Part shown: positions 1 through 64,000 of the stretch, piece by piece
Position numbering within the stretch: position 1 is the first letter of the stretch
Layout: each line of letters begins with the position of its first letter
NCBI GenBank assembly: GCA_017619335.1
Contig: JAFZSP010000078.1
Location: 26 to 64,025, forward strand
Direction: 5' to 3'
From: Bacteroidaceae bacterium
GTDB taxonomy: Bacteria > Bacteroidota > Bacteroidia > Bacteroidales > Bacteroidaceae
DNA: 64,000 nt
Translations under genes and position numbers: made by a program
Notes under the pieces: generated by a model
Told to the model about the DNA's origin: nothing
Seen by the model: only the letters and a program-made list of their open reading frames with translations
Databases searched by the model: none

Positions 1-84
1 TATCTGTTTATATCTCTTTGACGGTACAAAAATACGAAAATAATCCGAAAAACGGATTAACTTTATTGTGGATAATCACGAATT

Positions 85-633
85 TCAGAGCCTGAACCTT
101 CCAGCGTCGCCCTCCTGCTGCAGAAACGCCCTCCGCTCCGAGGCCGACATGTCGTACTCCCGCCGCAGCGCCAAGTACATGTTGTTCGGCGACCCCAATC
201 CGCTTCGCCGCGCCACCTCATCGAACGCCAGGTCCGTGAACCGCAGCAGGTCGTCCGCCAGCCTCATCTGATAGAGCTGCCGGAACCTCACGCCCTTCAT
301 GCCCGTCAGTATAAACACCAGCGCGCCCACCTCCTCCGTCCTCAGCCCGTGGCGGTCGGCGAACGCCTGCATGTCCGACCGCCCCGCCGACAGGTACCCG
401 AGGTAATCGTCCATGACGTTTATCCCCGTCGGCGCCGTGTTCCTTTCCACCGGCACGTACTGCCACCTCCCGTCCTCGTCGAACCGCTTCCTGAGCGTGA
501 ACGGCGTGATGTACAGCTCCTCCAGCGTGAACTGCGGTTCCCCCTTCAGCTCCCTCTTCACAATTTTGCGCCCCTCGAGGCCAAAATCCGCCGCCGTCCT
601 GTTCCTCGTCTTCCAAGAATTACCTTTTGCCAT
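85..633 (-). CDS. AraC/XylS-type helix-turn-helix domain protein (short, single C-terminal HTH)
   Basis: ORF 85..729 was trimmed to the ATG at 633..631 (MAKGNSW...) because a minus-strand TATATTTG -7 box lies at 658..665 inside the longer ORF. The C-terminal ~90 aa (FADRHGLRTEEVGALVF...FTDLAFDEVARRSGLGSPNNMYLALRREY) reads like an AraC HTH_18 domain. The gene is visibly GC-richer than its flanks. Confidence 0.6.
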   Translation of the reverse strand: MAKGNSWKTRNRTAADFGLEGRKIVKRELKGEPQFTLEELYITPFTLRKRFDEDGRWQYVPVERNTAPTGINVMDDYLGYLSAGRSDMQAFADRHGLRTEEVGALVFILTGMKGVRFRQLYQMRLADDLLRFTDLAFDEVARRSGLGSPNNMYLALRREYDMSASERRAFLQQEGDAGRFRL

Positions 634-657
634 ATCGAAATCATTTTTGTTACGCCG

Positions 658-665
658 CAAATATA
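658..665 (-). promoter_or_regulatory. Bacteroidota -7 promoter box (TATATTTG on minus strand)
   Basis: Plus-strand CAAATATA is the reverse complement of TAnnTTTG. It lies 25 nt upstream of the ATG at 633. Confidence 0.45.
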
Positions 666-732
666 CGCTTTTTTCCAAGAACCGCCAACGTTTTCCCTCA
701 GAAACATCCCAATTTTTATTCTTTTTCACGAT

Positions 733-887
733 TGAGAATATATCGCGTCACTCAATATATTCTCATTCAATACTGAGAATTTATTGAGAATTCCGTAACA
801 TTCTCATTCACGAACGAGATTTTTGCCGACTGCTTGCAATATTCTCAATCTCGAATCAGAATTTATCCGAATACGCGAAAAATTCTC
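733..887. repeat. Array of TGAGAAT/ATTCTCA heptamers (candidate operator array)
   Basis: Copies at 733-739, 759-765, 774-780, 785-791, 800-806 and 841-847, with a partial copy at 882-887. There is an 11-bp perfect inverted repeat, tgagaatatat (733-743) / atatattctca (755-765). Confidence 0.6.
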
Positions 888-971
888 TTTCGTGTAACAG
901 TAATTATCTTTGTAATCATGTGTTGTTACGTTTACGCGGAACAATAGGAACCGGCGCTGACGCCCACGGTC

Positions 972-2417
972 TTACTCTGATTTCGCCTCGCCCTGCGACT
1001 GCTGGAAACCGTTGACAAGTCCCTGTACATATTGCAGCAACTGGCGCACGACGATGATGGTCTGCTGCATCGGCTCGACAGCGTGGTCAATGATGTTGAT
1101 GCCGTACTGCACAGATTCTGGATCGAGCAGGTCAACAAGCGAGACGTAGCCGTTCTCGTCGGCGAAGTTGAAAGCGGGCATTGTCCAGTAGTCAACACCG
1201 AACTTCTGTGTGACGAGCTTCATGGGGATGGTCTGGTTCACACCTTTGCAGGTCATCTCGGCCTTGATGAGCTGGTTCAGCTGCTGCGTGTACTGATCGA
1301 TGGTTGCCTCGTCGGCGTAGTTGCGGCGGGCAGAAGCGGAGGCATGTGCCAGTTCCTGGGCTTTCCTCATGTCCGAGATGCTGAGTGTGGTGGTCAGGTC
1401 GTCGAGCAGGGTGATCTTGGCCTCGTCGAGGCTGCGGGAGGTCAGACATGCGGCCAATATATCGAAAATAGATGACATAGAATTGAACTGCGACAGGTCG
1501 AGGTTGGCCAAGCCGCCCGTGTCATCGCCCGTATCCTTGATGGCCAGGTCGAGCATCTTGCGTCCGTTCTGCTCAAAACTGAGCGACACGTTGAGCTTGT
1601 GGTTCACCCTGTCGTTGGCGATGGAGAAAGTGAGCGTGGTGGCGTCTGCTCCCTTGTTGACATTCGGCAGCTCCATGTAACTGTTCAATACTCCGCTGAC
1701 GCTCCAACTGTCGCGGCCGAACTGAGCGTATGAAGAGCCATTCAGTGGCGTCAGCTGATTCTGGAAAGAGCCTGAGTAGTTGCTCACCCATGTGCCGGTG
1801 AACCTGGTGGAGAGGTCATAGCTGAACTCTGCGGGCACAAGAATGACGAGTGCAAGCCCCTCCTGCTGACGTGCGGGCAACACCATTTTGAAACTGGTAT
1901 CTCCACCTGCTTTCAATGTTATTTTCATTGTTTGCGGATCCACACGTTGTGTCGCCGGGTTTCTGGTGTTGAGGATAATCTCAAAATCTTCGGCCTCTTC
2001 CACATCGAACCCCGTATAGTCATCATTCGCTATGAAGCGATAGTTGAACTCCGTCAGGTCAACGGTGGCATACATGGTGAATCCCATCGCGGCCAGTTCG
2101 CTTCCCTCCTCCACGGGCTTGATGCTCTGCTGGGCCTTCTGGAAGAAAGCGGAACTGATGATCTTCTCAAACTCTGGATTGTTCAGTATCTTCCAGTTGA
2201 TGTGCTGGTTGGTCAGCGAGAGAGAAGTCCAAGAGTAGAAGCTCAGGTTCTCGGCCAGGTTCTTCATCGTGGCGCGGGTATGCTCAACGAACTCCTTGCG
2301 GTTCTTCTTCGCCTGCTCCTGGGCGGGGTTGTCCTCTGAATCAGAGGTACACGATGTGAATACACTTGCGCCGCAAGCGAGGGTGGCGGCCATCACCCAT
2401 TGAATCATCCTGTTCAT
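972..2417 (-). CDS. Putative surface-exposed lipoprotein, paralog 1 (unknown function)
   Basis: 481-aa ORF. The signal peptide ends in a lipobox Cys (VFTSC) followed by an acidic stretch (TSDSEDNP). It is a tandem paralog of 2474..3904. Confidence 0.75.
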   Translation of the reverse strand: MNRMIQWVMAATLACGASVFTSCTSDSEDNPAQEQAKKNRKEFVEHTRATMKNLAENLSFYSWTSLSLTNQHINWKILNNPEFEKIISSAFFQKAQQSIKPVEEGSELAAMGFTMYATVDLTEFNYRFIANDDYTGFDVEEAEDFEIILNTRNPATQRVDPQTMKITLKAGGDTSFKMVLPARQQEGLALVILVPAEFSYDLSTRFTGTWVSNYSGSFQNQLTPLNGSSYAQFGRDSWSVSGVLNSYMELPNVNKGADATTLTFSIANDRVNHKLNVSLSFEQNGRKMLDLAIKDTGDDTGGLANLDLSQFNSMSSIFDILAACLTSRSLDEAKITLLDDLTTTLSISDMRKAQELAHASASARRNYADEATIDQYTQQLNQLIKAEMTCKGVNQTIPMKLVTQKFGVDYWTMPAFNFADENGYVSLVDLLDPESVQYGINIIDHAVEPMQQTIIVVRQLLQYVQGLVNGFQQSQGEAKSE

Positions 2418-2473
2418 TTCGTTTTTGATTAAAGGGTAAAACCTATTATATATAATAATGTGATAGAATTCGG

Positions 2474-3904
2474 TTACTCGCCCTGCGACTGCTGGAACCC
2501 ATTGACGAGACCCTGCACATATTGCAGCAACTGGCGCACGACGATGATGCTCTGCTGCATCGGCTCGGCGGCGTGGTCAATGATGTTGATGCCGTACTGC
2601 ACAGATTCTGGATCGAGCAAGTCAACAAGCGAGACGTAGCCGTTCTCGTCGGCGAAATTGAAGGCGGGCATCGTCCACCAGTCAACACCGAACTTCTGTG
2701 TGACGAGCTTCATAGGGATGGTCTGATTCACACCCTTGCAGGTCATCTCAGCCTTGATGAGCTGGTTCAACTGCTGGGTGTACTGGTCGATGGTTGCCTC
2801 GTCGGCATAGCGGCGGCGTGCGGAAGCGGAAGCACGTGCCAGTTCCAGTGCCTTTGTCATGTCGCTGATGCTGAGCGTGGTTGTCAGGTCGTCGAGCAGC
2901 GTGAGCTTGGCCTCGTCCAGAGTGCGCGTGGTCATCCAGGCTGTCAGAACGTCGAGGATGGACGACATCGAAGTGAACTTCGACAGGTCGAGGTTGGCCA
3001 GTCCGCCCTCGGCATCCCTGCTCTGCTTCATGGTCAGGTCAACCCTTTTGAGCCCGTTCTGGCTCCAACTGAATGCATATTCGCCCGTATGGTTCACACG
3101 GTCGTTGGCGATAGAGAAGCTGAGCGAGGATTCATCGTGTGTTAATGCCATCTTATTTAAATGGCTATTGACTGTTCCGCTGACGCTAAAGTTGCTGCGG
3201 CCTAACTGGGCATATTCTGAGCCTGCGAGAGGCGTAGCTTGATTCATAAAGGAACCCGTGAATGAATTTTCCCACGAACCAGTGGATTTGTTGGCGATAG
3301 CGAACTGGAATTCAGAGGGGAAGAGGAAGACGATGGCGAGGCCCGGCTGCTGAGTAGAGGCATGTAGGAATTTGATGCTCGTGTCGCCACCGGCCTTCAG
3401 GGTCAGTCTAAGGTTATGGGGTATAAACTGTTGGGTGATGGGGTTGAATCCTTTGACAATGACCTCAAATTCTTCGGCCTCCTCCACGTCGAAGCCTGTT
3501 TCTTCAGCATTCATCGTGAAGCGGTAGTTGAAATCGGTGAAGTCCACCGTGCCGTACATCTTGTAACCCATCGCAGCCAGTTCGCTGCCCTCCTCTACGG
3601 GCTTGATGCTCTGTTTCACCTTCTGCATGAAGGCGTTGAGCACGGCCTTCTCAAACTCAGGGTTGTTGAGCACGCTCTGATTGAAATTCAGGTTCAGGTT
3701 GTTGGCCGCATTCCATGACGTGAAGTTCAGGTTCTCCGCCAGGTCCTTCATCGTGGCGCGGGTATGCTCCACGAACTCCTTGCGGTTCTTCTTGGCCTGC
3801 TCCTGGGCGGGGTTGTCATCGTTGTCCGACGAGCACGATGTCAATACACTTGCGCCGTTTATGGTGAGGATGGCGGCGAGCACCCAATTGAAAAGCTTTT
3901 TCAT
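2474..3904 (-). CDS. Putative surface-exposed lipoprotein, paralog 2 (unknown function)
   Basis: 476-aa ORF with lipobox VLTSC followed by SSDNDDNP. The last 111 residues differ from paralog 1 at only 3 positions, while the core is strongly diverged. Confidence 0.75.
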   Translation of the reverse strand: MKKLFNWVLAAILTINGASVLTSCSSDNDDNPAQEQAKKNRKEFVEHTRATMKDLAENLNFTSWNAANNLNLNFNQSVLNNPEFEKAVLNAFMQKVKQSIKPVEEGSELAAMGYKMYGTVDFTDFNYRFTMNAEETGFDVEEAEEFEVIVKGFNPITQQFIPHNLRLTLKAGGDTSIKFLHASTQQPGLAIVFLFPSEFQFAIANKSTGSWENSFTGSFMNQATPLAGSEYAQLGRSNFSVSGTVNSHLNKMALTHDESSLSFSIANDRVNHTGEYAFSWSQNGLKRVDLTMKQSRDAEGGLANLDLSKFTSMSSILDVLTAWMTTRTLDEAKLTLLDDLTTTLSISDMTKALELARASASARRRYADEATIDQYTQQLNQLIKAEMTCKGVNQTIPMKLVTQKFGVDWWTMPAFNFADENGYVSLVDLLDPESVQYGINIIDHAAEPMQQSIIVVRQLLQYVQGLVNGFQQSQGE

Positions 3905-3921
3905 AATTGCTTTCCTTTTTT

Positions 3922-4560
3922 TTATCCAATATACTGCATGATGATGTCAGCCATTTCCTCCTCGGTCTTGCCATCGGCAGAGATGACGAGCTGGTAGTTG
4001 CGGGTGTCATAGCGCGAGGTGCCGGTGTACTTCTTCACGTAGTTCTCGCGCATTTTGTCCACGCGTTCGATGGTCTTGCGGGCCTCGTCCTCGGTCATGT
4101 TCTGCTTGCGGGCCACGCGTTCCACGCGGTAGTCCATCGAGGCCTGAATGAGAATGCTCAGGTGGTTGGGATGGTCGCGGAACACGTGGAAACCGCTGCG
4201 ACCGGCCACGACGCACGACTTCTCCTCGGCAATGCTTTTCAGAATCTCAGTTTCAGTTTTGAACATCTCGTCGGTGGTCAGCAGGTCGGGTTCGTCGCCC
4301 TTCTGCGGCAGGTAGTAGTTCATACCTATGCCTGAGTCTATCTTCAGTATGCGCTCCACGTCAGCCCACCAACTGTGCTTGCGGCCCTTCAGCCGTTCAA
4401 TCTCTGCGGTGGTGAGGTTATACTTCTCCTGCAGGGCCTTGATGACGGCCTTGTCGTAGAAAGGCACGCCTAACTTCTCTGACAACAGGCGGCCAACGGT
4501 ACGTCCGCCGCTTCCTAATTCACGGTTAATCGTGATTACAAATTTCTTGTCCAGGTTCAT
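3922..4560 (-). CDS. Cytidylate kinase-like family protein
   Basis: Start placed at MNLDKKFVITINRELGSGGRTVG (P-loop-like GSGGR). The length (~212 aa) and sequence style match the cytidylate-kinase-like (AAA_18/Cytidylate_kin2) family. The longer ORF-track start at 4629 runs into the promoter repeat. Confidence 0.6.
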   Translation of the reverse strand: MNLDKKFVITINRELGSGGRTVGRLLSEKLGVPFYDKAVIKALQEKYNLTTAEIERLKGRKHSWWADVERILKIDSGIGMNYYLPQKGDEPDLLTTDEMFKTETEILKSIAEEKSCVVAGRSGFHVFRDHPNHLSILIQASMDYRVERVARKQNMTEDEARKTIERVDKMRENYVKKYTGTSRYDTRNYQLVISADGKTEEEMADIIMQYIG

Positions 4561-4667
4561 ACTATTATTTATGTTAAATGAGTGAACGCGTAATGGCTTT
4601 GTTGTATTTATCTTCAAAATACGGCGCAAATATCGTAAAAAGGATTAAATGAGAAAAGGTTTTTCTG
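4514..4667. repeat. Direct repeat copy 1 (promoter region + 5' end of cytidylate-kinase-like gene)
   Basis: 4535..4667 is identical to 13015..13147 (133 bp, offset 8480). Imperfect similarity extends to 4514 and beyond 4667. Confidence 0.9.
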
Positions 4668-4710
4668 GAAAAAATGCAGGCAAAGGGTGCAAAAAGGTGA
4701 TTTTTACTGA

Positions 4711-5841
4711 TTATAATGTGATGACGTAAGGATTCGGCTTGCCTGTCAGACCGAACTGGCGGTCTGGTTGATCGGCCTCCAAGCTGTAGCGCCGCAACTC
4801 CATCATGTCGTAGTGGCCGTTGCCATTGGTGTCGGTGAAAGTAATGACTGAGGCGCGTCCCAGTTTCAGATAGCCGGCATTGGCGTAGGTGAAGTTAAGC
4901 GGACAACGCACCACACCGGTGATGCTGTCGCCCTGAATATCGATGCTGTCGCCTGCGGTCAGCAGATAGCTATACTGGTCAAGGCTGTCACCATGTTCCT
5001 CCAGCGTGTGATTATGTCCCCAGAGCACCAGCACGTCGTGGGTCTGAGCAGCGGCGGTCAGAGCCTTGTACCATGTCATGGCTCCAACATTGTCGCCACG
5101 GGTGGCGTGCAGGGGCACGTGGCTCATCACCACGATAGGGTCGCTGTCGGCAATTGCGGTCACCCACTGGGTAAAGCTGCGTGCAGCCGACTCTGCCGAG
5201 ATGCCATAGCGGTCGGCCTGATCGATACCGTTGTAGCCCATCTGCTTCGGTGCTCCGCCTCCAGGGGGAGGCGGTGGTGCGAGGCTGTCGCCCTGTTCAG
5301 GCTGTGGTGGACGGATGCTGTCGTTCTGCTCTTCTGGATGTTCCTGATAGTAACGGATGGCTGCGGTGGTAGCCGAATCGGTGTCGTACACCATCTGTAC
5401 GTAGCTGATGCCGTAGGTGTAGTAGCCGTCGCTGCGACGTGGTCCGCTGTAGAAGGCATCGTAGCCCTCGGCGCAGTTGTTGTCGTGCGAGCCGTATGTC
5501 ATCATCACCCGGGTGTTGAGCGGATTAACTATCGCATATACCTCATCGTAAATGTCTCTGATGGAGAATCCCGGGGTCATATCGCTCATGCCGCCCACGT
5601 AGTCGCCACCTAGCAACACGGTCTGCGGACGGATGCCTCTGCCAGCCACGGCCCGCGCCAGCATCGCCGTCAGGTTATTGCCTTTGCCCGTCTCGTGGCG
5701 GTCGGTTGCCACGAAGAGCGTTGTGCTGTAGCCCGCGCTGCCGCCACTCGGATTATCTGTATTGTCCGTACAGGAGGTCATCCACGACATGCCGCAGAAA
5801 GTCAGGATGGCGGCAAGCATCCAATTAAAAATCTTTCTCAT
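4711..5841 (-). CDS. Calcineurin-like metallophosphoesterase lipoprotein
   Basis: Lipobox MTSC followed by TDNTDNP. Metallophosphoesterase motifs are read by eye: DRH, GGDYVGG, GSHDN and WGHNH. There is a Pro/Gly-rich insert (APPPPPGGGAP). Confidence 0.7.
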   Translation of the reverse strand: MRKIFNWMLAAILTFCGMSWMTSCTDNTDNPSGGSAGYSTTLFVATDRHETGKGNNLTAMLARAVAGRGIRPQTVLLGGDYVGGMSDMTPGFSIRDIYDEVYAIVNPLNTRVMMTYGSHDNNCAEGYDAFYSGPRRSDGYYTYGISYVQMVYDTDSATTAAIRYYQEHPEEQNDSIRPPQPEQGDSLAPPPPPGGGAPKQMGYNGIDQADRYGISAESAARSFTQWVTAIADSDPIVVMSHVPLHATRGDNVGAMTWYKALTAAAQTHDVLVLWGHNHTLEEHGDSLDQYSYLLTAGDSIDIQGDSITGVVRCPLNFTYANAGYLKLGRASVITFTDTNGNGHYDMMELRRYSLEADQPDRQFGLTGKPNPYVITL

Positions 5842-5865
5842 AGTCTGTTATTTATATGATCAGTT

Positions 5866-6459
5866 TCACTCGGAAGCCTCGCTTGGGGGAAACACTTGAT
5901 TGATGAGTTTTTCAAACTCCTTGTAGGCGAAGGTGTCGCGGAGTTCACTGAGCGCATCGGCCAGTCCCCGGTAGTGCCACTCGTGGTCTTTGGGGTCTTT
6001 GGCGTGGAAGAGGTTCCACAGGGCATCGCCCTGCTGGGCATAGTCGCGGGCGATGGCACGCATATTCGAGAGCTTGTCTCCGAGAGCAACTATCTTGGCG
6101 TCGTGGGAAGCACGGGTCAGACGATCAATGGCAGCCTGCTTGCGGGCGTGCCAACTGTCCTCGGCGGTTAAACCGTCAAGCACGATGTCGCTCTCCGAGG
6201 CCACGAGCGAGGCGATGCGGTTGCCGAATTCTTCACGTATCTGCTCCACTGTCGTATCTGTGTCCTCCACGGTGTCGTGCAGGGCTGCGGCGGCCAGCAG
6301 TTCCTGGTCGCGGGTCATCGTGGCCACGATTTCCACAGCTTCCATCGGATGGACGATATAGGGAAAACCCTTGCCTCGGCGCTCTGTCCCGGCATGGGCG
6401 CGAACCGCAAAGATGATGGCGCGGTCCAACAGTGTGGTGTCTAAGGGTCGGTTTGCCAT
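5866..6459 (-). CDS. HD-domain (p)ppGpp-hydrolase-like protein (small alarmone hydrolase, Mesh1/SpoT-hydrolase type)
   Basis: 197 aa. AHAGTERRGKGFPYIVHPMEAVEIV ... AALHDTVEDT matches the RelA/SpoT hydrolase HD signature. No synthetase or regulatory domains are present. Confidence 0.8.
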   Translation of the reverse strand: MANRPLDTTLLDRAIIFAVRAHAGTERRGKGFPYIVHPMEAVEIVATMTRDQELLAAAALHDTVEDTDTTVEQIREEFGNRIASLVASESDIVLDGLTAEDSWHARKQAAIDRLTRASHDAKIVALGDKLSNMRAIARDYAQQGDALWNLFHAKDPKDHEWHYRGLADALSELRDTFAYKEFEKLINQVFPPSEASE

Positions 6460-6460
6460 T

Positions 6461-7339
6461 CTATTCCAAATATTTCTCCTTCAACTGTTGTTGCTCTTTC
6501 TTCGAGAAACCCAACTGATTCTCTATGTACCCTGACAATGAGCCATACTTCTGGTCAATCAGGTAGAGCGCTGCCTCGAAGTTCTCGCGGCTCACGCCGA
6601 CCATAGCACGAATAAAGGCAATGGCCTCCTCTGAACCGTCTTTTCCTTGGACTTTGGCTGTCAATGCTTCCACCTGACGGGCGTAACTCTGGTTGGAGAG
6701 GTCGAAGTCCTCAACGATGGTCTCACGGCTGGCACCGAGGGCTGCCAGGAGGAAGGTCGATGCCCATCCGGCACGGTCCTTGCCCTGTGAACAGTGCCAG
6801 AGCACACCGCCCTTGGCATTCAACACACCACGAAGGAACTCGCCGTAATACTGCTGCGCCGTAGAGTCGGTTACGATAGCTGGATAGAGTTGTCGGGCCA
6901 TAGTCTGCGCCTTGGGGTCGAAGGCATACTTCATCAGCACGGCCAGCATGTCCCGCGTGTCCATATTGGTTGTGTCTGCTCGGCTGGAGGAGAATCCCTG
7001 AATGAATGCCTGAGGCAAAGTTGAGAGGTGGGTGTAGCTCACCCCGTCAATGATACGGTCGGGGGCTGCATTGGCCTCGGCCTCGAAACGGAAGTCGAAC
7101 ACGTCAGTCAGATGATACTTCTCCTTCAGTAGAGCCACGTCGCTGTCGGTAGCCTTCGAGAGGTTTCCGCTGCGGACAAGCATTCCCGTGCGTATCACCT
7201 TTCCATCCTTCATGACGAGACTGCCCATGTCGCGTGCATTCTCAATCTCTTCATAGGCGATGGCACGTTGCGAATTTGCTACTTGTGCAGAGAATAACAT
7301 CATGACTATCAATAGAATAAAGGATTGCTTTGTCGTCAT
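6461..7339 (-). CDS. Secreted protein-tyrosine/dual-specificity phosphatase family protein (CX5R)
   Basis: N-terminal signal peptide. Active-site loop HCSQGKDRAG (C-X5-R). A 4-bp overlap with the upstream gene and a 1-nt gap to the downstream gene indicate an operon. Confidence 0.75.
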   Translation of the reverse strand: MTTKQSFILLIVMMLFSAQVANSQRAIAYEEIENARDMGSLVMKDGKVIRTGMLVRSGNLSKATDSDVALLKEKYHLTDVFDFRFEAEANAAPDRIIDGVSYTHLSTLPQAFIQGFSSSRADTTNMDTRDMLAVLMKYAFDPKAQTMARQLYPAIVTDSTAQQYYGEFLRGVLNAKGGVLWHCSQGKDRAGWASTFLLAALGASRETIVEDFDLSNQSYARQVEALTAKVQGKDGSEEAIAFIRAMVGVSRENFEAALYLIDQKYGSLSGYIENQLGFSKKEQQQLKEKYLE

Positions 7340-8181
7340 CTTGGTAAGGCATTGTCTAATCGTTGAATAATAAACTCACTCATGGGCCGCTTGCCATCAG
7401 TGAGTTTGCTCACAAAGAAGGTCATCTTGAGAAAGACGAAAGGCTGCAGTTTTTGCACCTCTGCATCCAGCGCTTCTTGAGAGTCGGTGCCATAATAGGC
7501 CTTAGCAAAAGCTGCCCAGTGGGCTCTCAGCGTCGCATTGTCCAGATGGAAGATGTTGTCGGCACGTTCTGCACTCAAGAAGTTTGCCGAATAGTACATC
7601 ATGCCCAAGTCCCATTCGGGCACGCCGTAAGCAAAGTCGCCTACGTCTATCCAAAGGTCGCGCTGTCCGTCGGTGATGATATTGCCGATGTGCAGGTCGC
7701 CATGCAGACAGGTGGGCGTAGAGGGAACGGTGTTCATAAAACGATTGATGCGCGCCCTGAGTTCGTCAGTAAGATTAGAAATCTTATCAATCCATTGCAT
7801 CACAAGCTCTTTCATATCTGGCAGTCGTGTCGTATCAGCAGGAGTTTGGTGTATCTGCTTGGCCAGCACGGCGAAACGCTCAGACAGCGGCACCAACTTG
7901 TCGGGCTCCTGCGAGATGATGCGGGTGAACGAGCGTTTGTGCTGAATCAGTTCATACTCGGCGCCGAAACGCTCGCCGTCGGTAACCAGACGGATGGGCT
8001 TCGGTGTGGGCAGTCCGCTCTCGTAGACTATCTGGCTGATGCGGAACTCGCGAATAGCATTGTCGGCAGTCACGCTGGGCATGAAGAGTTTGGCCAGCGT
8101 CTTGCCGTCCTTGTGGTTATAGGAAAGGGCTGTTCCGCCCTCGCCAGTCTGGATATAATCATCCAAATTAATGCTTTCCAT
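7336..8181 (-). CDS. Aminoglycoside-phosphotransferase-like (APH/choline-kinase fold) kinase
   Basis: Brenner-type catalytic motif LHGDLHIGN followed by the DVGDF (DxG) motif. 281 aa. Confidence 0.7.
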   Translation of the reverse strand: MESINLDDYIQTGEGGTALSYNHKDGKTLAKLFMPSVTADNAIREFRISQIVYESGLPTPKPIRLVTDGERFGAEYELIQHKRSFTRIISQEPDKLVPLSERFAVLAKQIHQTPADTTRLPDMKELVMQWIDKISNLTDELRARINRFMNTVPSTPTCLHGDLHIGNIITDGQRDLWIDVGDFAYGVPEWDLGMMYYSANFLSAERADNIFHLDNATLRAHWAAFAKAYYGTDSQEALDAEVQKLQPFVFLKMTFFVSKLTDGKRPMSEFIIQRLDNALPR

Positions 8182-8207
8182 ACTATTATTATGAAAATAG
8201 GGGTTCT

Positions 8208-9278
8208 TTATCTTTTTTTCTGCATAAACGGCAGCGTCTTAGCCTGCTCCATCATCATATCTGCCACGATACCGTTGGCATCACTTTCTCCATTAATGAG
8301 GTCGTAGAGCGACTTCAGGCCATCGCGTCCTCCGTCGTGCTTCAGCACATAGACCAGGCAGAGATACTGGAGAGCTGTGTTTGAAGAGAGGATGTCAAGG
8401 TCGGTGATGGCCAGTTGAGAAAGTGCCAACTGATAGGCATCTTCGCTGTTCTCGTCGATGAAGTGCTGCACCTGTCCGAGCGTCTCCATCCCGAATGACT
8501 CCAAAACCGGCAGATAAGACATCACCGATACAGGCCATATCTCGGCCTGATTGACGGCAGCGATACGCTTATTCAAACGGTCAAAGGGGTGCAGGTCAAG
8601 ATAGTTGCGGAACGAGTCACGCGAGAGTGGAACATCGTCAAGCTTGCCGCTCTTTACCAGTGCCAGTGTCTGGCGGCGGTAGTCGGTGAGAACTGTACGC
8701 AGGCGGCTGAACTCATCGTCCATCAGTTCCATCATGCCAGCCAGACGGTTGAACTGCCGCAGATAGACGTCAGGAATCTTCACATCGCCCTTGTAACCCG
8801 TGTCGTGTTCAATCGTGGACCACACATGCTGCAGAGCTGTACGCATCTGCAGTTCGAAGCGTGGACCACCGGTTTTTAGTCGGCAGATATAGTGCAGGGA
8901 GTTGTAGCCGAAGGAGTCCAGCTTGTGCAGTTTACGCTTATCGACGCTCTCTTGCCAGTCGATGTCGAAGATTCGTTTGGCGATGGCCGCCACCTTATCG
9001 ACCTCGTCGGTATAGAAAGTGATGACGCGCAAGCCCACGAGGTCGGTGATATCATCTATACTCTTGTATTTCGCACCCTTCAGCTCCAGTTTTCCCGTGA
9101 GCGACTTCTCGGTCTTCACCCGATGCTCCATGGCCGTGATATAGATACCCTGTTCGAGCAGAGCATGGCGCAGTTGGCTGCTGGCGTCATCAGCCAACTG
9201 CTGTAGCGTAGGGAGCAGTTCGCGGTACTGCCTTAGCAGCATCTCGCCGTGCGCATCCAATCTAACTTGATTATCCAT
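8208..9278 (-). CDS. RelA/SpoT-domain small alarmone synthetase with long C-terminal extension
   Basis: Synthetase motifs DLVGLRVITFY, GYNSLHYICRL and ELQMRTALQHVWSTIEHDTGYK lie in the first ~180 aa. The remaining ~170 aa has no motif I recognise. Confidence 0.8.
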   Translation of the reverse strand: MDNQVRLDAHGEMLLRQYRELLPTLQQLADDASSQLRHALLEQGIYITAMEHRVKTEKSLTGKLELKGAKYKSIDDITDLVGLRVITFYTDEVDKVAAIAKRIFDIDWQESVDKRKLHKLDSFGYNSLHYICRLKTGGPRFELQMRTALQHVWSTIEHDTGYKGDVKIPDVYLRQFNRLAGMMELMDDEFSRLRTVLTDYRRQTLALVKSGKLDDVPLSRDSFRNYLDLHPFDRLNKRIAAVNQAEIWPVSVMSYLPVLESFGMETLGQVQHFIDENSEDAYQLALSQLAITDLDILSSNTALQYLCLVYVLKHDGGRDGLKSLYDLINGESDANGIVADMMMEQAKTLPFMQKKR

Positions 9279-9282
9279 CTAC

Positions 9283-9591
9283 TTACATAAACTCAAAGAT
9301 GTTGCTGAAACCTGTGATGGTAAAGATACCACGGACGGTATCGTTGATACCCTTGATATAGACATGTCCGCCTTTGGCCTGGGCGTTCTGCAGGATGCCA
9401 AGGAATATGCGCAGACCGGCTGAAGAGATATATGCCAGGTCTGTGCAATCGATGATAATGTCTTTACCCTCCACGTCGTTCAGTGGACTCATTGCCTTTT
9501 CAGTGTCTGCGGCAGCTGCGGTGTCGAGACTGCCCTCCAGAATGGCAACCATGTTGCCGTCGATTTCTTGAATCGTTGTTTTCATACTCAA
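9283..9591 (-). CDS. STAS-domain anti-sigma-factor antagonist (SpoIIAA/RsbV-like)
   Basis: 102 aa. The conserved phosphorylation-site context is DLAYISSAGLRIF. Confidence 0.85.
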   Translation of the reverse strand: MSMKTTIQEIDGNMVAILEGSLDTAAAADTEKAMSPLNDVEGKDIIIDCTDLAYISSAGLRIFLGILQNAQAKGGHVYIKGINDTVRGIFTITGFSNIFEFM

Positions 9592-9612
9592 TAATGAATG
9601 ATGAATTGTGAA

Positions 9613-11982
9613 TTATGAATTAAGGATTATTTTCTTCCTCAGTGTCAGCACATTGAGGTTGTCCATGCGCTCGTAGTTGATGGAGTCCATATTCTGTCGC
9701 ATGATGTGGATGCCCAAACCGCCGATGTTGCGCTGATTGGCAGAAAGCGTAGTATCGACTTCTGCCTGAACGGTGGGGTCGAAGGGTTTACCGCTGTCGA
9801 TAATGGTAAACTTCAGTCGCACATCATTCGAGGCTGCCTCTATGGTCACGTCACCATGCTGTCCAGGCGGGTAGGCGTATTTCATCACGTTGACCACAGC
9901 TTCCTCCACAGCCACTTTAACCTGCATGGTGACCAACTCTTCAAATCCCACGGTTTGGCAGACCTCTTCGACAAAGTCGTTCAGCCGTGGCACCTCTTGC
10001 AGGTCACAGGACAACACAAGGCTCTTGCGCATCCTGACATCACTCTGCTGCTTGATATACTGTATAGCCATCATGGTCAAATCATCGCTCTGTTCGGCAT
10101 CACCTACAAACTGATGGACGGCCTCGGTCATCCGTGCGATGAGTTGACGGGGCTCCTGTTGTTGCTGGGAGAGTGCCTGAGTAGCCACATCGTTGACGCG
10201 CTCCATCTGGAACAGTGCAGATTCGGCGTCCATAGCCTCGGTCAGTCCGTCTGTGAAGAGGAAGATGGTGGTGCCTGTGAAGATATGCGCCTCCTGCAAG
10301 GAATACTTCCACGTGGGCATAAAGCCAACGGGGATATTTGAATCGCAGGGCAGTTCGCCTACGCCTGCTCCGACGAGCAGCGGGGCATCGTGGCCGGCAT
10401 TGCAGTAGCGCAAACGTCCAGTTGGCAGGTCGAGCACACCGACAAAGAGAGTAACGAACATGTGGTTCTTGTTCATGTCGGCTATCGTCTTGTTCATGAT
10501 GGTCACAATACGGTCTGGCATCGACTCGTGGGCCGACACGGTTCGGAATGTTGAGCGGGTCACAGCCATGAAGAGCGAAGCGGGCACGCCCTTGCCCGAG
10601 ACGTCACCGATGCAGAAAAAGAGTTTCTCATCGCGGAAATAGAAGTCGAACAGGTCGCCGCCCACCTCCTTGGCTGGGGTCAGCGAGGCAAAGAGCTGCA
10701 CGTCGTCGCGGTCGTCCCGTGTTGGGAACTTTTCAGGCAGCATGCCCATCTGTATGGCGCTGGCAATGCGGAGGTCGCGTTCTATTGAAGCCTTCTGGGA
10801 GGTGGTGTTCTTCAGTTCTTCGATGTATTTTACCAGTGACTGCTGCATGTTCCCGAACGAGTGGCTTAACTGACCTATCTCATCGACACGCTGGAAGTCT
10901 GGCAACGGAGCGTCGAACTTTCCTGAGGCGATGGCCTCAGCCTCCTTAGCCAGTCGATGCAGAGGTTTCAACTCACGGGTGATGATGCGGATGAACAGGT
11001 AGAGCATCAGCAGCAGACCCACGGTGACGATGGTCATAATTGTGCGACGCAGACGGTCAAAGCCGCTGAAGATGTCGCTCTCTGGACAGACGATGGCCAT
11101 CGAGCAGCCTGTCTGGCCGAGGGGCTTGTAGAACACATAGCTGTCCTTGCTACCGATGTTCATGTGTTTCATGCCCTCCTCTCCATGCTGCATGGCATAG
11201 CCCAAAGCGGTCAGGGCCGTGTCGGGCTGCTCCAGCGTATGTGTGAAGATGGTCTGTCGGGTGATTTTCGTCGTGTCGGGATGTACGAAATAGGTGCCAC
11301 CACGACCTATCATGATGCTGTAGGAATTGGGATAGGGCTTCACGGCTGAGATCGTCTGCGAAAGCCAGTTCAGTGAGAGACTGATGTTAATGACACCTAT
11401 CAGCTGGCCCTGATTGTCCGTAAGGGTCTGACAGTAGCTGGTCACCATCTCGCTGGTGTTCGTTGCCACGTCAAGGTCCATATACGGTTCCGTCCAGCAT
11501 GGTTTTTCCAGTAGCTGGGGCATTAGATACCAGTCTGCAAAGAAATACTGGTAGCTATCGCTGCCGCCCTGTATGGTACGGATTGAGTCACCATCGTGTT
11601 TGGTATAGGCAGAGAAGTAGCGGCCCTTGTCCTTGAAGTAGTAAGGCTCAAAAGCGATGGAACAGTTGTAGAAGTCGGGATTATTCAGCAGCAAGCCCCG
11701 GCTATAGACGAACATGGAGTCGGCCTGTTCGGAATGTCGCAGCACGAGCCATTTGGTCATGTTCGAGGCAACCTCCACACGGTTCAGGATGCCCTCCACA
11801 CGCAGGGAGGTCTTGTCCAGAATTTGCGTGGCACGGCTGACAGCCTCCTGACGCACAGCCTCACGAGCCTGATAGAAAAGGAAGCCGAGGGCGACATTGA
11901 AGATGATGGCTGCAAAGAACACCACCCACAGGCTGACCCTGACGGATAGTTTATGACGGAAATATGCGATGATCTTTTTCAT
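9613..11982 (-). CDS. Membrane sensor: periplasmic Cache-like domain + HAMP + PP2C/SpoIIE phosphatase fused to RsbW/SpoIIAB-like HATPase kinase domain
   Basis: 789 aa with two TM segments flanking a ~270-aa extracytoplasmic region. PP2C motifs GGDLFDF, IGDVSGKG, LFTDGLTEA and DDLTMMAI. The C-terminal ~130 aa (VKVAVEEAVVNVMKYAY ... GGLGIHIMRQ) resembles an anti-sigma kinase. Confidence 0.8.
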   Translation of the reverse strand: MKKIIAYFRHKLSVRVSLWVVFFAAIIFNVALGFLFYQAREAVRQEAVSRATQILDKTSLRVEGILNRVEVASNMTKWLVLRHSEQADSMFVYSRGLLLNNPDFYNCSIAFEPYYFKDKGRYFSAYTKHDGDSIRTIQGGSDSYQYFFADWYLMPQLLEKPCWTEPYMDLDVATNTSEMVTSYCQTLTDNQGQLIGVINISLSLNWLSQTISAVKPYPNSYSIMIGRGGTYFVHPDTTKITRQTIFTHTLEQPDTALTALGYAMQHGEEGMKHMNIGSKDSYVFYKPLGQTGCSMAIVCPESDIFSGFDRLRRTIMTIVTVGLLLMLYLFIRIITRELKPLHRLAKEAEAIASGKFDAPLPDFQRVDEIGQLSHSFGNMQQSLVKYIEELKNTTSQKASIERDLRIASAIQMGMLPEKFPTRDDRDDVQLFASLTPAKEVGGDLFDFYFRDEKLFFCIGDVSGKGVPASLFMAVTRSTFRTVSAHESMPDRIVTIMNKTIADMNKNHMFVTLFVGVLDLPTGRLRYCNAGHDAPLLVGAGVGELPCDSNIPVGFMPTWKYSLQEAHIFTGTTIFLFTDGLTEAMDAESALFQMERVNDVATQALSQQQQEPRQLIARMTEAVHQFVGDAEQSDDLTMMAIQYIKQQSDVRMRKSLVLSCDLQEVPRLNDFVEEVCQTVGFEELVTMQVKVAVEEAVVNVMKYAYPPGQHGDVTIEAASNDVRLKFTIIDSGKPFDPTVQAEVDTTLSANQRNIGGLGIHIMRQNMDSINYERMDNLNVLTLRKKIILNS

Positions 11983-12015
11983 TTGATATTACGATATTAC
12001 GTTATAACTATAACG

Positions 12016-12966
12016 TCAATTCGACAACTCCTCATAGGTTATCTCGCGGCTCAGCATCTGGTTCTCCACCATCAGTCGGCTGGCCTGCCGTACCATATCG
12101 GGACGCAGCCGGAACTCTCGTTTCTTAGATTCACGGTCCACCTGCAGACGCAGCACCTCCTTGAGCATCAGCCGCTGCATCACACGGTTGGTGGCAATGT
12201 GGTTCTTATCGACATACTGCATCACGATGTCCAATGTCTCGTCGGGATGTTGGGCTGCCCACTCCCAGCCCTTGCGGCTGGCCTGAGCAAAACGGCGAGC
12301 CTGCTCCTTATGTTGGACATAATAGTCGCGGGTCATATATACACCATCCTCCTGCACATTGTAGCCGTGGTCGCAGAAGCGATAGACGTTCTTGTCGGTC
12401 ATCTGGATGCCCGCCTGCACCAACTGGTAGTACTCGTTGTAGCTCATGGCCAGCGTGGCGTCGAGGGCTCCGGCCACGAACAGGTTGACATTCTGGGCGA
12501 AGCGAATCCACTCATAGTCCAAATGGTCTTTGATGCTCATGCAGATGGCAAGCTGTCCAAAGCCCACGCTCCAGATACCCACCTTGGCTCCCTTTTGCAT
12601 CAGCGGGTCTTTTCCACGTGCCGAGACGATAACCATCGCATTGTTCATCGATGTCTGCAGGATGTTCACCAACGGTATGCCGCCATCCACAATCTCCAGT
12701 GCCTGACAGAGTTGGAGCGTCGTGGCCTGGCACTGGTTTTGGCTGAGTCGGCTTATGGCAGGCTGCGTGGCAGACGGGTGCTCGATGCGCACCTTCACCC
12801 CCGCCTCACGGTAAAAACCCTTCGCCTCGGCCACGTAGTAGCCCGCGAACTGGGCCTGCGCCGTCCACTGCGGCGTGAATACGATGGTCTCATCCTGCGC
12901 AGACAAAGTATGAGACGTCGCCACCATTGCAATGAATAAGAATAGGTAAACTTTGTGTTTCTTCAT
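12016..12966 (-). CDS. Periplasmic substrate-binding protein, NMT1/THI5-like (ABC-type SBP fold)
   Basis: Start placed at MKKHKVYLFLFIAMV (signal peptide). The size and sequence style fit the nitrate/sulfonate/bicarbonate-type SBP family. No permease or ATPase gene is adjacent. Confidence 0.6.
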   Translation of the reverse strand: MKKHKVYLFLFIAMVATSHTLSAQDETIVFTPQWTAQAQFAGYYVAEAKGFYREAGVKVRIEHPSATQPAISRLSQNQCQATTLQLCQALEIVDGGIPLVNILQTSMNNAMVIVSARGKDPLMQKGAKVGIWSVGFGQLAICMSIKDHLDYEWIRFAQNVNLFVAGALDATLAMSYNEYYQLVQAGIQMTDKNVYRFCDHGYNVQEDGVYMTRDYYVQHKEQARRFAQASRKGWEWAAQHPDETLDIVMQYVDKNHIATNRVMQRLMLKEVLRLQVDRESKKREFRLRPDMVRQASRLMVENQMLSREITYEELSN

Positions 12967-13040
12967 CTGTTCTTGTTGCAACGGCCTCCACTGCCTAATT
13001 CATGATTGATGGTAATTACAAATTTCTTGTCCAGGTTCAT
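12963..13040 (-). pseudogene. Duplicated 5' fragment of the cytidylate-kinase-like gene (25-codon leader ORF)
   Basis: My translation is MNLDKKFVITINHELGSGGRCNKNR*. The first 20 aa match the start of the gene at 4560, differing only at residue 13 (H versus R). Its TGA overlaps the ATG of the SBP gene (ATGA at 12963-12966). Confidence 0.8.
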
Positions 13041-13147
13041 ACTATTATTTATGTTAAATGAGTGAACGCGTAATGGCTTTGTTGTATTTATCTTCAAAAT
13101 ACGGCGCAAATATCGTAAAAAGGATTAAATGAGAAAAGGTTTTTCTG
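12994..13147. repeat. Direct repeat copy 2
   Basis: 13015..13147 is identical to 4535..4667. Confidence 0.9.
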
Positions 13148-13251
13148 TAAAAAATGAAAAGGAAGGGAGGAAAAGGGGGATTTTTAGGGAGAAAAGAGGG
13201 TTTTTCGGCAAAAAAGTGACGAAAGATTATCATACTTTATTGATTATTCTC

Positions 13252-13259
13252 TATCTTTG
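13252..13259 (+). promoter_or_regulatory. -7 promoter box TATCTTTG
   Basis: Matches TAnnTTTG. It lies 24 nt upstream of the ATG at 13283. Confidence 0.45.
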
Positions 13260-13282
13260 CCTTGTTTTAGAAAGGAATTAGC

Positions 13283-14550
13283 ATGAGAACACGTGAAGAA
13301 ATGGAAGCCAAAGGGTTGACGCCCGAGGAGACCAAGCACAGTGGACATCGCCGTGCGCGCTGGCATGACTATGCGCTGCCTGGGGTATATATGCTGACAT
13401 TGATTACCGATGGTCGTCAGCGTGTCTTTGGCGAGGTGGTGGGGCGTTCCCACGCTGCAAGGGGCACGGCGGACTATCCTCACCTGCAACCCTCGACGTT
13501 TGGGCAGAAAGTGCTGGAAGAGGAGGTGAAGAAGATTTCGAAGTACTATCCGATGGTGGAAGTATGGAAGGTGGTGCTGATGCCCGACCACATCCACCTG
13601 CTTGTCTGTGTCCGGGAGCCTCTGCCTGAGGGGAAGCACCTGGGGCTTGTGGTGAGCGGCTTCAAGGCGGGATGCTCGCAGGCGTGGTGGCGGTGGCAGG
13701 ACGAGCAGCGGGCAGGCCTCGGAAACGGAGGCGGAGGAAACGCCCTCGGGAGAACCCTCGGGAACGGTAACGGGGAGGGAAGAACCCTCGGGAACGGTAA
13801 TGGGAAGGGGAGAACCCTCGCGAACGGTCATGGGGAGGGGAGGACCCACGGGTACAGGGACGCAGGGAATCTCCCAAACGTGGTCACAGCTCCGGAAAGC
13901 GCCCCCCACCCTGTTCCAGTGCCCGAGGGTTCTCCCGAGGGTGAAAAAGAGCGCCGCCCGGTCCTGTTTGAACCCGGTTACCACGACCGCATCGTCCGAG
14001 ATGCAGAGATGCTCGGGAACATTCGCCGTTACATGGACGAGAACCCCTTTCGCGCCAAACTCCGCTCCGAAATCCCCCACCTGATGCAACGACGCCTGCA
14101 TCTCTGGATTCATGACCGCGAATATGCGGCCTTTGGGAACCTCTTCCTCCTGAAGAATCCCGAGCGGATCCAGGTCTTCTTTCATCGTAAGAACAAAGCT
14201 GGCATCCCCACGCACCTCACCCCGAATACGCCACGGATCGGGATCTCCTACTCAGACGCGCCGAAGAAGGAGCGGTGCTCGTAACGCCCGGCGTCTCCAA
14301 GGGTGAACTGGGTGTAGTCAAAGGTGCCCTGTCGCTCCATCTGCCACTCATCCTCCTTCAGAAAGAGCCCATCTCCGAATACTGGAAACCCGCCCAAAGC
14401 CGCTTCTACGCCTGTGCCGCCGGCCATCTTCTCATCCTCTCCCCTTGGCAGTTGGACGGTGATTCTGATTATGCCCGCTTCCATAACCTCAATGACCTGG
14501 CTCGCGACATCTGCCGCGCCACAGACACCCGACTATTAGGAATGCAGTAG
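13283..14550 (+). pseudogene. HUH/Y1 (IS200-like / REP-associated tyrosine transposase-like) gene with C-terminal extension, interrupted by a frameshift near 14206-14230
   Basis: HUH motif PDHIHLLV, Tyr motif GYHDRIV and YMDENP. The reading frame ends at 14284. A second frame is open from 14191 and continues naturally (EYATDRDLLLRRAEEGAVLVTPGVSKGE...) to 14550. C4 runs at 14206-14209 and 14220-14223 are candidate slip sites. Confidence 0.65.
13751..13850 (+). repeat. In-frame 30-bp tandem repeat (about 3.3 copies) inside the transposase-like gene
   Basis: The unit agaaccctcgggaacggtaacggggaggga encodes RTLGNGNGEG-type decapeptides. It lies between the HUH and Tyr motifs. Confidence 0.85.
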
Positions 14551-14594
14551 CCACTACCCCACTCTTCCGAACGTTTTGCGTATTTACACCACCA

Positions 14595-14769
14595 TTCACA
14601 GTTTCACAGTTTCACAGTACAAAAATCGAGCCCTCACCTCGCTCAACTCCTAAATTCTTTCTTGAATTTTTATATACATTTATATATATTAATAAATATT
14701 AACACTCCCTGTGCAGGTTTGGAGACCCCACCCCTCAAAAAACGAACTGTGAAACTGTGAAACTGTGAA
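14595..14769. repeat. 175-bp inverted-repeat element: 24-bp perfect terminal IRs, each (TTCACAGT)x3, around a 127-bp AT-rich core
   Basis: Left arm ttcacagtttcacagtttcacagt at 14595-14618. Right arm actgtgaaactgtgaaactgtgaa at 14746-14769, an exact reverse complement. Confidence 0.85.
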
Positions 14770-14825
14770 TACCCCCTGCGCGAGACCCTAAAACAACCAT
14801 TCGCAGCCATTTTCATTTCAGAGAC

Positions 14826-14920
14826 TTCACGAAAGCGTCATAGGGAATGGACGAAAGTGCAAGAGACAATGGACGAAAGTGCCAAAAGGGCTGGACGAAA
14901 GACGCGAAGACACTGGACGC
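14826..14920. repeat. 22-bp-period tandem array (core TGGACGAAAG)
   Basis: Core copies start at 14826, 14848, 14870 and 14892, with a partial copy at 14914. Spacing is exactly 22 bp. Confidence 0.8.
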
Positions 14921-14964
14921 TGTTGGCGATAAAACCAAAAGCAGGACTCCAGTCAGGAGGTTAA

Positions 14965-15069
14965 GCTCAAGTCGGAATGAGGAGGAGCGCAAGTCGAGAT
15001 GAGGAGGAGCGCAAGTCGGGATGAGGAGGAGCGCAAGTCGGGATGAGGAGGAGCGCAAGTCGGGATGAG
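14965..15069. repeat. 22-bp tandem repeat, about 4.8 copies (GCGCAAGTCGGGATGAGGAGGA)
   Basis: Units at 14965, 14987, 15009 and 15031, with a partial unit at 15053. The central copies are identical. Confidence 0.9.
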
Positions 15070-15168
15070 CTTAGGCGCATGAAGAAAATGACCTTGCAAA
15101 ATCACTTTGAAGGCAAAAAATGGTAGAGTGGGGGAGTTCTGTTCTATTTGCTCGAGATTTTCATACAG

Positions 15169-15208
15169 AAAAAAAAAGCCCAAAGTGCTTGCTGTGAGCA
15201 CCTTGGGC
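15169..15208 (-). terminator. Rho-independent terminator downstream of deoC
   Basis: The minus strand reads gcccaaggtgct-cacagca-agcactttgggc followed by T9 (plus-strand A-run 15169-15177). Confidence 0.75.
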
Positions 15209-15323
15209 AGATTATTCGTCTCTGAGAATCGCTTAAAAGTGGTCGCTCGGGCAGGAGGACGGGAATTTTCGAGGCTCAGAAGGGGAAAATGTAGCTTCGT
15301 TATCGATTCTTTAACAATTCATG

Positions 15324-16211
15324 TTAAAAGAACTTGGTCTCCTTGCCGAGGACTTCGGAGAGGAGGAGGTTGGCCAGACGGGATGTGCCGAGACGCAACC
15401 ACTCGTTGGTCAGCCATTGCTCGCCGAGCACTTCCTTCACGATGGTGTAATAGACGAGGGCATCGTGCACGGTGTTCAGACCACCGGCAGGCTTGAAGCC
15501 AATCTGGATGCCTGTCTGCTCATAGTACTCCTTGATGGCTTGGCACATCACGTAGGCAGCCTCGGGAGTGGCGGCAGGTTTCTCCTTGCCCGTGGAGGTC
15601 TTGATATAATCGGCACCTGCATACATCGCGAGGATGCTGGCGCGCTTGATGTCTGCACAAGAGGGTAGGAGACCGCTCTCCAGGATGACCTTCATCTTGC
15701 GGGTGCCACAGACAGCCTTCAATTCACCGATTTCATCACACACTGTCTCATAATCACCGCTCAAGTATTTCCCCACGCTCATGACGATATCTATCTCTGT
15801 GGCACCATCCTTAAGGGCCAGTGCTGTCTCTGCCACTTTAACCTCTAAAACGGCCTGTGAGCTCGGGAAACTACCGCTGACGCAGGCTATCTCCACGCCA
15901 TCGACTTCAAGGCTCTGAGAGACAATCTCGGCGAAACAGGGATATACACAGATGGTGGCCACGTGCGGCAGATCGGGATAAACGTGGAAGAACTTGTTGA
16001 CCTTCTCTGTGAAAGCCAGGACGCTCTCCTCGCTGTCGGTGGTCTTCAAGGTGGTGAGTTCCACGCTGCCCATCAAGAATTTCTTGACTGCAAGGGTGTC
16101 ATTCTCAGGCACTTTCTCTTCAATGATACGCTTCACGGCAGCTGCCACATCGGCATCGCTGATGTTCAGGTTGTACTTGGACAACGCTTGTTCGATTTTA
16201 CTTTGTTCCAT
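15324..16211 (-). CDS. deoC: Deoxyribose-phosphate aldolase (long form)
   Basis: 295 aa. Schiff-base lysine context ADYIKTSTGK. DeoC-like sequence throughout. Confidence 0.85.
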   Translation of the reverse strand: MEQSKIEQALSKYNLNISDADVAAAVKRIIEEKVPENDTLAVKKFLMGSVELTTLKTTDSEESVLAFTEKVNKFFHVYPDLPHVATICVYPCFAEIVSQSLEVDGVEIACVSGSFPSSQAVLEVKVAETALALKDGATEIDIVMSVGKYLSGDYETVCDEIGELKAVCGTRKMKVILESGLLPSCADIKRASILAMYAGADYIKTSTGKEKPAATPEAAYVMCQAIKEYYEQTGIQIGFKPAGGLNTVHDALVYYTIVKEVLGEQWLTNEWLRLGTSRLANLLLSEVLGKETKFF

Positions 16212-16241
16212 TGTTTACGTTTTAAATGAATTGTTTTACTA

Positions 16242-16718
16242 TTATTCCTTATTCTTTGTATCCATGATGATGGTCACGGGACCATCGTTGGTGAGGGACA
16301 CTTTCATGTCTGCTCCGAACTCTCCATGCCCGACAGGACGTCCGATGGCATCGCTAAGTCGCTGAACGAAAGCCTCATAGAGAGGAACACTGATGTCGTG
16401 GGTGGCTGCTCGCAGCCACGAGGGACGATTGCCTTTCTTATAGCTTGCGAAGAGCGTGAACTGACTGACTACGATGATGTTACCATCTGCGCCTTCATGC
16501 TCTCCTGCAATATCCAGGATGCTGCGGTTCATCACGCCGTTTTCATCGTCGAAGACGCGCAAAGCGGCCACTTTCCGGACCAGCCAATCTACGTCTTCGA
16601 TGGTATCTGTGCCTTCGATGCCGAGTAGCACAACGAAGCCAAGTCCCTGAAACTCAGCGTGTACCTGTCCATCGATAACGACGTTGGCACCTTTTGCTCT
16701 TTGAATTACTATTCTCAT
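16242..16718 (-). CDS. dtd: D-aminoacyl-tRNA deacylase
   Basis: MRIVIQRA..., SQFTL and the NDGPVT C-terminal motif. 158 aa. Confidence 0.9.
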   Translation of the reverse strand: MRIVIQRAKGANVVIDGQVHAEFQGLGFVVLLGIEGTDTIEDVDWLVRKVAALRVFDDENGVMNRSILDIAGEHEGADGNIIVVSQFTLFASYKKGNRPSWLRAATHDISVPLYEAFVQRLSDAIGRPVGHGEFGADMKVSLTNDGPVTIIMDTKNKE

Positions 16719-18532
16719 ATTGTAGCCCCCTGTAGGTGGATTAAAATTGTTTTTGCTTTGGATTCACCAATGACATCAGCTAACTCTTCCATGGATGCTT
16801 CACGGATGCGTTTCACGCTCTTGAAAGCTTTGAGGAGTGCTTGTTTTGTCTTGGGACCGACACCAGGAATGGTGTCCAGTTCCGAGTGCAGTTGGCTCTT
16901 GCTTCGCTTGTCGCGATGGAAGGTGATGGCATATCGATGCACCTCATCCTGTATCTGTGTGAGCAGTCGGAAGAGGGCGCTATCCTGCTTCAGGGCCACT
17001 GTCATCGGAGGATTTCCATAGAGCAATTCGTGGGTGCGATGACGGTCGTCTTTTGCCAGTCCTGCAATGGGAATTTGGAGTCCCAGTTCACCTTCAACGA
17101 CCGCTCTGACAACGTTCATCTGTCCCACGCCTCCGTCTGTTATAATAAGGTCGGGTAGGGGAGTACCTTCCTCTATCATCCGACTGTAACGACGTCTCAC
17201 CACTTCCTGCATGGAGGCGTAATCATCGGGTCCCTGAACGGTCTTGATGTTATATTTACGGTAGTCGGCCTTACTGGGTTTGCACTTCTTGAAGACCACA
17301 CAGCCTGCCACCGCATCCGAGCCGGAGATGTTGGAGTTATCGAAACACTCGATTTGATAGGGTAGGGAAGGGAGCTTCAGATGCTCCTGAATCTCCTTCA
17401 TCAGGCGTACCGCCTTCTGCTCAGGGTTCAGCTTGTCCTGTTGTTTCAGCCGATCCACCTTATATTGCTTCACGTTGAGCTCGGAAAGGGCCAAAAGTTG
17501 TCTTTTGTCACCACGCATAGGTACAGTGATTTCCACATCGTTAAGTGGAAGTTCCACGGGGAACGGTAACACGATTTCCTTGGCTTCTGAGCCCCACCGG
17601 TCACGCATGTCCATGATGCCACGCACCAGCAGTTCTTCTTTGGATTCATCGAGTTTCTTCTTATACTCAAAGGTGAAAGCCTGGTTGATGGCACCCTCCA
17701 CAACATGCAGATAGTTGATGTAGGCAATGCGTTCGTCGTCCTCAATGGAGAAGACATCGATATTATGGCCTGTTGACGTGATGACTTGGCTCTTTTCCTG
17801 ATGTGCACTGATAAGATCATAACGTCGCTTGATGACTTGTGCTTCCTCGAATCGCATCTCTGCTGCCAACTGCTGCATCTGGACGAGCATTTCCTTGCGC
17901 AGGGCTGTAGTGTCTCCTTTCAGAATTCGCACGGCGGCATCGATGTATTGCATATATTCCTCATGACTCTGATAACCCACGCAAGGTCCCAGACAGTTCT
18001 TCATGTGGTATTCCAGGCAGAGCTTATATTTGCCCGATTCCACCCCTTCCTTACTCATCGGTTGGTGGCAACGACGAATAGGATACAGGTTCTTGAAGAG
18101 TTCCAGCAGACCACTGATGGTGGGATAATGACTGTAAGGTCCGAAATACATCGCGCCTTTGCGGTCGATGTGGCGGGTCTTGAAGATACGGGGCAGGTAT
18201 TCCTTGGTGACGGCGATGGAAGGGTAGCTTTTACCGTCTTTCAGCAAGACATTATAACGCGGTTGGAACTGCTTGATGAGTTGGTTCTCGAGAAGCAGGG
18301 CTTCTGCCTCCGTCTTGACGACGGTGTAGTGAATATCCCAAATCTTCGAGACAAGGATGGCCGTCTTACGTGAGTCGTGGTCACGGTTGAAATAGCTACT
18401 CACACGCCGTTTCAAGTTCTTGGCCTTACCCACATAGATAACCGTCCCGTGCTCGTCAAAGTACTGGTAACTCCCAGGTGACTCGGGCAAGCGTTGGAGA
18501 ATACTCTTCAGATGTTCCTCGCGTGCATTCAT
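16715..18532 (-). CDS. uvrC: Excinuclease ABC subunit C
   Basis: N-terminal GIY-YIG (GSYQYF...VIYVGKAKNLKRRVSSY), a UvrBC-interaction region and a C-terminal (HhH)2. 605 aa. Confidence 0.95.
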   Translation of the reverse strand: MNAREEHLKSILQRLPESPGSYQYFDEHGTVIYVGKAKNLKRRVSSYFNRDHDSRKTAILVSKIWDIHYTVVKTEAEALLLENQLIKQFQPRYNVLLKDGKSYPSIAVTKEYLPRIFKTRHIDRKGAMYFGPYSHYPTISGLLELFKNLYPIRRCHQPMSKEGVESGKYKLCLEYHMKNCLGPCVGYQSHEEYMQYIDAAVRILKGDTTALRKEMLVQMQQLAAEMRFEEAQVIKRRYDLISAHQEKSQVITSTGHNIDVFSIEDDERIAYINYLHVVEGAINQAFTFEYKKKLDESKEELLVRGIMDMRDRWGSEAKEIVLPFPVELPLNDVEITVPMRGDKRQLLALSELNVKQYKVDRLKQQDKLNPEQKAVRLMKEIQEHLKLPSLPYQIECFDNSNISGSDAVAGCVVFKKCKPSKADYRKYNIKTVQGPDDYASMQEVVRRRYSRMIEEGTPLPDLIITDGGVGQMNVVRAVVEGELGLQIPIAGLAKDDRHRTHELLYGNPPMTVALKQDSALFRLLTQIQDEVHRYAITFHRDKRSKSQLHSELDTIPGVGPKTKQALLKAFKSVKRIREASMEELADVIGESKAKTILIHLQGATI

Positions 18533-19062
18533 CAGATCTTTATCAGCGTCGTGATGTCCACATCTTCCGGGAAGACAGCGCGCCCGTGCAGACCTTCAAT
18601 GGTCAGCTCAATGATGAAGTTGATATAAGTCCTTTTTGGATTGAACTGACGGACGAGATTGTAGGCAGCAAGCATCGAACCACCAGTGGCCAGAAGGTCG
18701 TCATGCAGGAGCACGACATCCTTTTCCGTGATGGCATCCGTGTGGATTTCGATGGTGTCCTTGCCATATTCCTTCATATAGCTTTCCTGTTTGGTCTCTG
18801 CAGGCAGCTTACCAGGTTTGCGGCACATGACAAAGCCGGCACCTAATTTGTAGGCAAGGGCGGCGCCCACGACAAAGCCGCGGCTCTCGATTCCCACGAC
18901 TTTCGTAATGCCTTTGTCCTTATAGAGATCATAGAGCTCATTCACCATAATGCGGAGGCATTTGGCATTCTTGTACAGCGTGCTGACATCCTTGAATTGA
19001 ATGCCTGGAATCGGGAAGTCGGGCACGTTGCGCAGGTTCTTTAAGAGGGTTTCATTGTTCAT
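18532..19062 (-). CDS. apt: Adenine phosphoribosyltransferase
   Basis: PRPP-binding loop VVLLHDDLLATGGS. 176 aa. Confidence 0.9.
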   Translation of the reverse strand: MNNETLLKNLRNVPDFPIPGIQFKDVSTLYKNAKCLRIMVNELYDLYKDKGITKVVGIESRGFVVGAALAYKLGAGFVMCRKPGKLPAETKQESYMKEYGKDTIEIHTDAITEKDVVLLHDDLLATGGSMLAAYNLVRQFNPKRTYINFIIELTIEGLHGRAVFPEDVDITTLIKI

Positions 19063-19177
19063 TGTTTGCTTTGATTATGTGGAGTTTGAATAATGGTTTC
19101 ACGTGGAACGGGGAGGAGGAGGTAGAGGAGAAAGCGGCGAATAAGCCGCTCACACGACAGGGGGGATGATGGATATT

Positions 19178-21217
19178 TTAGCGTCCAAGGAGGACGAGGA
19201 GGACATTGATATCTGAAGGGGAGACACCAGGGATGCGGGAGGCCTGGGCGAGGGTCTCAGGATCATGTTTGACCAGTTTCTGACGGCCTTCAGTGGAGAT
19301 GGATTGGAGGGAACTGTAATCGAAACGGCCGCGGATGCGGATGTCTTCCAGACGGTGCATCTTCTGGGCTTGCTCCACCTCCCGCATGATATATCCTTTG
19401 TATTTGATCTCTATCTCTGCGGCCTCTGTGATTTCCTCCTGACGATTGGTGACAGAAGCGAGCAGTTCACGCAGACGGGGTAGGGCAGGGGAGAGGTTCT
19501 GGAAGGTCAGTTGAGGACGTCCCAGGAGCTCCATGAGCTTGCAGCCACGAGTGAGAGGAGCTGTTCCCAAGGACTCCAAGAGACCGTTGACATCGTTCAT
19601 CTTCACAGAGTATTCTTCTGCAAAACGGATGATTCTTTCCACCTCTTTCTTTTTCTTTAGATAGTGTTCCAGGCGGTCGTTGGTGGCTACACCCATACGA
19701 TGTCCCAGTTCTGTGAGACGCGCATCGGCATTGTCCTGACGCAGCAGGATGCGGTATTCTGCACGGGAGGTGAACATGCGATAGGGTTCATCCACACCCT
19801 TACAGACAAGGTCATCGATGAGGACGCCGATATATGCTTCGTCACGTTTCAGCACGAGTGGCTCCTGTCCTGTGCAATGTCGAGCCGCATTGATGCCGGC
19901 CAGCAGACCTTGCCCAGCTGCTTCCTCATAGCCTGTAGTACCGTTGACCTGACCTGCCAAATAGAGGCCGGAGATGACACGCGACTCCAAGGAATGATGG
20001 AGCTGAGTGGGGTCAAAGAAGTCATATTCGATGGCATAACCAGGACGGAAAATCTCCAGATTGCGGAAGGCAGGAATGAGTTTCAGGGCTTCTATCTGGA
20101 CGTCTATGGGGAGGGAAGAAGAGAAGCCGTTGAGGTAATATTCATTGGTGCTGGTGCCTTCTGGTTCCAGGAAAAGCTGGTGCTGATCCTTGTCTGGGAA
20201 GGTCACCAATTTGGTCTCAATGCTGGGACAGTAACGGGGGCCTATGCTCTGAATCTGGCCGTTGTAAAGAGGGGAATCTGGGAGTCCGGCACGCAGGCGA
20301 GCGTGAACGGCTTCGTTGGTGTAGGTGATGAAGCAGGGGAGCTGGGAGAGGGGTTGTGACGGCGAATACGCCTTACACCCAATCGTGGGAGAGGCAGGAG
20401 AAGGGGTTGAAGAAAAAGAGGGAGAAAGTGATGAAGACTCCGTGAAAAAGGAGAAACGGCGGCCATCTGTGTCACCGGGCTGCTCTGTCATGAGGGAGAA
20501 ATCCACGCTGCGGGCATCGATGCGGACGGGGGTTCCCGTCTTCATGCGTGCCACACGGATGCCGTGCTGGGCAATGCTCTCGGCCAGTTCCAGGGAGGGA
20601 GGTTCGGCACAGCGTCCACCAGGAAGTTTGACACGACCGATGTGCATCAGGCCATTGAGGAAGGTGCCAGCGGTGAGGATAATGCTCTTGGCGCGAAAGG
20701 TCATGCCGAGGTAGGTTTCCACGCCGACGGCGGTTTTAGTGGGGTGGGTGGCGAAGGGGGGAGTGGCGAAGGCCAAACCTTCGCCCACTCCTGGGGTGGG
20801 GCCATCTGGGGCAGAGGAAACGGGGACGGAATCCACGAGGAGGCGGCGCACCTGGTCTTGCCAGATATGCAGGTTGGGGGTGTTTTCCAGGACTTCACGC
20901 CAAGCCCAGATGAACTTGCCGCGGTCACACTGGGCACGAGGGCTCCACATGGCTGGACCCTTGGAACGGTTGAGCATGCGGAATTGGATGGTGGTGGCAT
21001 CGGTAACGTGCCCCATGGCTCCGCCAAGTGCATCTATCTCTCTGACTATCTGCCCTTTAGCTATCCCTCCAACGGCAGGATTACAGGACATCTGAGCTAT
21101 CTTGTTCATGTCCATTGTAATAAGGAGTGTGCGCGCACCTATCTGGGCGGCAGCGTGTGCAGCCTCACAGCCGGCATGCCCGGCTCCAATCACAATGACA
21201 TCAAAGCTCTGTTCCAA
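19178..21217 (-). CDS. mnmG: tRNA uridine-5-carboxymethylaminomethyl modification enzyme MnmG (GidA), with two low-complexity insertions
   Basis: FAD motif DVIVIGAGHAGCEAA, with conserved MnmG blocks throughout. At 679 aa it is longer than usual. Confidence 0.92.
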   Translation of the reverse strand: MEQSFDVIVIGAGHAGCEAAHAAAQIGARTLLITMDMNKIAQMSCNPAVGGIAKGQIVREIDALGGAMGHVTDATTIQFRMLNRSKGPAMWSPRAQCDRGKFIWAWREVLENTPNLHIWQDQVRRLLVDSVPVSSAPDGPTPGVGEGLAFATPPFATHPTKTAVGVETYLGMTFRAKSIILTAGTFLNGLMHIGRVKLPGGRCAEPPSLELAESIAQHGIRVARMKTGTPVRIDARSVDFSLMTEQPGDTDGRRFSFFTESSSLSPSFSSTPSPASPTIGCKAYSPSQPLSQLPCFITYTNEAVHARLRAGLPDSPLYNGQIQSIGPRYCPSIETKLVTFPDKDQHQLFLEPEGTSTNEYYLNGFSSSLPIDVQIEALKLIPAFRNLEIFRPGYAIEYDFFDPTQLHHSLESRVISGLYLAGQVNGTTGYEEAAGQGLLAGINAARHCTGQEPLVLKRDEAYIGVLIDDLVCKGVDEPYRMFTSRAEYRILLRQDNADARLTELGHRMGVATNDRLEHYLKKKKEVERIIRFAEEYSVKMNDVNGLLESLGTAPLTRGCKLMELLGRPQLTFQNLSPALPRLRELLASVTNRQEEITEAAEIEIKYKGYIMREVEQAQKMHRLEDIRIRGRFDYSSLQSISTEGRQKLVKHDPETLAQASRIPGVSPSDINVLLVLLGR

Positions 21218-21223
21218 AACGTC

Positions 21224-21880
21224 TTATAGTTTTTCGCCGTAGCAGAGGTCACCAGCGTCTCCAAAGCCTGGGACGATGTATTTATTGGCGTTCATGCCTG
21301 GGTCTATGGCTGCACACCAGACAGTGGCATCTTCCGGCAACGTCTGACGAAGGACTTCAAGGCCCTCGGGAGTGGCAATGACACAGGCTATATGCACTTT
21401 CTTGGGAGTTCCTGTCTTGACAAGTGCCTCATAGCTGGCGGCCATCGAGCCTCCTGTGGCCAGCATGGGATCCACGATCATGAGGGTCTTTCCCTTGCAG
21501 GAAGGAGCCGCCATGTACTCTGTGTGAATACCCACCTCTGTGTGCTCGCGGTTGGTGTACATACGATAGGCAGAAACGAAGCCGTTGGCGGCCTTGTCAA
21601 AGACATGCAGGAAGCCCTCGTGGAACGGCAGTCCTGCACGCAACACAGTGGCCACAAGGAGGTCATCCTTTGCCAATGGAATATCCAGGCTTCCCAGGGG
21701 AGTAACGACCGTCTTGGGCTTGTAATCCAGTGTTTTTGACATCTCAAAGGCCATCATCTCTCCGATGCGCTGGATATTGTTGCGGAAGAGAAGACGATTG
21801 CGCTGATAGCTCTTGTCTCGGAGCTCTGCCATGTAGTGGTTGATGACGCTGTTTTGTTCAGCAAAATTAATGATCTTCAT
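21224..21880 (-). CDS. upp: Uracil phosphoribosyltransferase
   Basis: PRPP loop LMIVDPMLATGGS and C-terminal YIVPGFGDAGD. Confidence 0.9.
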   Translation of the reverse strand: MKIINFAEQNSVINHYMAELRDKSYQRNRLLFRNNIQRIGEMMAFEMSKTLDYKPKTVVTPLGSLDIPLAKDDLLVATVLRAGLPFHEGFLHVFDKAANGFVSAYRMYTNREHTEVGIHTEYMAAPSCKGKTLMIVDPMLATGGSMAASYEALVKTGTPKKVHIACVIATPEGLEVLRQTLPEDATVWCAAIDPGMNANKYIVPGFGDAGDLCYGEKL

Positions 21881-22452
21881 CGATTGTCAATGTTTAAGGT
21901 ATAGGATTTATGACTGCACTTATATTTGAAAAGCCTACCACCTTCAGGAGAGATGCCCATATTATTCAGGTCATAAGTCCGCTGGCAGCGGTCACATTGC
22001 ACTTTTCCTAAAGAAATCAATGAAAGGGGCTTGGTGAGAGCGCTGTTTTCATAACAGAAGGGACAGACAATATCATAACAGACCACACCTGGGGCGTCAC
22101 TCATCATCGTGGGCTGTCCCACGATAAAGCCTCCTCCACGCCCTAAACGGAAGCCCTGATAGCCCTCCACAGCCGTCTTGTTAACAGAGGTGGAGCCACC
22201 CAAGTTGGAGAAGAGCAGCGTGGCACCTTTATCCTGAATGAGACAGAAATCGCCAAAACCTCCCATCGCGGCGTTCAGCTGTGAAACGGTATTGGTGTTG
22301 CGGTAAACGAAGTAGGCAGGGAAGGAGTCATACAGCCGTTCTGCCTCGGCACAGGAAAAGAGGAGAGGAAATATCATCCCTGATCCCAATCCAAAGGGCA
22401 AGGGCAATGAATACTTGCTGAAAGCAGCTTTTATCTTTCGTAGTGAAAGCAT
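21877..22452 (-). CDS. Hypothetical lipoprotein-like protein with C-terminal CxxC...CxxC zinc-ribbon-like pair
   Basis: 191-aa ORF overlapping the upp start by 4 bp. Possible lipobox LLFSC. Cysteine pairs CPFC and CDRC. Confidence 0.5.
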   Translation of the reverse strand: MLSLRKIKAAFSKYSLPLPFGLGSGMIFPLLFSCAEAERLYDSFPAYFVYRNTNTVSQLNAAMGGFGDFCLIQDKGATLLFSNLGGSTSVNKTAVEGYQGFRLGRGGGFIVGQPTMMSDAPGVVCYDIVCPFCYENSALTKPLSLISLGKVQCDRCQRTYDLNNMGISPEGGRLFKYKCSHKSYTLNIDNR

Positions 22453-22455
22453 GGG

Positions 22456-23820
22456 TTACTCACAATTAGGAGACGAATCGGGATTGAAGGCCAGCTTCTG
22501 TTCGGCGGCTTTGACTTTCTCGAAGGGGAAACCATCGAGCACGGAGGCGAAGAGGGCGGCGATGCGGTCGTTGCAGAGGTTGCCGATGGAGCCTGGATGG
22601 GTGTGGTGCACTTCTTTAACGGGAGTGAACTGTCCGGCTTCTATGTCAAGACCCACCTTCTTATAAGCATCACGGAAGGGCATTCCGTTGGCGGCCAAGC
22701 GATTGACCTCTTCCACAGAGAACATCAGGTCATAACGCGGGTCATCGAGGATGTGCTCATTGACCTTGATTTTCTCGATGATGTAGGTGGTCATGGAGAG
22801 GCAGTCCTTCAGTTCTGCAAAGGCAGGGAGGAAAACCTCTTTAATAATCTGCAGGTCACGGAAGTAGCCCGTGGGAAGGTTGTTCATGATGAGGGTGACC
22901 TGCTGAGGCAGCGCCTGAAGTTTATTGCACTTGGCACGTGTGAGTTCAAAGACGTCCGGGTTCTTCTTGTGGGGCATGATGCTGGAGCCTGTGGTGCAGT
23001 CATCCGGCAGCTTCACGAATCCGAAGTTCTGGGAGTTGAACATACAGGCATCGAAAGCCAGCTTGGCCAACGTGCCAGCCACGGAGGCAAGGGCGAAGCT
23101 GACGTTACGCTCCATCTTGCCACGTCCCATCTGTGCATAGACCACATTATAGTTCATGGAGTCAAAGCCCAGCAGGTCTGTTGTCAGCTGGCGGTCCAGC
23201 GGGAAGCTGGAACCATAGCCAGCAGCAGAACCCAAGGGATTGCGGTTTACCAGACGGTAGGCAGCCTGCAGGAACAGCAGATCATCCACAAGGCCCTCTG
23301 CGTAGGCTCCGAACCAAAGGCCGAAGCTGGAGGGCATCGCCACTTGCAGATGGGTGTAACCGGGCATGAGGACATTGCTGTAACGTTCACTCTGCCGTTG
23401 CAGGGCCTCGAAGAGCGTCTTTACCATCTCCACGACTTCCTGCAGCTGACGGCGTGTCCAAAGCTTCAAATCCAGAAGCACCTGGTCATTGCGGGAGCGT
23501 CCGCTGTGAATCTTCTTACCAACGTCTCCAAGACGACGTGTCAACATCAACTCCACCTGAGAATGAACATCTTCCACACCGTCTTCAATCTGGAATTCTC
23601 CAGCTCTGATGGTGTGCAGAATAGCTCTCAGTTCGCGATGAATAGCTGCCAGTTCGTCCTGTGTCAGCAGTCCGATTGTCTGTAGCATGGCGGTGTGTGC
23701 AAGTGAACCCAGCACATCACTCTCTGCCAGCAGTACGTCCAACTCACGGTCACGTCCCACGGTGAACCGCTCTATCTCGGCGGTCATCGTTGTATTCTTT
23801 TCCCACAGCTTGCTTGCCAT
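22456..23820 (-). CDS. argH: Argininosuccinate lyase
   Basis: Fumarate-lyase signature GSSIMPHKKNPD. 454 aa. Confidence 0.92.
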   Translation of the reverse strand: MASKLWEKNTTMTAEIERFTVGRDRELDVLLAESDVLGSLAHTAMLQTIGLLTQDELAAIHRELRAILHTIRAGEFQIEDGVEDVHSQVELMLTRRLGDVGKKIHSGRSRNDQVLLDLKLWTRRQLQEVVEMVKTLFEALQRQSERYSNVLMPGYTHLQVAMPSSFGLWFGAYAEGLVDDLLFLQAAYRLVNRNPLGSAAGYGSSFPLDRQLTTDLLGFDSMNYNVVYAQMGRGKMERNVSFALASVAGTLAKLAFDACMFNSQNFGFVKLPDDCTTGSSIMPHKKNPDVFELTRAKCNKLQALPQQVTLIMNNLPTGYFRDLQIIKEVFLPAFAELKDCLSMTTYIIEKIKVNEHILDDPRYDLMFSVEEVNRLAANGMPFRDAYKKVGLDIEAGQFTPVKEVHHTHPGSIGNLCNDRIAALFASVLDGFPFEKVKAAEQKLAFNPDSSPNCE

Positions 23821-23854
23821 ATCTCTAAACGCTAAACCCTAAACTCTCAACTAA

Positions 23855-24337
23855 TCAATACCCATAGGGAATCATCGCCAGCATATCTGCCAACTTCTCA
23901 ATTCCTTCCTGCAGAGGCTTCTTGGCCATCTGGCGCATAAGGAAGTTCAGTTCAGCACCCACAGTGCAGCGCATCTTGCTTTCGTAGGTATTGGTGGGCA
24001 GTACCTGAATCCAGAGATTGGCCTGAATGGGGGCTCCTTCCACAGCAAACTTTACACACTTGGGCTCGTCGCGTTCCACGATGCGAAGCGTTATAGCTCC
24101 CAACGGTGAGTTGGGCAGCGTCACAGTGTCTGTGGTGAACTGCAGCTGGCTGGCCATTTCCACGATTTGACCAATCTTGTCCTCCGGAACCTGACCAGAA
24201 GCACGCAGTTGCTCGATGAAGGCGGGATCGCTGACCCGTTCCTGAATAACGGCCAGGTTATTGAGGTCTGCAAGTTTGTTATAGACAGCAGACTGGGGGA
24301 AATGTATCTGTTTTACAGTGCTTTCAAAAGTAGTCAT
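23855..24337 (-). CDS. SRPBCC-superfamily-like small protein (unknown function)
   Basis: 160-aa ORF between pyrE and argH. The assignment rests on size, context and general sequence style only. Confidence 0.45.
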   Translation of the reverse strand: MTTFESTVKQIHFPQSAVYNKLADLNNLAVIQERVSDPAFIEQLRASGQVPEDKIGQIVEMASQLQFTTDTVTLPNSPLGAITLRIVERDEPKCVKFAVEGAPIQANLWIQVLPTNTYESKMRCTVGAELNFLMRQMAKKPLQEGIEKLADMLAMIPYGY

Positions 24338-24362
24338 ATCTTTTCACTTTAAACGCTAAACG

Positions 24363-24995
24363 TTAAACATTCCAATGGGCCGGGTCACGACGCCAATCAT
24401 TCAGGAGCTCTACATCGCTTTCCTTGATATATCCTGTGGCAAGAGCCTCTGCCACCACTGCCTCGTAGTTGGTCAGAGTGAGGAGCTTCACACCAGCTTC
24501 CTTGAAAGCTTTCTCTGCCACAGAGAAACCGTAGGTGTAGGCAGCCACCATTCCTACGACCTCGCAGCCGTTCTGGCGGATGGCCTCCACCGCTTTCAGG
24601 GAACTGCCGCCCGTGGAGATGAGGTCCTCGATGACCACCACTTTCATGCCAGGTCGCAGTTCACCCTCAATGAGGTTCTCCAGTCCGTGATCTTTTGGTT
24701 TGCTGCGGACATAGACAAAGGGCAGTGCCAACAAGTCTGCCACCAATGCCCCTTGCGGGATGGCACCAGTGGCCACACCTGCCACAGCTTCCACGCCAGG
24801 AAAGTTCTCCATGACGAGACGGGCAATCTCCACTTTCACGAAGGAGCGCAGTTCAGGATAGGACAACGTCTTACGGTTGTCGCAGTAGAAAGGTGACTTC
24901 CACCCACTGGCCCATGTGAAGGGATTGGTGGGTTGTAATTTAATCGCTTTTACCTTCAGCAGCTTGGCTGCGAAAATCTTCTTTAAATGATCCAT
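24363..24995 (-). CDS. pyrE: Orotate phosphoribosyltransferase
   Basis: PRPP loop VVVIEDLISTGGS. 210 aa. Confidence 0.92.
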   Translation of the reverse strand: MDHLKKIFAAKLLKVKAIKLQPTNPFTWASGWKSPFYCDNRKTLSYPELRSFVKVEIARLVMENFPGVEAVAGVATGAIPQGALVADLLALPFVYVRSKPKDHGLENLIEGELRPGMKVVVIEDLISTGGSSLKAVEAIRQNGCEVVGMVAAYTYGFSVAEKAFKEAGVKLLTLTNYEAVVAEALATGYIKESDVELLNDWRRDPAHWNV

Positions 24996-25078
24996 ATTGC
25001 AATTTTACGATTTTACATTTGACAATTAAACATTCTTTATCATACGTCTTTTTCTCTCCTTTTTTCATTTTGACGGTG

Positions 25079-25086
25079 CAAAGGTA
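25079..25086 (-). promoter_or_regulatory. -7 promoter box TACCTTTG (minus strand) for the pyrE operon
   Basis: Plus-strand CAAAGGTA, about 85 nt upstream of the pyrE ATG. Confidence 0.4.
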
Positions 25087-25182
25087 AGCAAAAAAACAAT
25101 GCGCGAGGTCACTTTTTAGGCTAAATCACATAAATGAGCAAAAAATAGTAGCAGTTTCGCCCATAAACTCTAAACTTTTCAC

Positions 25183-25190
25183 TAATTTTG
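25183..25190 (+). promoter_or_regulatory. -7 promoter box TAATTTTG
   Basis: Lies 36 nt upstream of the ATG at 25226 and is followed by CGCCCGAATT. Confidence 0.45.
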
Positions 25191-25225
25191 CGCCCGAATT
25201 ACGCTAAAACATCAAACTTCTAACA

Positions 25226-28060
25226 ATGAAACTCAAACAAATTCTTACAGCCTTTGCCCTCGCCTGCACCACTTTTCAGGCCTCGGCACAGATGGATCAA
25301 ATGATGCAACCCCTTCCCGTTGACCCAAAGGTGAAGGTGGGACATTTAGACAATGGACTGACGTATTACATCCGTCACAACGAAGAACCCAAGAACCAGG
25401 CTTTCTTCTACATCGCACAGAAAGTAGGTTCTGTTCAGGAAGAAGAGAGCCAGCGCGGCTTGGCCCACTTCCTGGAGCACATGTGCTTCAACGGCACCAA
25501 GCACTTCCCCGACAGCACCCTCATCGAGTACTTGGAGAGCATCGGCGTGAAGTTCGGCGCCCAGCTCAATGCCTACACCGCCGTGGAGGAGACTGTTTAC
25601 AATATAGATAATGTACCCGCACGCGAGGGCGCCATTGACTCCTGCCTGCTCATCCTGCATGACTGGAGCAACGCCCTGACCCTGGACGGGAAGGAAATCG
25701 ACAAGGAACGCGGTGTTATCCATCAGGAATGGCGCATGCGCAATGTGGGTTTAACCCGCATCCTGGTGCGCAACTTAGAGAAACTTATGCCTGGTCGCTT
25801 CGGTCGCCGCTTTCCCATCGGACTGATGGAAGTGGTGGATAACTTCCCACACGACACCCTGCGCGCCTACTATCAGAAGTGGTATCGTCCTGACCTTCAA
25901 GGCATCGTCGTCGTGGGTGACGTGGATGTGGATCAGATTGAAGGCAAAATCAAGAATCTCTTCGGTCCCATCACAGTGCAGCAGCCTGTGGCCAAGCGTG
26001 AATATTATGATGTGCCTGACAATACAGAGGCCATCGTTGTGAGCGACAAAGACCCCGAAGTGACTCAGCAGGTGGTGATGATCAACATGAAGCACGAAGC
26101 CGTTCCTGACAGCATCCGTAATACGGTCGCAGTCTATATCTCTGAATGTATCAAAGGCATCGCGCTCAACGTCTTGAACCAGCGATTGGAAGAACTCTCG
26201 TTGAAGGCTGACTGCCCCTTCATCGGTGCAGAAGTGAGCGATGGTGCTTTCCTGCTCTCTTCCAAGATTACGGGTGCCTTCAACATCGAAATAGCCCCCA
26301 AGGAAGGCCGCGTGGAAGAAGCTGTAAAGGCAGTAATGGAAGAGGTCTATCGTGCACAACAATTTGGACTCACCAAAGGCGAAGTCGATCGTGCAGTTCT
26401 CAATCGCCTCTCTGGAATGGAACAACTCTACAACAACCGCGAGAAGCAGAAGAGCATCGCTTATGCCCGCGAATACTATCGTTCCTTCCTCAACAACGAA
26501 CCCATTCCTGGTATAGAGATGGAATATGAAATAATAAAGAACCTTTTACCGCAGATTCCGTCCCAAGCCTACGACATGCTCATAAAGGAGTACATTACCA
26601 GCACAGACACCAACCTCGTCGTTCTCTCCCTCAATCCCGAGAAGGAAGGTCTCGAAATACCCACAGAACAGCAGCTCCTCGATGCCATTCATGCCGCCCA
26701 GAGCGCACAACTCACTGCCTGGGTGGATAACGTGAAGACAGGTCCTCTGATTGAGAACCTTCCCAAACCCGGTAAAGTCAAAAAGGAAAAGGATGGTCCC
26801 TTTGAATCCAAGATACTCACTCTTTCCAACGGCGTCCGCGTCATTATGAAACAGACTGATTTCAAGGACGATGAAATCCGTATGGCTGCTTGGAGTGATG
26901 GTGGTATGGGACGCTATCCAGACAGCGAACGAATCAACCTCGAAGCCTTTGACGGCGTGATGGGCATGTCCAAAATCGGTGGCTTCAGCAATACCGAACT
27001 GCAAAAGGCACTGGCTGGCAAGAACGTCAGGAGCAGCGCAAACGTTGAAGACCGTGAGGAGAATTTCTCCGGTTTCAGCTCCAAGAAAGACATTCAGACC
27101 CTCTTCGAACTCATCTACATGACTTTCCAACCCCGCGAAAAGGACGAAGAAGCTGTGGCATCCTACCTGCAGAGTATGCGTGAAAATCTCCGTAACAAAG
27201 CACTCAATCCCACTGCCAGCCTCAGTGACAGTATTCAGACCACCCTCTATGGTCATCACCCACGTATCACTCCGCTGACAGAAGCAGACGTGGATAAAGT
27301 GGATTATGATCGTATCATGCAGATGTGGGCAGAGCGTTTTGCCGATGCCAGCGACTTCACTTTCCTCTTCATTGGTAACATTGATGAGCAACAGATTCGT
27401 GACCTCTCCGCACAGTATCTGGCTACGCTTCCAAGAGTAAAACGTAATGACAAGCCAGTGGATACGGGAGTGAAATTTGCCACTGGACAACAAACCAATC
27501 ATTTCCAGAAGAAGATGCAGACGCCTCAGAGCTTCATTGTCTGCGCCTGGACTGGTGACACAGAAATGACTGTCCGAAACAATGTTCTCATGAGTATTCT
27601 TGGTCAAAGTATGGGAGAAATCATACTGAAGAAGGTACGTGAAGAATTAGGAGCTGCCTATAGCCCCCAAGCCCAAGGTAACATCACCCGTGGCAGTGAT
27701 GACCGTCCACGTTACGTCCTCTCCGCAGCCTTCCCCTTGAAGCCTGAATTGACAGACACCTGTCTGCAAATTGTACAAGATATATTTGATGATATCTGTG
27801 AGAATGGCATCAGTGAGGAAAGTCTCACCAAAGCCAAGGAATACATGCTCAAGACATTCAAGCAGAATCAACGGGAGAACGGCTTCTGGATGAACCGCAT
27901 TGCCAACGTTGATCGTCGTAATTATGACCCTGCCAAAGACTACGAGGAAATAGTTTCATCTATCACCACAGACAATGTGCGCCAAATGGCTATCACCATT
28001 AAAGCCGATGGTAACCGCATCCAAGTAATCATGGAACCCACGCCGGACAGTGAACAATAA
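25226..28060 (+). CDS. M16-family (pitrilysin/insulinase) zinc peptidase, double-length
   Basis: Signal peptide. Inverted zinc motif HFLEHMCFNGT (HxxEH). 944 aa with a second inactive M16 half. Confidence 0.88.
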   Translation: MKLKQILTAFALACTTFQASAQMDQMMQPLPVDPKVKVGHLDNGLTYYIRHNEEPKNQAFFYIAQKVGSVQEEESQRGLAHFLEHMCFNGTKHFPDSTLIEYLESIGVKFGAQLNAYTAVEETVYNIDNVPAREGAIDSCLLILHDWSNALTLDGKEIDKERGVIHQEWRMRNVGLTRILVRNLEKLMPGRFGRRFPIGLMEVVDNFPHDTLRAYYQKWYRPDLQGIVVVGDVDVDQIEGKIKNLFGPITVQQPVAKREYYDVPDNTEAIVVSDKDPEVTQQVVMINMKHEAVPDSIRNTVAVYISECIKGIALNVLNQRLEELSLKADCPFIGAEVSDGAFLLSSKITGAFNIEIAPKEGRVEEAVKAVMEEVYRAQQFGLTKGEVDRAVLNRLSGMEQLYNNREKQKSIAYAREYYRSFLNNEPIPGIEMEYEIIKNLLPQIPSQAYDMLIKEYITSTDTNLVVLSLNPEKEGLEIPTEQQLLDAIHAAQSAQLTAWVDNVKTGPLIENLPKPGKVKKEKDGPFESKILTLSNGVRVIMKQTDFKDDEIRMAAWSDGGMGRYPDSERINLEAFDGVMGMSKIGGFSNTELQKALAGKNVRSSANVEDREENFSGFSSKKDIQTLFELIYMTFQPREKDEEAVASYLQSMRENLRNKALNPTASLSDSIQTTLYGHHPRITPLTEADVDKVDYDRIMQMWAERFADASDFTFLFIGNIDEQQIRDLSAQYLATLPRVKRNDKPVDTGVKFATGQQTNHFQKKMQTPQSFIVCAWTGDTEMTVRNNVLMSILGQSMGEIILKKVREELGAAYSPQAQGNITRGSDDRPRYVLSAAFPLKPELTDTCLQIVQDIFDDICENGISEESLTKAKEYMLKTFKQNQRENGFWMNRIANVDRRNYDPAKDYEEIVSSITTDNVRQMAITIKADGNRIQVIMEPTPDSEQ

Positions 28061-28088
28061 CGCCGATTAGAATAAAGTCTTGATTATT

Positions 28089-28119
28089 AAACCCCGAAGG
28101 GCGGCCCCTTTCGGGGTTT
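28089..28119. terminator. Bidirectional stem-loop between convergent genes
   Basis: aaaccccgaaggg-cggc-ccctttcggggttt. The stem is about 12 bp and is flanked by A/T runs. Confidence 0.7.
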
Positions 28120-28798
28120 AATACTTATGAATCTGAAAGGCGGTGAGGCGAATGTAACTCCAAGTGGTGCGGAAAGCGAACCAGCCACGGAGTAGTGAAG
28201 AAGGATCCTTGTAATCCACGAGACATTCATTATCTATGAAATAACGGGTATTTCCATCTGAAAGGACTTCTATACGAACTTCATACCAATGATTGGGACG
28301 AAGCAGGTGGGCACTGTCTGTATATTCTTTCAGGATAGCTGGACGCCTGGTCTCATCGGTAATGGCCAAAGTATCACCATTATAACGACGAAAACGCGTC
28401 GTGGAATTATAATTGCCTCCAAAGCCGAGATAATAACATTGCAGCCGATAACTCTCTACAAAGCGGCCTGCACGACTGCTGATACCACGAAGGGGAGATT
28501 CGGCCTCCTTATTAGACGTTACAGGTTCACTGGCCATCCAGAAGCAATTGAGGTCTGATAGGCGATCACATGGTCCTCCATTCATCACCACACAGGCTCG
28601 ATAGGTGATTACACAAGGCGCCGCCAGAGGCTGGTCCCACCACAGTGACAATCCTTTCGGAGAAGTAATATCCAACGTATCATTACGCAGTAATACGCGC
28701 GTTAAAGGAGATTCTGCCTCTATCAGCCAATGAGTGGATTGGCCCGCTGCGTTCACACACGAACCTATAACCATTATCAAAACAAAAACTCTATTCAT
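28118..28798 (-). CDS. Secreted hypothetical protein (possibly a concanavalin-like jelly-roll, DUF1961-like)
   Basis: 226-aa ORF with a signal peptide. The family guess is from memory and weak. Confidence 0.4.
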   Translation of the reverse strand: MNRVFVLIMVIGSCVNAAGQSTHWLIEAESPLTRVLLRNDTLDITSPKGLSLWWDQPLAAPCVITYRACVVMNGGPCDRLSDLNCFWMASEPVTSNKEAESPLRGISSRAGRFVESYRLQCYYLGFGGNYNSTTRFRRYNGDTLAITDETRRPAILKEYTDSAHLLRPNHWYEVRIEVLSDGNTRYFIDNECLVDYKDPSSLLRGWFAFRTTWSYIRLTAFQIHKY

Positions 28799-28935
28799 CG
28801 TTATTCATTCGTCATTTACAATAGTTTCTTTCAGTTATTTTCACTGCAAAAATAGTTTTTAATTCTTAAATTCCACCATTTTTAACTGTTAAAGATACGT
28901 ATTCAGCCATTATTTATGTAATTTTGCGGCCGAAA

Positions 28936-29583
28936 ATGAAACGATTGTGGTTTCTTTGGTGCTTGATGCTTTCTTCTGTGACACAAATTTGTGCACAAGA
29001 AACCTTTGATTTTCCTGCAGACAGTTTATTAGAAGCAGGAAGAGATTCTTCGTTGATTAATTTACAGTATTATCGTTCCAAGGATCCCGTGTTGGTGGAT
29101 GGAGAATGGATATATGACTATTACATGCCGGAACTGCCTGTGTATAAACCTTGGGTATTCAAAAGTGTGAAACAGCGCCGTCAGTTTGATCGTATGGTAT
29201 ATAATGTAAAAAAAGTTTTGCCGCTGGCCAAGCGCGTGAATCTAATGCTCACAGAGACTTATGAGACACTGGAGACACTGCCCGACAAAAAAGCCAAGGA
29301 TGCTCACATCAAACAGGTGGAGAAGGATATCAAAGCCCAATATACACCCATCATGAAGAAACTGACCTTTTCACAAGGTAAGCTGCTTATTAAGTTGGTG
29401 GATAGGGAGTGTAATCAGCAGGCTTACGACATCGTACAGGCTTTCTTGGGCCCTGCACGAGCCACCTTCTATCAGATTTTTGCCTGGACCTTCAAAGCCA
29501 GCCTCAAGAAGAAATATGACCCACAAGGTGAGGATGCACAAATAGAGCGCATTGTGCGGCAGATAGAAACGGGACAGCTGTAG
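28936..29583 (+). CDS. Secreted hypothetical protein (DUF4294-like)
   Basis: Start placed at MKRLWFLWCLMLSS (signal peptide). A -7 box TAATTTTG lies at 28919-28926. The family name is from memory. Confidence 0.5.
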   Translation: MKRLWFLWCLMLSSVTQICAQETFDFPADSLLEAGRDSSLINLQYYRSKDPVLVDGEWIYDYYMPELPVYKPWVFKSVKQRRQFDRMVYNVKKVLPLAKRVNLMLTETYETLETLPDKKAKDAHIKQVEKDIKAQYTPIMKKLTFSQGKLLIKLVDRECNQQAYDIVQAFLGPARATFYQIFAWTFKASLKKKYDPQGEDAQIERIVRQIETGQL

Positions 29584-29602
29584 GGGAGATAGAGTTTAAA
29601 GG

Positions 29603-30142
29603 TTAGAGGTTAGAGATTTTTTGCCAAAAATCATAGATGATGATGCCAGCAGTGACACTTACATTCATGGAATGTTTGGTGCCGAATTGTGGAATTTCTA
29701 TGCAACCATCACAAGCATCCACCACAGCTTGTTGCACACCTTTCACTTCATTGCCCAAGAAAACAGCATATTTCTGACTACATTCAGGTTGAAAGTCGGG
29801 AAGCATTGTGCTGCCTTCGCACTGTTCAATGGCAAAAAGTTGGTAACCTTCACCACGCAACCATTTCACTGCTTCCAAGGTGTCCTTGAAATGCCACCAT
29901 GTAACACTGTCTTCAGCTCCCAAGGCCGTCTTGTGAATCTCTGAATTGGGCGGAATGGCCGTAATACCACAAAGAACAACACCTTCTATGCGAAAAGCAT
30001 CACCAGTTCGGAATACAGACCCTACATTATACAGTGAACGGACACCATCCAACACCACTATCAACGGCAACTTTTCTGACTCATGGAATTGCTCCACAGT
30101 CATACGATTCATTTCCGTAACTTTTAGCTTCCGGTAGAGCAT
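29603..30142 (-). CDS. TrmH/SpoU-family RNA 2'-O-methyltransferase
   Basis: SpoU motifs LDGVRSLYNVGSVFRT, LGNEVKGV and IPQFGTKHSMNVSVTAGI. Confidence 0.8.
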   Translation of the reverse strand: MLYRKLKVTEMNRMTVEQFHESEKLPLIVVLDGVRSLYNVGSVFRTGDAFRIEGVVLCGITAIPPNSEIHKTALGAEDSVTWWHFKDTLEAVKWLRGEGYQLFAIEQCEGSTMLPDFQPECSQKYAVFLGNEVKGVQQAVVDACDGCIEIPQFGTKHSMNVSVTAGIIIYDFWQKISNL

Positions 30143-30162
30143 AAAAGAAGTTTTTATGAAAA

Positions 30163-31179
30163 CTAAATACCCAATTTTTCGGAGATTTCCAGCATCCTCT
30201 GAATGGGGAGAATGGCTTTCTCTGCAATGTCCTGCGGCACCGTCACCACAGGCTGCTCGTCCAGCAGACAGCGATATAGTTTTTCCAGCGTAACCATCTT
30301 CATGTACTCACATTCATTGCAGGCACAGGTTCTGCTGCCAGACTCGTCCATTACGTCCTCTGGAGGCGCAGGAATGAAGGTTTTCTCGGGTGCTTTCTTC
30401 TGCATCTCATGTAGGATGCCGCTCTCTGTGGCAACGATAAACTCTGTGGCTTCATCGGCAATGGCGAACTTAAGGAGGGCTGCTGTGCTGCCAACTTTGT
30501 CTGCCAACTTCACCACTGGGCCTTTGCACTCGGGATGAACCAGCACCTTGGCACCAGGATGAGCTGCTTTCAGTTCCAAGATTTTCTCCACACTGAAACG
30601 GGCGTGAACGTGACAAGCACCGTTCCAGAGTAGCATCTGACGACCCGTGATGGAATTGATGTAATTACCCAAATTCTGGTCGGGACCAAATATAATAGGT
30701 GTATCCTCAGGCAATGACTCTACGATCTGGCGGGCATTGCTGCTGGTGACCACTACGTCTGTCACTGCTTTAGTGGCAGCAGTGGTATTCACATAACTCA
30801 CCACTGTGTAACCGGGATGTTCCTTCACAAACGCAGCAAAGGCATCTGCCGGACAGCTCTCTGCCAACGAGCACGTGGCCTCTTTATCGGGCACCAGCAC
30901 CTTCTTGTCTGGACAGAGAATGGCTGCCGTTTCTCCCATGAAATGTACGCCACAGAGCACAATGATTGCTGCATCTGTCTTGGCGGCCTGCTGTGCCAAC
31001 GCCAGACTGTCACCAATGAAATCTGCAATATCCTGTACTTCGCCATCCACATAATAATGTGCCATGATGACGGCATTCTTTTCCTTTGCCAGCCGACGAA
31101 TCTCGGCTTTGAGTTCTTCGTGAGTTTTCGACATCATATTATTAATTTGTTTATTTCTTTTTTGAAAAGAGAAAGTCAA
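30163..31179 (-). CDS. nadA: Quinolinate synthase
   Basis: NadA-like throughout (HYY..EVQDIADFIGDSL, three-domain repeat). The true start may be the ATG at 31137 or 31134 (MMSKTHEEL). Confidence 0.88.
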   Translation of the reverse strand: MTFSFQKRNKQINNMMSKTHEELKAEIRRLAKEKNAVIMAHYYVDGEVQDIADFIGDSLALAQQAAKTDAAIIVLCGVHFMGETAAILCPDKKVLVPDKEATCSLAESCPADAFAAFVKEHPGYTVVSYVNTTAATKAVTDVVVTSSNARQIVESLPEDTPIIFGPDQNLGNYINSITGRQMLLWNGACHVHARFSVEKILELKAAHPGAKVLVHPECKGPVVKLADKVGSTAALLKFAIADEATEFIVATESGILHEMQKKAPEKTFIPAPPEDVMDESGSRTCACNECEYMKMVTLEKLYRCLLDEQPVVTVPQDIAEKAILPIQRMLEISEKLGI

Positions 31180-31377
31180 TAATGATGATTATAGGCTGTT
31201 CATTCTGTCAATAACTTTGCAAAGGTAACGTTTTTCAGTTAAATAGGTTGTCAATAACCCTAAAAAAATCTGTTGAAAACTCTTTTTTAAGTATTCATTA
31301 ACTTAATAACTACTTTGAACGTAACTTTTTTCAACATTTTTGTGAAGATATCGACAATTTTTTATACTTTTGTCGCC

Positions 31378-31953
31378 GTGAAACGAACAAGTGTCATAGA
31401 AATACCTATTGGCGTGCATCGTGTTTTGCTTCATGCTTGCTGTGCACCTTGTTCCAGTGCCATCGTGGAATGGATGCTGGACCATGAGGTGCAGCCTGTC
31501 ATATACTATTATAATCCTAATATTTTTCCACAGGAAGAATATGAAATCCGCAAGGCGGAAAGTAAACGTCATGCAGAGAGTTTAGGTATTCAGTGGATTG
31601 ATGATGACTGGAATCATGAAGGTTGGCTCTGTGGTGTACAGGGTTTGGAAGGTGAACCTGAAAGAGGGAGCCGTTGTGAACGTTGCTTTGAACTTCGTCT
31701 GACAGCCACTGCACTTAAAGCAGTGGAATTGGGAATCAATTGGTTCACCACCACACTTGCTTCTTCACGCTGGAAACGTCTTGACCAGATAGAACGAGCT
31801 GGTTTGGTTGCTGAAACTGCTGTGCCAGGTTCTCATTTTTGGGCACAGAATTGGAGAAAGGGTGGTTTGCAGGAACGCAGAAACCAACTTCTGAAAGAAT
31901 TTGGCTTTTATAATCAACTGTATTGTGGATGTGAGTTCAGCCAGAGGTTTTAG
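31378..31953 (+). CDS. queH: Epoxyqueuosine reductase QueH (DUF208)
   Basis: LLHACCAPCSS ... YNPNIFPQEEY ... CGCEFS are the Cys motifs typical of QueH. The start is uncertain (GTG at 31378 or GTG at 31414), and a TACTTTTG box lies at 31366-31373. Confidence 0.75.
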   Translation: MKRTSVIEIPIGVHRVLLHACCAPCSSAIVEWMLDHEVQPVIYYYNPNIFPQEEYEIRKAESKRHAESLGIQWIDDDWNHEGWLCGVQGLEGEPERGSRCERCFELRLTATALKAVELGINWFTTTLASSRWKRLDQIERAGLVAETAVPGSHFWAQNWRKGGLQERRNQLLKEFGFYNQLYCGCEFSQRF

Positions 31954-32606
31954 TCGAAGACGCGGAACTCGTAGCCTTGAGCAATGAGCCATTCGAGGGC
32001 TGCTGGCAAGATTTTGTGGAGTTTTTCGATGCTGCGGAGGCTGTCGTGGAAGGTGATGATGGAGCCGTTGCGTGTGTAACGTTTCACATTTTCCAGGACT
32101 TCTTCTGCAGTGAGCCATTTGCTGTAGTCGCGGGTGACGACGTCCCACATGATGATGCGGTATTTCTTGCGGCGAATCACTTGGTACTGCAAAGGACGCA
32201 TCCAACCGTGAGGCGGGCGGAAAAGTTCTCCCTCTCCTAACTTTTCTGGCGTATATGGGCGCTGAAGCATGTTCTCTATCAATTCCTGTGCTTTCTTCGT
32301 GTTTCGCAAATAGTTTCTGGACAGCCAGCGGAAACCTCCGATGTGGTTGAAGGTGTGATTGCCGATGCGGTGTCCTGCTGCCACCACCTGACGGAACACC
32401 TCGGGATATTTGCGAACGTTGTCGCCCACGACGAAGAAGGTGGCTCGGATGCCGTAGCGAGCCAGCGTTTCCAACACAAAAGGCGTGGCCTCCGGGATGG
32501 GTCCGTCATCGAAGGTCAGATAGACGGCCTTCACTGACGGATCCATTCTCCAGGTGGCACGTGGATACATCCACCGCAGGAATCGTGCTGGTTGTTCTAT
32601 GAACAT
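31950..32606 (-). CDS. Polysaccharide deacetylase (NodB homology domain)
   Basis: Motifs LTFDDGP and GNHTFNH. 218 aa. Confidence 0.85.
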   Translation of the reverse strand: MFIEQPARFLRWMYPRATWRMDPSVKAVYLTFDDGPIPEATPFVLETLARYGIRATFFVVGDNVRKYPEVFRQVVAAGHRIGNHTFNHIGGFRWLSRNYLRNTKKAQELIENMLQRPYTPEKLGEGELFRPPHGWMRPLQYQVIRRKKYRIIMWDVVTRDYSKWLTAEEVLENVKRYTRNGSIITFHDSLRSIEKLHKILPAALEWLIAQGYEFRVFD

Positions 32607-35600
32607 TAGTAGTTGGTCCTCTTCTGGAACTGGTCAAAGTAGTTGCGGAGGGCGAGGTCGAAGGTTTCGCTCTTCTTGGGGTCTGCTTCGTCCAGAATCT
32701 TCAGGGCGTTGGAGAGCTGCAGTAGGTAGTAGTAACACTCTTCAGCACTGGCCTGCAGACGGCTGTCGCTAAGACCCGTGTACCATTCACAGTACTCGCT
32801 GGCGTTCTGTGCCACAGCGGCGGCAATCTCGGCGGCTTTCTGCTTGTTACCCAACTGGAGCCACACTTGTGCCAACTGGTGGGAGTAGCCCTGATAATTG
32901 TGGGGAACGGTGGCGGACGGAATGGCTTCCTCGGCCTTCTCCACGACCTTCTGTGCCTTGTCCTTCTTGCCTTCTGCCATCAGCTGAGTGGCTAACTGTG
33001 CGAAGAGGCGACGGTGGGTGTAGCACATGCGGGTGACGGTCTCGTCCAGATAGATGTCGGGATTGTCAATGCCTCCGAACTTGAAGCGGTTCATGAGGTT
33101 GTCGTACATACGTTCAGTGTCAATACGCTTACCGCTCTGCTGCGTGTTGAAGGGCGTGATTCGGTTGGCCAGACCCTCCTGCACGAAGTTGTTGCCCAGG
33201 TTGCCGTAGTTGTCCTGACCCACGGTGATAGCTACGAACAGCGGGCGCTCCCAGTTGCAGCGGGCCAGCATCTCGTACATCATCATCTCGCTCTTATAGA
33301 CCGCGCGCTTGCCCTTCAAGCTGATGTGCATCACATCGGGGATGCTGTCGCCGGCCATCAACATTCCCGAACGTTTCACGGCTTCCTTGTCGATGGTGAT
33401 GACGAGGCTGTCGGTGGGGAATATCTGCATATCCTTGTTGTCGTTCAGGATCCACTTGTCAATGACGGTGGAGAGCTCGTAGGGGTTCTCGCCGAGGAGC
33501 TGTTTGGAGGTAATGGGGTCGTCCTTGTAGTACTCAATGGCTTGCTCCAGTGTTCCCGGACTGACGCGGATGCCCTCACGTGTGCCAGCCACATACTGGA
33601 TGCGTTTCCAGTGGATAGGCACGCTGGGAGAGTCGTAGGCCGGACGACGCATCTGGTCGATGTACCAGTCTGTCTGCAAGTAAGATAGGTTGCAGACGCG
33701 GGCATCGGTGCGCACGCCTTCGGTCTCCTGATTGTACCAGAGCGGGAAGGTGTCATTGTCGCCGTTGGTGAAGATGATGGGGTTGCCCTCCTGAGGCAGG
33801 CTCTGCAGATAGTTCTGTCCGAAGTCGCGGCAGGTGTAGCGTCCACTGCGGTCGTGGTCGTCCCAGGTCTGTGACACCATCTGCATGGGCACCAGCAGAC
33901 AGATGAGGGACACGATGGCACCCAGCATGGCCTTGCCTGTCTTGCGCTCTAAGAAATCGGCGATGGCGGCGGCGCCCAGTCCAATCCAGATGGCGAATGC
34001 ATAGAAGGAACCCGCGTAGGCGTAGTCACGTTCACGAGGCTGCATGGGGGTCTGATTCAGGTAGAAGACGATGGCCAGACCTGTCATGAAGAAGAGGAAG
34101 AACACCACCCAGAACTGCTTGACACCAATGGGGTCGTCACCTCTCTGTTTCCACGCTTGCCAGCAGAGTCCCAAGAGTCCCAGCAGCAGGGGCAGGCAGA
34201 AGAATACGTTGCGGCCTTTGTTCTCACGCAGCTCGGAGGGCAGACGACTTTGGTCACCCAAGCGCATATTATCCAGGAAAGGAATGCCTGTGAGCCAGTT
34301 GCCGTGCTCCAGTTCTCCATTGCCTTGAATGTCGTTCTGGCGGCCGGCAAAGTTCCACATGAAGTAGCGCCAGTACATGAAGTTGACCTGATAGGAGAGG
34401 AAGAAACGGATGTTCTCCAACTGTGTGGGCATCTTCACCATAATGGGTTCTCCACATCTGTCGTAGGGCACTTGATAACCTTTGACGCCGCCCAACCAGC
34501 TCTCGTAGGCCGAGACGTGCTCTGAGCGGTCGCTGTACATGCGGGGGAAGAGCATGTTCTGAGCGTAGATATATTCGAGGTCATAACGCTGGATTTCATA
34601 GCGGTCGGGCTCGTCGGGAGAGGCTTTCTCCTTGCGCTGATAGACAGGAGCACCTTCCTTGGAGACGGGCACGCAGTAGCCGCCTTCGGCCTTCAGCTTC
34701 ACTTGGGAAGTATAGGCCTGACCGTAGAACAGCGGACGTGAGCCATACTGTTCGCGATTCAGGTAGGTGCCCAGTGTGAAGATGTCCTCTGGCGAGTTCT
34801 GATCCATGGGCGTGTTGGCGGTGGAACGAATGACGATGAGGGCGTAGCTGGAGTAGCCAATCATGATCATCAGCATGCACAGCAGCGAGGTGTTCATCAG
34901 GCGGACAGAAACCAGCAGCTTGCCCTCGCGCTTCCATTGCAGCAGACCGTAGAGGGCTGCCAGGATTACCAAACCAATGAGGATGCTGCTCAGACCATAG
35001 CCGTAGAAAGGAATACCCAGCATGGCCACAGCCACCAGATAGGCAATGTTCATGCGCAGGCGGTTCTTCTCTGTAATGGTTTCCCAGATGGCCCACAGCA
35101 CCACCGTGATGAGCAGGATGATATAGACGATGAGGCCGCTGTTGAACGGCAGGCTCAGCGTGTTCACGAACAGCAGTTCAAACCAGCCGCCCACTTTCAC
35201 GATGCCCGGTACAATGCCATAGAGCACAGCCGCCACCAGCACGAAGCTGCCCAAGAGCGCATAGATGCTGCCCTTCAGGGTGGCATTGCTGGAGCGCTTG
35301 TAATAATAAATAAGTACGAGCGCGGGCAGGCACAGCAGGTTTAGCAGGTGAACGCCGATGGAGAGTCCCGTCAGGTAGGCGATGAGCACCAGCCAGCGAT
35401 CTGAGTGTGGCTTGTCGGCATTGTCTTCCCACTTGAGCATCAGCCAGAAGACCACCGCAGTGAACAGCGAACTGTAGGCATAAACTTCGCCTTCCACAGC
35501 CGAGTACCAGAAGGTGTCACTCCAGCAGTAGGCCAGAGCGCCTGTCATGGCGGCTCCTTCCACAGCGATGAGCTGGGCAGGTGTCTGCACCCAGCCGTTC

Positions 35601-35920
35601 GCACAGATGAGTTTGCGAGTCAGGTGGGAGATGGTCCAGAAGAGGAACATGATGCAGGCAGCACTCAGCAGCGCGTTCATGATGTTCACCATCAGCGCCA
35701 CCTTGCTGACGTCGGAGGTCAGCTGGGTGAAGAGATTGCCGGTGAGCATGAAGAACGGTGCTCCTGGCGGGTGTCCCACTTCCAGCTTATGAGCGGTGGT
35801 GATGAACTCCGGGCAGTCCCAGAACGAGGCTGTGGGTTCCACTGTGGAGCAATAAGTGAAGGCCGCGATGGCAAATGCCAGCCAGCCTAACAGATTATCG
35901 ACCAGTCGAAATTGTTTCAT
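32606..35920 (-). CDS. Large polytopic membrane protein, DUF2723/TMEM260-like (GT-C-type glycosyltransferase fold suspected) with soluble C-terminal half
   Basis: 1104 aa with more than 10 predicted TM helices in the first ~650 aa and a helical-repeat-like C-terminus. The family name is from memory. Confidence 0.6.
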   Translation of the reverse strand: MKQFRLVDNLLGWLAFAIAAFTYCSTVEPTASFWDCPEFITTAHKLEVGHPPGAPFFMLTGNLFTQLTSDVSKVALMVNIMNALLSAACIMFLFWTISHLTRKLICANGWVQTPAQLIAVEGAAMTGALAYCWSDTFWYSAVEGEVYAYSSLFTAVVFWLMLKWEDNADKPHSDRWLVLIAYLTGLSIGVHLLNLLCLPALVLIYYYKRSSNATLKGSIYALLGSFVLVAAVLYGIVPGIVKVGGWFELLFVNTLSLPFNSGLIVYIILLITVVLWAIWETITEKNRLRMNIAYLVAVAMLGIPFYGYGLSSILIGLVILAALYGLLQWKREGKLLVSVRLMNTSLLCMLMIMIGYSSYALIVIRSTANTPMDQNSPEDIFTLGTYLNREQYGSRPLFYGQAYTSQVKLKAEGGYCVPVSKEGAPVYQRKEKASPDEPDRYEIQRYDLEYIYAQNMLFPRMYSDRSEHVSAYESWLGGVKGYQVPYDRCGEPIMVKMPTQLENIRFFLSYQVNFMYWRYFMWNFAGRQNDIQGNGELEHGNWLTGIPFLDNMRLGDQSRLPSELRENKGRNVFFCLPLLLGLLGLCWQAWKQRGDDPIGVKQFWVVFFLFFMTGLAIVFYLNQTPMQPRERDYAYAGSFYAFAIWIGLGAAAIADFLERKTGKAMLGAIVSLICLLVPMQMVSQTWDDHDRSGRYTCRDFGQNYLQSLPQEGNPIIFTNGDNDTFPLWYNQETEGVRTDARVCNLSYLQTDWYIDQMRRPAYDSPSVPIHWKRIQYVAGTREGIRVSPGTLEQAIEYYKDDPITSKQLLGENPYELSTVIDKWILNDNKDMQIFPTDSLVITIDKEAVKRSGMLMAGDSIPDVMHISLKGKRAVYKSEMMMYEMLARCNWERPLFVAITVGQDNYGNLGNNFVQEGLANRITPFNTQQSGKRIDTERMYDNLMNRFKFGGIDNPDIYLDETVTRMCYTHRRLFAQLATQLMAEGKKDKAQKVVEKAEEAIPSATVPHNYQGYSHQLAQVWLQLGNKQKAAEIAAAVAQNASEYCEWYTGLSDSRLQASAEECYYYLLQLSNALKILDEADPKKSETFDLALRNYFDQFQKRTNY

Positions 35921-36021
35921 AGGTAAAAGTCACGGCTCAGAGGCCGTCCATTTAATGTTTATTGTTAATGTTTGAATGTCAAAAATGCCGCTGATGCTTG
36001 CATTTTGCGCATAAGGCGGTG

Positions 36022-36029
36022 CAAAAGTA
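36022..36029 (-). promoter_or_regulatory. -7 promoter box TACTTTTG (minus strand)
   Basis: Plus-strand CAAAAGTA, about 100 nt upstream of the ATG at 35920. Confidence 0.4.
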
Positions 36030-36091
36030 GTCAAAAATGATGGAATAGACGAAGAAACAAGCAGAAACTTTCACTTTTCACTTTCCATTTA

Positions 36092-36424
36092 TCACTTTTC
36101 GTCTTCATTCTTAGATTTTTCACGCTTCATCCTTTCACTTTTCGCTCCTTTTGGAACATACATAATGGTGGGAACCATCATGGCGAAGCCAATGAAGCAT
36201 GGAATGGGCGCCAGTCTGATGCGCCGGGCCTCGAAAGCCCCAGGGCCAGGTGACGCAGCGAAACGGCCGCCAGGTGTGTTGCGGATGTCAACAGGAGGCA
36301 GCATCAGCAGAAATCCCGTGACGATAAACACCACAGCCACGCCCGTCAGCGCAAAATGCTGCCACTGAAAGGCGCAGCGCCAGAGGTGTTCAGCTTTCTG
36401 AGTGTGGTTTGTTTTCTTGTGCAT
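36092..36424 (-). CDS. Small two-TM membrane protein (DUF3098-like)
   Basis: Trimmed to MHKKTNHTQKAEHLW. Two hydrophobic helices and a lysine/glutamate-rich tail. Confidence 0.5.
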   Translation of the reverse strand: MHKKTNHTQKAEHLWRCAFQWQHFALTGVAVVFIVTGFLLMLPPVDIRNTPGGRFAASPGPGAFEARRIRLAPIPCFIGFAMMVPTIMYVPKGAKSERMKREKSKNEDEK

Positions 36425-36613
36425 TGTTCTTTGCTTTTTAAGAGTTCGACAATTGGTTGACAGTTTGACATCGTGTAACGAAATCGTCGGCAAAGGTACA
36501 GCACAAGCAGTCAATCTTCCAAATATTTTCCCTGACAATTGTCTGACATTTCTCTGTCAGCATCGTTGTCAGAGAACGTTCTGACTGATTGTCAGAAAAT
36601 TGCGGTGATCGCT

Positions 36614-37333
36614 TTAATGGACGGTCAGTTGGTAGGAATCTCCGCGATGGCAGGAGATATTCAGTCCTGCCCGCTCCTGCAGGATGGGTTTGATGCGGCG
36701 GATGAGTGTGTAAAGGGTGGCAGAGGAGTCGGGTTTCTTGGGCCACAGACGGTCACAGATGTCCTGCTGTGACAGGCGCTGTTCAGGGGCAGCCAGGAAC
36801 AGCTCCATCAGTGCCTGCTGCATGGGCGTGAAATGTACCTCCTGCCCCTGAGCGAAGAAACGATGACGGGCAGCGTCATAACGGAGTGCGCCCATCTGCA
36901 GGCAATGCTCCATCACGGCCTGTCTGCGACGCAGAAAGAACAGACTGGTGACCAACCACAGCGCTGCAGCGGCTGCCAACAGTCCGGATGCTCGTTGATC
37001 GGAAATCGCCCACAAACTACTGAACGTCAGACCCGTGTTGGCTTTTAGTGTAGGACATTTTGTGTCCTCTGCCACTGCCAAAGAAAGGTAAGCGGTGTCC
37101 CGCACAACGTCCAAGGAGATGAGACTGCGATAGACGCGGATGGTGTCGGTATCGATGCGGTCGGCCTGACATTGGCGCAACGTCATTGTCAGTGCATAAT
37201 CCACATCTGCCTGTGCCCGTCGGCTGGCAGTCATCAGACTATCCACCCCTGCTGTGACCGCAGAGGACACCAGCAGAAGAAACACCAGAATCGCTGTCTG
37301 AGGTTTCATGGAAACGTTTTCTTTCTGCATCAT
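36614..37333 (-). CDS. Membrane-anchored one-component regulator with C-terminal OmpR/PhoB-type winged-helix DNA-binding domain
   Basis: A -7 box (TACCTTTG, minus strand) at 37361-37368 overlaps the first ATG of the ORF, so the start is moved to 37333 (or 37309). N-terminal signal/TM, ~100-aa extracytoplasmic segment, second TM, then FTPMQQALMELF...LYTLIRRIKPIL...YQL (trans_reg_C-like). Confidence 0.6.
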   Translation of the reverse strand: MMQKENVSMKPQTAILVFLLLVSSAVTAGVDSLMTASRRAQADVDYALTMTLRQCQADRIDTDTIRVYRSLISLDVVRDTAYLSLAVAEDTKCPTLKANTGLTFSSLWAISDQRASGLLAAAAALWLVTSLFFLRRRQAVMEHCLQMGALRYDAARHRFFAQGQEVHFTPMQQALMELFLAAPEQRLSQQDICDRLWPKKPDSSATLYTLIRRIKPILQERAGLNISCHRGDSYQLTVH

Positions 37334-37439
37334 TGTAATAAAAACCTTTGAATTTGGCCGCAAAGGTAGGCACCATCCGTCAATCCACCAAATATTCTCC
37401 GTTAAAAATGCTTATAAAGAAAGATTCGAGGTTCTGTGT

Positions 37440-38000
37440 TCAGAAGTTGACGCGGTAATGCTGTTTATGACGTTGGGGGTCGAAGAACGCGACACCATAG
37501 GTGTAAAGGTCAAAGGTGATACCTGTGTGGGCGTCTTCCTGCAGGGCGTGCCAGAGGGAGAGGGCAGAGGCACTATAATGAATTCCCTCGACGACCAACA
37601 TTCCCTGCTGCGGCATCTGGCGAGCAATATCAAGGGCAGATGGCAGGAAATCGGTGGAGATGAAAACGAAGTCGGCTACACCTTGTTTAATTACACGCGC
37701 GTGAGGAACGGCCTGTGTAATGTACTGCTTTTCCAAGGGACAGTCTCCGAGAATGCAGACGGTCTTGGGTTCTGCAAAATTGGCCAGACGGAAGAGCAGA
37801 CGGCGGCACTGAACAGGATAGAGACGCATCGTGCGAATCCACCAGGGGTGCAGACGATCCAGAGTGTGATAAGCATAGAAAGGCGTACGCTCGTTCACCA
37901 CACCTCTGATGAACGAATAGGCAAACGGCGAGTGTACACCATAACCCTTGCGCTTTCGGAAGCGCGTAAACCACACCCAAGGACGACGTATTAACCGCAT
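37440..38000 (-). CDS. Hypothetical protein, possibly class I SAM-dependent methyltransferase-like
   Basis: 186-aa ORF. A DFVFIS motif resembles the post-I/II region of O-methyltransferases. A -7 box (TACTTTTG, minus strand) lies near 38030. The assignment is weak. Confidence 0.4.
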   Translation of the reverse strand: MRLIRRPWVWFTRFRKRKGYGVHSPFAYSFIRGVVNERTPFYAYHTLDRLHPWWIRTMRLYPVQCRRLLFRLANFAEPKTVCILGDCPLEKQYITQAVPHARVIKQGVADFVFISTDFLPSALDIARQMPQQGMLVVEGIHYSASALSLWHALQEDAHTGITFDLYTYGVAFFDPQRHKQHYRVNF

Positions 38001-38112
38001 TTCTGTGTCATTTTGCTACTATTTGAGGACAAAAGTACGAAAAATATTCAACTTGGAACCTGAAACTTGAAACTTTTTGTGACTTTATGCTACTTTTTCT
38101 TGCATTTTTATG

Positions 38113-38120
38113 TACCTTTG
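38113..38120 (+). promoter_or_regulatory. -7 promoter box TACCTTTG
   Basis: Followed by CGGCCGAATT. Lies 35 nt upstream of the ATG at 38155. Confidence 0.45.
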
Positions 38121-38154
38121 CGGCCGAATTTGTTAAAATTGAACCTAAAAAAAT

Positions 38155-40134
38155 ATGAGAGTTCTCACACAAGAAGAGATTACACGGCTGGAGCAGCAGG
38201 GCTGTACGGCCGAAAATTGGTCACAGGTCCTCATCAGTGACGAGCAGAGTCTGAAATACATTCGCGGCACGCGCTTCAGCGGTGACATCCGTTTGGGCAG
38301 CTTCCGCAAGAGCTTCGAGATGCCGGGCGGTATCCACAAGCATACGGGATTGTTCAATGCCACGCTGCATGATGTCACCATCGGTGATGACTGCTGCATC
38401 GAGAACATTAAGAACTACATTGCCAACTATGACATCGCTGATAACTGCTTCATAGAGAATGTGGATATCATCCTCTGTGACGGCCCCACCAGCTTCGGTA
38501 ACGGCGTGGAGGTCTGTGTGCTCAACGAGACGGGCGGCCGTGAGGTCACTATTCATGACCGTATGTCGGCTCATGAAGCATACTTGGAGACTTTCTACCG
38601 TCACCGTCCGGCACTCATCAGCCGTCTGAAGGAGTTTGCCGCAGAGCGTGTGAAAGCACGCACCAGCATGAGAGGCACCATCAGCAGTCACTGCACCATC
38701 GTGGATACTGGATACATCAAGAATGTCTTCATGGGTCCATACGCCAAGGTGGAAGGCGCCGGCCGACTGAAGAACGGTACACTGAACAGTCGCAGTGAAG
38801 CACCTGTGCATGTGGGCTATGGTGTCATCTGTGACGACTTCATCATCCAGGACGGCTCCCATGTGGAGGACTGTTCCACCATTGAGCGCGTCTATGTGGG
38901 TCAGGCCTGTGTATTGGGGCACGGATACTCTGCCTCAGACAGCCTTTTCTTTGCCAACTGTCAGGAAGAGAACGGCGAGGCCTGCGCCATTTTTGCTGGA
39001 CCTTTCACCGTGACCCACCACAAGAGCACGCTGCTTATCGCGGGTTTGTTCTCCTTCATGAATGCCGGCAGCGGCAGCAACCAGAGTAACCACATGTACA
39101 AGCTTGGACCCATCCATCAGGGAGCGTTGGAACGCGGTGCCAAGACAAGTTCTGACTCCTATATCCTCTGGCCCGCACGCATCGGCGCTTTCTCACTCGT
39201 AATGGGACGTCACAGCAGTCACCCGGATACCTCCCTGCTTCCTTTCTCCTACCTGATAGAGAAGAACGGAGAAACGTGGCTGGCACCCGCCGTGAACCTC
39301 CGCAGTGTGGGCACGGTGCGTGATGCTCAGAAGTGGCCCAAGCGTGACAAGCGTTACAAGGAAGACCGACTGGACCAGATTAACTACAACCTCCTTTCGC
39401 CCTATACCATCGACAAGATGTTCAAGGGGTTACACATCCTTGAAGAGTTGGAGAACCTCAGTGGTGCCACCAGCGATGTCTATGCCTATCAGAGCGCCAA
39501 AATCAGCAACCACAGCCTGCATCGAGGCAAGCAGCTCTATCGCATCGCCATCGAGAAGTTCATCGGCAACAGCCTCATCAGCCACTTAGAGCGCACAGAC
39601 TGCACCTCTGCCGAGAGCGTCTTGGAAGGACTGAAGCCCACTCGCACAGAAGGCCGCGGAACGTGGGTGGATCTGGCTGGGCTCATCGCACCTAAAGAAT
39701 GTCTCAAGGCTCTAATGGATAGTGTGGAAGAAGGTACCATCACCTCTGCAGAGGAGTTTGACGAGGCACTCCGAAAGATGCACGCCAACTATTATAAGTA
39801 TGAGTGGACGTGGGCCTACCAGTTGATGATTGATTACTATGGACTCTACGAGAATCTCATCACCATCGAGGACCTCATCCGCATCATCAAGAAGTGGAAG
39901 GAAAGTGTGGTCAAGTTGGATGAGATGCTTTATTCCGATGCCAAGAAAGAGTTCTCCCTGACGGCTCACACGGGCTTCGGATTCGATACCGCCAGCCAGC
40001 GTCATGCAGAACTAGACTTCGAACAGGTGCGAGGCGATTTTGACACCAATCCCTTCGTCACAGAAACATTGGCACACATCCAGCGAAAAAGTGAACTCGG
40101 AGACCGCATCATCACGATGTTGGAAGCACTCTGA
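38155..40134 (+). CDS. DUF4954-like protein (left-handed beta-helix-like N-terminal half)
   Basis: 659-aa ORF with hexapeptide-like repeats in the first ~350 aa. The family name is from memory. Confidence 0.5.
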   Translation: MRVLTQEEITRLEQQGCTAENWSQVLISDEQSLKYIRGTRFSGDIRLGSFRKSFEMPGGIHKHTGLFNATLHDVTIGDDCCIENIKNYIANYDIADNCFIENVDIILCDGPTSFGNGVEVCVLNETGGREVTIHDRMSAHEAYLETFYRHRPALISRLKEFAAERVKARTSMRGTISSHCTIVDTGYIKNVFMGPYAKVEGAGRLKNGTLNSRSEAPVHVGYGVICDDFIIQDGSHVEDCSTIERVYVGQACVLGHGYSASDSLFFANCQEENGEACAIFAGPFTVTHHKSTLLIAGLFSFMNAGSGSNQSNHMYKLGPIHQGALERGAKTSSDSYILWPARIGAFSLVMGRHSSHPDTSLLPFSYLIEKNGETWLAPAVNLRSVGTVRDAQKWPKRDKRYKEDRLDQINYNLLSPYTIDKMFKGLHILEELENLSGATSDVYAYQSAKISNHSLHRGKQLYRIAIEKFIGNSLISHLERTDCTSAESVLEGLKPTRTEGRGTWVDLAGLIAPKECLKALMDSVEEGTITSAEEFDEALRKMHANYYKYEWTWAYQLMIDYYGLYENLITIEDLIRIIKKWKESVVKLDEMLYSDAKKEFSLTAHTGFGFDTASQRHAELDFEQVRGDFDTNPFVTETLAHIQRKSELGDRIITMLEAL

Positions 40135-40205
40135 AAAAGTCTATTCACTCATCTTGAATCATGAAACTTGAGACTTAAAACCCCGTTTTTAGTTAATTAA
40201 ACTTA

Positions 40206-40239
40206 ACGTCCTGCGGTTTCTTGCTGCGGGACGTTTTTT
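40206..40239 (+). terminator. Rho-independent terminator
   Basis: acgtcctgcgg-tttcttg-ctgcgggacgt followed by T6. The 11-bp stem includes two G-U pairs. Confidence 0.7.
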
Positions 40240-40256
40240 CTTTCCCTTTTTCCACC

Positions 40257-40264
40257 TATCTTTG
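40257..40264 (+). promoter_or_regulatory. -7 promoter box TATCTTTG
   Basis: Lies 63 nt upstream of the ATG at 40327. Confidence 0.45.
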
Positions 40265-40326
40265 CCCCGCGAAACCGCAATATCTGATAATTCAATTCAT
40301 TACTTAACCTTTCAACCAACTATCGT

Positions 40327-43300
40327 ATGAAGAAATTCTACACCATTCTGACCCTCCTGACAGCGCTGCTGCTGGGAGGAATGACCACCGTTAAGGCACA
40401 GAACGACGAACTCATCGAGTTTGCTGTCAACGCCAAAGCCGGTGACTGGACAGCATGCAACCCTGCCCGCACCTGGGCCAGCGCCTGGGCCAGCGTGGAT
40501 CAAGACCTCGGCATCGCCATCAAGCACGCCAAGGGCAACAACAACATGGCCTTCTGGGACGGTTTCAACATCCAGTTCTACAGCTCCGTGGGCAGCAGTA
40601 CTACTAACGAGGACTACTACATCATCCCCTCCAAGAAGTACTATGTGGCTGAAATCAGCTTCGATTTCGTGGCAGGAAAGCATCCCAGCTACGCTTTCTC
40701 CGGAGTGGCTGTGAGCATTGACGGAGGCGACCCCGTGGAGAACGAGAGCGATTCAGACCCTGTTCACATCGAGGCTACTGATCTGGATCCCACACAGTCA
40801 CAGGCTGTCTTCAATGTGGCCACCATCGGTGACACCCCAACCTTTGCCAACACCAGCAACTTCATCGTCAGACTCCATAAGCGTTCACGCGAAGAGGTGG
40901 CAGAGCTGGAATTTGCTGAGGTATTGAACGAGTATGGCAATTATGACCGTGCCAACTTCCCCACAGGAACTGAGCCCGGTATGTACACAGAGGCTGCGCT
41001 GGATGCCTTCTTCGCAGCAATGGAAGCTGCCTATGCCACAGAGGACCTGCCCGAATCAGAACGCACAGCAGATCTTCTGGAGAAACTCATCGCAGACATC
41101 CAGAACACCTATGAAGCCCTGTTGGCTTCCAAGATTATGACGCTCTCCTATCCAGCTGGTTACTATCGCATCAAGGCCGCTATGGAATACACCAATGAAG
41201 TGCCCACTGGCGAGAAGGACGAGGACGGTTTTGACATCATGGAATCCGTGGAGAAGACCAAGTTCATGCTCGGAGAGAAGAGCGGTAATGACCTCTCTGC
41301 TGTCTGGGGTGACTTGGAGGACGACAATGTGGAACTGCAGACACGTGCCCTCTGGCGCATCAGTCCCTTGGAGGAAAAGGCAGAGAACGGTGCCAACGTC
41401 TTCACCCTCTCCAATGTCTTCAACGAGGCTGGTTTCACCACCATCAGCACAAGCGCCAAGGTCGTCATGAAGGCTGGGGCAGGTGAACTCATGGCTTTCG
41501 AACCTGCAATGACGGAAGAGGGAGTCACCTATATTAATATACGCGTGGCAGCCCAGGAAATCGGCTACACCTACCTCCACCAGAGCGGGCACAAGAGCGG
41601 TTTAGGCGTTAGTGGAGATGTTGTCGGTTGGGAACCCAGTTACAGCGTCACCAACGGACCTGGTGGCACTGAGTGGGTGCTGGAGAAGGTGGACGATGCA
41701 GAGGCAGAACAGATTATCGCTGCTTTCATCCCCATCCGTGAGCGTCAGGAGTTCGAGGCTGCTTATGTAGCACTCAAGGCTGATGCCGTCGTGGCACTGA
41801 ACAAGGCCAAGGACTTCATCGTCGGAACAGAAGGCATTATCACAGATCCAGATCAGTTCTCCTCACCCTGGTCTGATGCTGATGAAGGAGCAGACTTCGG
41901 AGCACTCATTGACAACGATGCCTCTACCTTCTGGCACAGCGACTGGCACAACGGTTCAGTGCCCGTGCACACTCATTATCTGCAAGTGGCTCTCGCTGAT
42001 GATGCCTACGAGCTGCTGCAACTCACAATGACACGTCGCAACGCTGCCAACGACCACATCACACAATGGGGTGTCTATGGCAGCAATGATGCAGAGGCCG
42101 ATGACGCCGACTGGACCAAGGTGGCTACGCTGGATATGCCCTTCGGCAAGAAAGCAGAGACCCTCAGCGCTGCTCCCTTCAATCCCCGTGGCTACAAGAA
42201 TCTCCGCTTCTATATTGACAACACCACAGGCACCAAGGGCAACAGCCGCGGCTACGGCCACATGGCAGAGTTCCAGCTCTTTGAGGCCAAGGTGAACCCC
42301 ACTTCCCAGTATGCCCTCATGGGTGATGCCGCCAAGACACTGGACGATGTGCTGGCAGCCCAGGAGAACGTGGAAGTCAGTGAAATCACAGAGGAACAGG
42401 CTGCTGCCCTTCAGGCTGCATACGATGCCTTCCTGCTCAAGTATGTGGATCCCGCAGACCTCCGCAGCGTTATCGCTTCCGTGGAAGGCATCGCTGACGG
42501 TATGGTCATTGGTACCAATCCTGGCTACTGGACAGACACCAATGTTGCCAATGAACTGAAGAAAGTCGTGGCTGAGGCTCGTGCCTACGACGAGGCTGGT
42601 GTCTATGTGGCTGAACAGAGCAATGAACTCATCCGCCGCCTCAATGAACAGGGCGACCTCGTCCGTGCTGCTGCCATCAGCGTGCAGCCCGGCAAGTGGT
42701 ATCGCATCCGTTTCGGAACAGAAGCTGAATTTGAGAAAGGCGGTTGGGATCTCGTGGCCGGTTCTGCCAACGTTGATGCCAACGATGTGGAAATTGACGA
42801 GGCTCTCTGGGGCAAGTACATCACCTGCGGTGATTATGAGCAGGGCGAGAACGGTGAGAACCTGGTGAACATCGTGGATGCAGACCAGGTGCGCATGGGT
42901 GACAATGTATTCTTCGATGCTGCAGAGGATGTTTCAGACAAGGACGAGATGCTCTTCCGCTTCGTGGCTGTCGGAGACACCGCATACATCCTTCAGAACA
43001 AGGCCACGGGCTTCTTCCTCCGTGCTGCCGGCACTTCTGGCTTTGTCCGTCACAGCATTCATCCCTCACTCTTCAGCGTCAGCCCCATCGGGTATGGACA
43101 GAACTTGATCGCTGCTCGTGACCTCGAGGGCAACAAGCAGAACTACCTGCACGCTCAGAAACAATACAACGTTCTGGTCACGTGGGATGCCTACACGCCT
43201 GGAAGCCGTAGTGCGCTCTACATTGAGGAAGCCGGCGACGTGGAAGCCAACTATGACGGCACAGAGTTCACCATGGATATGAAGACTGGTCAGCTCTACA

Positions 43301-43884
43301 CCATGTGCTATCCTGTCTCCCTGTCCATCGAGGAGGAAGACGGCGTCATGTACACCGTCAATGAGGCTAAGGGCGGTAACATCACCTTGGCTCCCATCCA
43401 GGGAACCGCCGCTGCCGGCAGACCGTTCATTTATATCTTAGGTGACACAGAGAGCTATGATCCCGAGGCGGACGCCAATGAGATTACCTTCCGTCACGGA
43501 TATGAAGTAGCTGCTGCTCCAGACACCCTCCACGCACTGCGAGGCACCTACACCCAGATCGATCAGGTGGGAGCCGGTTACCTCATCGTGGATGAGCACA
43601 ATCCCACTCAGTTCGCCGTCACTCGCAATCTGATGGGAGGCACTGTGGCTGCTAATACCGCTTACATCGTCTCCGATGAGAAGCTCTCCATCAGTGCTGA
43701 CATCACCGTTGAGATTCCCGAGGACGCTGTGGATGGCATCCAGACCGCTTTGCGTAACATTTCACGCGCAGGTACCATCTATACGATGGATGGTCGCGTG
43801 GCTGCTAAGGGCAACCTCAACACGCTCCGCACATTACCGAAGGGCGTCTATATTCTCAATGGCACAAAGGTGACTATCAAATGA
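40327..43884 (+). CDS. Large secreted F5/8 type C (discoidin) domain protein with T9SS C-terminal sorting domain
   Basis: Signal peptide MKKFYTILTLLTALLLGGMTTVKAQ. Discoidin-like block FWHSDWH...HMAEFQLFEA. The C-terminus ...GVYILNGTKVTIK is typical of a type-A T9SS CTD. Confidence 0.75.
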   Translation: MKKFYTILTLLTALLLGGMTTVKAQNDELIEFAVNAKAGDWTACNPARTWASAWASVDQDLGIAIKHAKGNNNMAFWDGFNIQFYSSVGSSTTNEDYYIIPSKKYYVAEISFDFVAGKHPSYAFSGVAVSIDGGDPVENESDSDPVHIEATDLDPTQSQAVFNVATIGDTPTFANTSNFIVRLHKRSREEVAELEFAEVLNEYGNYDRANFPTGTEPGMYTEAALDAFFAAMEAAYATEDLPESERTADLLEKLIADIQNTYEALLASKIMTLSYPAGYYRIKAAMEYTNEVPTGEKDEDGFDIMESVEKTKFMLGEKSGNDLSAVWGDLEDDNVELQTRALWRISPLEEKAENGANVFTLSNVFNEAGFTTISTSAKVVMKAGAGELMAFEPAMTEEGVTYINIRVAAQEIGYTYLHQSGHKSGLGVSGDVVGWEPSYSVTNGPGGTEWVLEKVDDAEAEQIIAAFIPIRERQEFEAAYVALKADAVVALNKAKDFIVGTEGIITDPDQFSSPWSDADEGADFGALIDNDASTFWHSDWHNGSVPVHTHYLQVALADDAYELLQLTMTRRNAANDHITQWGVYGSNDAEADDADWTKVATLDMPFGKKAETLSAAPFNPRGYKNLRFYIDNTTGTKGNSRGYGHMAEFQLFEAKVNPTSQYALMGDAAKTLDDVLAAQENVEVSEITEEQAAALQAAYDAFLLKYVDPADLRSVIASVEGIADGMVIGTNPGYWTDTNVANELKKVVAEARAYDEAGVYVAEQSNELIRRLNEQGDLVRAAAISVQPGKWYRIRFGTEAEFEKGGWDLVAGSANVDANDVEIDEALWGKYITCGDYEQGENGENLVNIVDADQVRMGDNVFFDAAEDVSDKDEMLFRFVAVGDTAYILQNKATGFFLRAAGTSGFVRHSIHPSLFSVSPIGYGQNLIAARDLEGNKQNYLHAQKQYNVLVTWDAYTPGSRSALYIEEAGDVEANYDGTEFTMDMKTGQLYTMCYPVSLSIEEEDGVMYTVNEAKGGNITLAPIQGTAAAGRPFIYILGDTESYDPEADANEITFRHGYEVAAAPDTLHALRGTYTQIDQVGAGYLIVDEHNPTQFAVTRNLMGGTVAANTAYIVSDEKLSISADITVEIPEDAVDGIQTALRNISRAGTIYTMDGRVAAKGNLNTLRTLPKGVYILNGTKVTIK

Positions 43885-43993
43885 ACGATAGAAGAAACAA
43901 TGTAGTCTGCAAAAAATGATGATTCATCCTTCTATTTTACATTCTACATTTAACATTTGACATCGAAAGTCGCCCTCTTTTAGTTAAAATAGT

Positions 43994-44033
43994 TTAACGC
44001 GCTGCACTTTTAACGTGTGGCGCGTTAATTTTT
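43994..44033 (+). terminator. Rho-independent terminator
   Basis: ttaacgcgc ... gcgcgttaa stem followed by TTTTT. Confidence 0.65.
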
Positions 44034-44046
44034 CCTCAATAGTCTC

Positions 44047-44054
44047 TATATTTG
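44047..44054 (+). promoter_or_regulatory. -7 promoter box TATATTTG
   Basis: Lies 87 nt upstream of the ATG at 44141. Confidence 0.45.
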
Positions 44055-44140
44055 TCCCCGAAATACCCATAATTGCGGGGTTTTCCCGCACCAAACAAGC
44101 ATTTACAAACCATTTTTATTAACTCTAAATTCAAAATCCT

Positions 44141-47100
44141 ATGAAGAAAATTTACTTTTTTCTTTTAGCAATGTTCGGACTGCTTTTCAGCACGAACATC
44201 TTCGCACAGGAGGAACCTGACTATGGTTGGGAAGTGGACGAAGCAGTTGTGACGATGGACAACTGGGAGGAACTCCTCTACAGTCCTTTCTCCGACAGTG
44301 TTGAAGGTACTGACTTGAGTGCGCTCGTCGATGAATCAACAAGTTCATTCTGGCACACCGACTGGCACGGCGAAGTCTCTTATTCCGGCAACCACTATCT
44401 TCAGATTATGATGCCCGACTGGGTTACTGAGGAAACGGAACTTGCCATGCGCTTTACCCGTCGTAGTACGGATAATGACCATACCATCGAATGGAGCATT
44501 CGTGGTACCAATGAAGATGTGGAATGGTCCGCAGAGGAGAGCTGTGAGGAACTGCTGTATGCTTCCACCCCGTTCTCCAGCAATACTGAGACCCTGATGA
44601 CCGAGACATTCTCCACCAAGGGTTACAAGTACATCCGCATTTACTCGGAGAACACTTACGGTAAAAGCGCCAGCTTCCGCAAATTCTGGCACGTCTCCGA
44701 GTTGAACCTCTACACACTTCGTAAGAGGACGCTGGAAGAGTATGTCGAAGAAGAGAAGAACAAGGTGCTGGAAGAGTATGCCATTTATCAAGGCACATTT
44801 GTCACGGGCACCACTCCGGGTTGCTACGGCGAAGCAGAAGTGGAAGAGTTTGATGCTGCCCTTGAAGCCCTCTATGCATTGGACGAGCCCGGTGCAGAAA
44901 TGCCTTCACAGGAAGAGTTGCTCGCCATGTTGGAACGCGTGAAAGTAGCCTACGAGGCTGTCCTCGCTTCACTGGTGACCACTGCTGTTCCTGATGGTTA
45001 CTATCGCATCCGTTCCGCTATGATCTACTACAATGATGTAGCCACCGGCGAAAAGGATGAGGAAGGTAATGACATCACAGAGCCTTGGGAGGGTTACAAG
45101 TATATGATGGGCCACAAGCAGAACGGCAAGCTCTGGGGCATCTGGGCTTCTCCCGATTGGGGCGGTGAAGCTGTTGAATCAGAATGTCGCAAGCTCTGGA
45201 AGATTACCAATAAGGACGGCTTCTATGACATGGTCAGCATGTATAATGATGCCCGCTTCATGGATGTCGCAAGAAGTACTAGCGTAGAGATGTCTCTCGA
45301 GAGCGAGAACCTCATGGCCATCGAGACTGCCGGTGCCGATGTGGACGGTAACGTGATGGTGAACTTCCGCGTTTCCACACAGCCTTCGGGTGATTATCTG
45401 TATCTCCACCAGAACGGCCACAGTAATGGTACTGGTGTGAACGGCTTCCTCGTGGGATGGTGCAACACCGTGGATCAGACCACTGGCGAGCCGGGTGCTA
45501 CCGAATGGGTACTTGAACCCGTGGACGAAGAAGAGGCTCTGCAAATCATTGCCGACTACGAACCTTACAAGGATGTGAAGAAACTGGTGGATGCTATGAA
45601 GGAATTGAGCAATACGGCCAAAGAACAAATCGTCGTGGCTAAGGACGTCCAGAAGATTTGGGATAATGAAGATGATCCTCTCATTAAGGATGTCTCTCAG
45701 CTTAGCAGTCCTTATACAGAACCCAGTGAGGGTGCCCTCGAGTATCTGCTTGATGGTGACTTGAGCAACTTCTGGCATTCCATCTGGAGCAGCGGTTCTG
45801 TGCCTGGCGGTACCCACTACCTGCAGGTGGAGATTGTGGATGACGATGTGACCACCGTTGCTTTCAAGGGCTATCGTCGTAATGCTGATAATGACCACAC
45901 CACCAAGTGGAGCGTTTATGGTTCAGATGATGAAGACCTGGACAACGAACTTGGCAAGGAAGGTTGTGACTCTCTTGCAACCTTCGAAACTCCGTTCAAC
46001 AAGCCCAACGAATATATCGAGGGCGCTGTCTTCGACACCAAGGGTCATAAGTACCTCCGCTTCTACTCTGAAGAAGAGACAGGTCCGAGTTATGGCACTC
46101 GCGGTTACTGGCACATGGCTGAGTTCCAGCTCTATCGTGCTCACGAGTATCAGTCCGAGACTTGCCAGTACAATGTCTTGGGTGACATCGTGAAGAATCT
46201 GGAAGCTGCCATTGAGGAAGTCGATGCCATTGACACCGATGAGGCCGAAATGGAAGAACTCCAGGCCGCTTATAACAAGCTGAAAGCCGCTTACGAATCC
46301 TTCGCAGAGAAGTTCGTGGATCCCGCAGAACTCCGTCAAGCTATGGCTGACGCTACAGAAATGGCTGAAGGTGTGGCCGTGGGTAAGGATCCTGGTTTCT
46401 GGCCCTCCACAGAGACAGCTGATGCTCTGAACAAGATGGTAGCTGATGCCAAGACTTACGACGAGAGTGGTGCCTACACACCTGCTAAGAGCGACGAGTT
46501 CCTGGCTTCCTTCGAAGCACTGGGTAAGGCTTGCGAAGATGCTGTCATCAAGATTCAGGAAGGCAAGTGGTATCGTGTCCGCTTCGGTACTGAAGATGAA
46601 TATGAGAAGTATGGTTGGGACTATACAGGCAGTGATGACGATATCAATGACGAAGGTACCGTCGTGAACGAAGCCATCTTTGGCAAGTATATGACTCTGG
46701 CCACCCAAGAGGATAACGATGGTGTACACTCTGTGATTCCCGTGGAGGCTGAAGATGTCGTGATGAATGACAACCTGTACTTCGATGATGATGATGACAT
46801 CATGGATAAGGATCTCTCCCTCTTCCGCTTCGTGGCTGTGGGTGACAGCGCCTACATGATTCAGAGCAAGGCTACGGGTCTCTTCCTGAAAGCTGCTGGC
46901 ACAACAGGCCGAGTTGCTTTGAGTGTCCAGCCCTCTCTCTTCACACAGAAGGCTCTGGGTCTGGGTGCCAACCTCTTGGAGGCTAAGCACATCAACGGCG
47001 CTGGCCAGTCCAACCTGCACTTCGCTCGCAACTGGAACGTTATCGAGACTTGGGGTGCAACAGAAATCGGCAGTCGCAGCTCACTCTTCATCGAGACAGC

Positions 47101-47737
47101 TGGTGACGTGGCAGCTGACTACAATGTCAACGACTTCAAGATTGACATCGTGAGCGGTGCCCTCAACACCTTCTGCTATCCCATGGGTCTGAAGGCTAAC
47201 GAAGGTCAGATGTATGGTGTCAGCGGCGTGGAACTCGTCGATGGTGGTGCTAAGGTCAGCTTCGTGAAGATTGCTGAGGCCGCTGCCGGTCGTCCGTTCA
47301 TCTTTGTCAGTGGCAACCTTGATGATTATGATTCTGAGACTGAACCCGATGCCATCTCCTTCACTCATGATATGAATCTGGTGGCTGAGGCTGATACCAA
47401 TAGCGTCCTGCGTGGTGACTTCGTAGAGGTTCAGGTGGGTCAGGGTGTCATCCAGGCCAGTGGCAACAAGTTCACTGTCACCAAGAGCAGTGTTGCCAAG
47501 GCTTCTGCCAACACCTGCTGGATTGCTGCTGAAGAGAAGCTTGACAAGAAGGCTACCATCACCATCGATATTACCGATGGCGAAGATGGCATTGCCAGCG
47601 CCATCCGCAACGTGAGCCGTCGTGGTGACATCTACACCATTGATGGTCGTTACATGGGCAAGGGCAATCTCAACAGCCTTGAAGGCCTCGGCCGCGGTGT
47701 CTATATCATCAATGGCACCAAGGTGACTGTGAAGTAA
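44141..47737 (+). CDS. Large secreted protein with two F5/8 type C (discoidin) domains and T9SS C-terminal sorting domain (paralog of 40327..43884)
   Basis: Signal peptide. FWHTDWH...WHVSELNLY and FWHSIWS...HMAEFQLYRA blocks. C-terminus ...GVYIINGTKVTVK. Shares blocks GKWYR[IV]RFGTE, LFRFVAVGD.AY and GRPFI with its paralog. Confidence 0.75.
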   Translation: MKKIYFFLLAMFGLLFSTNIFAQEEPDYGWEVDEAVVTMDNWEELLYSPFSDSVEGTDLSALVDESTSSFWHTDWHGEVSYSGNHYLQIMMPDWVTEETELAMRFTRRSTDNDHTIEWSIRGTNEDVEWSAEESCEELLYASTPFSSNTETLMTETFSTKGYKYIRIYSENTYGKSASFRKFWHVSELNLYTLRKRTLEEYVEEEKNKVLEEYAIYQGTFVTGTTPGCYGEAEVEEFDAALEALYALDEPGAEMPSQEELLAMLERVKVAYEAVLASLVTTAVPDGYYRIRSAMIYYNDVATGEKDEEGNDITEPWEGYKYMMGHKQNGKLWGIWASPDWGGEAVESECRKLWKITNKDGFYDMVSMYNDARFMDVARSTSVEMSLESENLMAIETAGADVDGNVMVNFRVSTQPSGDYLYLHQNGHSNGTGVNGFLVGWCNTVDQTTGEPGATEWVLEPVDEEEALQIIADYEPYKDVKKLVDAMKELSNTAKEQIVVAKDVQKIWDNEDDPLIKDVSQLSSPYTEPSEGALEYLLDGDLSNFWHSIWSSGSVPGGTHYLQVEIVDDDVTTVAFKGYRRNADNDHTTKWSVYGSDDEDLDNELGKEGCDSLATFETPFNKPNEYIEGAVFDTKGHKYLRFYSEEETGPSYGTRGYWHMAEFQLYRAHEYQSETCQYNVLGDIVKNLEAAIEEVDAIDTDEAEMEELQAAYNKLKAAYESFAEKFVDPAELRQAMADATEMAEGVAVGKDPGFWPSTETADALNKMVADAKTYDESGAYTPAKSDEFLASFEALGKACEDAVIKIQEGKWYRVRFGTEDEYEKYGWDYTGSDDDINDEGTVVNEAIFGKYMTLATQEDNDGVHSVIPVEAEDVVMNDNLYFDDDDDIMDKDLSLFRFVAVGDSAYMIQSKATGLFLKAAGTTGRVALSVQPSLFTQKALGLGANLLEAKHINGAGQSNLHFARNWNVIETWGATEIGSRSSLFIETAGDVAADYNVNDFKIDIVSGALNTFCYPMGLKANEGQMYGVSGVELVDGGAKVSFVKIAEAAAGRPFIFVSGNLDDYDSETEPDAISFTHDMNLVAEADTNSVLRGDFVEVQVGQGVIQASGNKFTVTKSSVAKASANTCWIAAEEKLDKKATITIDITDGEDGIASAIRNVSRRGDIYTIDGRYMGKGNLNSLEGLGRGVYIINGTKVTVK

Positions 47738-47760
47738 TTCATCAAATCCCTTTTATAGAA

Positions 47761-47792
47761 GTTGGCCAGCGCGTTCCTTCGCGCTGGCCAAC
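47761..47792 (+). terminator. Strong GC-rich stem-loop (terminator candidate)
   Basis: gttggccagcgcg-ttcctt-cgcgctggccaac is a 13-bp perfect stem. The downstream T-tract is weak. Confidence 0.6.
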
Positions 47793-47915
47793 GCGTTTAT
47801 ACGCTTAGGAACTTGCGTCCATACGAAAGTCCACTTGCGTTTATACGAAAGTCCACTTGCGTTTATACGAAAGTCCACTTGCGTCCATACGTTTCTTCAT
47901 TAGCGACCATACGCA
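47790..47915. repeat. 22-bp-period tandem array (ACTTGCGTTTATACGAAAGTCC-type units)
   Basis: CTTGCGT recurs at 47812, 47834, 47856 and 47878. Degenerate units lie at 47790 and 47903. Confidence 0.85.
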
Positions 47916-48058
47916 TGTCTTTTTTCGTTCATTTGAGCTCGTGACAGCCCTTTAAGGACGCTGCAAAGCGGTGATTAACTTAATTTAACGACCTAAATGC
48001 GTGTAGTGTGCCACAATTTCAGTATCTTCGCCACGAAAAACCATAAAGAATACATATT

Positions 48059-51000
48059 ATGAAGAAGTTTTACGCACTCCTTGCGCTGCTTGTGGCGCTT
48101 TCAACGAGCCTTTTTGCCAGTCCCGTCACCCTCGCTGCTCCCGGCGGTGATGATGTCGATCCCTCTACGCTTTCTGGGCGAGAACTGTACGACTATCAGA
48201 TAGCACATCTGAGCCTCTTCCGCCTGAAGAACAAACGCACCTCTACGTCCTATCTGACCACTACCACAGCCGGCTCAGCCATTGGTGCCAAGAAGGCCAG
48301 CAGTGGGCTCTCGCAAATCTGGATAGCAGAGAAGAAGGGCTCCGGATACACCATCCGCAGTGCCAACACGGCCCAGTACCTGCAGGAAGACTTTGCGAAA
48401 CCTGCCGGTGGAGCTGTGACTATGTACATCCAGTTCAGCCCCAACAACACGGGCAAGCAGTCCTATGTCAACATCTCATCCAAGTCTGATTTCAGCGGGC
48501 AGTCCTGTCTGAATCTCAACGGCGACGGAAAGGGCATTTACAAATGGTCTTACGCCAACGATGCGGGCAGTGACTGGGCCATAGATCTTGTGGATGACAT
48601 CTCAGAGGAAGATATAAAAGCTCACTTCGCAGAGATTACTGGTTATGCCACTGAACTCAGTGAAGGCAAGTACTACCGCCTCATCTCCACCACTTACAAC
48701 TTGGCCCTCACCGAGGGCAGTGACCTCGCTGCCAAAGCAGTGGATGAAACCAACTTTGGGCAGTACTGGCAACTGGAGAAATCAGGAACCGGCTATGCCA
48801 TCCAGAGCGTCGTTTCCGAGAAATACATCCAGCGGCAGACCACCACCAGCGCACCCTATCACATGGGTGCCAGCAAGGTGGCTTTCAACATCAAGCCTGT
48901 GGCAGACAAGTGGGAAAGCAAGTGGACCATTGCCTATGGTTCAGATGGTTCTGGTATGCACACTGCTTCGTCACAGAGTTATAATGTAGTGCTCTGGAGC
49001 ACCAATGCCGAAGCCAGCGTCTGGGCTTTCCAGGAAGTGGAACTCTCAGAGGAAGACATCGCAGCTGCGCGTCAGGCCCAGCATGGATTTGACGAGCTGG
49101 TGGCCAACAAGGCTGTTTTACAGGGACATCTGGATGCCCTCTTTGCCGACAAAGCCTGCACCACCCTCAAAGAAGAGATTCAGGCACTGAGTGACGAGCA
49201 GCTGGCTGCCAATGAGAACTTCCTCGGTCTGAACGAAGATATGCAGGCAATGGTGCTGAAAATCAAGAACAACACTTGGAAACAGTTCACCAACGCTTCC
49301 ACAGGATATACGGCGGGTTATGAGAAGTTCTTCCGCATTGCTGACTATCAGATTTACAGCAATTACCAGTCGATGGCCAATGCCAGCAACTTCACTATGA
49401 GCAACAGCTTCGGCAAGCTCTCCGGCCCAACGGGTATCGTGGCCAATCCGGGTGACATCATCTATGTCTATGTCAGCGCCAATCCCAAGAGCGGTACCAC
49501 CCTGCAGCTGGAAGCTGTGATGGCTGATCTCACCGAGGGCAACAATCGTACTGGCCAGACCACGAACCTCAAGGCTGGTCTCAATCTGTTCAAGTTCCCC
49601 GAGGCCAAGATGCTCTACATCTTCCACGAACTGACCAACCCCAGCAGTAAACTGGCCAACTATCCTGATGTGACTGTTCACATCGAGGGCGGACAGCTCA
49701 ACGGCTACTGGGATGCCACACGCGGCATGACAAACGAGGACTGGATACTCATGCAGAAAGAGATGCTGAAAGCTCCCATGCTGAACCTGAAAACCAAGCA
49801 TTTGGTCTTCCAGATGAACGCTGCAGTGGTGAAGAAAGCCGAGCCCAAGGAGATGGAAGGACTCATGCGTGTCTGGGACAGAGTGCCGGAGAATGAGGAG
49901 AAATACATGGGCGTGGAGGACTTCGAGGGTCGCTACCGCAATATCTGGAACGTCTTCTCCATCCAGAATAATTATATGTATGCCACCACATACGGTACCT
50001 ACTATAATGAGTCCACGCTGCCCACTGTGATGAATTATTCCAATATGACAAAGACGGCAGGCAACCTCTGGGGACCCAGCCATGAAATGGGGCATAATCA
50101 CCAGAGCAGCATCAACGTTATCGGCACCACGGAGAGCTCTAACAATATGTTCTCCAACATCAATATCTTTGAACAGGGCATTGCTGGCACTCGTCGTCAT
50201 TATCCTGCCGACAACTTCACGGAGATGGCTGCGCAGACGCCTTGGCTGCAGCGCAACATCTGGCTCACCACCAGCATGTTCTTCCAGCTTTACCTGTACT
50301 TCCACGTCCAACATCACGATGACAACTTCCTGCCCAATCTCTTCCGCCAGATGCGTAAGAAGCCCATCAACAAGTGGAGCGGACCTGGCGGCACAGGCCC
50401 CACCTCCTACGGCAAGGATGACTACCTGCATCTGGCCAAGATGATCTGTGATGTGGCACAGGCCGACTTGAGCGAGTTCTTCGAGGCATACGGTATGTTC
50501 TATCCTGTCTCCATGATGGAAGTGGGTGACTATTCCACCTATTTCGTTACCACCACGCAGGCACACATCAACAGTGCCAAGACTTATATGCAGAAGTACG
50601 AAAAGAAACTCGGCAACATCATGTTCATTGACGACCGTGTGCTCAAGAAAAAAGCCGATCCTGACAACCTCTTTGAGGGCGTTCCCGCCAAGGACGGATG
50701 GAAAGTGGCCATCAATGATGAGAATCCCTTCCCGTCCGGAAGCACCTATATTGGAGGTGACTATGAGTCTTACACCGATGAACCTGCCGATGTGACAGAT
50801 GATTACTATACCCTGTCTTCCAATAAGAAGACCATCACTTTCCACGGCACCAACTATGCCGGCCACAAGTTCTATGATGCCGACGGCAACTTCATCTGGG
50901 CCACCAATGCCAAGTCCATCAAACTGCCCGACTGTGTCGTGAACCTCGGCATGGAGAATGTGACTGTGAAGACTGCCCAGTATGACATGAAGGACGTCCT

Positions 51001-51163
51001 CTGTGTGGACAAGGAGACTGCCATCCGTGAGATAGAGAACGGCTCCGCTACGCTTGGTTCCAGCGCGGCAGACCATCGCGTCTTTGACCTCACAGGCCGA
51101 CAAGTTAACCTTCCCAGGACCAAGGGAATTTACATCCGCAACGGCAAGAAAGTGATCAAATGA
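48059..51163 (+). CDS. M60-like (enhancin-like) zinc metallopeptidase with N-terminal QxW beta-trefoil-like lectin repeats and T9SS C-terminal sorting domain
   Basis: Signal peptide. Repeats SQIW.., GQYWQLEK.. and ASVWAFQEV. Zinc motif SHEMGHNHQ (HEXXH). C-terminus ...GIYIRNGKKVIK. Confidence 0.75.
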   Translation: MKKFYALLALLVALSTSLFASPVTLAAPGGDDVDPSTLSGRELYDYQIAHLSLFRLKNKRTSTSYLTTTTAGSAIGAKKASSGLSQIWIAEKKGSGYTIRSANTAQYLQEDFAKPAGGAVTMYIQFSPNNTGKQSYVNISSKSDFSGQSCLNLNGDGKGIYKWSYANDAGSDWAIDLVDDISEEDIKAHFAEITGYATELSEGKYYRLISTTYNLALTEGSDLAAKAVDETNFGQYWQLEKSGTGYAIQSVVSEKYIQRQTTTSAPYHMGASKVAFNIKPVADKWESKWTIAYGSDGSGMHTASSQSYNVVLWSTNAEASVWAFQEVELSEEDIAAARQAQHGFDELVANKAVLQGHLDALFADKACTTLKEEIQALSDEQLAANENFLGLNEDMQAMVLKIKNNTWKQFTNASTGYTAGYEKFFRIADYQIYSNYQSMANASNFTMSNSFGKLSGPTGIVANPGDIIYVYVSANPKSGTTLQLEAVMADLTEGNNRTGQTTNLKAGLNLFKFPEAKMLYIFHELTNPSSKLANYPDVTVHIEGGQLNGYWDATRGMTNEDWILMQKEMLKAPMLNLKTKHLVFQMNAAVVKKAEPKEMEGLMRVWDRVPENEEKYMGVEDFEGRYRNIWNVFSIQNNYMYATTYGTYYNESTLPTVMNYSNMTKTAGNLWGPSHEMGHNHQSSINVIGTTESSNNMFSNINIFEQGIAGTRRHYPADNFTEMAAQTPWLQRNIWLTTSMFFQLYLYFHVQHHDDNFLPNLFRQMRKKPINKWSGPGGTGPTSYGKDDYLHLAKMICDVAQADLSEFFEAYGMFYPVSMMEVGDYSTYFVTTTQAHINSAKTYMQKYEKKLGNIMFIDDRVLKKKADPDNLFEGVPAKDGWKVAINDENPFPSGSTYIGGDYESYTDEPADVTDDYYTLSSNKKTITFHGTNYAGHKFYDADGNFIWATNAKSIKLPDCVVNLGMENVTVKTAQYDMKDVLCVDKETAIREIENGSATLGSSAADHRVFDLTGRQVNLPRTKGIYIRNGKKVIK

Positions 51164-52713
51164 AGAACGCTCGCTTTCTGTCCCTCCTTCCGTCAGCAGC
51201 TTTTCTGCTGCTGACGTGGTTTTGGGCCGCCTGGTGGATGGGAGATATCGGACTAATGGCCTATGAGAATTCCTTTGTGACAGCAGACAGCACATTGATG
51301 CACTGGCTGTGGCAACAACCGTTTGGCGTGCTGTGGATTGTTGGTCGTGTGCTATTGCTGACCTATCACTGGCCTTGGGTTGGTGGATTGTTGGTGGCAG
51401 TGCTGCTGACGGCAGGCTCGTGGCTGGTGGGTTACTGTCTGCGAATGCCGCAACGCTGGCGTTTCCTGCAGTATCTGCCGGCTGGTGTCTGGATGACATG
51501 GGTGGCGTGGCTCGGACTGAATGTGTTCTATCAGCATGAACCTGGCCGCCCCTTGGGCGTGCTCTTTCTCGTGGTGCTCGTCTGCGCCATTGATGCCTTC
51601 ATCATCTGGACTTTCAAGAGCAGAAGGAAGAGCGTGGTGACTGCCGATGTGAAATCCAAGAAGCCCGCAGTCCCTCATTATTCTTTCTATCTTCTACATC
51701 TTTTAGTCTTCCTCCTCTGTCTGTCTGTTCCCATGGCGCTGACTCATGCCCGTTATCCCTATGCCCGTCCTGTCACCCGGATGCAGGTACAGATGCAGCA
51801 GCAGGACTGGAACGGAATGGCGGAGACGGCCCGTGCCAATGCTCATCTCAGCTACCGTCCTTTGGCTGCCTATTATGCCGTCGCCCTGGTTCACAATGGT
51901 CGTCTGGCCGATGACCTGTTTGACATCCGATTGGACTATGATACGCTTTACCTGAAGGATCGTGCCGGTAAAGGTGATGTGGGTTCCAACTACTATACCA
52001 TTGACTGTAATTTCCACGCAGGCCTCGTCCGTCCCGCCACACACCGTGCTATGGAGTTGTTGACGATGGAAGGTCCGTCTCTATTCTCCCTGAAGATGCT
52101 GACGCGCTGTGCCCTGCTGGATCACCACTGGCAGTTGGCTCGCAAGTATCTGCATATCATCGGGAAAGCACCCTTTGAAGGGGCTTTCGTGGAGAAGTAC
52201 AGTGCCATGATTGAGCACCCAGAACTGATAGATGCCGACCCGGAGTTCAATGTCGTCCAGCGAACCATGCCCATAGAGGATAGTTTCGAGAGTATGTACC
52301 AGGAACCTATCTTCCTCGGCTACGCTGTAGATCTCATGCAGGGACGTAGCAAGGAGGCATTGATCCAGAGCTTGATGGCCAATCTCTACAGCAAACGTAT
52401 GCCCGCTTTCCTCATGCGCTGCGAACCCCTTGTGGGTACCACGCCTCCGCTCTCCATCGGGCAGGGGCTGGTCACCCAAGCCCGCAAGTTCCCTGATGTG
52501 CTCAAGGCTTTTCCGTCTTTGGATATGGAGATGCGGCGCTTCGTCAGTTTCCTCCAAGTGGTGCAGCCTTATATGCAGGATCGTCCTCGTGGCGGTATCG
52601 AGCTCTTTGACCAGTATCACGGCTATTATCCCTATTATTATTTCTTCGGAAACCTCAAGGCCACCCGCAAGACCAACACCCAGGATTCATCCTCTGCGGC
52701 GGGTGTGAATTAA
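51160..52713 (+). CDS. Trp-rich polytopic membrane protein with soluble helical C-terminal half (possibly DUF6057), cassette copy 1
   Basis: Its ATG overlaps the M60 stop (ATGA at 51160-51163). There are 5-6 N-terminal TM helices (WFWAAWWMGD, LLLTYHWPW). It is a paralog of 54298..55809. Confidence 0.65.
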   Translation: MKNARFLSLLPSAAFLLLTWFWAAWWMGDIGLMAYENSFVTADSTLMHWLWQQPFGVLWIVGRVLLLTYHWPWVGGLLVAVLLTAGSWLVGYCLRMPQRWRFLQYLPAGVWMTWVAWLGLNVFYQHEPGRPLGVLFLVVLVCAIDAFIIWTFKSRRKSVVTADVKSKKPAVPHYSFYLLHLLVFLLCLSVPMALTHARYPYARPVTRMQVQMQQQDWNGMAETARANAHLSYRPLAAYYAVALVHNGRLADDLFDIRLDYDTLYLKDRAGKGDVGSNYYTIDCNFHAGLVRPATHRAMELLTMEGPSLFSLKMLTRCALLDHHWQLARKYLHIIGKAPFEGAFVEKYSAMIEHPELIDADPEFNVVQRTMPIEDSFESMYQEPIFLGYAVDLMQGRSKEALIQSLMANLYSKRMPAFLMRCEPLVGTTPPLSIGQGLVTQARKFPDVLKAFPSLDMEMRRFVSFLQVVQPYMQDRPRGGIELFDQYHGYYPYYYFFGNLKATRKTNTQDSSSAAGVN

Positions 52714-52747
52714 AGTTTAGAGTTTAGGGTTTAGAGTAAAAAGTTAT

Positions 52748-54292
52748 ATGAAATACAAGATATTCATTCTTCCCATTTTCCTGTTCACCCTGTTTCTTGT
52801 CTCCTGCACTAAACCTTCTGCTGTGCCGCAGCAATTTACGGAGGTGAAGGAGGATGCAGTAATTTATCCTGATTATCGTGACGTGACCATTCCGCCCAAT
52901 ATCGCGCCGCTGAATTTTATGGTCACAGATGATGCAGCCGATGCCTTTGTGACCCAGGTGGGCGACCTCGTCTGTGGGGCCGGCAAGGACGGCAAGTTTG
53001 ACTTGGACACGCTGGCGTGGCGTCAAATGTTGTCGGCAACCAAGGGCGGGGACCTCTCTGTCAGCGTCTTTGCACATCGTGAAAGCGGCTGGGTCAAGCA
53101 TCCGGACTTCACGCTGCATGTGGCAGAAGAGGAGATAGATCCCTTCCTGTCCTACCGTCTCATAGAACCCGGCTATGAGCTGTACCGTCAGTTGGGCCTG
53201 TACCAGCGGAACCTCACCAACTTCACGGAACACGTCATCTATGAGAACAATCGCGCCTTCAGCGATGAGGACAATCACTGTGTGAACTGCCATAACTACC
53301 AGGCCTACGACACAGACCGTATGCTCTTTCATGTTCGCGGTCAGCATGGCGGCACCATTATCGTCCAAGGCGGTGAAGCCCACAAGATAGCCATCAAGCA
53401 TGACAGCATCTTGTCTGCGGGAGTCTATCCCTCGTGGCATCCCACTTTACCGCTGGTGGCTTTCTCCACCAACAAGACTGGTCAGGTCTTCCATCTCCAG
53501 CATCCTGAGAAGATTGAAGTGCTGGATGAGGCTTCCGATCTCCTGCTCTATGATGCAGAGAAGAACACCGTGCAGAACGTCCTTCGCTCCAAGGAGTATA
53601 TGGAGACTTTCCCCTGCTGGGCTCCGGATGGTCGCCGCCTGTACTACTGCTGCGCCAAAGTCCCCGAGTCCTTGATGGCAGACTACACTGCTTTCCAGGT
53701 TGCCTTGAAGTATGACAGCCTCTTCTACGATATCTATTCGATGCCCTTCGACCCTGATACCCGCTCCTTTGGCGAGCCGCGTTTAGAAGTCAACGCCAGT
53801 GCCGACCGTCACAGCATCAGTGTCCCTCGCGTCAGCCCCGACGGACGCTTCCTGCTGTTCACAAAAGGGGACTACGGGCAGTTCCATATCTGGCATCAGA
53901 GTGCCGATTTGTGGGTAAAAACACTCACCAGCGCCGATGGTCTCCCCTCTCTAACAGGAGAGGGGTCGGGAGAGAGGCTCTACCCTCTTTCCGCCGCCAA
54001 CTCCCCAGAGGCAGAGAGTTATCACAGCTGGTCCAGCAATGGGCGTTGGATCGCCTTTGTCAGTCGGCGTGAGGACCAAAACTTCTCCCGTGTCTTCATC
54101 ACCTATTTTGATCGTGAAGGGCAGGCCCGTCGTGCTTTCCTGCTTCCCCAGCAGGATCCCGAGCACAACACGCTGCTGCTGAAGAGTTATAATGTGCCCG
54201 AGCTGAGCAAACGTGCTGTACAGGTGAGTTTTGAGACCCTGAAACATGTGGTGTATCATACAGAGGCTGAGACAGCCACCTTTAAGGAATAA
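52748..54292 (+). CDS. Lipoprotein with CXXCH heme-binding motif and PD40/TolB-like beta-propeller repeats, cassette copy 1
   Basis: Lipobox FLVSC. HCVNCHN at 53276-53296. Propeller-type repeats WAPDGRRLYY, VSPDGRFLLF and WSSNGRWIAFVSRR. Confidence 0.65.
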   Translation: MKYKIFILPIFLFTLFLVSCTKPSAVPQQFTEVKEDAVIYPDYRDVTIPPNIAPLNFMVTDDAADAFVTQVGDLVCGAGKDGKFDLDTLAWRQMLSATKGGDLSVSVFAHRESGWVKHPDFTLHVAEEEIDPFLSYRLIEPGYELYRQLGLYQRNLTNFTEHVIYENNRAFSDEDNHCVNCHNYQAYDTDRMLFHVRGQHGGTIIVQGGEAHKIAIKHDSILSAGVYPSWHPTLPLVAFSTNKTGQVFHLQHPEKIEVLDEASDLLLYDAEKNTVQNVLRSKEYMETFPCWAPDGRRLYYCCAKVPESLMADYTAFQVALKYDSLFYDIYSMPFDPDTRSFGEPRLEVNASADRHSISVPRVSPDGRFLLFTKGDYGQFHIWHQSADLWVKTLTSADGLPSLTGEGSGERLYPLSAANSPEAESYHSWSSNGRWIAFVSRREDQNFSRVFITYFDREGQARRAFLLPQQDPEHNTLLLKSYNVPELSKRAVQVSFETLKHVVYHTEAETATFKE

Positions 54293-54297
54293 GCAAA

Positions 54298-55809
54298 ATG
54301 AGTAAAAAGATTTTTCAGCACTGGGGATTGATTCTCTTCTTCCTCCTTGCGTGGCTGTGGGCTTCCTGGTGGATGGGAGATGTGATGCGCATCGCCTACG
54401 AGCGTTCCTTCTTTGCCCCCGATGCCACGCTGATGTATTGGTTGTGGCAACAGCCGTTCGGATGGCTGTGGATCATTGGTCGTGTACTGTTGTTGACTTA
54501 TCATTGGCCCTGGGCGGGCGGTCTGTTGGTGGCGGTGCTGCTGACGGCAGGTTCGTGGCTCGTGGGTTACTGTCTGCGACTGCCGCAGCGCTGGCGCTGG
54601 CTGCAATACCTGCCGGCTGGCGTCTGGATGATGTGGACAGCCACCGTGGGCTTGAACCTCTTCTATGCTCGTGAACCTGGGCGCATCCTGGGTGTTCCTT
54701 TCCTGATGGTAACACTCTTCGCCATAGCAGCACTCATCACCTGGCTCGCAGCCCAACACAGCAGCCCCCTCCCGAGCTCCCCCAAGGGGGAGTGGGCCTT
54801 TATTCTCATCTGCTTCGCGCTCCCCGTCTGCACCCTTCACTTCCAGCATCCCTACATTCGTCCCCTCACTCGGATGCAGGTGCAGCTGCTGCATGATGAC
54901 TTTGAAGGGATTTCACGTACAGCCCACGAACATGCCGAGATGAGTTACCGCCAGATGGCTGGTTATTACGCCATTGCACTGGCTCGCACGGGACATCTGG
55001 CAGAGCAGCTTTTTGATATCAAACTGGACTTTGACACCATCACCACCTACAATTATGGTGGTCACCCCACATCTACACTGAACTATCACATCATCGATTG
55101 TGATTACCATGCTGGCCTCATCCGTGCGGCACGTCATTACGTGATGGAAGACCTCACGATGGATGGTCCCTCGCTCTTCACGCTGAAATATATGGTGAAG
55201 ATTTCACTCTTGGAGGGAGACTGGGTCCTGGCGCGCAAATACCTTCATATCCTTCGGAAAGTACCTTTTGAGGGTACATTCCTGCGCAAGTATGAGCCCA
55301 TGGTGGAACGTCCCGACCTGATACAGGCTGACCCAGAGTTTGCGTTCATTCTCAATATGCTGCCTCCCTACCACACCTTTGAGCAGATGGACGAGAAACC
55401 CGCGTTTGTGGGCTTTTATGCCAACATGAGAGGTTTCCAGAACAAGGAGGCGCTCATCTGGAGCACGGTGGCTTGTCTCTACAGCAAACGTATGCCTGCT
55501 TTCCTCCAGCGCTGCCAGCGGTTAGTGGGCACCACACCTCCACGTTCCATCGCAGAAGGGCTCCTCTTGGAATCCTACAAGGAGCCCGCCATCCTGAAAG
55601 CGTTCCCTCAGCTGGAGATGCTGGTGGACCGCTTTGAGCTCTTCCTCCAAGATGCCAGCCCCTATATGGATGACCGTGAGCGGGGCAGTGAGGCGCTCTT
55701 TGAGAAGTACCACGGTTATTATCCCTATTATTATTTCTTCGGCAATCTCCGCAACACTCGCCGACCCTCCGATGATGAGCCGGCGGCCAACAAGGCGGGA
55801 GTGAATTAG
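54298..55809 (+). CDS. Trp-rich polytopic membrane protein (possibly DUF6057), cassette copy 2
   Basis: 503 aa. Long identical runs with copy 1 (for example GGLLVAVLLTAGSWLVGYCLR). Starts 5 nt after the preceding stop. Confidence 0.65.
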   Translation: MSKKIFQHWGLILFFLLAWLWASWWMGDVMRIAYERSFFAPDATLMYWLWQQPFGWLWIIGRVLLLTYHWPWAGGLLVAVLLTAGSWLVGYCLRLPQRWRWLQYLPAGVWMMWTATVGLNLFYAREPGRILGVPFLMVTLFAIAALITWLAAQHSSPLPSSPKGEWAFILICFALPVCTLHFQHPYIRPLTRMQVQLLHDDFEGISRTAHEHAEMSYRQMAGYYAIALARTGHLAEQLFDIKLDFDTITTYNYGGHPTSTLNYHIIDCDYHAGLIRAARHYVMEDLTMDGPSLFTLKYMVKISLLEGDWVLARKYLHILRKVPFEGTFLRKYEPMVERPDLIQADPEFAFILNMLPPYHTFEQMDEKPAFVGFYANMRGFQNKEALIWSTVACLYSKRMPAFLQRCQRLVGTTPPRSIAEGLLLESYKEPAILKAFPQLEMLVDRFELFLQDASPYMDDRERGSEALFEKYHGYYPYYYFFGNLRNTRRPSDDEPAANKAGVN

Positions 55810-55876
55810 TGGGGACTCTCCCCCCGCCCTCCTTAAGGGAGGGAGCTTTTACTAATCAAGAATAATTCAAAGCATT

Positions 55877-57376
55877 ATGTTTTTAAGAAAAGAATATACT
55901 CAAGTTCTATCTTTCCTTATCCTTTTTACCTCCTGCACCCGTCCTTCTGCGGTGCCGCAGCAGTTCACGGAGGTGCAGGAAGAAGCGGTGATTTATCCTG
56001 ATTATCGTGACGTGACCATTCCTCCTAATATCGCTCCGCTGAACTTCATGGTCACGGATGCTGCGGCAGATGCCTTTGTGACGCAGGTGGGTGACCTCGT
56101 CTGTGGGGCAGGCAAGGACGGCAAGTTTGACTTGGACACACTCGCGTGGCGCCAGGTGCTCTCGGCTGCCAAGGGTGGAGACCTCGCTGTCAGCGTCTTT
56201 GCACATCGTGAAAGCGGCTGGGTCAAGCATCCCGACTTCACGCTGCATGTGGCAGAGGAGGAGATAGACCCCTATCTCACCTACCGCCTCATCGAACCCG
56301 GCTATGAGCTGTATTTCCAGTTGGGCATTTACCAGCGGAACTTGACCAACTTTGATGTCCAGACTATCTATGAAAACGACCGAAGCAATCATGGACGAAG
56401 CCATTGCATCAACTGCCATAACTTTCAGAATTACAGCACTGACCGGATGATTCTCCACGTGCGCGAGAATAATAAAGGTACTGTCGTCACCCACGGCACA
56501 GACGCCTTCAAGATGCTGATCAAGCATGACAGCATCATCGCTTCCGGTGCCTACGCCAGCTGGCACCCCACCCAGCCTCTCTTGGCATTCAGCAGTAACA
56601 AGACGGCCCAGGTCTTCCACTATCATTATCCCGAGAAGATTGAGGTGTATGATGCCGAGTCGGACATCATCCTCTATGATGCCGAGCGCAATGAGGTGCG
56701 GAACATCATCCGTTCGCCAGACTATTTCGAGACCTTCCCCGGCTGGTCTGCAGACGGCACGCGCCTGTACTACTGCTCGGCACGCCTGCCCGAGTTCAAG
56801 TATGTCAACTTCGAAGCCAGTCTGGTCACACGGTATGACAGCCTCCTGTATGACATCTATTCCATGCCCTTTGACACTGTCACCTATACATTCGGGGAAC
56901 CTCGACTTGAGGTGGATGCCAGCTCACAGAACCTCAGTTGCAGCGTGCCACGTGTCAGCCCCGATGGACGCTACCTCCTTTACACACTCGCCCAATACGG
57001 GCAGTTCCATCTCTATCACAAGAGTGCAGATCTTTGGGTGAAGAGACTGGACTCCGCAGATGAGTACCCCCTCACTGCCACTAACTCCCCAGATGTGGAG
57101 AGTTATCACGGCTGGTCCAGCAATGGGCGCTGGATGGTCTTCTCTTCCCGACGGGATGATGGCGACTACACCCGCACCTACATCGCCTATTTCGACCGTC
57201 AGGGACAGGGGCACCGTGCCTTCCTGCTTCCCCAGCGTGACCCCGAATATAACCTGCTGCTGCTGAAGAGCTACAACTGCGCCGAACTCACCCGTGATGC
57301 CGTGCGCCTCACCCAAGAGGACTTCAACCACGTAATCCGTCACACCGAGGCAGAATTAGCTACCTATAAAGAATAA
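55877..57376 (+). CDS. Lipoprotein with CXXCH motif and PD40/TolB-like beta-propeller, cassette copy 2
   Basis: Lipobox LFTSC. HCINCHN at 56402-56422. Residues 21-159 differ from copy 1 at 11 of 139 positions, and the rest is much more diverged. Confidence 0.65.
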   Translation: MFLRKEYTQVLSFLILFTSCTRPSAVPQQFTEVQEEAVIYPDYRDVTIPPNIAPLNFMVTDAAADAFVTQVGDLVCGAGKDGKFDLDTLAWRQVLSAAKGGDLAVSVFAHRESGWVKHPDFTLHVAEEEIDPYLTYRLIEPGYELYFQLGIYQRNLTNFDVQTIYENDRSNHGRSHCINCHNFQNYSTDRMILHVRENNKGTVVTHGTDAFKMLIKHDSIIASGAYASWHPTQPLLAFSSNKTAQVFHYHYPEKIEVYDAESDIILYDAERNEVRNIIRSPDYFETFPGWSADGTRLYYCSARLPEFKYVNFEASLVTRYDSLLYDIYSMPFDTVTYTFGEPRLEVDASSQNLSCSVPRVSPDGRYLLYTLAQYGQFHLYHKSADLWVKRLDSADEYPLTATNSPDVESYHGWSSNGRWMVFSSRRDDGDYTRTYIAYFDRQGQGHRAFLLPQRDPEYNLLLLKSYNCAELTRDAVRLTQEDFNHVIRHTEAELATYKE

Positions 57377-57421
57377 GCCACTAACCGCCATCAAGAGCAG
57401 CTTGGCCGTCGTTACAAAAAA

Positions 57422-57527
57422 GTCTCACCGATGAGACAGAATTATCTCACCGATGAGACAAATCAGTCTCAATAATGAGACAGAACAGTCTCACCATTGA
57501 GACAAACCTGTCTCACCATTGAGACAA
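57422..57527. repeat. Five 22-bp-spaced copies of the palindrome GTCTCA-N4-TGAGAC
   Basis: Units start at 57422, 57444 (degenerate, aTCTCA), 57466, 57488 and 57510. Confidence 0.9.
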
Positions 57528-57836
57528 ACGTTTTCAACCAAATGACAAGCTATTTTTCTGAGGCGAAATTTTGGTCGCTCCATACTTTGAGAACGCCGTC
57601 AATTTGATGTGGAAAAGGTGCCAAAAGAAATGCAGAGATGACATAAAGATTGAAAAATGGAATACTTAAGAGACCTTTAGACTTAATTATTTGCCAAATA
57701 TTTGGAAATGTCGGAAAAATGTAGTTCCTTTGCACCCCAAAAGTTAGAAAAGTACTGATTATCACTCCAACAATATACTTTTATATATCATCCAACGGCC
57801 ACATTTTCAAGTGGACTCATTAAGAAAATATACAAT

Positions 57837-60374
57837 ATGAAAATTTCAGGAGAACCAATTATAGATTTGGAGCATCTGGAGAATCTTTTAGAGCATAACG
57901 AGCGTCCCAGTTCTGGAATCAAGTTTGAAAAACTGATACCGATGATTGTACTCAACTGGCACTATTTTCTCTTCTCACTCATCATCTTCATGAGTGGGGC
58001 CATCCTTTATCTGCGATACGCTGAGCCTGCCTACAAACTGTCGTCCAGGCTGCTGATCAAAGATGAGCAGAAACAGAACAGCAGTGCCTCGCAGTTGCTC
58101 TCCAATATGGTGGACATGGGATTTGTGACCAACTCGTCTGGTATTGACAATGAGGTAGAGGTGATGCGGTCACGCATTCTGATGCGCGACGTGGTTCGGG
58201 ATCTGCATCTTAATGCCGAATATCGCCTTAAAGGGCGGCTCAAGAATATGCTTGTCTATGGCCGTCAGCCCTTCAGTGCCGAATTGGATCCCGTTGTGCT
58301 GGACAGCCTTGACAAGGACTATATAGAGTGGGGCGACATCTCCAGCGTCATGATACAGATGACCAGGAATAACAATGGGTATGATGTTACCGGCAGCGTC
58401 TATCAGTCGGGAAATGAGAAAGGCTGTCGGATCAAGCCTTTTCATGCGCACAGGGACTCACTGCCGGCCTATATCAATACGGCCCTTGGCACCCTGACGC
58501 TGACTCCTTCTGCCCGCTATCAGATGCAGGTGGGTGACAGTTACTTTGTCACCATCTTGCCACCGATGGCGGTGGCCACCAAATACCTGTCGGCGATGAC
58601 TGTTGAGTCCACCAGCAAGCGCACCGACATAGCCAGAGTAACTATTACCGACAAGAACCCGCAACGCGGCATGGATTTTCTGCGGCGACTGGCCGTTTGC
58701 TATAATCGACGTGCCAATGCGGACAAGAACGAGGTGGCACTGCGTACCGAGGAATTTATCAACGAACGAGTGAAGAAAATCAACGAGGAATTGGGACTTA
58801 CAGAAAGTGAACTCGCCGACTTCAAAAGCCGTCATGCTGTAACAAGCCTCCAAGTCGATGCCACACAGGCCGTGCAGATGAGCAACCAGTTCTCCACTCG
58901 CCTGTCGGAGGCCGATGCACAGATCCGCCTCATCGACTACCTTCGAGACTATGTCGTTGACCCACAAAACAAGTATCAGGTAATACCCTCTAATGTAGGA
59001 CTTACTGACGGCGCCACCACACAACTTATTGCTGAATACAACAGGACTATACTCAGTCGCAACCGTCTGCTGACAGCCGCTAACGAGGATGCGCCACAAG
59101 TGCAGACACTCACTGCGACCATCGATGATTTGGCTGCCAGTATTTCGACAGCGTTGCTGCAGGCTCGTCATTCAGCCGACATCACACGTCAAGGTATTAT
59201 GAACCAATATAGCAAGTATCAGAGCCAGATAGCAGGCGCTCCAGTTCAGGAACAGGTGCTCACACAAATTGGCCGTCAGCAGGAAGTGAAGTCGGGCATC
59301 TTGCTTCTGCTCTTGCAGAAACGTGAGGAGAACAGTATCTCGCTCGCAGCCACTGCCGACAAAGGCAGGCTTATTGACGAGCCACTCAACGAGGGAAAGG
59401 TGAAACCCAAAAAATCCATTGTATTCCTCGGTGCACTGCTGATGGCTCTTGTCCTACCTTTATTAATTATATGGCTCATCGGCCTGTTACGTTACCGTAT
59501 TGAAGGACATGATGATGTGCAGAGCCTCACCTTATTACCCATCATTGCTGACATACCCATGGCAAGCGACGATGTGAAGTCATCAGCTGGCATCGTGGTT
59601 CAAGAGAACAAGAACACGCAGATGGACGAAATTTTCCGCTCGCTGCGAACCAATATTAAGTTCTTACTGAAAGAAAACGAGAAGAAAATACTCTTCACAT
59701 CCAGCATCTCTGGTGAGGGCAAGACTTTCTGCGCCGCTAATCTGGCTATGAGCTTCGCGCTGCTGGGTCAGAAGGTTGTACTCTGCGGACTTGACATACG
59801 CAAGCCGGCACTGGGCCGCCTGTTCGGTATTGCCGACAGACGCCTCGGGATTTCCACGCTTCTCACCAAGGAAACGGTCACTCTCGATGACGTAAAGAGT
59901 CATATTGTCCCTTCCGGTGTCAACGACAACCTTCACCTGCTTCTGTCAGGCCCCATTCCGCCAAACCCCTCTGAGCTGTTGGCTCGCAAGACGTTCCAGC
60001 AGTTGGTAAGCCTTTTGGAACAGCAATATGACTATGTTATCTTCGACACCGCTCCCGTAGGACTTGTTACAGACACGCTGCAGATTGCGGAACTGGCTAA
60101 TTGCTGTGTGCTGGTTTGCCGTGCCGACTACACCCCCAAGTCCAGTTTCGGCTTGCTGAACCAGTTGGCTACCGAGGGCAAATTGCCCAACGCCAGCGTC
60201 GCCATCAACTCTATCGACATGTCACGTCGCAAGTACGGCTACTATTATGGCTATGGCGTTTACGGAAAGTATGGACGCTATGGCAATTATGGGAAATACG
60301 GAAATTATGGCCATTATGGTATGTATGCAGACAGCCACTATGGCCAGCACGACGACAATTCCATCAAGAAGTAA
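57837..60374 (+). CDS. Wzc/GumC-like polysaccharide co-polymerase fused to BY-kinase (tyrosine autokinase) with Tyr-rich tail
   Basis: N-terminal Wzz-like domain with two TMs. Walker A SGEGKTF, VIFDTAPV and VLVCRAD. The C-terminal tail is YGYYYGYGVYGKYGRYGNYGKYGNYGHYGMY (about 60219-60350). Confidence 0.85.
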   Translation: MKISGEPIIDLEHLENLLEHNERPSSGIKFEKLIPMIVLNWHYFLFSLIIFMSGAILYLRYAEPAYKLSSRLLIKDEQKQNSSASQLLSNMVDMGFVTNSSGIDNEVEVMRSRILMRDVVRDLHLNAEYRLKGRLKNMLVYGRQPFSAELDPVVLDSLDKDYIEWGDISSVMIQMTRNNNGYDVTGSVYQSGNEKGCRIKPFHAHRDSLPAYINTALGTLTLTPSARYQMQVGDSYFVTILPPMAVATKYLSAMTVESTSKRTDIARVTITDKNPQRGMDFLRRLAVCYNRRANADKNEVALRTEEFINERVKKINEELGLTESELADFKSRHAVTSLQVDATQAVQMSNQFSTRLSEADAQIRLIDYLRDYVVDPQNKYQVIPSNVGLTDGATTQLIAEYNRTILSRNRLLTAANEDAPQVQTLTATIDDLAASISTALLQARHSADITRQGIMNQYSKYQSQIAGAPVQEQVLTQIGRQQEVKSGILLLLLQKREENSISLAATADKGRLIDEPLNEGKVKPKKSIVFLGALLMALVLPLLIIWLIGLLRYRIEGHDDVQSLTLLPIIADIPMASDDVKSSAGIVVQENKNTQMDEIFRSLRTNIKFLLKENEKKILFTSSISGEGKTFCAANLAMSFALLGQKVVLCGLDIRKPALGRLFGIADRRLGISTLLTKETVTLDDVKSHIVPSGVNDNLHLLLSGPIPPNPSELLARKTFQQLVSLLEQQYDYVIFDTAPVGLVTDTLQIAELANCCVLVCRADYTPKSSFGLLNQLATEGKLPNASVAINSIDMSRRKYGYYYGYGVYGKYGRYGNYGKYGNYGHYGMYADSHYGQHDDNSIKK

Positions 60375-60393
60375 CGACCCCCAATATTAGACA

Positions 60394-61212
60394 ATGGAAT
60401 ACATGACAAAGAATGTAACAACCACAGTATTTGCAGCCCTTGTAACCCTGCTGTTCGCAGCCTGTTCATCGCCCAAGAATGTTGCTTATATCAAGAACAG
60501 CGACACATTTATCGCCGACAGTTCGGCATTTCTCTTCGAGGCACATATCATGCCAAAGGATGTACTCACCATCACGGTAAACACCGTTAATCCCGAAGCC
60601 TCGGCACCCTTTAACCTCGTGGTGTCACCCACACTGAACAATACGTCTTCAGGAGGTCAGTCACTTAGCAGCGTCCGCTCTTTGCAGACCTATCTTGTTG
60701 ATAATGACGGCACAATAGACTATCCCGTATTAGGTAAACTGCACATCGGCGGGCTGTCAAAAGCGGAGTGTGAGAAACTTATCCACGATCGTATTATGCA
60801 CTATCTGAAAGGCAGTGAAGACCCCGTGGTGACGGTGCGTATGGCCAATTACAAGATTTCTGTATTGGGTGAGGTGGCTCATCCGGGCATGTTCACGGTG
60901 AACAACGAAGAAATCAACATCTTCGAGGCCCTGGCTCTTGCAGGCGATCTCACTATCTATGGTGTACGTGACCATGTGAAGCTCATCAGAAAGGATGCCG
61001 ATGGCAAACGACAAGTTTATACGATGAACCTCAATGATGTGAACATCATCACTTCGCCCTGCTACTACCTTCAGCAGAATGATGTCGTGTATGTGGAACC
61101 CAACAAGGTGAAAGCCCGCAACTCCAGCGTAGGTCAGACCACATCGCTATGGCTCACTTCGACAAGCATACTGATATCTATAGCAGCATTATTGTATAAC
61201 ATCTTAAAATGA
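60394..61212 (+). CDS. Wza-like polysaccharide export lipoprotein (Poly_export + SLBB)
   Basis: Lipobox LFAAC. PKDVLTITV... and a GDLTIYG..VKLIR SLBB-like segment. 272 aa. Confidence 0.8.
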   Translation: MEYMTKNVTTTVFAALVTLLFAACSSPKNVAYIKNSDTFIADSSAFLFEAHIMPKDVLTITVNTVNPEASAPFNLVVSPTLNNTSSGGQSLSSVRSLQTYLVDNDGTIDYPVLGKLHIGGLSKAECEKLIHDRIMHYLKGSEDPVVTVRMANYKISVLGEVAHPGMFTVNNEEINIFEALALAGDLTIYGVRDHVKLIRKDADGKRQVYTMNLNDVNIITSPCYYLQQNDVVYVEPNKVKARNSSVGQTTSLWLTSTSILISIAALLYNILK

Positions 61213-61400
61213 CGAGCATGTCCGATCATCATTCACACCATCACAGTCATCAGCGCGAGGACTATGGCTCACGCTTCAAGCGCACCAGTCTGGCATCAAT
61301 AGCTTTCCGACGCAAGGCTGACAAATGGTTGAAGATTATACTCTTCTTCCTCTCTTTCATCATGATTACGCTTGTTGTTTTGGCATATCTCTATGGATAA
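61209..61400 (+). CDS. Small His-rich single-TM protein (63 aa), candidate
   Basis: Its ATG overlaps the wza-like stop (ATGA). The N-terminus is MTSMSDHHSHHHSHQ and there is a C-terminal TM (ILFFLSFIMITLVVLAYL). It ends 7 nt before the next ATG. Confidence 0.5.
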   Translation: MTSMSDHHSHHHSHQREDYGSRFKRTSLASIAFRRKADKWLKIILFFLSFIMITLVVLAYLYG

Positions 61401-61407
61401 TACCATC

Positions 61408-61857
61408 ATGGAGAAGAAAATTTTTGCTGCTGCCTCACTCGGCGGACACTGGAAACAGTTGTTGCGAATCACAAAACCTCTGGAAGAGCGTTTTGAGGTG
61501 GTATATGTATCTACCCATCCTCAATGTGCAACGATGATTGGTGAGAGTAGGTTCTATTTAACAAGTGATTTCAGCCGGAATGATGCATGGCGTATGTTCC
61601 CTGTATTTTTCCGACTTTTCCGCATTTTATGGCGTGAACGTCCGGATGCTGTGCTCACGACAGGTGCTGCCCCCGGATTAGTATGTCTGTTAGTCGGGTG
61701 GCTATTGCGCCGGAAGACCATTTGGGTTGACAGCATAGCCAATGCAGAGCATCTGTCGGTAAGCGGGCGCATTGCCCGACATTTCGCATCCCGCACTTAT
61801 ACTCAGTGGCCTGATTTGGTTCAGCCTGATGTCCTCTATGCCGGCTCCGTCTTTTAA
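61408..61857 (+). CDS. Alg14-like glycosyltransferase accessory subunit (PssD/Cps14F type)
   Basis: MEKKIFAAASLGGHWKQLL ... VLTTGAAPG ... WVDSIAN. The start is taken at the ATG at 61408 rather than the ORF-track 61372. Confidence 0.75.
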   Translation: MEKKIFAAASLGGHWKQLLRITKPLEERFEVVYVSTHPQCATMIGESRFYLTSDFSRNDAWRMFPVFFRLFRILWRERPDAVLTTGAAPGLVCLLVGWLLRRKTIWVDSIANAEHLSVSGRIARHFASRTYTQWPDLVQPDVLYAGSVF

Positions 61858-61884
61858 TCAAACATTGTCAATTGTCAAATCAAT

Positions 61885-62358
61885 ATGGTTTTTGCAACAA
61901 CAGGAACACAATTCCCTTTTGATCGCTTAATCAACATTCTTGATGAGTTGGCTCCGCAACTCAACGAGAAAGTCATAGCTCAGGTGCATCACACCACCTT
62001 ACGGCCTCGCCATATCAAAACGGTTGACTTCTTGGCACCAGATGAATTTGACAAGCTGTTCAATGAGGCTCGTTTAATTGTGGCTCATGCAGGAATGGGG
62101 ACTATACTCTCTGCCTTGCAACAGAACAAGCCAATCATCATTTTCCCCCGCATTGCAGCTCTGGGCGAGCACCGCAATGAGCATCAGTTGGCCACTGCCG
62201 CCAAGATGCGCGAACGTGGTTGGGTGTATGTCGCGAGCACCCCTGAAGAGCTCAAGTCATTGCTCCTCACTCCCGATTTGCATCCCCTTCATCGGATTGA
62301 AGGCACTGCATCCCAGCGTCTCATACAGTCCATCTCAGATTATATTGAAAAGGAATGA
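61885..62358 (+). CDS. Alg13-like glycosyltransferase catalytic subunit (PssE/Cps14G type, Glyco_tran_28_C)
   Basis: MVFATTGTQFPFDRL ... VAHAGMGTILSAL ... NEHQLATA. Confidence 0.8.
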   Translation: MVFATTGTQFPFDRLINILDELAPQLNEKVIAQVHHTTLRPRHIKTVDFLAPDEFDKLFNEARLIVAHAGMGTILSALQQNKPIIIFPRIAALGEHRNEHQLATAAKMRERGWVYVASTPEELKSLLLTPDLHPLHRIEGTASQRLIQSISDYIEKE

Positions 62359-63758
62359 AAAGACATCAAACCAGAATTAGAGACAACAACCACACCAACC
62401 GCCTCATCAAGTGGGTCGTCATCATGATTGATTTCGTGGTGTTATGGGTGTTACTCTACTTTGTCGTTGATTTCATTCCTCGTTCTAACTATTGGGATGA
62501 AGATAAACAGCGGATATTCTGGATGTTGTGTACTTTCGCCATGATTGTGGCAGAGTATTTTTTCCCGACAGTCATCCATCAGCGTATTATCGGTGCTAAC
62601 GATATCCTGAGACGCTCCACACTGCTTGTCCTGACGCAGACAGTGCTCTCATTCCTTCTTCTCCGCACCATACACTTCACAGCTCATCTCGGTTGGCAGC
62701 TGTTCTTCATGGGCATAGCTTTGCTGATGATTATCATATTCTTGCGCTTCATTGAACGATGGGTTGTCAAACACCTTAGACGTATGGGTTACAATACGCG
62801 TTCGGTCACACTTATCGGCTCAGATAAGGAGATACAGCGTCTTTACCATAAGCTCATCAGCAACCCCACCTTAGGGTACAAAGTTCTCAACTGCTATGGT
62901 GCCATCGGAGGCCTGTCCCCTCAGGGTACCGTCGGAGATTTCGTCATGCAGCTGTCAAAGCCCGGAGAAGTCCTCTTGGGCGACGAGGTCTATCTGTGCG
63001 TTTCCTTCAAGGAACGAGATTTGATTGCGCAGACCGCCAGTCTCTGTGACCAACACATGTCCAAGTTCTACTTCCTGCCCACGGCCGAAGAAAAGCTCAA
63101 CCTTCAGCCGTTACTGATAGACGATATCGTCGTTCATTCCACCTTCATGAGTCCATTGGAAGAGCCGTTGAACAAGGTACTCAAACGATTGTCCGACATA
63201 CTCCTCTCCATTCTGTTCTTGCTGCCTACGGCGCTGTTGCTGCCCTTCATTTTCATTGCCATCAAGCGGCAGAGCCCGGGCCCGATGCTCTTCCGTCAGC
63301 TGCGTACGGGTATCGACGGCAAACAGTTCTATTGCTATAAGTTCCGCTCCATGCACGTGAATGCCGATTCAGACCGCCGACAAGCCACCAAGGACGATCC
63401 GCGCAAGTTCCCCTTCGGCAAATTCATGCGTAAGACCAACATCGACGAGCTGCCGCAGTTCTGGAATGTGCTCCTCGGCAACATGAGCATCGTGGGACCG
63501 CGCCCTCACATGCTGGCTCATACCGATCAGTATGAAAAGCTGATAAAAAAATACTTAGTTCGCCATTTTGTGAAGCCCGGCATCACAGGCTGGGCACAGG
63601 TGACGGGCTTCCGTGGGGAGACACGTGAGTTGTGGCAGATGGAAGGACGCGTGGAGCGAGACATCTGGTACATCCAGCACTGGAGCTTTTGGCTCGACGT
63701 GCGTATTATTTGGATGACTGTAAAATCATTCTTTAAAAGAGACGATAAAGCATATTGA
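62355..63758 (+). CDS. Polyprenyl-phosphate hexose-1-phosphate transferase (WbaP/WcaJ-type initiating sugar transferase)
   Basis: Four or five N-terminal TM helices. Bacterial sugar transferase motifs DELPQFWNVLLGNMSIVGPRP and PGITGWAQV. An ATGA overlap links it to the upstream gene. Confidence 0.88.
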   Translation: MKRHQTRIRDNNHTNRLIKWVVIMIDFVVLWVLLYFVVDFIPRSNYWDEDKQRIFWMLCTFAMIVAEYFFPTVIHQRIIGANDILRRSTLLVLTQTVLSFLLLRTIHFTAHLGWQLFFMGIALLMIIIFLRFIERWVVKHLRRMGYNTRSVTLIGSDKEIQRLYHKLISNPTLGYKVLNCYGAIGGLSPQGTVGDFVMQLSKPGEVLLGDEVYLCVSFKERDLIAQTASLCDQHMSKFYFLPTAEEKLNLQPLLIDDIVVHSTFMSPLEEPLNKVLKRLSDILLSILFLLPTALLLPFIFIAIKRQSPGPMLFRQLRTGIDGKQFYCYKFRSMHVNADSDRRQATKDDPRKFPFGKFMRKTNIDELPQFWNVLLGNMSIVGPRPHMLAHTDQYEKLIKKYLVRHFVKPGITGWAQVTGFRGETRELWQMEGRVERDIWYIQHWSFWLDVRIIWMTVKSFFKRDDKAY

Positions 63759-63760
63759 CC

Positions 63761-64000
63761 ATGAACGAGCTTTTACAGAAAATGATGAGCCGCGAGAGCA
63801 TCAAAGTGACATCGCCCTTGATGCCTCGGTTAGAGGATTTCACCGAATTGCTGCGTGACATCTGGCAGCGGCGGTGGATAACCAATAATGGTGAGTACCA
63901 CAGGCTGCTTGAACAGGCATTGGCCGATTATCTGAAAGTTCCCTATGTGAGTCTCTTTACAAATGGCACGCTACCGCTCATCACTGCATTACAGGCACTG
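63761..64000 (+). CDS. DegT/DnrJ/EryC1/StrS-family aminotransferase (5' partial, runs off the window)
   Basis: My translation is MNELLQKMMSRESIKVTSPLMPRLEDFTELLRDIWQRRWITNNGEYHRLLEQALADYLKVPYVSLFTNGTLPL. This is the typical N-terminus of the family. Confidence 0.7.
   Translation, partial: MNELLQKMMSRESIKVTSPLMPRLEDFTELLRDIWQRRWITNNGEYHRLLEQALADYLKVPYVSLFTNGTLPLITALQAL

Follow-up and report, generated by a model that had tools for sequence, protein, structure and literature searches.

How did two identical DNA segments come to lie one on each side of an eight-gene signalling operon in a rumen Prevotella? The locus was analysed within a stretch of 64,000 nt (hereafter, the window). The initial annotation offered two proposals: that the operon had inserted at the 5' end of a cytidylate-kinase-like (CK) gene, generating a long target duplication, or that a promoter had been captured by segmental duplication. 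Each proposal is considered below, following a description of the repeat, its divergence and the gene order in related genomes.

The repeat and the genes it brackets

The perfect direct repeat is 133 nt in length: realignment confirms that positions 4535-4667 (copy 1) and 13015-13147 (copy 2) are identical, with 0 mismatches at an offset of 8480, as initially annotated. These are its only two occurrences in the window, and shuffled sequences gave no match. The perfect core lies within an ungapped homology of 206 nt (4501-4706 and 12981-13186; 91% identity) that probably extends to 4710 and 13190, or approximately 210 nt. The copies are in direct orientation, and the genes of the locus (the operon and the CK gene) are all on the minus strand.

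Copy 1 belongs to an intact CK-like gene of 212 amino acids (3922-4560), a member of the Cytidylate_kin2 family (Pfam E value 1.6e-46). The core covers part of the upstream region and the first codons of this gene, and is flanked by codons 9-20 (4501-4534, ITINRELGSGGR) and by a diverged upstream segment (4668-4710) whose last base adjoins the stop codon (4711-4713) of a metallophosphoesterase (Metallophos) gene. Copy 1 takes up all of the 150 nt separating the Metallophos stop codon from the CK ATG (4560), together with CK codons 1-20. Copy 2 has the same composition, bearing out the earlier statement that one segment of promoter region plus 5' end occurs twice in the window. Its core begins 108 nt 5' of the retained ATG (13040) and runs through codon 8 into the initial base of codon 9; its coding flank (12981-13014, ITINHELGSGGR) corresponds to codons 9-20, with homology stopping at 12981; and its upstream flank (13148-13190) is about 72-74% identical to 4668-4710 (10/39 or 12/43 nt mismatched). 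The upstream part of copy 2 takes up 150 of the 242 nt that separate its ATG from a divergent neighbour gene.

The reading frame of copy 2 is a stub of 25 codons (12963-13040, minus strand, MNLDKKFVITINHELGSGGRCNKNR). Twenty codons are homologous to Cytidylate_kin2 genes and are followed by five unrelated codons and a TGA (12965-12963), which overlaps the ATG of the first operon gene (12966-12964) to form ATGA (12966-12963). The initial annotation's claim of a 25-codon ORF overlapping this gene is thus upheld.

All eight genes between the copies belong to signalling and nucleotide-related families, as judged by Pfam. The first encodes an NMT1/THI5-like periplasmic binding protein (SBP; 12016-12966) with a signal peptide and a start (MKK...) that is kept in homologues. 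It is followed by a fusion of dCache, HAMP, SpoIIE (PP2C) and HATPase_c_2 domains (9613-11982), a STAS-domain protein (9283-9591), a protein with a RelA_SpoT synthetase domain match (8208-9278), an APH-family phosphotransferase (7336-8181), a Y_phosphatase3 protein (6461-7339), a protein matching HD_4, the RelA/SpoT hydrolase-type HD domain (5866-6459), and the Metallophos lipoprotein (4711-5841), the last gene before copy 1. A literature search for a cluster of this type in Bacteroidetes returned nothing specific.

Divergence within the repeat

The repeat is a mosaic. All 19 mismatches in the 206-nt homology fall outside the 133-nt perfect run, and a run of this length was reached in 0 of 200,000 permutations. 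The core is identical at 133/133 positions, whereas the flanks are approximately 25% different (29/39 nt identical in the upstream flank); a single duplication event, which would be uniform, does not account for this arrangement. An identical tract inside diverged homologous flanks on both sides is the pattern by which gene conversion is recognized, and the perfect core looks like a recent conversion tract.

The coding flank shows a second pattern. Codons 9-20 of the two copies are alignable in frame, with 27/36 nt identical and 11/12 amino acids conserved, and eight of the nine differing sites are synonymous third-position changes (P about 0.001 by chance). Homology then ends sharply, right after codon 20 (CGT, 12981). 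The initial description of copy 2 as decaying after about 20 codons is therefore not upheld. Since the divergence of codons 9-20 is nearly all synonymous, copy 2 appears to stem from a separately evolving, functional CK-like gene rather than from a fresh copy of the CK gene in the window. The difference at third positions (8/12) exceeds the 25-39% by which the CK gene of the window differs from its orthologues (P = 0.02, taking a rate of 0.34), and is compatible with the 50-53% seen between two groups of CK paralogues. With in-frame family homology, an abrupt end and an early stop, copy 2 has the features of a truncated gene remnant, and looks like the 5' end of a once-functional CK-like gene.

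Searches for the full-length counterpart of this remnant gave negative results. The stub coding flank is 25-28/36 identical to every CK paralogue group and, at only 36 nt, allows no assignment. No full-length CK gene with an MNLDKK...H13 5' end was found in any relative or strain searched. A degenerate pattern for MNLDKKFVIT had a single match in JGI metagenome contigs (L093), which is non-coding and attributable to chance, and a protein search with the stub ORF extended to 48 amino acids from a TTG codon gave no donor candidates.

Divergence at neutral-type sites is uneven along the repeat (0%, 26% and 67%). The upstream flank (10/39) is less diverged than the third positions of codons 9-20 (8/12; Fisher p = 0.015), suggesting that the mosaic has more than one layer.

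The direction of the putative conversion bears on the annotation of copy 1 as the native one. Among the 120 closest homologues listed, an N-terminus beginning MNLDKK is found only in two same-species entries; most of the others begin MNKNE[Q/K], and LDK at residues 3-5 occurs in 0/118. Outside this start, the CK protein shares 84-92% identity with these 118 homologues, one excepted; the family does, however, show some variability in its N-terminal tail. Because the codons for this atypical start fall within the perfect core, conversion may have proceeded from copy 2 to copy 1; we lean slightly towards this direction, and native status for copy 1 is not established.

Gene conversion between dispersed homologues of one chromosome (concerted evolution) is well known from duplicated tuf genes and rRNA operons. 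The present repeat resembles these cases in having a perfect tract between older, diverged flanks on the same replicon, with extreme clustering of mismatches. It differs in that one partner is a 20-codon stub with a promoter region and not a full functional paralogue, and in that the tract consists of regulatory sequence and just eight codons.

Gene order in relatives and the origin of the two copies

The order of the cluster in the window (SBP-SpoIIE-STAS-RSD-APH-YP3-HD4) is one of several. A full CK-like gene lies 5' of the SBP gene in L026 (CK-SBP-SpoIIE-STAS-RSD-HD4), L016 (CK-HD4-SBP...), L022 (CK-APH-HD4-RSD-SBP...) and L095 (CK-M15-CK-APH'-SBP...), the last being the closest relative sampled (SBP 92%), and lies after core genes in L013 (SBP-SpoIIE-STAS ... 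HD4-RSD-CK) and L094 (SBP-SpoIIE-STAS-RSD-ABC-M15-CK-APH). The accessory genes, too, may lie on either side of the core genes, upstream or downstream, depending on the relative, as in L025 (APH-YP3-HD4-SBP-SpoIIE-STAS-RSD), L050/L053 (RSD-HD4-APH-SBP-SpoIIE-STAS) and L032 (SBP-SpoIIE...STAS...RSD-HD4-APH). CK-like genes are habitual members of this cluster, which adjoins DTD-DeoC in the distant Bacteroidales L050 and L053 as it does in the window. None of eight related loci has bracketing repeats like those of the window (L095 shows just its two CK paralogues, at 71% identity), and the repeat is absent upstream of the SBP gene in all relatives compared.

We favour, with a probability of roughly 0.6, the reading that copy 2 is the stub of a CK-like gene that formerly headed the operon, together with its upstream region, and that the core was later homogenised by gene conversion. 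The starting point would have been a CK-like gene with its upstream region at the operon head, a position still occupied in several related rumen Bacteroidales. A deletion from codon 21 of this gene to 14 nt before the SBP gene would have left the 25-codon ORF with its ATGA. A second, intact CK-like gene with a homologous upstream region would have been present at the far end of the operon, and the two 5' regions would have diverged over a long time, with the coding part of the later stub mostly under protein-level selection meanwhile. A recent non-reciprocal homologous recombination would then have homogenised the two copies over at least 133 bp. As a consequence, identical promoter-proximal sequence and an identical unstructured, A/U-rich translation-initiation region would be shared by the operon and the distal CK gene, which may favour parallel expression.

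Several points run against this reading. Retention of 74% identity in a non-coding upstream flank is surprising for an old paralogue, so an additional older exchange or duplication must be assumed. No full-length donor appeared among the sequences searched, the 36-nt coding flank cannot be assigned to either CK group, and the repeat contains no perfect Bacteroidota -7 box (see below).

A more elaborate version, in which the locus has captured this partner-switching/alarmone-type cluster of rumen Bacteroidales in the course of rotating its gene order, with the leading CK gene moved to the distal end through duplication and reciprocal loss, the stub kept as promoter, leader and coupling ORF, and recurrent conversion selectively maintained so that both units retain a single identical control region and remain co-regulated, seems to us rather doubtful.

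The tandem-duplication-random-loss model of gene-order change has its classical application in animal mitochondrial genomes, and suggests another origin of the two copies. Duplication of a whole P-CK-[SBP...Metallophos] unit, followed by loss of the CK body from unit 1 and of [SBP...Metallophos] from unit 2, would give P-CK'-[operon]-P-CK, with later conversion of the core. This scheme overlaps the derivation from a former operon-head gene, the sole difference being where the two copies came from. The homology starts beside the Metallophos stop codon, at the expected junction point; the order is rotated between relatives (L025 vs the window, L050/L053 vs L032, and L025, L026 and L032 vs the window and L050), the CK gene leading the cluster in L026 and trailing it in L013; and a vestige (12981-13040) remains where the moved gene would have stood. 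However, both CK genes would have to stay functional until synonymous saturation (8/12), CK is found on both sides of the operon in no genome compared, and neither duplicated units nor a full tandem intermediate was seen among the relatives. The ages of the parts also conflict (upstream flank 26% vs synonymous sites 67% different), the copies being too unevenly diverged for one simple duplication. We regard this origin as fairly unlikely.

Less probable still is a recent segmental duplication, the earlier promoter-capture proposal, in which roughly 210 bp spanning the CK promoter and 5' end were placed ahead of the SBP gene and then decayed at the edges. The perfection of the core over 133 nt, the intact gene behind copy 1 and the absence of the repeat upstream of the SBP gene in relatives speak for it. 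Yet neutral decay cannot confine all 19 mismatches to the flanks while sparing a 133-nt core (see the permutation result above), nor can decay of a dead stub yield eight synonymous changes out of nine, and the N-terminus encoded by the core is atypical for the CK family. What stands of the earlier proposal is that a segment is duplicated; the synonymous-only divergence of codons 9-20 indicates that copy 2 is no fresh copy of the CK 5' end.

It is very unlikely that a mobile or horizontally acquired block was inserted within the 5' end of the CK gene, the repeats being its target-site duplication. The block is bracketed by direct repeats, and a weak match to a REP-associated tyrosine transposase (RAYT-like; 13283-14284, plus strand; NF047646, E value 1.2e-10, below the curated cut-off) begins 96 nt beyond position 13186, where the ungapped homology of copy 2 ends. 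Against this, Pfam reveals no integrase or transposase inside the block, it does not differ from its flanks in GC content, and the base-composition profile has no foreign signal. Its core genes share 80-92% protein identity with those of related rumen Prevotella, the DTD-DeoC neighbourhood is common to L050 and L053, and CK-like genes habitually belong to the cluster. A target duplication would also be uniform and not mosaic, and the breakpoints of structural variants seen within the species, near 9750 and at 6460, lie away from the repeats. Like islands flanked by att sites or target-site duplications, this is a multi-gene block between direct repeats that could be deleted by recombination; unlike them it has no recombinase, its repeats are gene-derived and mosaic, and it is ancestral at its chromosomal position.

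Loss of the block by recombination, as the initial annotation had noted, is possible in principle between 133 identical bases in direct orientation, but no deletion allele was seen. An empty site was looked for in related loci and same-species contigs, and none was present in any related locus examined. The excised form (RAYT-like gene, one repeat copy, CK) was absent from the five contigs with the CK gene, and a deletion allele from those with exact CK, HD_4 or RAYT-like proteins, a comparison of low power with about 5-6 contigs.

Misassembly, through collapse or duplication of a contig end, had been named as a possible refutation and is conceivable in that all data are metagenome assemblies, but its probability is negligible: both copies are recovered in at least four independent assemblies, with contigs spanning both in three ENA samples (L001, L003/L004, L005) and each copy on its own contig in a fourth (L099, L002); the sources include MEGAHIT k141 contigs as well as METAG scaffolds named separately; the repeat (133 nt) is shorter than k = 141, making assembly through it feasible; and of the two Logan unitigs overlapping copy 2, L100 starts precisely at the edge of the repeat (13015), as it should if the repeat is genuine.

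In evolutionary terms the repeat is a curiosity of modest weight; on the favoured reading it amounts to a small reshuffling of an operon, by a mechanism that is not new. If correctly read, it illustrates in sequence detail how operons may be rearranged with no mobile element involved: the gene at the head, cut to a stub, would go on supplying an upstream region and a brief ORF that overlaps the next gene, and a distal homologue would share an identical control segment through conversion. It also corrects the tempting interpretation of such a locus as an island with a long target duplication. The conserved yet highly reshuffled signalling cluster of rumen Prevotella (binding protein, dCache-HAMP-PP2C-kinase fusion, STAS protein, RelA/SpoT-type synthetase and hydrolase, and CK-like gene) may merit its own study.

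Putative promoter, leader and translational coupling

Primary-sigma promoters of Bacteroidota have a -33 TTTG and a -7 TAnnTTTG element, with near-invariant T-12, A-11, T-8, T-7, T-6 and G-5 (PMC6847099). The best -7-like box in the repeat is the candidate GATATTTG (minus strand, 13107-13114 in copy 2 and identical at 4627-4634 in copy 1), which has five of the six near-invariant positions, lies 67 nt 5' of the ATG and lacks a TTTG at -33. No exact TAnnTTTG is found on the coding strand from 3800 to 14400; in the relatives L095 and L002, exact boxes (TAtcTTTG and TAatTTTG) are located upstream of genes. The number of sites in a sigma-70 promoter scan equalled the shuffle expectation, and such a scan is uninformative for Bacteroidota. 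No terminator-like sites were detected in the spacers of the scanned region, including that between Metallophos and CK.

The leader is less structured than shuffled sequences (z = +2.28; 200/200 shuffles are of equal or greater stability), and an Rfam search gave no match at E <= 1. A riboswitch, structured RNA or attenuator leader was rejected on these grounds. A weakly structured leader agrees with translation initiation as described for Bacteroidota, which is not driven by Shine-Dalgarno sequences (PMC6847099).

Given that the stub ORF ends in ATGA on the first operon gene, it is plausible that the stub and its repeat serve as promoter and leader of the operon. We infer that transcription starts from the repeat and that translation of the binding protein is coupled to the stub ORF, with the first operon gene possibly translated by termination-reinitiation. 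Coupling of this kind through ATGA overlaps is common in bacterial operons, and the stop-start overlap described above is the arrangement expected of a translationally coupled upstream ORF. Unlike known leader ORFs, the stub has no predicted attenuator-type structure, and its coupling is putative; as in other gene fragments reused as leader ORFs, the TGA of the short ORF overlaps the next ATG, and the stub shares the initiation region of a real gene.

Geometry and support of the repeat

The two copies of a 133-nt identical direct repeat lie at 4535-4667 and 13015-13147, with a spacing of 8480 nt. This sequence occurs exactly twice in the window, and shuffled sequences gave no matches. Ungapped homology extends over 206 nt with 19 mismatches (4501-4706 and 12981-13186) and probably reaches about four bases further. 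Copy 1 (4501-4710) is composed of the whole 150-nt spacer 3' of the metallophosphoesterase (Metallophos) stop codon and the first 20 codons of the intact Cytidylate_kin2 gene (CK; 3922-4560). Copy 2 (12981-13190), also delimited by homology, has an ATG at 13040, the same start codon as in CK; its homology ends at codon 20 (12981) and is followed by five unrelated codons, giving a 25-codon stub whose TGA overlaps the start codon of the NMT1-type binding protein gene (SBP) as ATGA at 12966-12963. Two statements in the initial annotation thus stand: the promoter and 5' end are present twice, and the stub ORF stops within the start of the first operon gene.

Contigs from three ENA samples (L001, L003/L004 and L005) cover both repeat copies in the same arrangement at 99.9-100% identity, and contigs from a fourth sample carry one copy each (L099 and L002). 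Copy 2 is overlapped by two Logan unitigs, with L100 beginning precisely at 13015. An assembly artefact is ruled out by the multi-sample contigs spanning both copies, together with the unitigs. Judging from homologues, the source organism is an uncultured rumen Prevotella; SBP identity to the nearest GTDB representative is merely 87-88%.

Mosaic divergence between the copies

All 19 mismatches fall in the two flanks and none in the perfect 133-nt core, a run that did not arise in any of 200,000 permutations. The coding flank (codons 9-20) contains nine differing sites, comprising eight synonymous third-position changes and R13H; the chance of at least eight of nine random substitutions falling at third positions is about 0.001. 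Neutral decay of the stub is ruled out by this excess of synonymous changes (8/9), and we take the coding-flank differences to have arisen while both sequences encoded protein under selection. Third positions of the window CK differ from those of orthologues at 25-39% of sites and from those of a second CK paralogue group at 50-53%; between copies 2 and 1, the proportion is 8/12 (67%), exceeding the divergence from orthologues (P = 0.02 for a rate of 0.34). In the non-coding upstream flank, only 10 of 39 sites differ (Fisher p = 0.015 versus the coding flank), and this inequality indicates that parts of the repeat differ in age. The simplest reading is that an old homology was later patched by recombination, once or several times; the most recent patch would be a gene-conversion tract 133 bp or more in length.

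The protein start MNLDKK is found in 2 of the 120 closest CK homologues, both of them same-species entries; the others mostly begin MNKNE[Q/K], and LDK at residues 3-5 is absent from all of them. The four nucleotide changes behind MNLDKK are all non-synonymous. Because this start is rare and its changes all lie within the core, the distal CK may have received the core from elsewhere, which suggests conversion from copy 2 to copy 1. Such a direction would be opposite to the earlier view of copy 1 as the native one. The N-terminal tail of the CK family is variable, which weakens the direction signal, and DNA-pattern and protein searches found no donor gene for the core. CK orthologues with 89% identity occur in unrelated gene contexts (L006-L012), and since their upstream regions show no resemblance to the repeat, the core does not represent a broadly conserved regulatory element.

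The operon in relatives and the origin of the stub

The repeat region and the operon genes through CK are all on the minus strand, and a RAYT-like neighbour (13283-14284, plus strand, profile match) is divergent. Following SBP (12016-12966), the operon (3922-12966) encodes a dCache-HAMP-PP2C(SpoIIE)-HATPase_c_2 fusion (9613-11982), a STAS protein (9283-9591), a RelA_SpoT synthetase-domain protein (RSD; 8208-9278), an APH-family phosphotransferase (7336-8181), a Y_phosphatase3 protein (YP3; 6461-7339), an HD_4 hydrolase-type protein (HD4; 5866-6459), Metallophos (4711-5841) and CK. The true SBP start is 12966, as the signal-peptide N-terminus beginning there is kept in homologues. The operon resembles a partner-switching module with a link to alarmone-type nucleotide metabolism; nothing specific to this operon type came up in a literature search.

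Loci of relatives were collected by a genome scan with SBP alignment and by gene-context look-ups, and conservation of the cluster was judged across L013-L060 and L094-L097. SBP-SpoIIE(-STAS) is the conserved unit in rumen Bacteroidales, and accessory genes shift position around it. CK leads in L026 (CK-SBP-SpoIIE-STAS-RSD-HD4), L016 (CK-HD4-SBP-SpoIIE-STAS-RSD), L022 (CK-APH-HD4-RSD-SBP-SpoIIE-STAS) and the closest locus, L095 (SBP 92%; CK-PeptidaseM15-CK-APH fragment-SBP-SpoIIE-STAS-RSD). Other orders are found in L094 (SBP-SpoIIE-STAS-RSD-ABC-M15-CK-APH), L013 (SBP-SpoIIE-STAS ... HD4-RSD-CK) and L025 (APH-YP3-HD4-SBP-SpoIIE-STAS-RSD), of which the last is an exact rotation of the window order. 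Given the CK-led loci, CK at the operon head is a normal state in this group, and the stub occupies the position where a leading CK gene would stand. We therefore propose that the stub would be the vestige of a leading CK-like gene, and that gene conversion would keep its control region the same as the one in front of the distal CK. The locus would be a fresh example of known processes, namely gene remnants, gene conversion and operon reshuffling.

Promoter capture by segmental duplication, as previously suggested, agrees with the duplicated promoter and 5' end, but this duplication is better seen as belonging to a vestigial leading CK-like gene. No comparable bracketing repeat was found in the relatives' loci. 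The other suggestion, insertion with a long target duplication, is not upheld: Pfam revealed no mobility gene among the genes of the block, its GC content equals that of the flanks, and its chromosomal position is old, as DTD-DeoC lies directly 5' of the cluster both in the window and in distant relatives (L050 and L053).

At the operon head in L095 (region 2542-3340), an APH pseudogene with an internal deletion (101 aa, N-terminus resembling the window APH) lies directly 5' of SBP; after it come a repetitive, GC-rich spacer and a promoter with exact TTTG and TAtcTTTG elements. The pseudogene is another decaying accessory gene at an operon head. Directly past the stub breakpoint, window positions 12967-12980 read TGC AAC AAG AAC AG, followed by the SBP ATG, and L013 has ATG AAC AAT AAC TAA (~10030-10085) 12 nt 5' of its own SBP start. 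Each is similar to ATG AAC AAG AAC, the canonical beginning of CK, and may represent a shorter and older CK remnant or mere A-rich initiation context.

Expression signals, recombination and neighbouring repeats

The stub ATG is separated from the divergent neighbour by 242 nt, of which the repeat makes up 150, and the repeat also takes up the complete spacer 5' of CK; any promoter of either unit must sit within it or directly beside it. No exact Bacteroidota -7 box (TAnnTTTG; PMC6847099) is present on the coding strand from 3800 to 14400. The best candidate, GATATTTG (13114-13107 and 4634-4627), matches five of six near-invariant positions and is located 67 nt 5' of the ATG. Exact boxes are found 5' of SBP in L095 and 5' of HD_4 in the variant contig L002 (TAatTTTG), so the putative promoter in the window is sub-consensus at best. 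The leader matched no Rfam family and folds more weakly than every shuffle (z = +2.28), consistent with the unstructured, A-rich translation-initiation regions described for the phylum (PMC6847099). The -3 base is A at the stub ATG and C at the SBP ATG, compatible with SBP reliance on termination-reinitiation at the ATGA. No terminator-like site was found between Metallophos and CK, and CK is probably also transcribed by read-through from the operon.

The anticipated potential for recombination holds in principle, as 133 identical bases in direct orientation should be enough for RecA-type recombination to delete or amplify the 8.48-kb unit. The product of a deletion would be an intact CK preceded by a hybrid upstream region, an arrangement seen in none of five contigs with the CK gene (0/5) and also absent from further contigs found via HD_4 or RAYT-like proteins. 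The sole structural variant seen within the species (sample ERZ27256909) has breakpoints away from the repeats: L002 retains HD_4-Metallophos-CK and joins HD_4 (window 6460) to unrelated housekeeping genes (including DUF4468, HU, TsaD and EPSP synthase). The other contig of this sample, L099, shows no differences from the window between ~9750 and 18306; below ~9750 it is about 22% divergent over the SpoIIE end and STAS.

Other repeats are present nearby. Adjacent paralogous lipoprotein genes (972-2417 and 2474-3904, minus strand; 481 and 476 aa) are 85% identical in DNA sequence across 653 nt, and a 42-nt segment, 86% identical, is common to the 476-aa gene and Metallophos (3864-3905 and 5801-5842), encoding the lipoprotein signal peptides MKKLFNWVLAAILT and MRKIFNWMLAAILT, respectively. 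Both similarities again point to local duplication or exchange. The RAYT-like protein (333 aa) has zero matches in Pfam and PDB and a weak match to REP-associated tyrosine transposases (NF047646, E 1.2e-10, under the curated cut-off); four 30-nt tandem repeats in its gene (13718-13855) encode a Gly/Asn-rich insert (GNGNGEGRTL...). Between this gene and DeoC are two overlapping 62-nt segments (14964-15025 and 15008-15069; 95% identical, 44-nt offset), within which both Logan unitigs terminate, at 15027.

Follow-up and report, generated by a model that had tools for sequence, protein, structure and literature searches.

A predicted operon of a rumen Prevotella probably encodes a partner-switching pathway that has no sigma factor and acts instead on a small alarmone synthetase (SAS) as its output. 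With somewhat less assurance, we lean toward the broader view that such a pathway exists in at least the Bacteroidota, the Clostridia and probably the Spirochaetota, with a STAS/PP2C/RsbW-type partner switch, served by interchangeable membrane sensors, directly gating a RelQ-like SAS that has a hydrolase of its own and an APH-fold kinase as partners. We found no paper describing a partner switch wired to an alarmone synthetase, in keeping with an initial annotation of this DNA, which knew of no description of such wiring.

In the pathway that we propose, the dCache domain of a membrane sensor would detect a periplasmic ligand, which probably reaches it by way of the orphan NMT1-like binding protein whose gene directly precedes that of the sensor, and the HAMP domain would shift the balance between the PP2C phosphatase and the RsbW-type serine kinase of the sensor. 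These two activities would set the phosphorylation of a STAS protein at the serine of its YISSAGLR motif, and one phospho-form of the STAS protein would switch the RelQ/RelP-like SAS, encoded 4 nt downstream, directly and/or by competing with the kinase domain for binding. The SAS would produce a nucleotide 3'-pyrophosphate, (p)ppGpp being the most likely and (p)ppApp another possibility, which an HD-type hydrolase would remove, resetting the signal. An APH-fold kinase of the TIGR02172 type would be a further conserved component acting on or with the STAS protein, and a CX5R phosphatase (PTP) and a cytidylate-kinase-like protein may also have roles. The initial annotation had likewise proposed that an outside signal is converted through STAS phosphorylation into alarmone control, and the comparative data (conserved synteny, intact motifs and three fusions) lend support to that idea.

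Organization of the operon

The window is the whole 64,000-nucleotide stretch of contig JAFZSP010000078.1 that was analyzed. Eight co-oriented minus-strand ORFs occupy positions 4711–12966 and are separated, in transcription order, by 33, 21, 4, 26, -4, 1 and 24 nt; the eight tightly packed genes of the initial annotation were reproduced together with their coordinates. Every domain named at that time was also recovered by Pfam, with all matches of the eight operon genes above the gathering score, and the catalytic motifs are intact. The features, in transcription order, are as follows.

12981–13186, minus strand: upstream copy of a 206-nt direct repeat
12016–12966, minus strand: NMT1/THI5-like periplasmic solute-binding protein, ATG start (Pfam NMT1, 3e-26)
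9613–11982, minus strand: sensor, 789 aa (Pfam MCP-like_PDC_1/dCache, HAMP, SpoIIE, HATPase_c_2)
9283–9591, minus strand: STAS protein (Pfam STAS, 4.3e-17)
8208–9278, minus strand: small alarmone synthetase, SAS (Pfam RelA_SpoT, 1.5e-18)
7336–8181, minus strand: APH-fold kinase (Pfam APH, 3.5e-17; NCBIfam TIGR02172)
6461–7339, minus strand: CX5R phosphatase, PTP (Pfam Y_phosphatase3, 3.2e-59)
5866–6459, minus strand: small alarmone hydrolase, HD (Pfam HD_4, 2.5e-22)
4711–5841, minus strand: metallophosphoesterase lipoprotein (Pfam Metallophos, 8.8e-9)
4501–4706, minus strand: downstream copy of the 206-nt direct repeat
3922–4560, minus strand: cytidylate-kinase-like P-loop protein (Pfam Cytidylate_kin2, 2.3e-46)

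No sigma-factor domain was detected by Pfam among the main ORFs scanned in the window from 1 to 21.9 kb, and none is present within ~10 kb, in agreement with the earlier statement that no sigma factor is encoded here; none was found in the Clostridia and Treponema loci described below. A sigma-70 promoter scan was uninformative for Bacteroidota. The flanks of the window code for the nucleotide salvage enzymes UPRT, APRT and DeoC.

The two copies of the 206-nt repeat are spaced 8480 nt apart and are 91% identical overall, with 140 nt being 100% identical. The downstream copy comprises the beginning of the intact cytidylate-kinase-like gene together with its leader and putative promoter. The upstream copy comprises the putative promoter and leader of that same gene with its first ~20 codons, and holds a 25-codon remnant ORF (12963–13040, MNLDKKFVITINHELGSGGRCNKNR) whose TGA stop codon overlaps the ATG of the NMT1 gene. 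The cytidylate-kinase-like gene and the operon have a putative promoter and leader in common. This gene, which lies directly downstream of the operon, is a recurrent neighbor of SAS genes elsewhere; its cluster C5 is found co-oriented beside SAS, HD or NMT1 genes in 25 loci. By comparison, none of 80 genome loci has a metallophosphoesterase homolog, and we regard that gene as probably a passenger inside the operon rather than a conserved member. The initial grouping of the eight genes as one module thus needs amendment at its distal end: the metallophosphoesterase probably does not belong to it, and the cytidylate-kinase-like gene, although recurrent, had been missed.

The predicted sensor and switch proteins

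The NMT1-like protein, the presumed co-sensor of the Cache protein, bears a signal peptide, and no transporter genes adjoin its gene. In 39 of the 70 loci that were informative for the window's clade, this gene is directly upstream of the sensor gene; the other clades among the related loci compared lack it.

The sensor is laid out as a transmembrane segment, a periplasmic dCache domain, a second transmembrane segment, HAMP, a PP2C (SpoIIE) phosphatase (9.5e-46) and an RsbW-type serine kinase (HATPase_c_2, 4.3e-24). The PP2C part has its metal-binding aspartate motifs (the motifs read from the sequence being GGDLFDF, GDVSGKG, TDGLTEA and DDLTM), and the kinase has its N, G1 and G2 boxes (EEAVVN, DSGKPF and GGLGIH). 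The closest PDB relative of the sensor, matched through its cytoplasmic part, is Rv1364c of M. tuberculosis (3ke6, 1.6e-14), followed by RssB, RsbW and SiaA; the kinase part matches RsbW 6m36 at 5.3e-7, and the top NCBIfam match of the PP2C part is SiaA, at 6.6e-24 but far below the cut-off. Rv1364c resembles the sensor in that it joins a PP2C phosphatase to an RsbW-like kinase; it has a STAS domain in the same chain too and acts on SigF.

The STAS protein is a single domain of the anti-sigma antagonist type (NCBIfam ant_ant_sig, above cut-off) that can be aligned with RsbV and SpoIIAA. The second serine of YISSAGLR aligns with Ser56 of RsbV, making it the putative phosphorylatable residue, and YISS[SA]GLR is invariant among 91 SAS-linked STAS proteins. 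The operon accordingly has the components of an RsbU/RsbW/RsbV-type partner switch, namely a STAS protein with the conserved serine, a HATPase_c_2 kinase and a SpoIIE phosphatase, but co-encodes no cognate sigma factor.

The synthetase, the hydrolase and their associated enzymes

The SAS has a RelQ/RelP-like pyrophosphokinase domain at residues ~45–200, scoring 67.5 bits against the 27-bit Pfam RelA_SpoT cut-off, and a conserved C-terminal helical domain at ~205–356. RelA_SpoT is the sole domain detected, with no hydrolase, TGS or ACT domain, as in short-form enzymes. The motifs RVK, DLVGLR, GYNSLH, ELQMRT and WSTIEH align with those of RelQ/RelP and 20 alignment columns are invariant over 89 family members, so that the catalytic residues, whose loss the initial annotation had named as a reason to abandon its proposal, are all retained. 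A further signature of the family is DKR ahead of GYxSxH. The AlphaFold2 model (pLDDT 94.3) superimposes on RelQ with a Foldseek TM of 0.8. Modeled alone, the C-terminal domain has a pLDDT of 95 and no match in the PDB, nor does it have one in Pfam; it occurs family-wide and is not specific to STAS-linked members, which counts against the proposed pathway.

The hydrolase is of the Mesh1/small alarmone hydrolase (SAH) type. It has a single HD_4 domain with the HD...ED motif (LHDTVED) and is kin to solved SAHs, its best PDB matches being 7qoe (1.2e-22), 4yf1 and 7qoc, and then Mesh1. Its gene is within 5 kb of the SAS gene in 46/70 loci of the window's clade and 21/22 of a sister clade.

The APH-fold kinase scores 278 bits against the 228-bit cut-off of TIGR02172 (NCBIfam) and has the motifs HGDLHIGN and DVGD. 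Its gene is located within 5 kb of the SAS gene, typically directly downstream, in 21 of the 22 sister-clade loci. The PTP is PtpB-like, with the CX5R motif HCSQGKDR and PDB matches to 8dhi and PtpB 1ywf. The earlier description of it as secreted holds for the window's clade, where it has a signal peptide, but not elsewhere: in the sister clade, where it is found in 17/22 loci, the signal peptide is missing. That the compartment of the PTP differs between clades counts against the proposed pathway.

It is unlikely, in our estimation, that the SAS is instead a toxin and the hydrolase its antitoxin (type IV toxSAS-like, possibly anti-phage), with the partner switch gating the toxin or merely adjoining it. 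Such an arrangement has precedent, as the SAS FaRel is encoded beside a small alarmone hydrolase, ATfaRel, able to neutralize its product (PMC7229694), and the SAS–HD adjacency is the most widespread linkage that we observed (the 46/70 and 21/22 loci above), with the genes often overlapping. The gene order is shuffled among close relatives, one distant SAS homolog lies beside a HEPN/Polbeta pair, and PADLOC gave a weak match of the SAS to the candidate PDC-S33 (5.7e-13), over the domain only. However, in profile searches the SAS family matches RelQ/RelP at E ~1e-25, compared with 4e-7 for CapRel and 7e-3 for FaRel2, a fit to the housekeeping-type enzymes better by ~18 orders of magnitude, and Tas1 was undetected. 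Assignment to the known toxic subfamilies (CapRel, FaRel, FaRel2, PhRel, PhRel2 and Tas1) was rejected on this nearness to RelQ/RelP, which is also suggestive, though only that, of (p)ppGpp or (p)ppApp as the product. A two-gene layout of toxin and antitoxin is seen only in part: the HD gene adjoins the SAS gene at most loci, though not at every one, many members have neither an adjoining hydrolase nor any conserved small partner, the loci with the SAS alone share no partner, and no bicistronic antitoxin is conserved across the family. The loci lie in housekeeping contexts rather than defense islands or prophages, and SAS::HD fusions resemble bifunctional Rel/SpoT more than toxin–antitoxin pairs. 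To our knowledge, no toxSAS has been described as having partner-switch genes.

Conservation of the linkage between STAS and SAS

Approximately 170 related loci were compared. In the window's clade, 44 of the 70 informative loci have a STAS gene on the same strand as the SAS gene and within 100 nt of it, and so do 19/22 loci of the sister clade, in which SAS identity is 51–58%. This clustering is far beyond chance, since 94 STAS matches fall within 5 kb of a SAS gene compared to 3 in 705 kb of farther flanks. Partner-switch genes also accompany SAS homologs of 35–43% identity in Clostridia and probable Treponema, with other gene orders and sensor domains, extending the linkage across three phyla (Spirochaetota being probable). 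The absence of such synteny from other genomes had been set beforehand as a possible refutation of the initial reading; it is instead conserved even at this distance.

At least seven arrangements link the parts. In the window's clade the order is NMT1, Cache-HAMP-PP2C-kinase, STAS, SAS; at locus L020 it is HD, stand-alone kinase, STAS, SAS, PP2C-kinase; and a further arrangement is Cache-PP2C-kinase, STAS, SAS, APH, HD, PTP. The Clostridia have SAS, HD, STAS, 5TMR_LYT-SpoIIE-kinase and the probable Treponema SAS, STAS, SpoIIE, kinase, while in other loci STAS and SAS, accompanied by HD in some, have no sensor close by. The sensor modules vary and the SAS is constant, as would be expected if the SAS is the output. 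At two loci (L095 and L129) a sensor-PP2C gene precedes the SAS gene and neither a STAS protein nor a kinase was detectable, making these loci a poor fit to the model. In 26 of the 70 loci of the window's clade and ~15 distant singletons there is no partner-switch gene near the SAS, so the enzyme either can stand alone or has its regulators encoded elsewhere.

Three kinds of natural fusion join the parts. HATPase_c_2::RelA_SpoT, an RsbW-like kinase joined to a SAS, occurs in Prevotella in three 90%-identity clusters that are mutually 81–82% identical; RelA_SpoT::HD_4, a SAS joined to a hydrolase, occurs in P0161, P0432 and P0436; and a STAS::TIGR02172-type APH kinase fusion occurs in Clostridia. 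The kinase::SAS fusion and the tight adjacency of STAS and SAS genes point to different direct partners.

We assign a low probability to the explanation that the partner switch controls a distal sigma factor or other target, the SAS and HD genes only being co-transcribed in the same stress regulon with no control at the protein level. The tests covered gene linkage, STAS proteins can have distal targets, and the SAS occurs without a partner switch in the 26/70 close loci noted above, each of which is compatible with this explanation. It accounts less readily for the kinase::SAS fusion in three clusters, for the SAS being embedded between STAS and PP2C-kinase at L020, for STAS–SAS gaps of 4–12 nt or overlaps, and for a linkage that holds even where the gene order, the type of sensor and the phylum are different. 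A metabolic phosphate/nucleotide salvage operon, in which the RelA_SpoT enzyme pyrophosphorylates a non-alarmone substrate under a generic partner-switch regulator, is very improbable: the recurrent neighbors (cytidylate-kinase-like, SLC13/CitMHS permease, ABC amino-acid transporter, APH, PTP and metallophosphoesterase genes) and the salvage genes in the flanks of the window would suit it, but the SAS has the catalytic motifs of RelQ/RelP, the hydrolase paired with it is an SAH/Mesh1-type enzyme, and the transporter and metallophosphoesterase genes are sporadic whereas the partners that stay constant are STAS, PP2C, kinase and HD.

Comparison with known systems

The closest analogs of the proposed partner switch–SAS pathway are HsbR-HsbA-HsbD and SiaABCD, both of which control c-di-GMP synthesis. 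The principle of a sigma-less partner switch acting on a nucleotide second-messenger synthetase is already known for c-di-GMP, and what is new is the output. HsbR combines PP2C phosphatase and RsbW-type kinase activities in a single polypeptide and determines the phosphorylation state of HsbA, as we propose for the window's sensor and its STAS protein; it takes its input through a receiver domain supplied by a phosphorelay (the HptB pathway), in contrast to the periplasmic Cache/HAMP sensor here, and HsbA acts also on FlgM and sigma factors. In P. aeruginosa HsbA is a STAS anti-anti-sigma factor that binds the diguanylate cyclase HsbD (PMC5085249; PMC6482189). HsbD is a GGDEF cyclase making c-di-GMP, whereas the window's output is an RSH-family pyrophosphokinase, the Hsb system has no paired hydrolase, and its homology to the window's proteins is at the domain level only.

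SiaA is a membrane HAMP-PP2C phosphatase and SiaB a kinase that, unlike the window's, is not of the RsbW-type HATPase_c_2 kind. The P. aeruginosa siaA, siaB, siaC and siaD genes are co-transcribed (PMC7278518), and SiaC, a small switch protein whose state is set by the SiaABC threonine-phosphorylation pathway, binds the second-messenger synthetase SiaD and activates it (PMC8457831; PMC7647112). SiaC is phosphorylated on threonine (PMC7647112), whereas the window's STAS protein has a serine. SiaABCD has a diguanylate cyclase as output and lacks a Cache domain, a binding protein and a hydrolase. Membership of the operon in either system was rejected: it would work alike, but no GGDEF domain was found in the operon by Pfam.

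The catalytic fold and motifs of the window's SAS are common to RelQ/RelP (SAS1/SAS2) of Firmicutes. Those enzymes are ~210 aa, are described as lacking C-terminal sensory domains, and are subject to transcriptional control and to allostery by pppGpp or RNA (PMC6606846). The window's family differs in its extra conserved ~150-aa domain, its DKR signature and its dedicated signaling genes.

Implications

The control of SAS enzymes is generally attributed for the most part to transcription and allostery, with no settled explanation for the presence of several of them in a bacterium. If our interpretation is correct, a small alarmone synthetase would for the first time have a dedicated signal-transduction input that works post-translationally, and an RSH enzyme would join the short list of non-sigma partner-switch outputs. 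The pathway would offer a defined, testable gene set (sensor, STAS, SAS, SAH and APH kinase) and would place three uncharacterized items in a working context: the C-terminal domain (150 aa) of the SAS family, TIGR02172 kinases and Cytidylate_kin2 paralogs. For gut and rumen anaerobes it would link extracellular cues to alarmone levels by a route that does not involve the ribosome, such that alarmone synthesis in abundant bacteria of these habitats (Prevotella, Clostridia) could answer extracellular ligands directly.

Organization of the operon

The operon consists of eight minus-strand ORFs (4711-12966) separated by intergenic gaps of 33, 21, 4, 26, -4, 1, and 24 nt, and comparison with Pfam and NCBIfam bore out every domain that the initial annotation had named for them.

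Genes of the operon (Pfam/NCBIfam assignments)
minus strand: NMT1-like binding protein
minus strand: sensor, 789-aa membrane protein with dCache, HAMP, SpoIIE (PP2C phosphatase), and HATPase_c_2 (RsbW-type kinase) domains
minus strand: STAS protein, 102 aa
minus strand: small alarmone synthetase (SAS), RelA_SpoT protein, 356 aa
minus strand: APH-fold kinase (APH), above the TIGR02172 cut-off
minus strand: tyrosine phosphatase (PTP), Y_phosphatase3, CX5R
minus strand: HD_4 hydrolase (HD)
minus strand: metallophosphoesterase, Metallophos lipoprotein

All eight proteins keep intact catalytic motifs, as judged by reading of the sequences and by alignments. The claim that no sigma factor is encoded also stood, as none was found among the main ORFs scanned at 1-21.9 kb of the window, where the other main ORFs are housekeeping genes (UPRT, MnmG, APRT, UvrC, Dtd, DeoC). 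Second copies of the operon components were not found elsewhere within the 64-kb window. A terminator scan revealed no site of note inside the 4711-12966 block; both that scan (4 terminator-like sites vs. 9.9 expected) and a sigma-70 promoter scan (9 promoter-like sites vs. 7.9 expected) were uninformative, and the Bacteroidota -7 motif TAnnTTTG was not matched exactly in the region 5' of the operon.

The sensor cytoplasmic half is closest to Rv1364c, which also combines PP2C and an RsbW-like kinase, followed by RssB, RsbW, and SiaA. All 91 SAS-linked STAS proteins compared have the motif YISS[SA]GLR, the second serine of which aligns with Ser56 of RsbV. The APH kinase had no match in the PDB, and the PTP resembles M. 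tuberculosis PtpB. The description of the PTP as secreted holds for the window's clade, in which 8/8 members have a signal peptide, but not for a sister clade (0/21 members), the PTP of which (loci L120-L163) begins right at the catalytic domain.

The synthetase and its hydrolase

The SAS belongs to a family of 655 representative clusters (E ≤ 1e-30), typically 345-380 aa in length and 30-40% identical, whose alignment extends through the C-terminal extension. The synthetase assignment withstood alignment of the catalytic residues: 20 family columns are invariant, including RxK, DxxGxR, FGYxSxH, ExQ, and, preceding GYxSxH, a DKR motif specific to the family. In an AlphaFold2 model from an 89-sequence alignment (pLDDT 94.3), residues ~1-200 are predicted to superpose on RelQ/RelP with a TM of about 0.8. 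The C-terminal ~150 residues, modelled alone, form a confidently predicted helical domain (pLDDT 95) that matched neither a Pfam family nor a PDB fold (best E 2.4, TM <0.35), values on which we rejected the domain as a mimic of a sigma-factor region to which RsbW-type kinases bind.

A toxSAS-SAH module, that is, a toxic SAS with a small alarmone hydrolase, is one rival to a partner switch acting on the SAS, and the operon does supply an HD enzyme, whose nearest relatives of known structure are the small alarmone hydrolases 7qoe, 4yf1, and 7qoc, along with Mesh1. A search with the SAS family profile returned RelQ/RelP at E about 1e-25, CapRel at 4e-7, and FaRel2 at 7e-3, and gave no match to Tas1. 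For the SAS, the PADLOC defence models yielded no more than a weak, domain-level match. The family also includes ~15 further singleton lineages in which the SAS stands alone with no neighbor in common, and no conserved small antitoxin-like partner beside these homologs is common to different lineages. Separately, a distant SAS homolog (32% identity) in L082-L084 adjoins a HEPN / Polbeta-HTH pair and a DnaB-like gene, a setting that is suggestive of mobile elements or defence and differs from that of the window.

Conservation of the gene neighborhood

With tblastn, clustering of ORFs, and profile searches, we compared 80 genome loci whose SAS are 62-94% identical to that of the window, which comes from a rumen Prevotella; the top identity (94%) is to rumen Prevotellaceae MAG proteins. 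A sister clade from rumen metagenomes (SAS 51-58% identical) usually has the order Cache-SpoIIE-HATPase_c_2, STAS, SAS, APH, HD, PTP.

Genes neighboring the SAS in informative loci (co-oriented genes, with distance from the SAS, for the 70 loci of the window's clade; then the 22 loci of the sister clade)
STAS: 44/70, ≤100 nt; 19/22
PP2C: 42/70, ≤4 kb; 19/22
RsbW-like kinase: 39/70, ≤4 kb; 19/22
NMT1: 39/70, ≤5 kb, always adjoining the sensor; 0/22
HD: 46/70, ≤5 kb; 21/22
APH: 10/70, ≤5 kb; 21/22
PTP: 6/70, ≤5 kb; 17/22
Cytidylate-kinase-like: 17/70, ≤5 kb

The set of eight genes proposed initially is present in the window, but its metallophosphoesterase has no homolog in the 80 genome loci and thus lies outside the conserved gene set. 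Gene order varies in the window's clade, with the HD gene either 5' of NMT1 or directly 5' or 3' of the SAS, and the APH-PTP pair either 5' of HD-NMT1 or 3' of the SAS. Some loci have an SLC13/CitMHS permease between sensor and STAS; L020 encodes the kinase in a gene of its own (149 aa) and has the SAS flanked by STAS and a PP2C sensor. Some loci (L005, L011, L164) have an additional PP2C(-kinase) sensor and an additional STAS gene, located 3' of the SAS and a few kb from the first set; the two sets of L011 are separated by an SLC13/CitMHS permease with TrkA_C domains.

Synteny between the partner-switch genes and the SAS/HD genes, by which the initial annotation proposed to judge the module, extends to the sister clade and to two more distant groups. 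A clade named in NCBI records as Clostridia, Eubacteriales, or Lachnospiraceae (SAS 41-43% identical) has the order SAS, HD_4, STAS, 5TMR_LYT-SpoIIE-HATPase_c_2 sensor, and a locus with a SAS at 35% identity, whose release factor belongs to a 90%-identity cluster named Treponema sp., has the order SAS, STAS, SpoIIE, HATPase_c_2. In two other loci (L095, L129) the sensor-PP2C adjoins the SAS, with neither STAS nor kinase detectable. Directly 5' of the SAS in Clostridia loci is a conserved 318-319-aa protein (L168 3002-3961, L170 5022-5978, L171 5028-5984) without a Pfam or NCBIfam family, and this protein has no homology to the NMT1 protein.

Over all loci, 94 STAS matches lie at ≤5 kb from the SAS vs. 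3 in the 705 kb farther out. A second rival is mere co-transcription of the SAS and HD genes with a partner switch whose target is distal.

A direct repeat flanking the operon

A 206-nt direct repeat flanks the eight-gene block (4501-4706 and 12981-13186; 91% identical, spacing 8480 nt) and contains the putative promoter, leader, and first ~20 codons of a cytidylate-kinase-like gene (3922-4560) located 3' of the operon. The copies are 100% identical over 140 nt, and most differences in the subsequent coding stretch are synonymous; at the end of the upstream copy is a 25-codon remnant ORF (12963-13040), its TGA overlapping the NMT1 start codon (ATG). Because the repeat is present on both sides, the operon and the cytidylate-kinase-like gene lie behind the same leader, which suggests that they may have a common promoter. 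In other genomes (L004, L006, L018, L042, L043) the full cytidylate-kinase-like gene is just 5' of (HD-)NMT1, and it is plausible that recombination between such paralogs shuffles cassettes and produces the varied gene orders across loci. Against the PADLOC defence models, the cytidylate-kinase-like protein had no more than a weak pVip-kinase match.

Directly 3' of this gene are two tandem lipoproteins of ~480 aa (972-2417 and 2474-3904, minus strand) with no Pfam family; they are probably paralogs, grouped together in our first ORF clustering and apart in the second. On the other side, a 333-aa ORF (13283-14284, plus strand) points away from the operon; it has a faint resemblance to IS200-like Y1 transposases around PDHIHLL (E 0.026) and is interrupted by a tandem repeat (13748-13852; 3.5 copies of a 30-nt unit encoding GNG.GEGRTL).

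Natural fusions

Several fusion proteins combine components of the module. A 521-aa HATPase_c_2::RelA_SpoT protein occurs in three 90%-identity clusters (mutually 81-82% identical) from Prevotella-like genomes, in housekeeping contexts between MFS transporter and peptidase genes (L086 8001-9566, L167 2282-3847), with no STAS or PP2C gene near it at these two loci. RelA_SpoT::HD_4 proteins of ~530 aa are found in the Clostridia clade, and one Clostridia locus encodes a 390-aa STAS::APH protein (2738-3910 in both L171 and L172); its STAS half carries LEYISSSGLR and its APH half matches TIGR02172 and is 27% identical to the APH of the window (E 2e-25). That locus also has two SAS-HD_4 pairs, a second HD_4 gene, a dCMP deaminase, and a flavodoxin-like protein. 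At the level of sequence, the fusions tie the kinase to the SAS, the SAS to the hydrolase, and the STAS to the APH kinase. The last rival is a metabolic operon, a reading that could draw on neighbors such as the cytidylate-kinase-like gene.

Proposed mechanism

Partner switches that end on a c-di-GMP synthetase have been described, namely SiaABCD (PMC8457831, PMC7647112) and HsbR-HsbA-HsbD (PMC5085249, PMC6482189). A 2019 review described SAS enzymes as being without sensory domains and controlled by transcription and allostery (PMC6606846), and full-text literature searches reaching to mid-2026 turned up no report of an RSH enzyme connected with STAS, PP2C, or RsbW-type modules. A partner switch leading to a second-messenger synthetase is therefore already known, and it is the putative RSH-enzyme output that we did not find in the literature.

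We propose that the Cache/HAMP sensor, probably assisted by the orphan NMT1-like binding protein, would set the balance of its own PP2C and kinase activities and thereby the phospho-state of the STAS protein. The STAS and/or the kinase domain would then bind the SAS, switching nucleotide 3'-pyrophosphate synthesis, and the HD enzyme would remove the product.

Known systems such as HsbR likewise have kinase and phosphatase in one protein, and there it is the STAS protein that relays the signal. A diguanylate cyclase is among its targets (PMC5085249). This likeness favors a direct STAS-SAS contact, as does the existence of STAS-SAS pairs without a nearby sensor. Conversely, the existence of a kinase::SAS fusion favors the classical scheme of a kinase that would hold the SAS until displaced by STAS. 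Each line of evidence thus indicates a different direct partner for the SAS. With either partner, a sigma-less partner switch with the SAS as its putative output is the best reading of the operon, and the comparative support for it is strong.

Follow-up and report, generated by a model that had tools for sequence, protein, structure and literature searches.

What is the role of a tandemly duplicated two-gene cassette that lies directly behind a protease gene, and does it serve that protease? The question arises from the window, a stretch of 64,000 nucleotides from a rumen Prevotella-like bacterium, in which the gene of a secreted, mucinase-like protease of the M60-like type is followed on the + strand by four genes in the order membrane protein, propeller, membrane protein, propeller:

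48059..51163, + strand: M60-like (enhancin-type) metallopeptidase gene, 1034 aa, PF13402 E 9e-28
51160..52713, + strand: memA, DUF6057 membrane protein, A-type (ancestral) copy, 517 aa, PF19529 126 bits
52748..54292, + strand: propA, lipoprotein with a beta N-domain and a six-bladed PD40/TolB-like propeller, A-type, 514 aa, PD40 57 bits
54298..55809, + strand: memB, DUF6057 membrane protein, B-type (derived) copy, 503 aa, PF19529 120 bits
55877..57376, + strand: propB, propeller lipoprotein, B-type, 499 aa, PD40 55 bits

The TGA of the M60 gene overlaps the ATG of memA (AAATGAAG; ATGA), as the original prediction had stated. The spacers measure 34 nt (memA-propA), 5 nt (propA-memB) and 67 nt (memB-propB); the last two agree with the values first given, but the first had been put at 35 nt. 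The longest spacer contains an element that, from its sequence, looks like a weak terminator or attenuator:

55827..55843, + strand: hairpin CCCTCC-TTAA-GGGAGGG, then AGCTTTT

The protease itself has an HEMGH motif, a weak ricin-type lectin match and a short T9SS-like C-terminal tail, and in the profile search it matched TIGR04183 only below threshold. Its tail (...VFDLTGRQVNLPRTKGIYIRNGKKVIK) is compatible with motifs B/D/E of the short CTDs described for Prevotella, and the putative status of the M60 and F5/8C proteins as T9SS cargo rests on tails that match these motifs (PMC11969387).

The two membrane proteins belong to DUF6057, as had been supposed; their PF19529 scores (Pfam E about 1e-36) compare with a cut-off of 29.8 bits. 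The AF2 model of memA (pLDDT 92) consists of a membrane region, a soluble domain and a short conserved tail:

51160..51753, + strand: memA membrane region, residues 1-198, about five Trp-rich TM helices in the AF2 secondary structure
51763..52647, + strand: memA all-helical TPR-like soluble domain, residues 202-496, about 300 aa (AF2)
52702..52710, + strand: DUF6057 extreme C-terminal tripeptide G-V-N of memA, conserved, after a disordered linker
55798..55806, + strand: DUF6057 extreme C-terminal tripeptide G-V-N of memB, counterpart of the memA site

In the membrane region, the Trp-rich helices span residues 2-26, 72-94, 98-122, 130-160 and 174-198, with short juxtamembrane helices at 28-36, 48-52 and 56-70. 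Residues 1-200 contain 15 Trp and the other 317 residues contain 2, so the Trp-rich character originally ascribed to this part is confirmed. From the sequence, the loops at 95-101 and 153-173 are rich in K/R, and we infer an N-in, C-out topology. Because of this positive-inside pattern, the helical domain would lie outside the cytoplasm, and it is predicted to be periplasmic. The canonical DUF6057 family has about nine TM helices and this subfamily about five; that is, about four have been lost here, which shows that the membrane part is plastic. In the wider family the conserved columns are concentrated in the helical soluble domain, the best-conserved part. They are mostly structural, the standouts being one acidic position after TM1 and one solenoid Glu, and for this reason the membrane protein may exceed or differ from a scaffold. 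An alignment of homologues shows that D29, E36 and S38, after TM1 of memA, are conserved. At the other end of the protein, the last four residues read xGVN in 87/91 Prevotellaceae homologues, and also in Pseudoprevotella muciniphila and in locus L086; N517 of memA is invariant, and the AF2 pLDDT is <50 at residues 509-514. Foldseek returned only weak TPR/PPR-type matches for memA (E at least 0.03) and no enzyme-like match. There was no PDB fold or sequence match and no similar solved structure, and no paper of the literature names DUF6057, in keeping with the earlier description of the family as uncharacterised.

The partners were originally described as PD40/TolB-like CXXCH lipoproteins, and this description stands: PD40 repeats lie above threshold in propA and propB in the profile search, the best PDB match of propA (AF2 pLDDT 88.7) is full-length TolB (4pwz, E 1e-11), and both proteins carry the motif:

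52808..53224, + strand: propA N-domain, residues 21-159, with the family-wide motif YPDY..(V/I)xxPxN(I/V)APLNF
53279..53293, + strand: propA C-V-N-C-H motif, residues 178-182, C-x-N-C-H invariant
56405..56419, + strand: propB CINCH motif, residues 177-181, CxxCH at residue 177

The lipoboxes, LVSC and FTSC, are followed by TKPSA and TRPSA, in which, as predicted, there is no acidic residue of an export signal; a periplasmic location is inferred. The positive-inside pattern of the membrane protein and the lipobox without an acidic surface-export signal would thus place both partners in the same compartment. Invariant residues of the N-domain in the propeller alignment are P41, D42, Y43, P49, N51, A53 and P54. 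No exchange of C178, N180, C181, H182 or H231 occurs in 13 propellers whose identity falls as low as 33%, nor in 71 close homologues. AF2 sets the C-x-N-C-H of propA within a beta strand, and the two Cys would therefore point to opposite faces. Neither haem c sites nor chelating CxxC knuckles typically show this geometry.

In strict anaerobes, Cys residues conserved in a periplasmic protein are usually the sign of a cofactor. The invariant CXXCH, together with a second invariant His, raises the question of whether the pair is a periplasmic redox module, in which the propeller would be a mono-haem c-type cytochrome and the DUF6057 protein its membrane partner. Haem would be bound covalently at C-x-N-C-H, with His231 or His383 as distal ligand, and the DUF6057 protein would either chaperone or anchor the apoprotein, as a TPR protein like CcmI, or provide the link to the membrane pool of electrons or haem. 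In System I, CcmI is a membrane-anchored TPR chaperone of apocytochromes, and a membrane protein with a periplasmic TPR domain encoded beside a CXXCH protein recalls that arrangement. The W-x-W-x-x-W-W-M-G-D stretch at the periplasmic end of TM1 likewise recalls the WWD motif of haem-handling proteins, but it is not conserved in canonical DUF6057 proteins and has no conserved His flanking it. Moreover, no cytochrome family in Pfam or NCBIfam matched even at an E of 10, and the modeled strand is not the usual helical turn. We regard this explanation as unlikely.

The two genes belong together far beyond chance. In about 75 species-level genomes, 85 DUF6057 genes have 1.5 kb or more of sequence behind them, and a propeller gene follows 84 of these, at a median gap of 70 nt and with some overlaps. 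A DUF6057 gene also adjoins a propeller gene in 8/8 informative distant loci, which include the cultured P. muciniphila, Parabacteroides, Paludibacteraceae and one Sedimentisphaerales MAG, and have one to three tandem pairs each. The propellers of these loci likewise keep C-x-N-C-H and one invariant His. The co-occurrence of the two families, which the original prediction had left to be checked, is therefore clear. In one locus, L005, a second DUF6057 gene lacks a propeller gene behind it. Since a single family-level clade supplies most of the 77 loci, synteny alone could in principle suffice, and the adjacency would then be meaningless, with unrelated genes kept in order by shared ancestry. 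However, the genes are still adjacent where identity has dropped to 20-25% (membrane) and 33-40% (propeller), and they stay so in tandem amplification units, with start and stop codons overlapping in L082 and L091 and the gene order reversed in L092. Adjacency also survives among unrelated neighbors, namely purB/GH94, priA/LMW phosphatase, parAB, dnaJ/glmM, sufSE, a xylan PUL and a TonB-dependent receptor. Shared ancestry alone is effectively refuted by the distant loci, and we assign it a negligible probability.

Does the protease belong to this unit? In 52/65 related loci the M60 gene is the direct upstream neighbor; the gap is no more than about 420 nt in 44 of these, and in about 10 the genes overlap or almost do, which supports, for this lineage, the operon-like packing noticed at first. 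About 29 loci have nagB in the same orientation, 17-120 nt behind the pair. Together with the ATGA overlap and the cargo tails, this proximity favors the original proposal of a dedicated machine for the neighboring T9SS cargo (the M60 peptidase and F5/8C proteins), which the pair would modify, anchor, or chaperone or inhibit in the periplasm. There are precedents in peptidase genes paired with lipoprotein inhibitor genes (PMC9890683) and in PorE of the T9SS, which joins TPR to a TolB-like propeller (PMC12204202), although the inhibitors in question, potempins, are proteins of 98-132 aa and unrelated. The M60 gene is, however, next to the pair in 0/8 distant loci, where the pair stands alone among housekeeping or PUL genes, and in L040, L044 and L050, all Prevotellaceae, an oppositely oriented gene lies between the two. 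One M60-free distant locus is on a Planctomycetota-binned contig, and Planctomycetota are, to our knowledge, a phylum without T9SS. The link to M60 is therefore specific to the rumen Prevotellaceae lineage. Because the pair is found across Bacteroidales without the protease, it is a stand-alone envelope module and not a protease accessory. The pair is the older unit, the cargo genes are a lineage-specific addition, and the M60 gene is an upstream operon neighbor outside the conserved pair. The proposal of a dedicated cargo machine is not supported, and we consider such a function improbable.

The history of the cassette is recorded in its copies. memA and memB are 55% identical, propA and propB 67%; across genomes, the A and B pairs form separate ortholog groups that are congruent for both genes. 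The B copies evolve faster in both genes, and single-copy loci are A-type in 62/65 cases. The duplication is old, and B is derived. The N-domains of propA (52808-53224) and propB (55937-56353) differ in 11 of 139 codons (residues 21-159), exactly the count first given, with a dS of 0.56 vs 1.64 in the rest of the gene. In the window, L019, L016 and L012 the N-domain clusters within its own genome and the rest by ortholog, and such within-genome clustering is seen in 4-5 lineages. The propeller N-domain has thus been homogenised by gene conversion independently in several lineages, conversion being confined to it within the propeller. Conversion had been proposed from the outset, and the clustering and dS values uphold it; it had also been called ongoing, but a dS of 0.56 indicates that the last homogenisation in this genome is old. 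The predicted likeness of the membrane N-terminal halves is also found (83-93% identity to memB at memA residues 46-105), and the following tract is possibly a weaker conversion tract, in which the nearest relative of the window's A copy is its B copy:

51277..51489, + strand: memA tract most like memB, residues 40-110, 10 differences in 71 codons, dS 0.97

These data also bear on whether the pair might be a structural envelope tether akin to Tol-Pal or PorE, without a catalytic role. An inner-membrane helical arm would then reach an outer-membrane-anchored TolB-like lipoprotein, linking the two membranes or organising peptidoglycan and outer-membrane homeostasis, and the CxNCH site would be structural. 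The TolB match argues for this explanation, as do the variable genomic neighbors, which are expected of a housekeeping envelope function, the presence of glmM, nagB and nagA among them in Prevotellaceae and P. muciniphila, and the precedent of TPR with a TolB-like propeller in CpoB/TolB, fused in PorE (PMC12204202). Yet the partner is not a TolB ortholog (TIGR02800 30-42 bits, propA 30, vs a cut-off of 343), its N-domain is mainly beta where that of TolB is alpha/beta, and neither a Pal/OmpA_C domain nor a TolQR-like motor is found beside the pair. In addition, tandem arrays and fast-diverging B copies fit a diversification of ligands or partners better than a single tether. We therefore find a purely structural tether rather doubtful.

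The explanation we favor, to which we give about an even chance, is that an old two-gene envelope module, complete in itself, is present in the cassette as two paralogous copies, and that its products form an obligate complex with a cofactor-bearing propeller. The DUF6057 protein would be anchored in the inner membrane by its about five TM helices and extend its 300-aa TPR-like solenoid into the periplasm. Its partner, a periplasm-facing lipoprotein of TolB-like architecture, with the N-domain followed by the six-bladed propeller, would bind it one-to-one, held by the helical domain and perhaps by the conserved GVN tail as well. The propeller would be the working subunit, with a putative cofactor, haem or a metal, at C-x-N-C-H and His231. 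In rumen Prevotellaceae, the module has come to lie within an operon-like block that also contains F5/8C proteins, the M60 peptidase and, in many cases, nagB; co-expression with functions for the use of glycoproteins and amino sugars is probable there. The whole pair was duplicated in a sub-lineage, after which both B genes co-diverged in solenoid and propeller, the presumed ligand or partner surfaces, while gene conversion repeatedly homogenised the N-domain of the propeller and possibly, to a lesser extent, the TM tract; such homogenisation fits with these parts contacting a component common to both copies.

Several known systems resemble such a module in part. SprF/PorP-like adaptors are cargo-linked T9SS accessories. 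Potempins are lipoprotein inhibitors encoded beside the KLIKK peptidases of Tannerella (PMC9890683). Like the pair, these are envelope proteins, sometimes lipoproteins, encoded beside secreted T9SS peptidase or adhesin genes; however, they are unrelated in size, fold and family, and the pair is older than the cargo genes and is also found where they are absent. NlpI-Prc and LbcA-CtpA share the principle of a helical scaffold holding a globular periplasmic partner, and among the TPR adaptors that Foldseek lists for the soluble domain is LbcA in 8sxf, at rank 10 (E 0.39, TM 0.17; not significant), but the partner here has no peptidase domain. With CcmI and the WWD proteins CcmC, CcmF and CcsA, the pair has in common a TPR-like membrane protein gene beside a CXXCH protein gene; members of this subfamily also have, where TM1 reaches the periplasm, a Trp-rich stretch whose last residue is Asp. 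In contrast to those proteins, DUF6057 has no conserved His ligands, there is no sequence or fold match, the Trp-rich motif is missing from canonical members, and haem binding by the partner is putative. The likeness to Tol-Pal (TolB, CpoB (YbgF), TolA) lies in an N-domain with a six-bladed PD40 propeller, best matched by TolB, and in a propeller that works alongside a helical protein of TPR type and a helical arm anchored in the inner membrane. Here, however, the propeller protein is lipidated, with a mostly beta N-domain and an invariant C-x-N-C-H, the membrane partner is polytopic and matches neither TolA nor CpoB, and no Pal or TolQR genes are adjacent. PorE (PG1058) is a T9SS-associated lipoprotein with TPR, TolB-like propeller, CRD and OmpA_C domains (PMC12204202, PMC12773672). 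In the pair these modules are in separate proteins, with the TPR-like part on a polytopic inner-membrane protein and without a peptidoglycan-binding domain, and the pair is also found away from a T9SS context; what it shares with PorE is that TPR and TolB-like propeller modules occur together in the periplasm of Bacteroidota, and in the window T9SS cargo genes are nearby.

The four genes lie on the forward strand in the order membrane, propeller, membrane, propeller, just as the original prediction had described them. The two pairs, A and B, are directly preceded by a gene for an M60 peptidase, and the genes are laid out as follows.

48059-51163, forward strand: M60 peptidase gene, its TGA stop overlapping the ATG of memA
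51160-52713, forward strand: memA, DUF6057 membrane protein of pair A, ORF of 517 aa
52748-54292, forward strand: propA, propeller lipoprotein of pair A, ORF of 514 aa
54298-55809, forward strand: memB, DUF6057 membrane protein of pair B, ORF of 503 aa
55877-57376, forward strand: propB, propeller lipoprotein of pair B, ORF of 499 aa

The overlap between the M60 stop and the memA start was confirmed, and so were the spacers of 5 and 67 nt; the first spacer, given as 35 nt, counts 34 nt. The assignment of the membrane proteins to DUF6057, which had been put forward tentatively, is borne out by PF19529 scores of 126.3 and 120.2 bits over the family profile, against a Pfam gathering cut-off of 29.8. 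Their Trp-rich membrane part is likewise evident, with 15 Trp in residues 1-200 of memA versus 2 in the remaining 317. The proposed PD40/TolB-like repeats of the partners score 57.4 and 55.2 bits (threshold 20.9), and the CXXCH motif reads CVNCH and CINCH in propA and propB. The copies are also mosaic as claimed: the N-domain of the propeller proteins, i.e., the part before the blades, differs at exactly 11 of 139 positions (residues 21-159), and residues 160-514 differ at 134 of 340. Overall identity is 55% between memA and memB and 67% between propA and propB, and the membrane tract at residues 46-105 reaches 83-93%. The DNA itself comes from a rumen MAG labelled 'Bacteroidaceae bacterium', a label to be read here as Prevotellaceae.

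When one genome per GTDB species was scanned and the flanks annotated by profiles, 77 close loci emerged, every one of them in a Prevotellaceae-type MAG of the rumen or gut. In 84 of the 85 cases with enough downstream sequence, the DUF6057 gene is followed by a propeller gene, at a median gap of 70 nt. The sole exception, at 5091-6761 of one of these loci (L005), is a second DUF6057 gene that has unrelated ORFs (707 and 1023 aa) after it instead of a propeller gene. An exhaustive profile search yielded about 1,388 DUF6057 clusters at 50% identity; at all eight distant loci whose context was inspected, the gene adjoins one for a PD40 propeller of ~500 aa.

Distant loci with inspected context
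L082, metagenome contig: three tandem pairs; neighbours purB and GH94
L084, metagenome contig: two pairs; LMW-phosphatase gene upstream
L086, metagenome contig: one pair; adjoins parAB
L088, cultured Pseudoprevotella muciniphila E39 (C7Y71_005090): one pair; glmM directly downstream
L089, Paludibacteraceae: one pair; sufS-sufE upstream
L091, Parabacteroides sp. PF5-5: one pair, within a xylan PUL; 28-nt gene overlap
L092, Sedimentisphaerales-binned contig: one pair; gene order reversed
L093, MAG GCA_029564895.1: one pair; TonB-dependent receptor gene downstream

At L084, the LMWPc gene (3856-4350) and the first DUF6057 gene share 4 nt, at the start of the latter. Adjacency is thus kept down to identities of 20-25% for the membrane protein and 33-40% for the propeller, in unrelated neighbourhoods, and the pair is a recurring unit of tandem amplification. 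Taken together, these genomic patterns provide strong evidence that the DUF6057 protein and the propeller constitute an obligate functional pair. That their adjacency is without meaning is, in our judgment, extremely improbable.

The protease upstream belongs to the enhancin-like M60 peptidases, with a Peptidase_M60 domain above threshold (PF13402, 98 bits versus 25.8) and a HEXXH motif, HEMGH, in its translation. Related loci show a recurring order, namely one or more F5/8-type-C proteins, M60, DUF6057, and propeller. M60 is directly upstream in 52 of 65 loci, and in 44 of them at a distance of about 420 nt or less, often overlapping. The distant pairs, however, lie in unrelated neighbourhoods without M60, which stands beside the pair at 0 of the 8 loci. 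The M60 linkage is therefore a lineage-specific acquisition, and what is conserved is the pair by itself, not its combination with the protease. This weakens the original proposal of a machine dedicated to T9SS cargo; given that the pair is distributed without M60, we regard a role as an accessory dedicated to such cargo as quite unlikely. As to the putative cargo, the M60 tail has no match to the sorting domains TIGR04183 or PF18962, and the protein encoded at 40327-43884 matches TIGR04183 at E 0.007 with 16 bits, below the cut-off of 23. Judged by eye, the M60 and F5/8-type-C tails fit motifs B, D, and E of the Prevotella short CTD (PMC11969387).

In 40 loci, the propeller gene is followed on the same strand by nagB (glucosamine-6-phosphate deaminase, above the TIGR00502 cut-off), and at about 29 the gap is 17-120 nt; examples of related loci with nagB are L070, L050, and L081. 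Genes for nagA, glmM, and a GH20 hexosaminidase are also found near the pair in related loci. The window has no nagB after propB. In the rumen lineage, the pair shares an operon with genes for an M60 mucinase-like peptidase and lectin-domain proteins and with nagB, a setting that suggests involvement in glycoprotein foraging or joint regulation with it.

The surroundings of the block have further features. At 40327-47737 on the forward strand, two paralogous, very acidic proteins of ~1190 aa carry an F5/8 type C (discoidin/CBM32-like) domain and short T9SS-like tails. Terminator-like hairpins at 40205-40235 and 43994-44028 are reported, one after each of these genes. One or two such genes are found beside M60 in most related loci, among which no correlation was seen between their number and duplication of the pair. 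Upstream of them, at 38155-40134 on the forward strand, is a gene for a DUF4954 plus DUF6819 protein of 659 aa; members of this family also precede the cargo genes at nine or more related loci, often with a divergently transcribed gene for a ~200-aa protein. In the 321-nt M60 leader, at 47763-47913, a strong hairpin (GTTGGCCAGCGCG-TTCCTT-CGCGCTGGCCAAC) is followed by a 22-nt tandem repeat in about four copies (ACTTGCGTTTATACGAAAGTCC, array at 47811-47913), whose core TTGCGTYYATACG occurs four times versus 0.2 expected. The region may serve as an operator array, or else combine a terminator with a promoter. Right after the propB stop, at 57414-57528, five tandem 22-nt units each contain the palindrome GTCTCA-N4-TGAGAC, which is expected 0.2 times and occurs nowhere else in the window; repeats with a 22-nt period thus bracket the M60-pair block on both sides. 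Rfam found no structured-RNA family in 40000-64000, leaders included. An exopolysaccharide/capsule locus begins at 57837-63758 (forward strand), with genes for a Wzc-like GNVR plus tyrosine-kinase protein, Wza, a split Alg14/Alg13-like glycosyltransferase, and a WbaP-like initiating transferase. A link between the pair and this Wzc/Wza/WbaP locus was rejected, since the adjacency is seen in the window genome alone; the lone LMW-phosphatase neighbour in L084 is too little to revive it. Anti-phage defence was likewise dismissed, as none of the four proteins has a PADLOC match at E up to 0.01.

The AlphaFold2 model of memA (pLDDT 92) comprises membrane-region helices at residues 2-26, 72-94, 98-122, 130-160, and 174-198, short juxtamembrane helices at 28-36, 48-52, and 56-70, an all-helical domain at 202-496, and a C-terminal disordered linker that ends in a conserved G-V-N; xGVN forms the last four residues in 87 of 91 DUF6057 homologues. 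Loops 95-101 (RMPQRWR) and 153-173, the latter with seven K/R, have a basic character, and the loop at 27-55 an acidic one. From the positive-inside rule we infer an N-in, C-out topology, which would place the helical domain in the periplasm. The window proteins best match profile positions ~167-568; canonical members are mostly 600-640 aa long with extra TM helices, roughly four of which the window subfamily, with about five, does not have. Family-wide conserved columns fall mostly in the helical, TPR-like solenoid; TM1 is followed by a conserved acidic position. One canonical member has a weak DUF6056 match (E 4.5e-4), below threshold.

Foldseek returned no significant PDB match for memA, the best hits (E 0.03, TM up to 0.2) being TPR/PPR-type solenoids only. 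Sequence search of the PDB gave no DUF6057 match, and profile search only matches at E of 0.7 or more. The polytopic region, the large periplasmic domain, and the acidic residue after TM1 had led us to consider a GT-C glycosyltransferase or O-antigen-ligase-like protein, i.e., one with GT-C fold or profile similarity, at least 7-8 core TM helices, and an acidic residue in the first outer loop. Relatives of PMT, ArnT, PglB, or TMEM260 were rejected on the absence of a Foldseek match, on the PDB profile E-values, and on the count of about five TM helices. The window has a TMEM260-like (DUF2723) GT-C protein of its own, of 1104 aa and putatively of the protein O-mannosyltransferase type, encoded at 31950-35920 on the reverse strand next to a polysaccharide deacetylase gene; hhalign of DUF6057 against it gives a probability of 0.4%. 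WWD-type haem handling (CcmC, CcmF, CcsA), defined by a conserved WWD motif in a periplasmic loop with flanking conserved His, was also rejected: the stretch W-x-W-x-x-W-W-M-G-D is confined to the Prevotellaceae subfamily and not conserved in canonical DUF6057, and the membrane region has no invariant His.

The propA model (pLDDT 88.7) consists of a lipoprotein signal peptide, a mostly beta N-domain to about residue 166, and about six four-stranded blades. All 157 PDB matches at E up to 1e-3 are propellers, the top one being full-length TolB (4pwz, E 1e-11), so that PD40 repeats above threshold and the fold together place the protein among PD40/TolB-like six-bladed propellers. PD40 is the only significant match of propA and propB in domain searches. 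They are not TolB orthologs, with TIGR02800 scores of 30.1 and 42.1 bits against an equivalog cut-off of 343. Both have a signal peptide with a lipobox Cys (LVS-C-TKPSA and FTS-C-TRPSA) and no acidic export signal after Cys+1, which in Bacteroidota predicts a periplasm-facing lipoprotein. The lipobox Cys is kept in 12 of 13 distant homologues, some of which have one Asp near +2, +3, or +6. Conserved elements include the N-terminal motif YPDY..(V/I)xxPxN(I/V)APLNF and the stretch IDP(Y/F)...R.IEP. The propellers of L082, L084, L086, L088, and L089 have C-terminal extensions with D-G-x-(S/T)-(G/S)-A-S, present twice in P. muciniphila and L086 and absent from the window propellers. A swap of tails between the partners (GVN in DUF6057, DG.(S/T)GAS in distant propellers) is not clean Rosetta-stone evidence, as P. 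muciniphila and L086 have both tails at once.

Across 71 close and 13 distant homologues, the C, N, C, and H of the C-x-N-C-H motif never vary. In propA numbering, C178, N180, C181, H182, and H231 are invariant in 13 propellers that span the whole range of divergence, and H383 is present in 11 of them. Such invariance argues that the motif is functionally important, and it could be a candidate haem c or metal site. CVNCH and CINCH do conform to the CXXCH signature of c-type cytochromes, and the pair might be a redox module of that kind; but the model places C-x-N-C-H in the first strand of a long hairpin instead of a helical turn, and Pfam and NCBIfam contain no cytochrome family match for the propellers at E up to 10. 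We consider a c-type cytochrome module unlikely.

The full four-gene arrangement is present in 11 genomes, the window included, and two more loci cut by contig ends show it as well. In the solenoid and propeller regions the copies group by position across genomes, with identities of ~0.64-0.70 for A-A and B-B versus 0.52-0.62 for A-B, which indicates that the duplication is older than these species. At single-copy loci, 62 of 65 membrane genes and 61 of 62 propeller genes are A-type, and B-type propellers are further from outgroups than A-type propellers; B is thus the derived pair, both of its genes having diverged together. Outgroup distances do not separate A from B among the membrane proteins. 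The propeller N-domain groups within its own genome in the window (0.93) and in related loci L019 (0.96), L016 (0.87), and L012 (0.84); in other genomes its within-genome identity is only about 0.60. Such a pattern is the mark of gene conversions that took place independently. For the window, dS amounts to 0.56 across the N-domain tract versus 1.64 elsewhere, and the former value shows that the last conversion was not recent. It is a reasonable inference from this pattern of conversion and divergence that whatever the N-domain and, less strongly, the TM tract touch is common to both copies, and that copy-specific function resides in the solenoid and propeller.

The explanation we prefer, with moderate confidence, is an autonomous periplasmic complex co-opted by rumen Prevotellaceae. 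An inner-membrane-anchored, TPR-like scaffold (DUF6057) would pair in the periplasm with a TolB-like lipoprotein, the lipoprotein would carry a cofactor, and the rumen lineage would have recruited the pair into an operon for glycoprotein and amino-sugar utilisation. A bolder version, which we hold to be rather improbable, sees in the pair a periplasmic cofactor machine of anaerobic Bacteroidales whose class has so far gone unrecognised. Its propeller lipoprotein would hold haem or a redox metal at the invariant C-x-N-C-H/His site and would be assembled on, or coupled electrically or mechanically to, a dedicated polytopic membrane protein of new fold. The pair as a whole would be diversifying by tandem duplication with partner co-evolution, and in rumen Prevotellaceae it would be wired into a mucinase/amino-sugar operon.

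DUF6057 is a sizeable family in gut, rumen, and other anaerobic Bacteroidales for which we found no paper, solved structure, or functional hint. Literature searches for PD40 combined with CXXCH and for Peptidase_M60 with rumen also gave no paper, and one on DUF6056 nothing relevant. With the TolB-like lipoprotein that is always co-encoded, the invariant C-x-N-C-H, and the joint duplication and divergence, what was only a DUF becomes a defined two-component system whose key residues can be put to the test, and for which a cultured host exists (P. muciniphila E39, C7Y71_005090 and the next gene). The pair is well defined, widespread, and testable, without an evident link to a long-standing question. 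Should the propeller bind haem or metal, the dominant organisms of rumen and gut would prove to have a periplasmic cofactor protein of a new kind.

We rate the pair as outside every characterised kind of system, where new means uncharacterised and unmatched, not a mechanism shown to be unprecedented. Its architecture, and the comparison with PorE, described as a CpoB-TolB-Pal-like fusion (PMC12204202), would fit a Tol/PorE-like structural tether; yet no inspected locus has tol or pal genes beside the pair, no Pal or motor gene accompanies it, and the paralogues are diversifying, so we assign the tether a low probability. The likeness of the pair to Tol-Pal and PorE is one of architecture only, and if the pair is structural, it would be an additional Tol/PorE-like element of the envelope.
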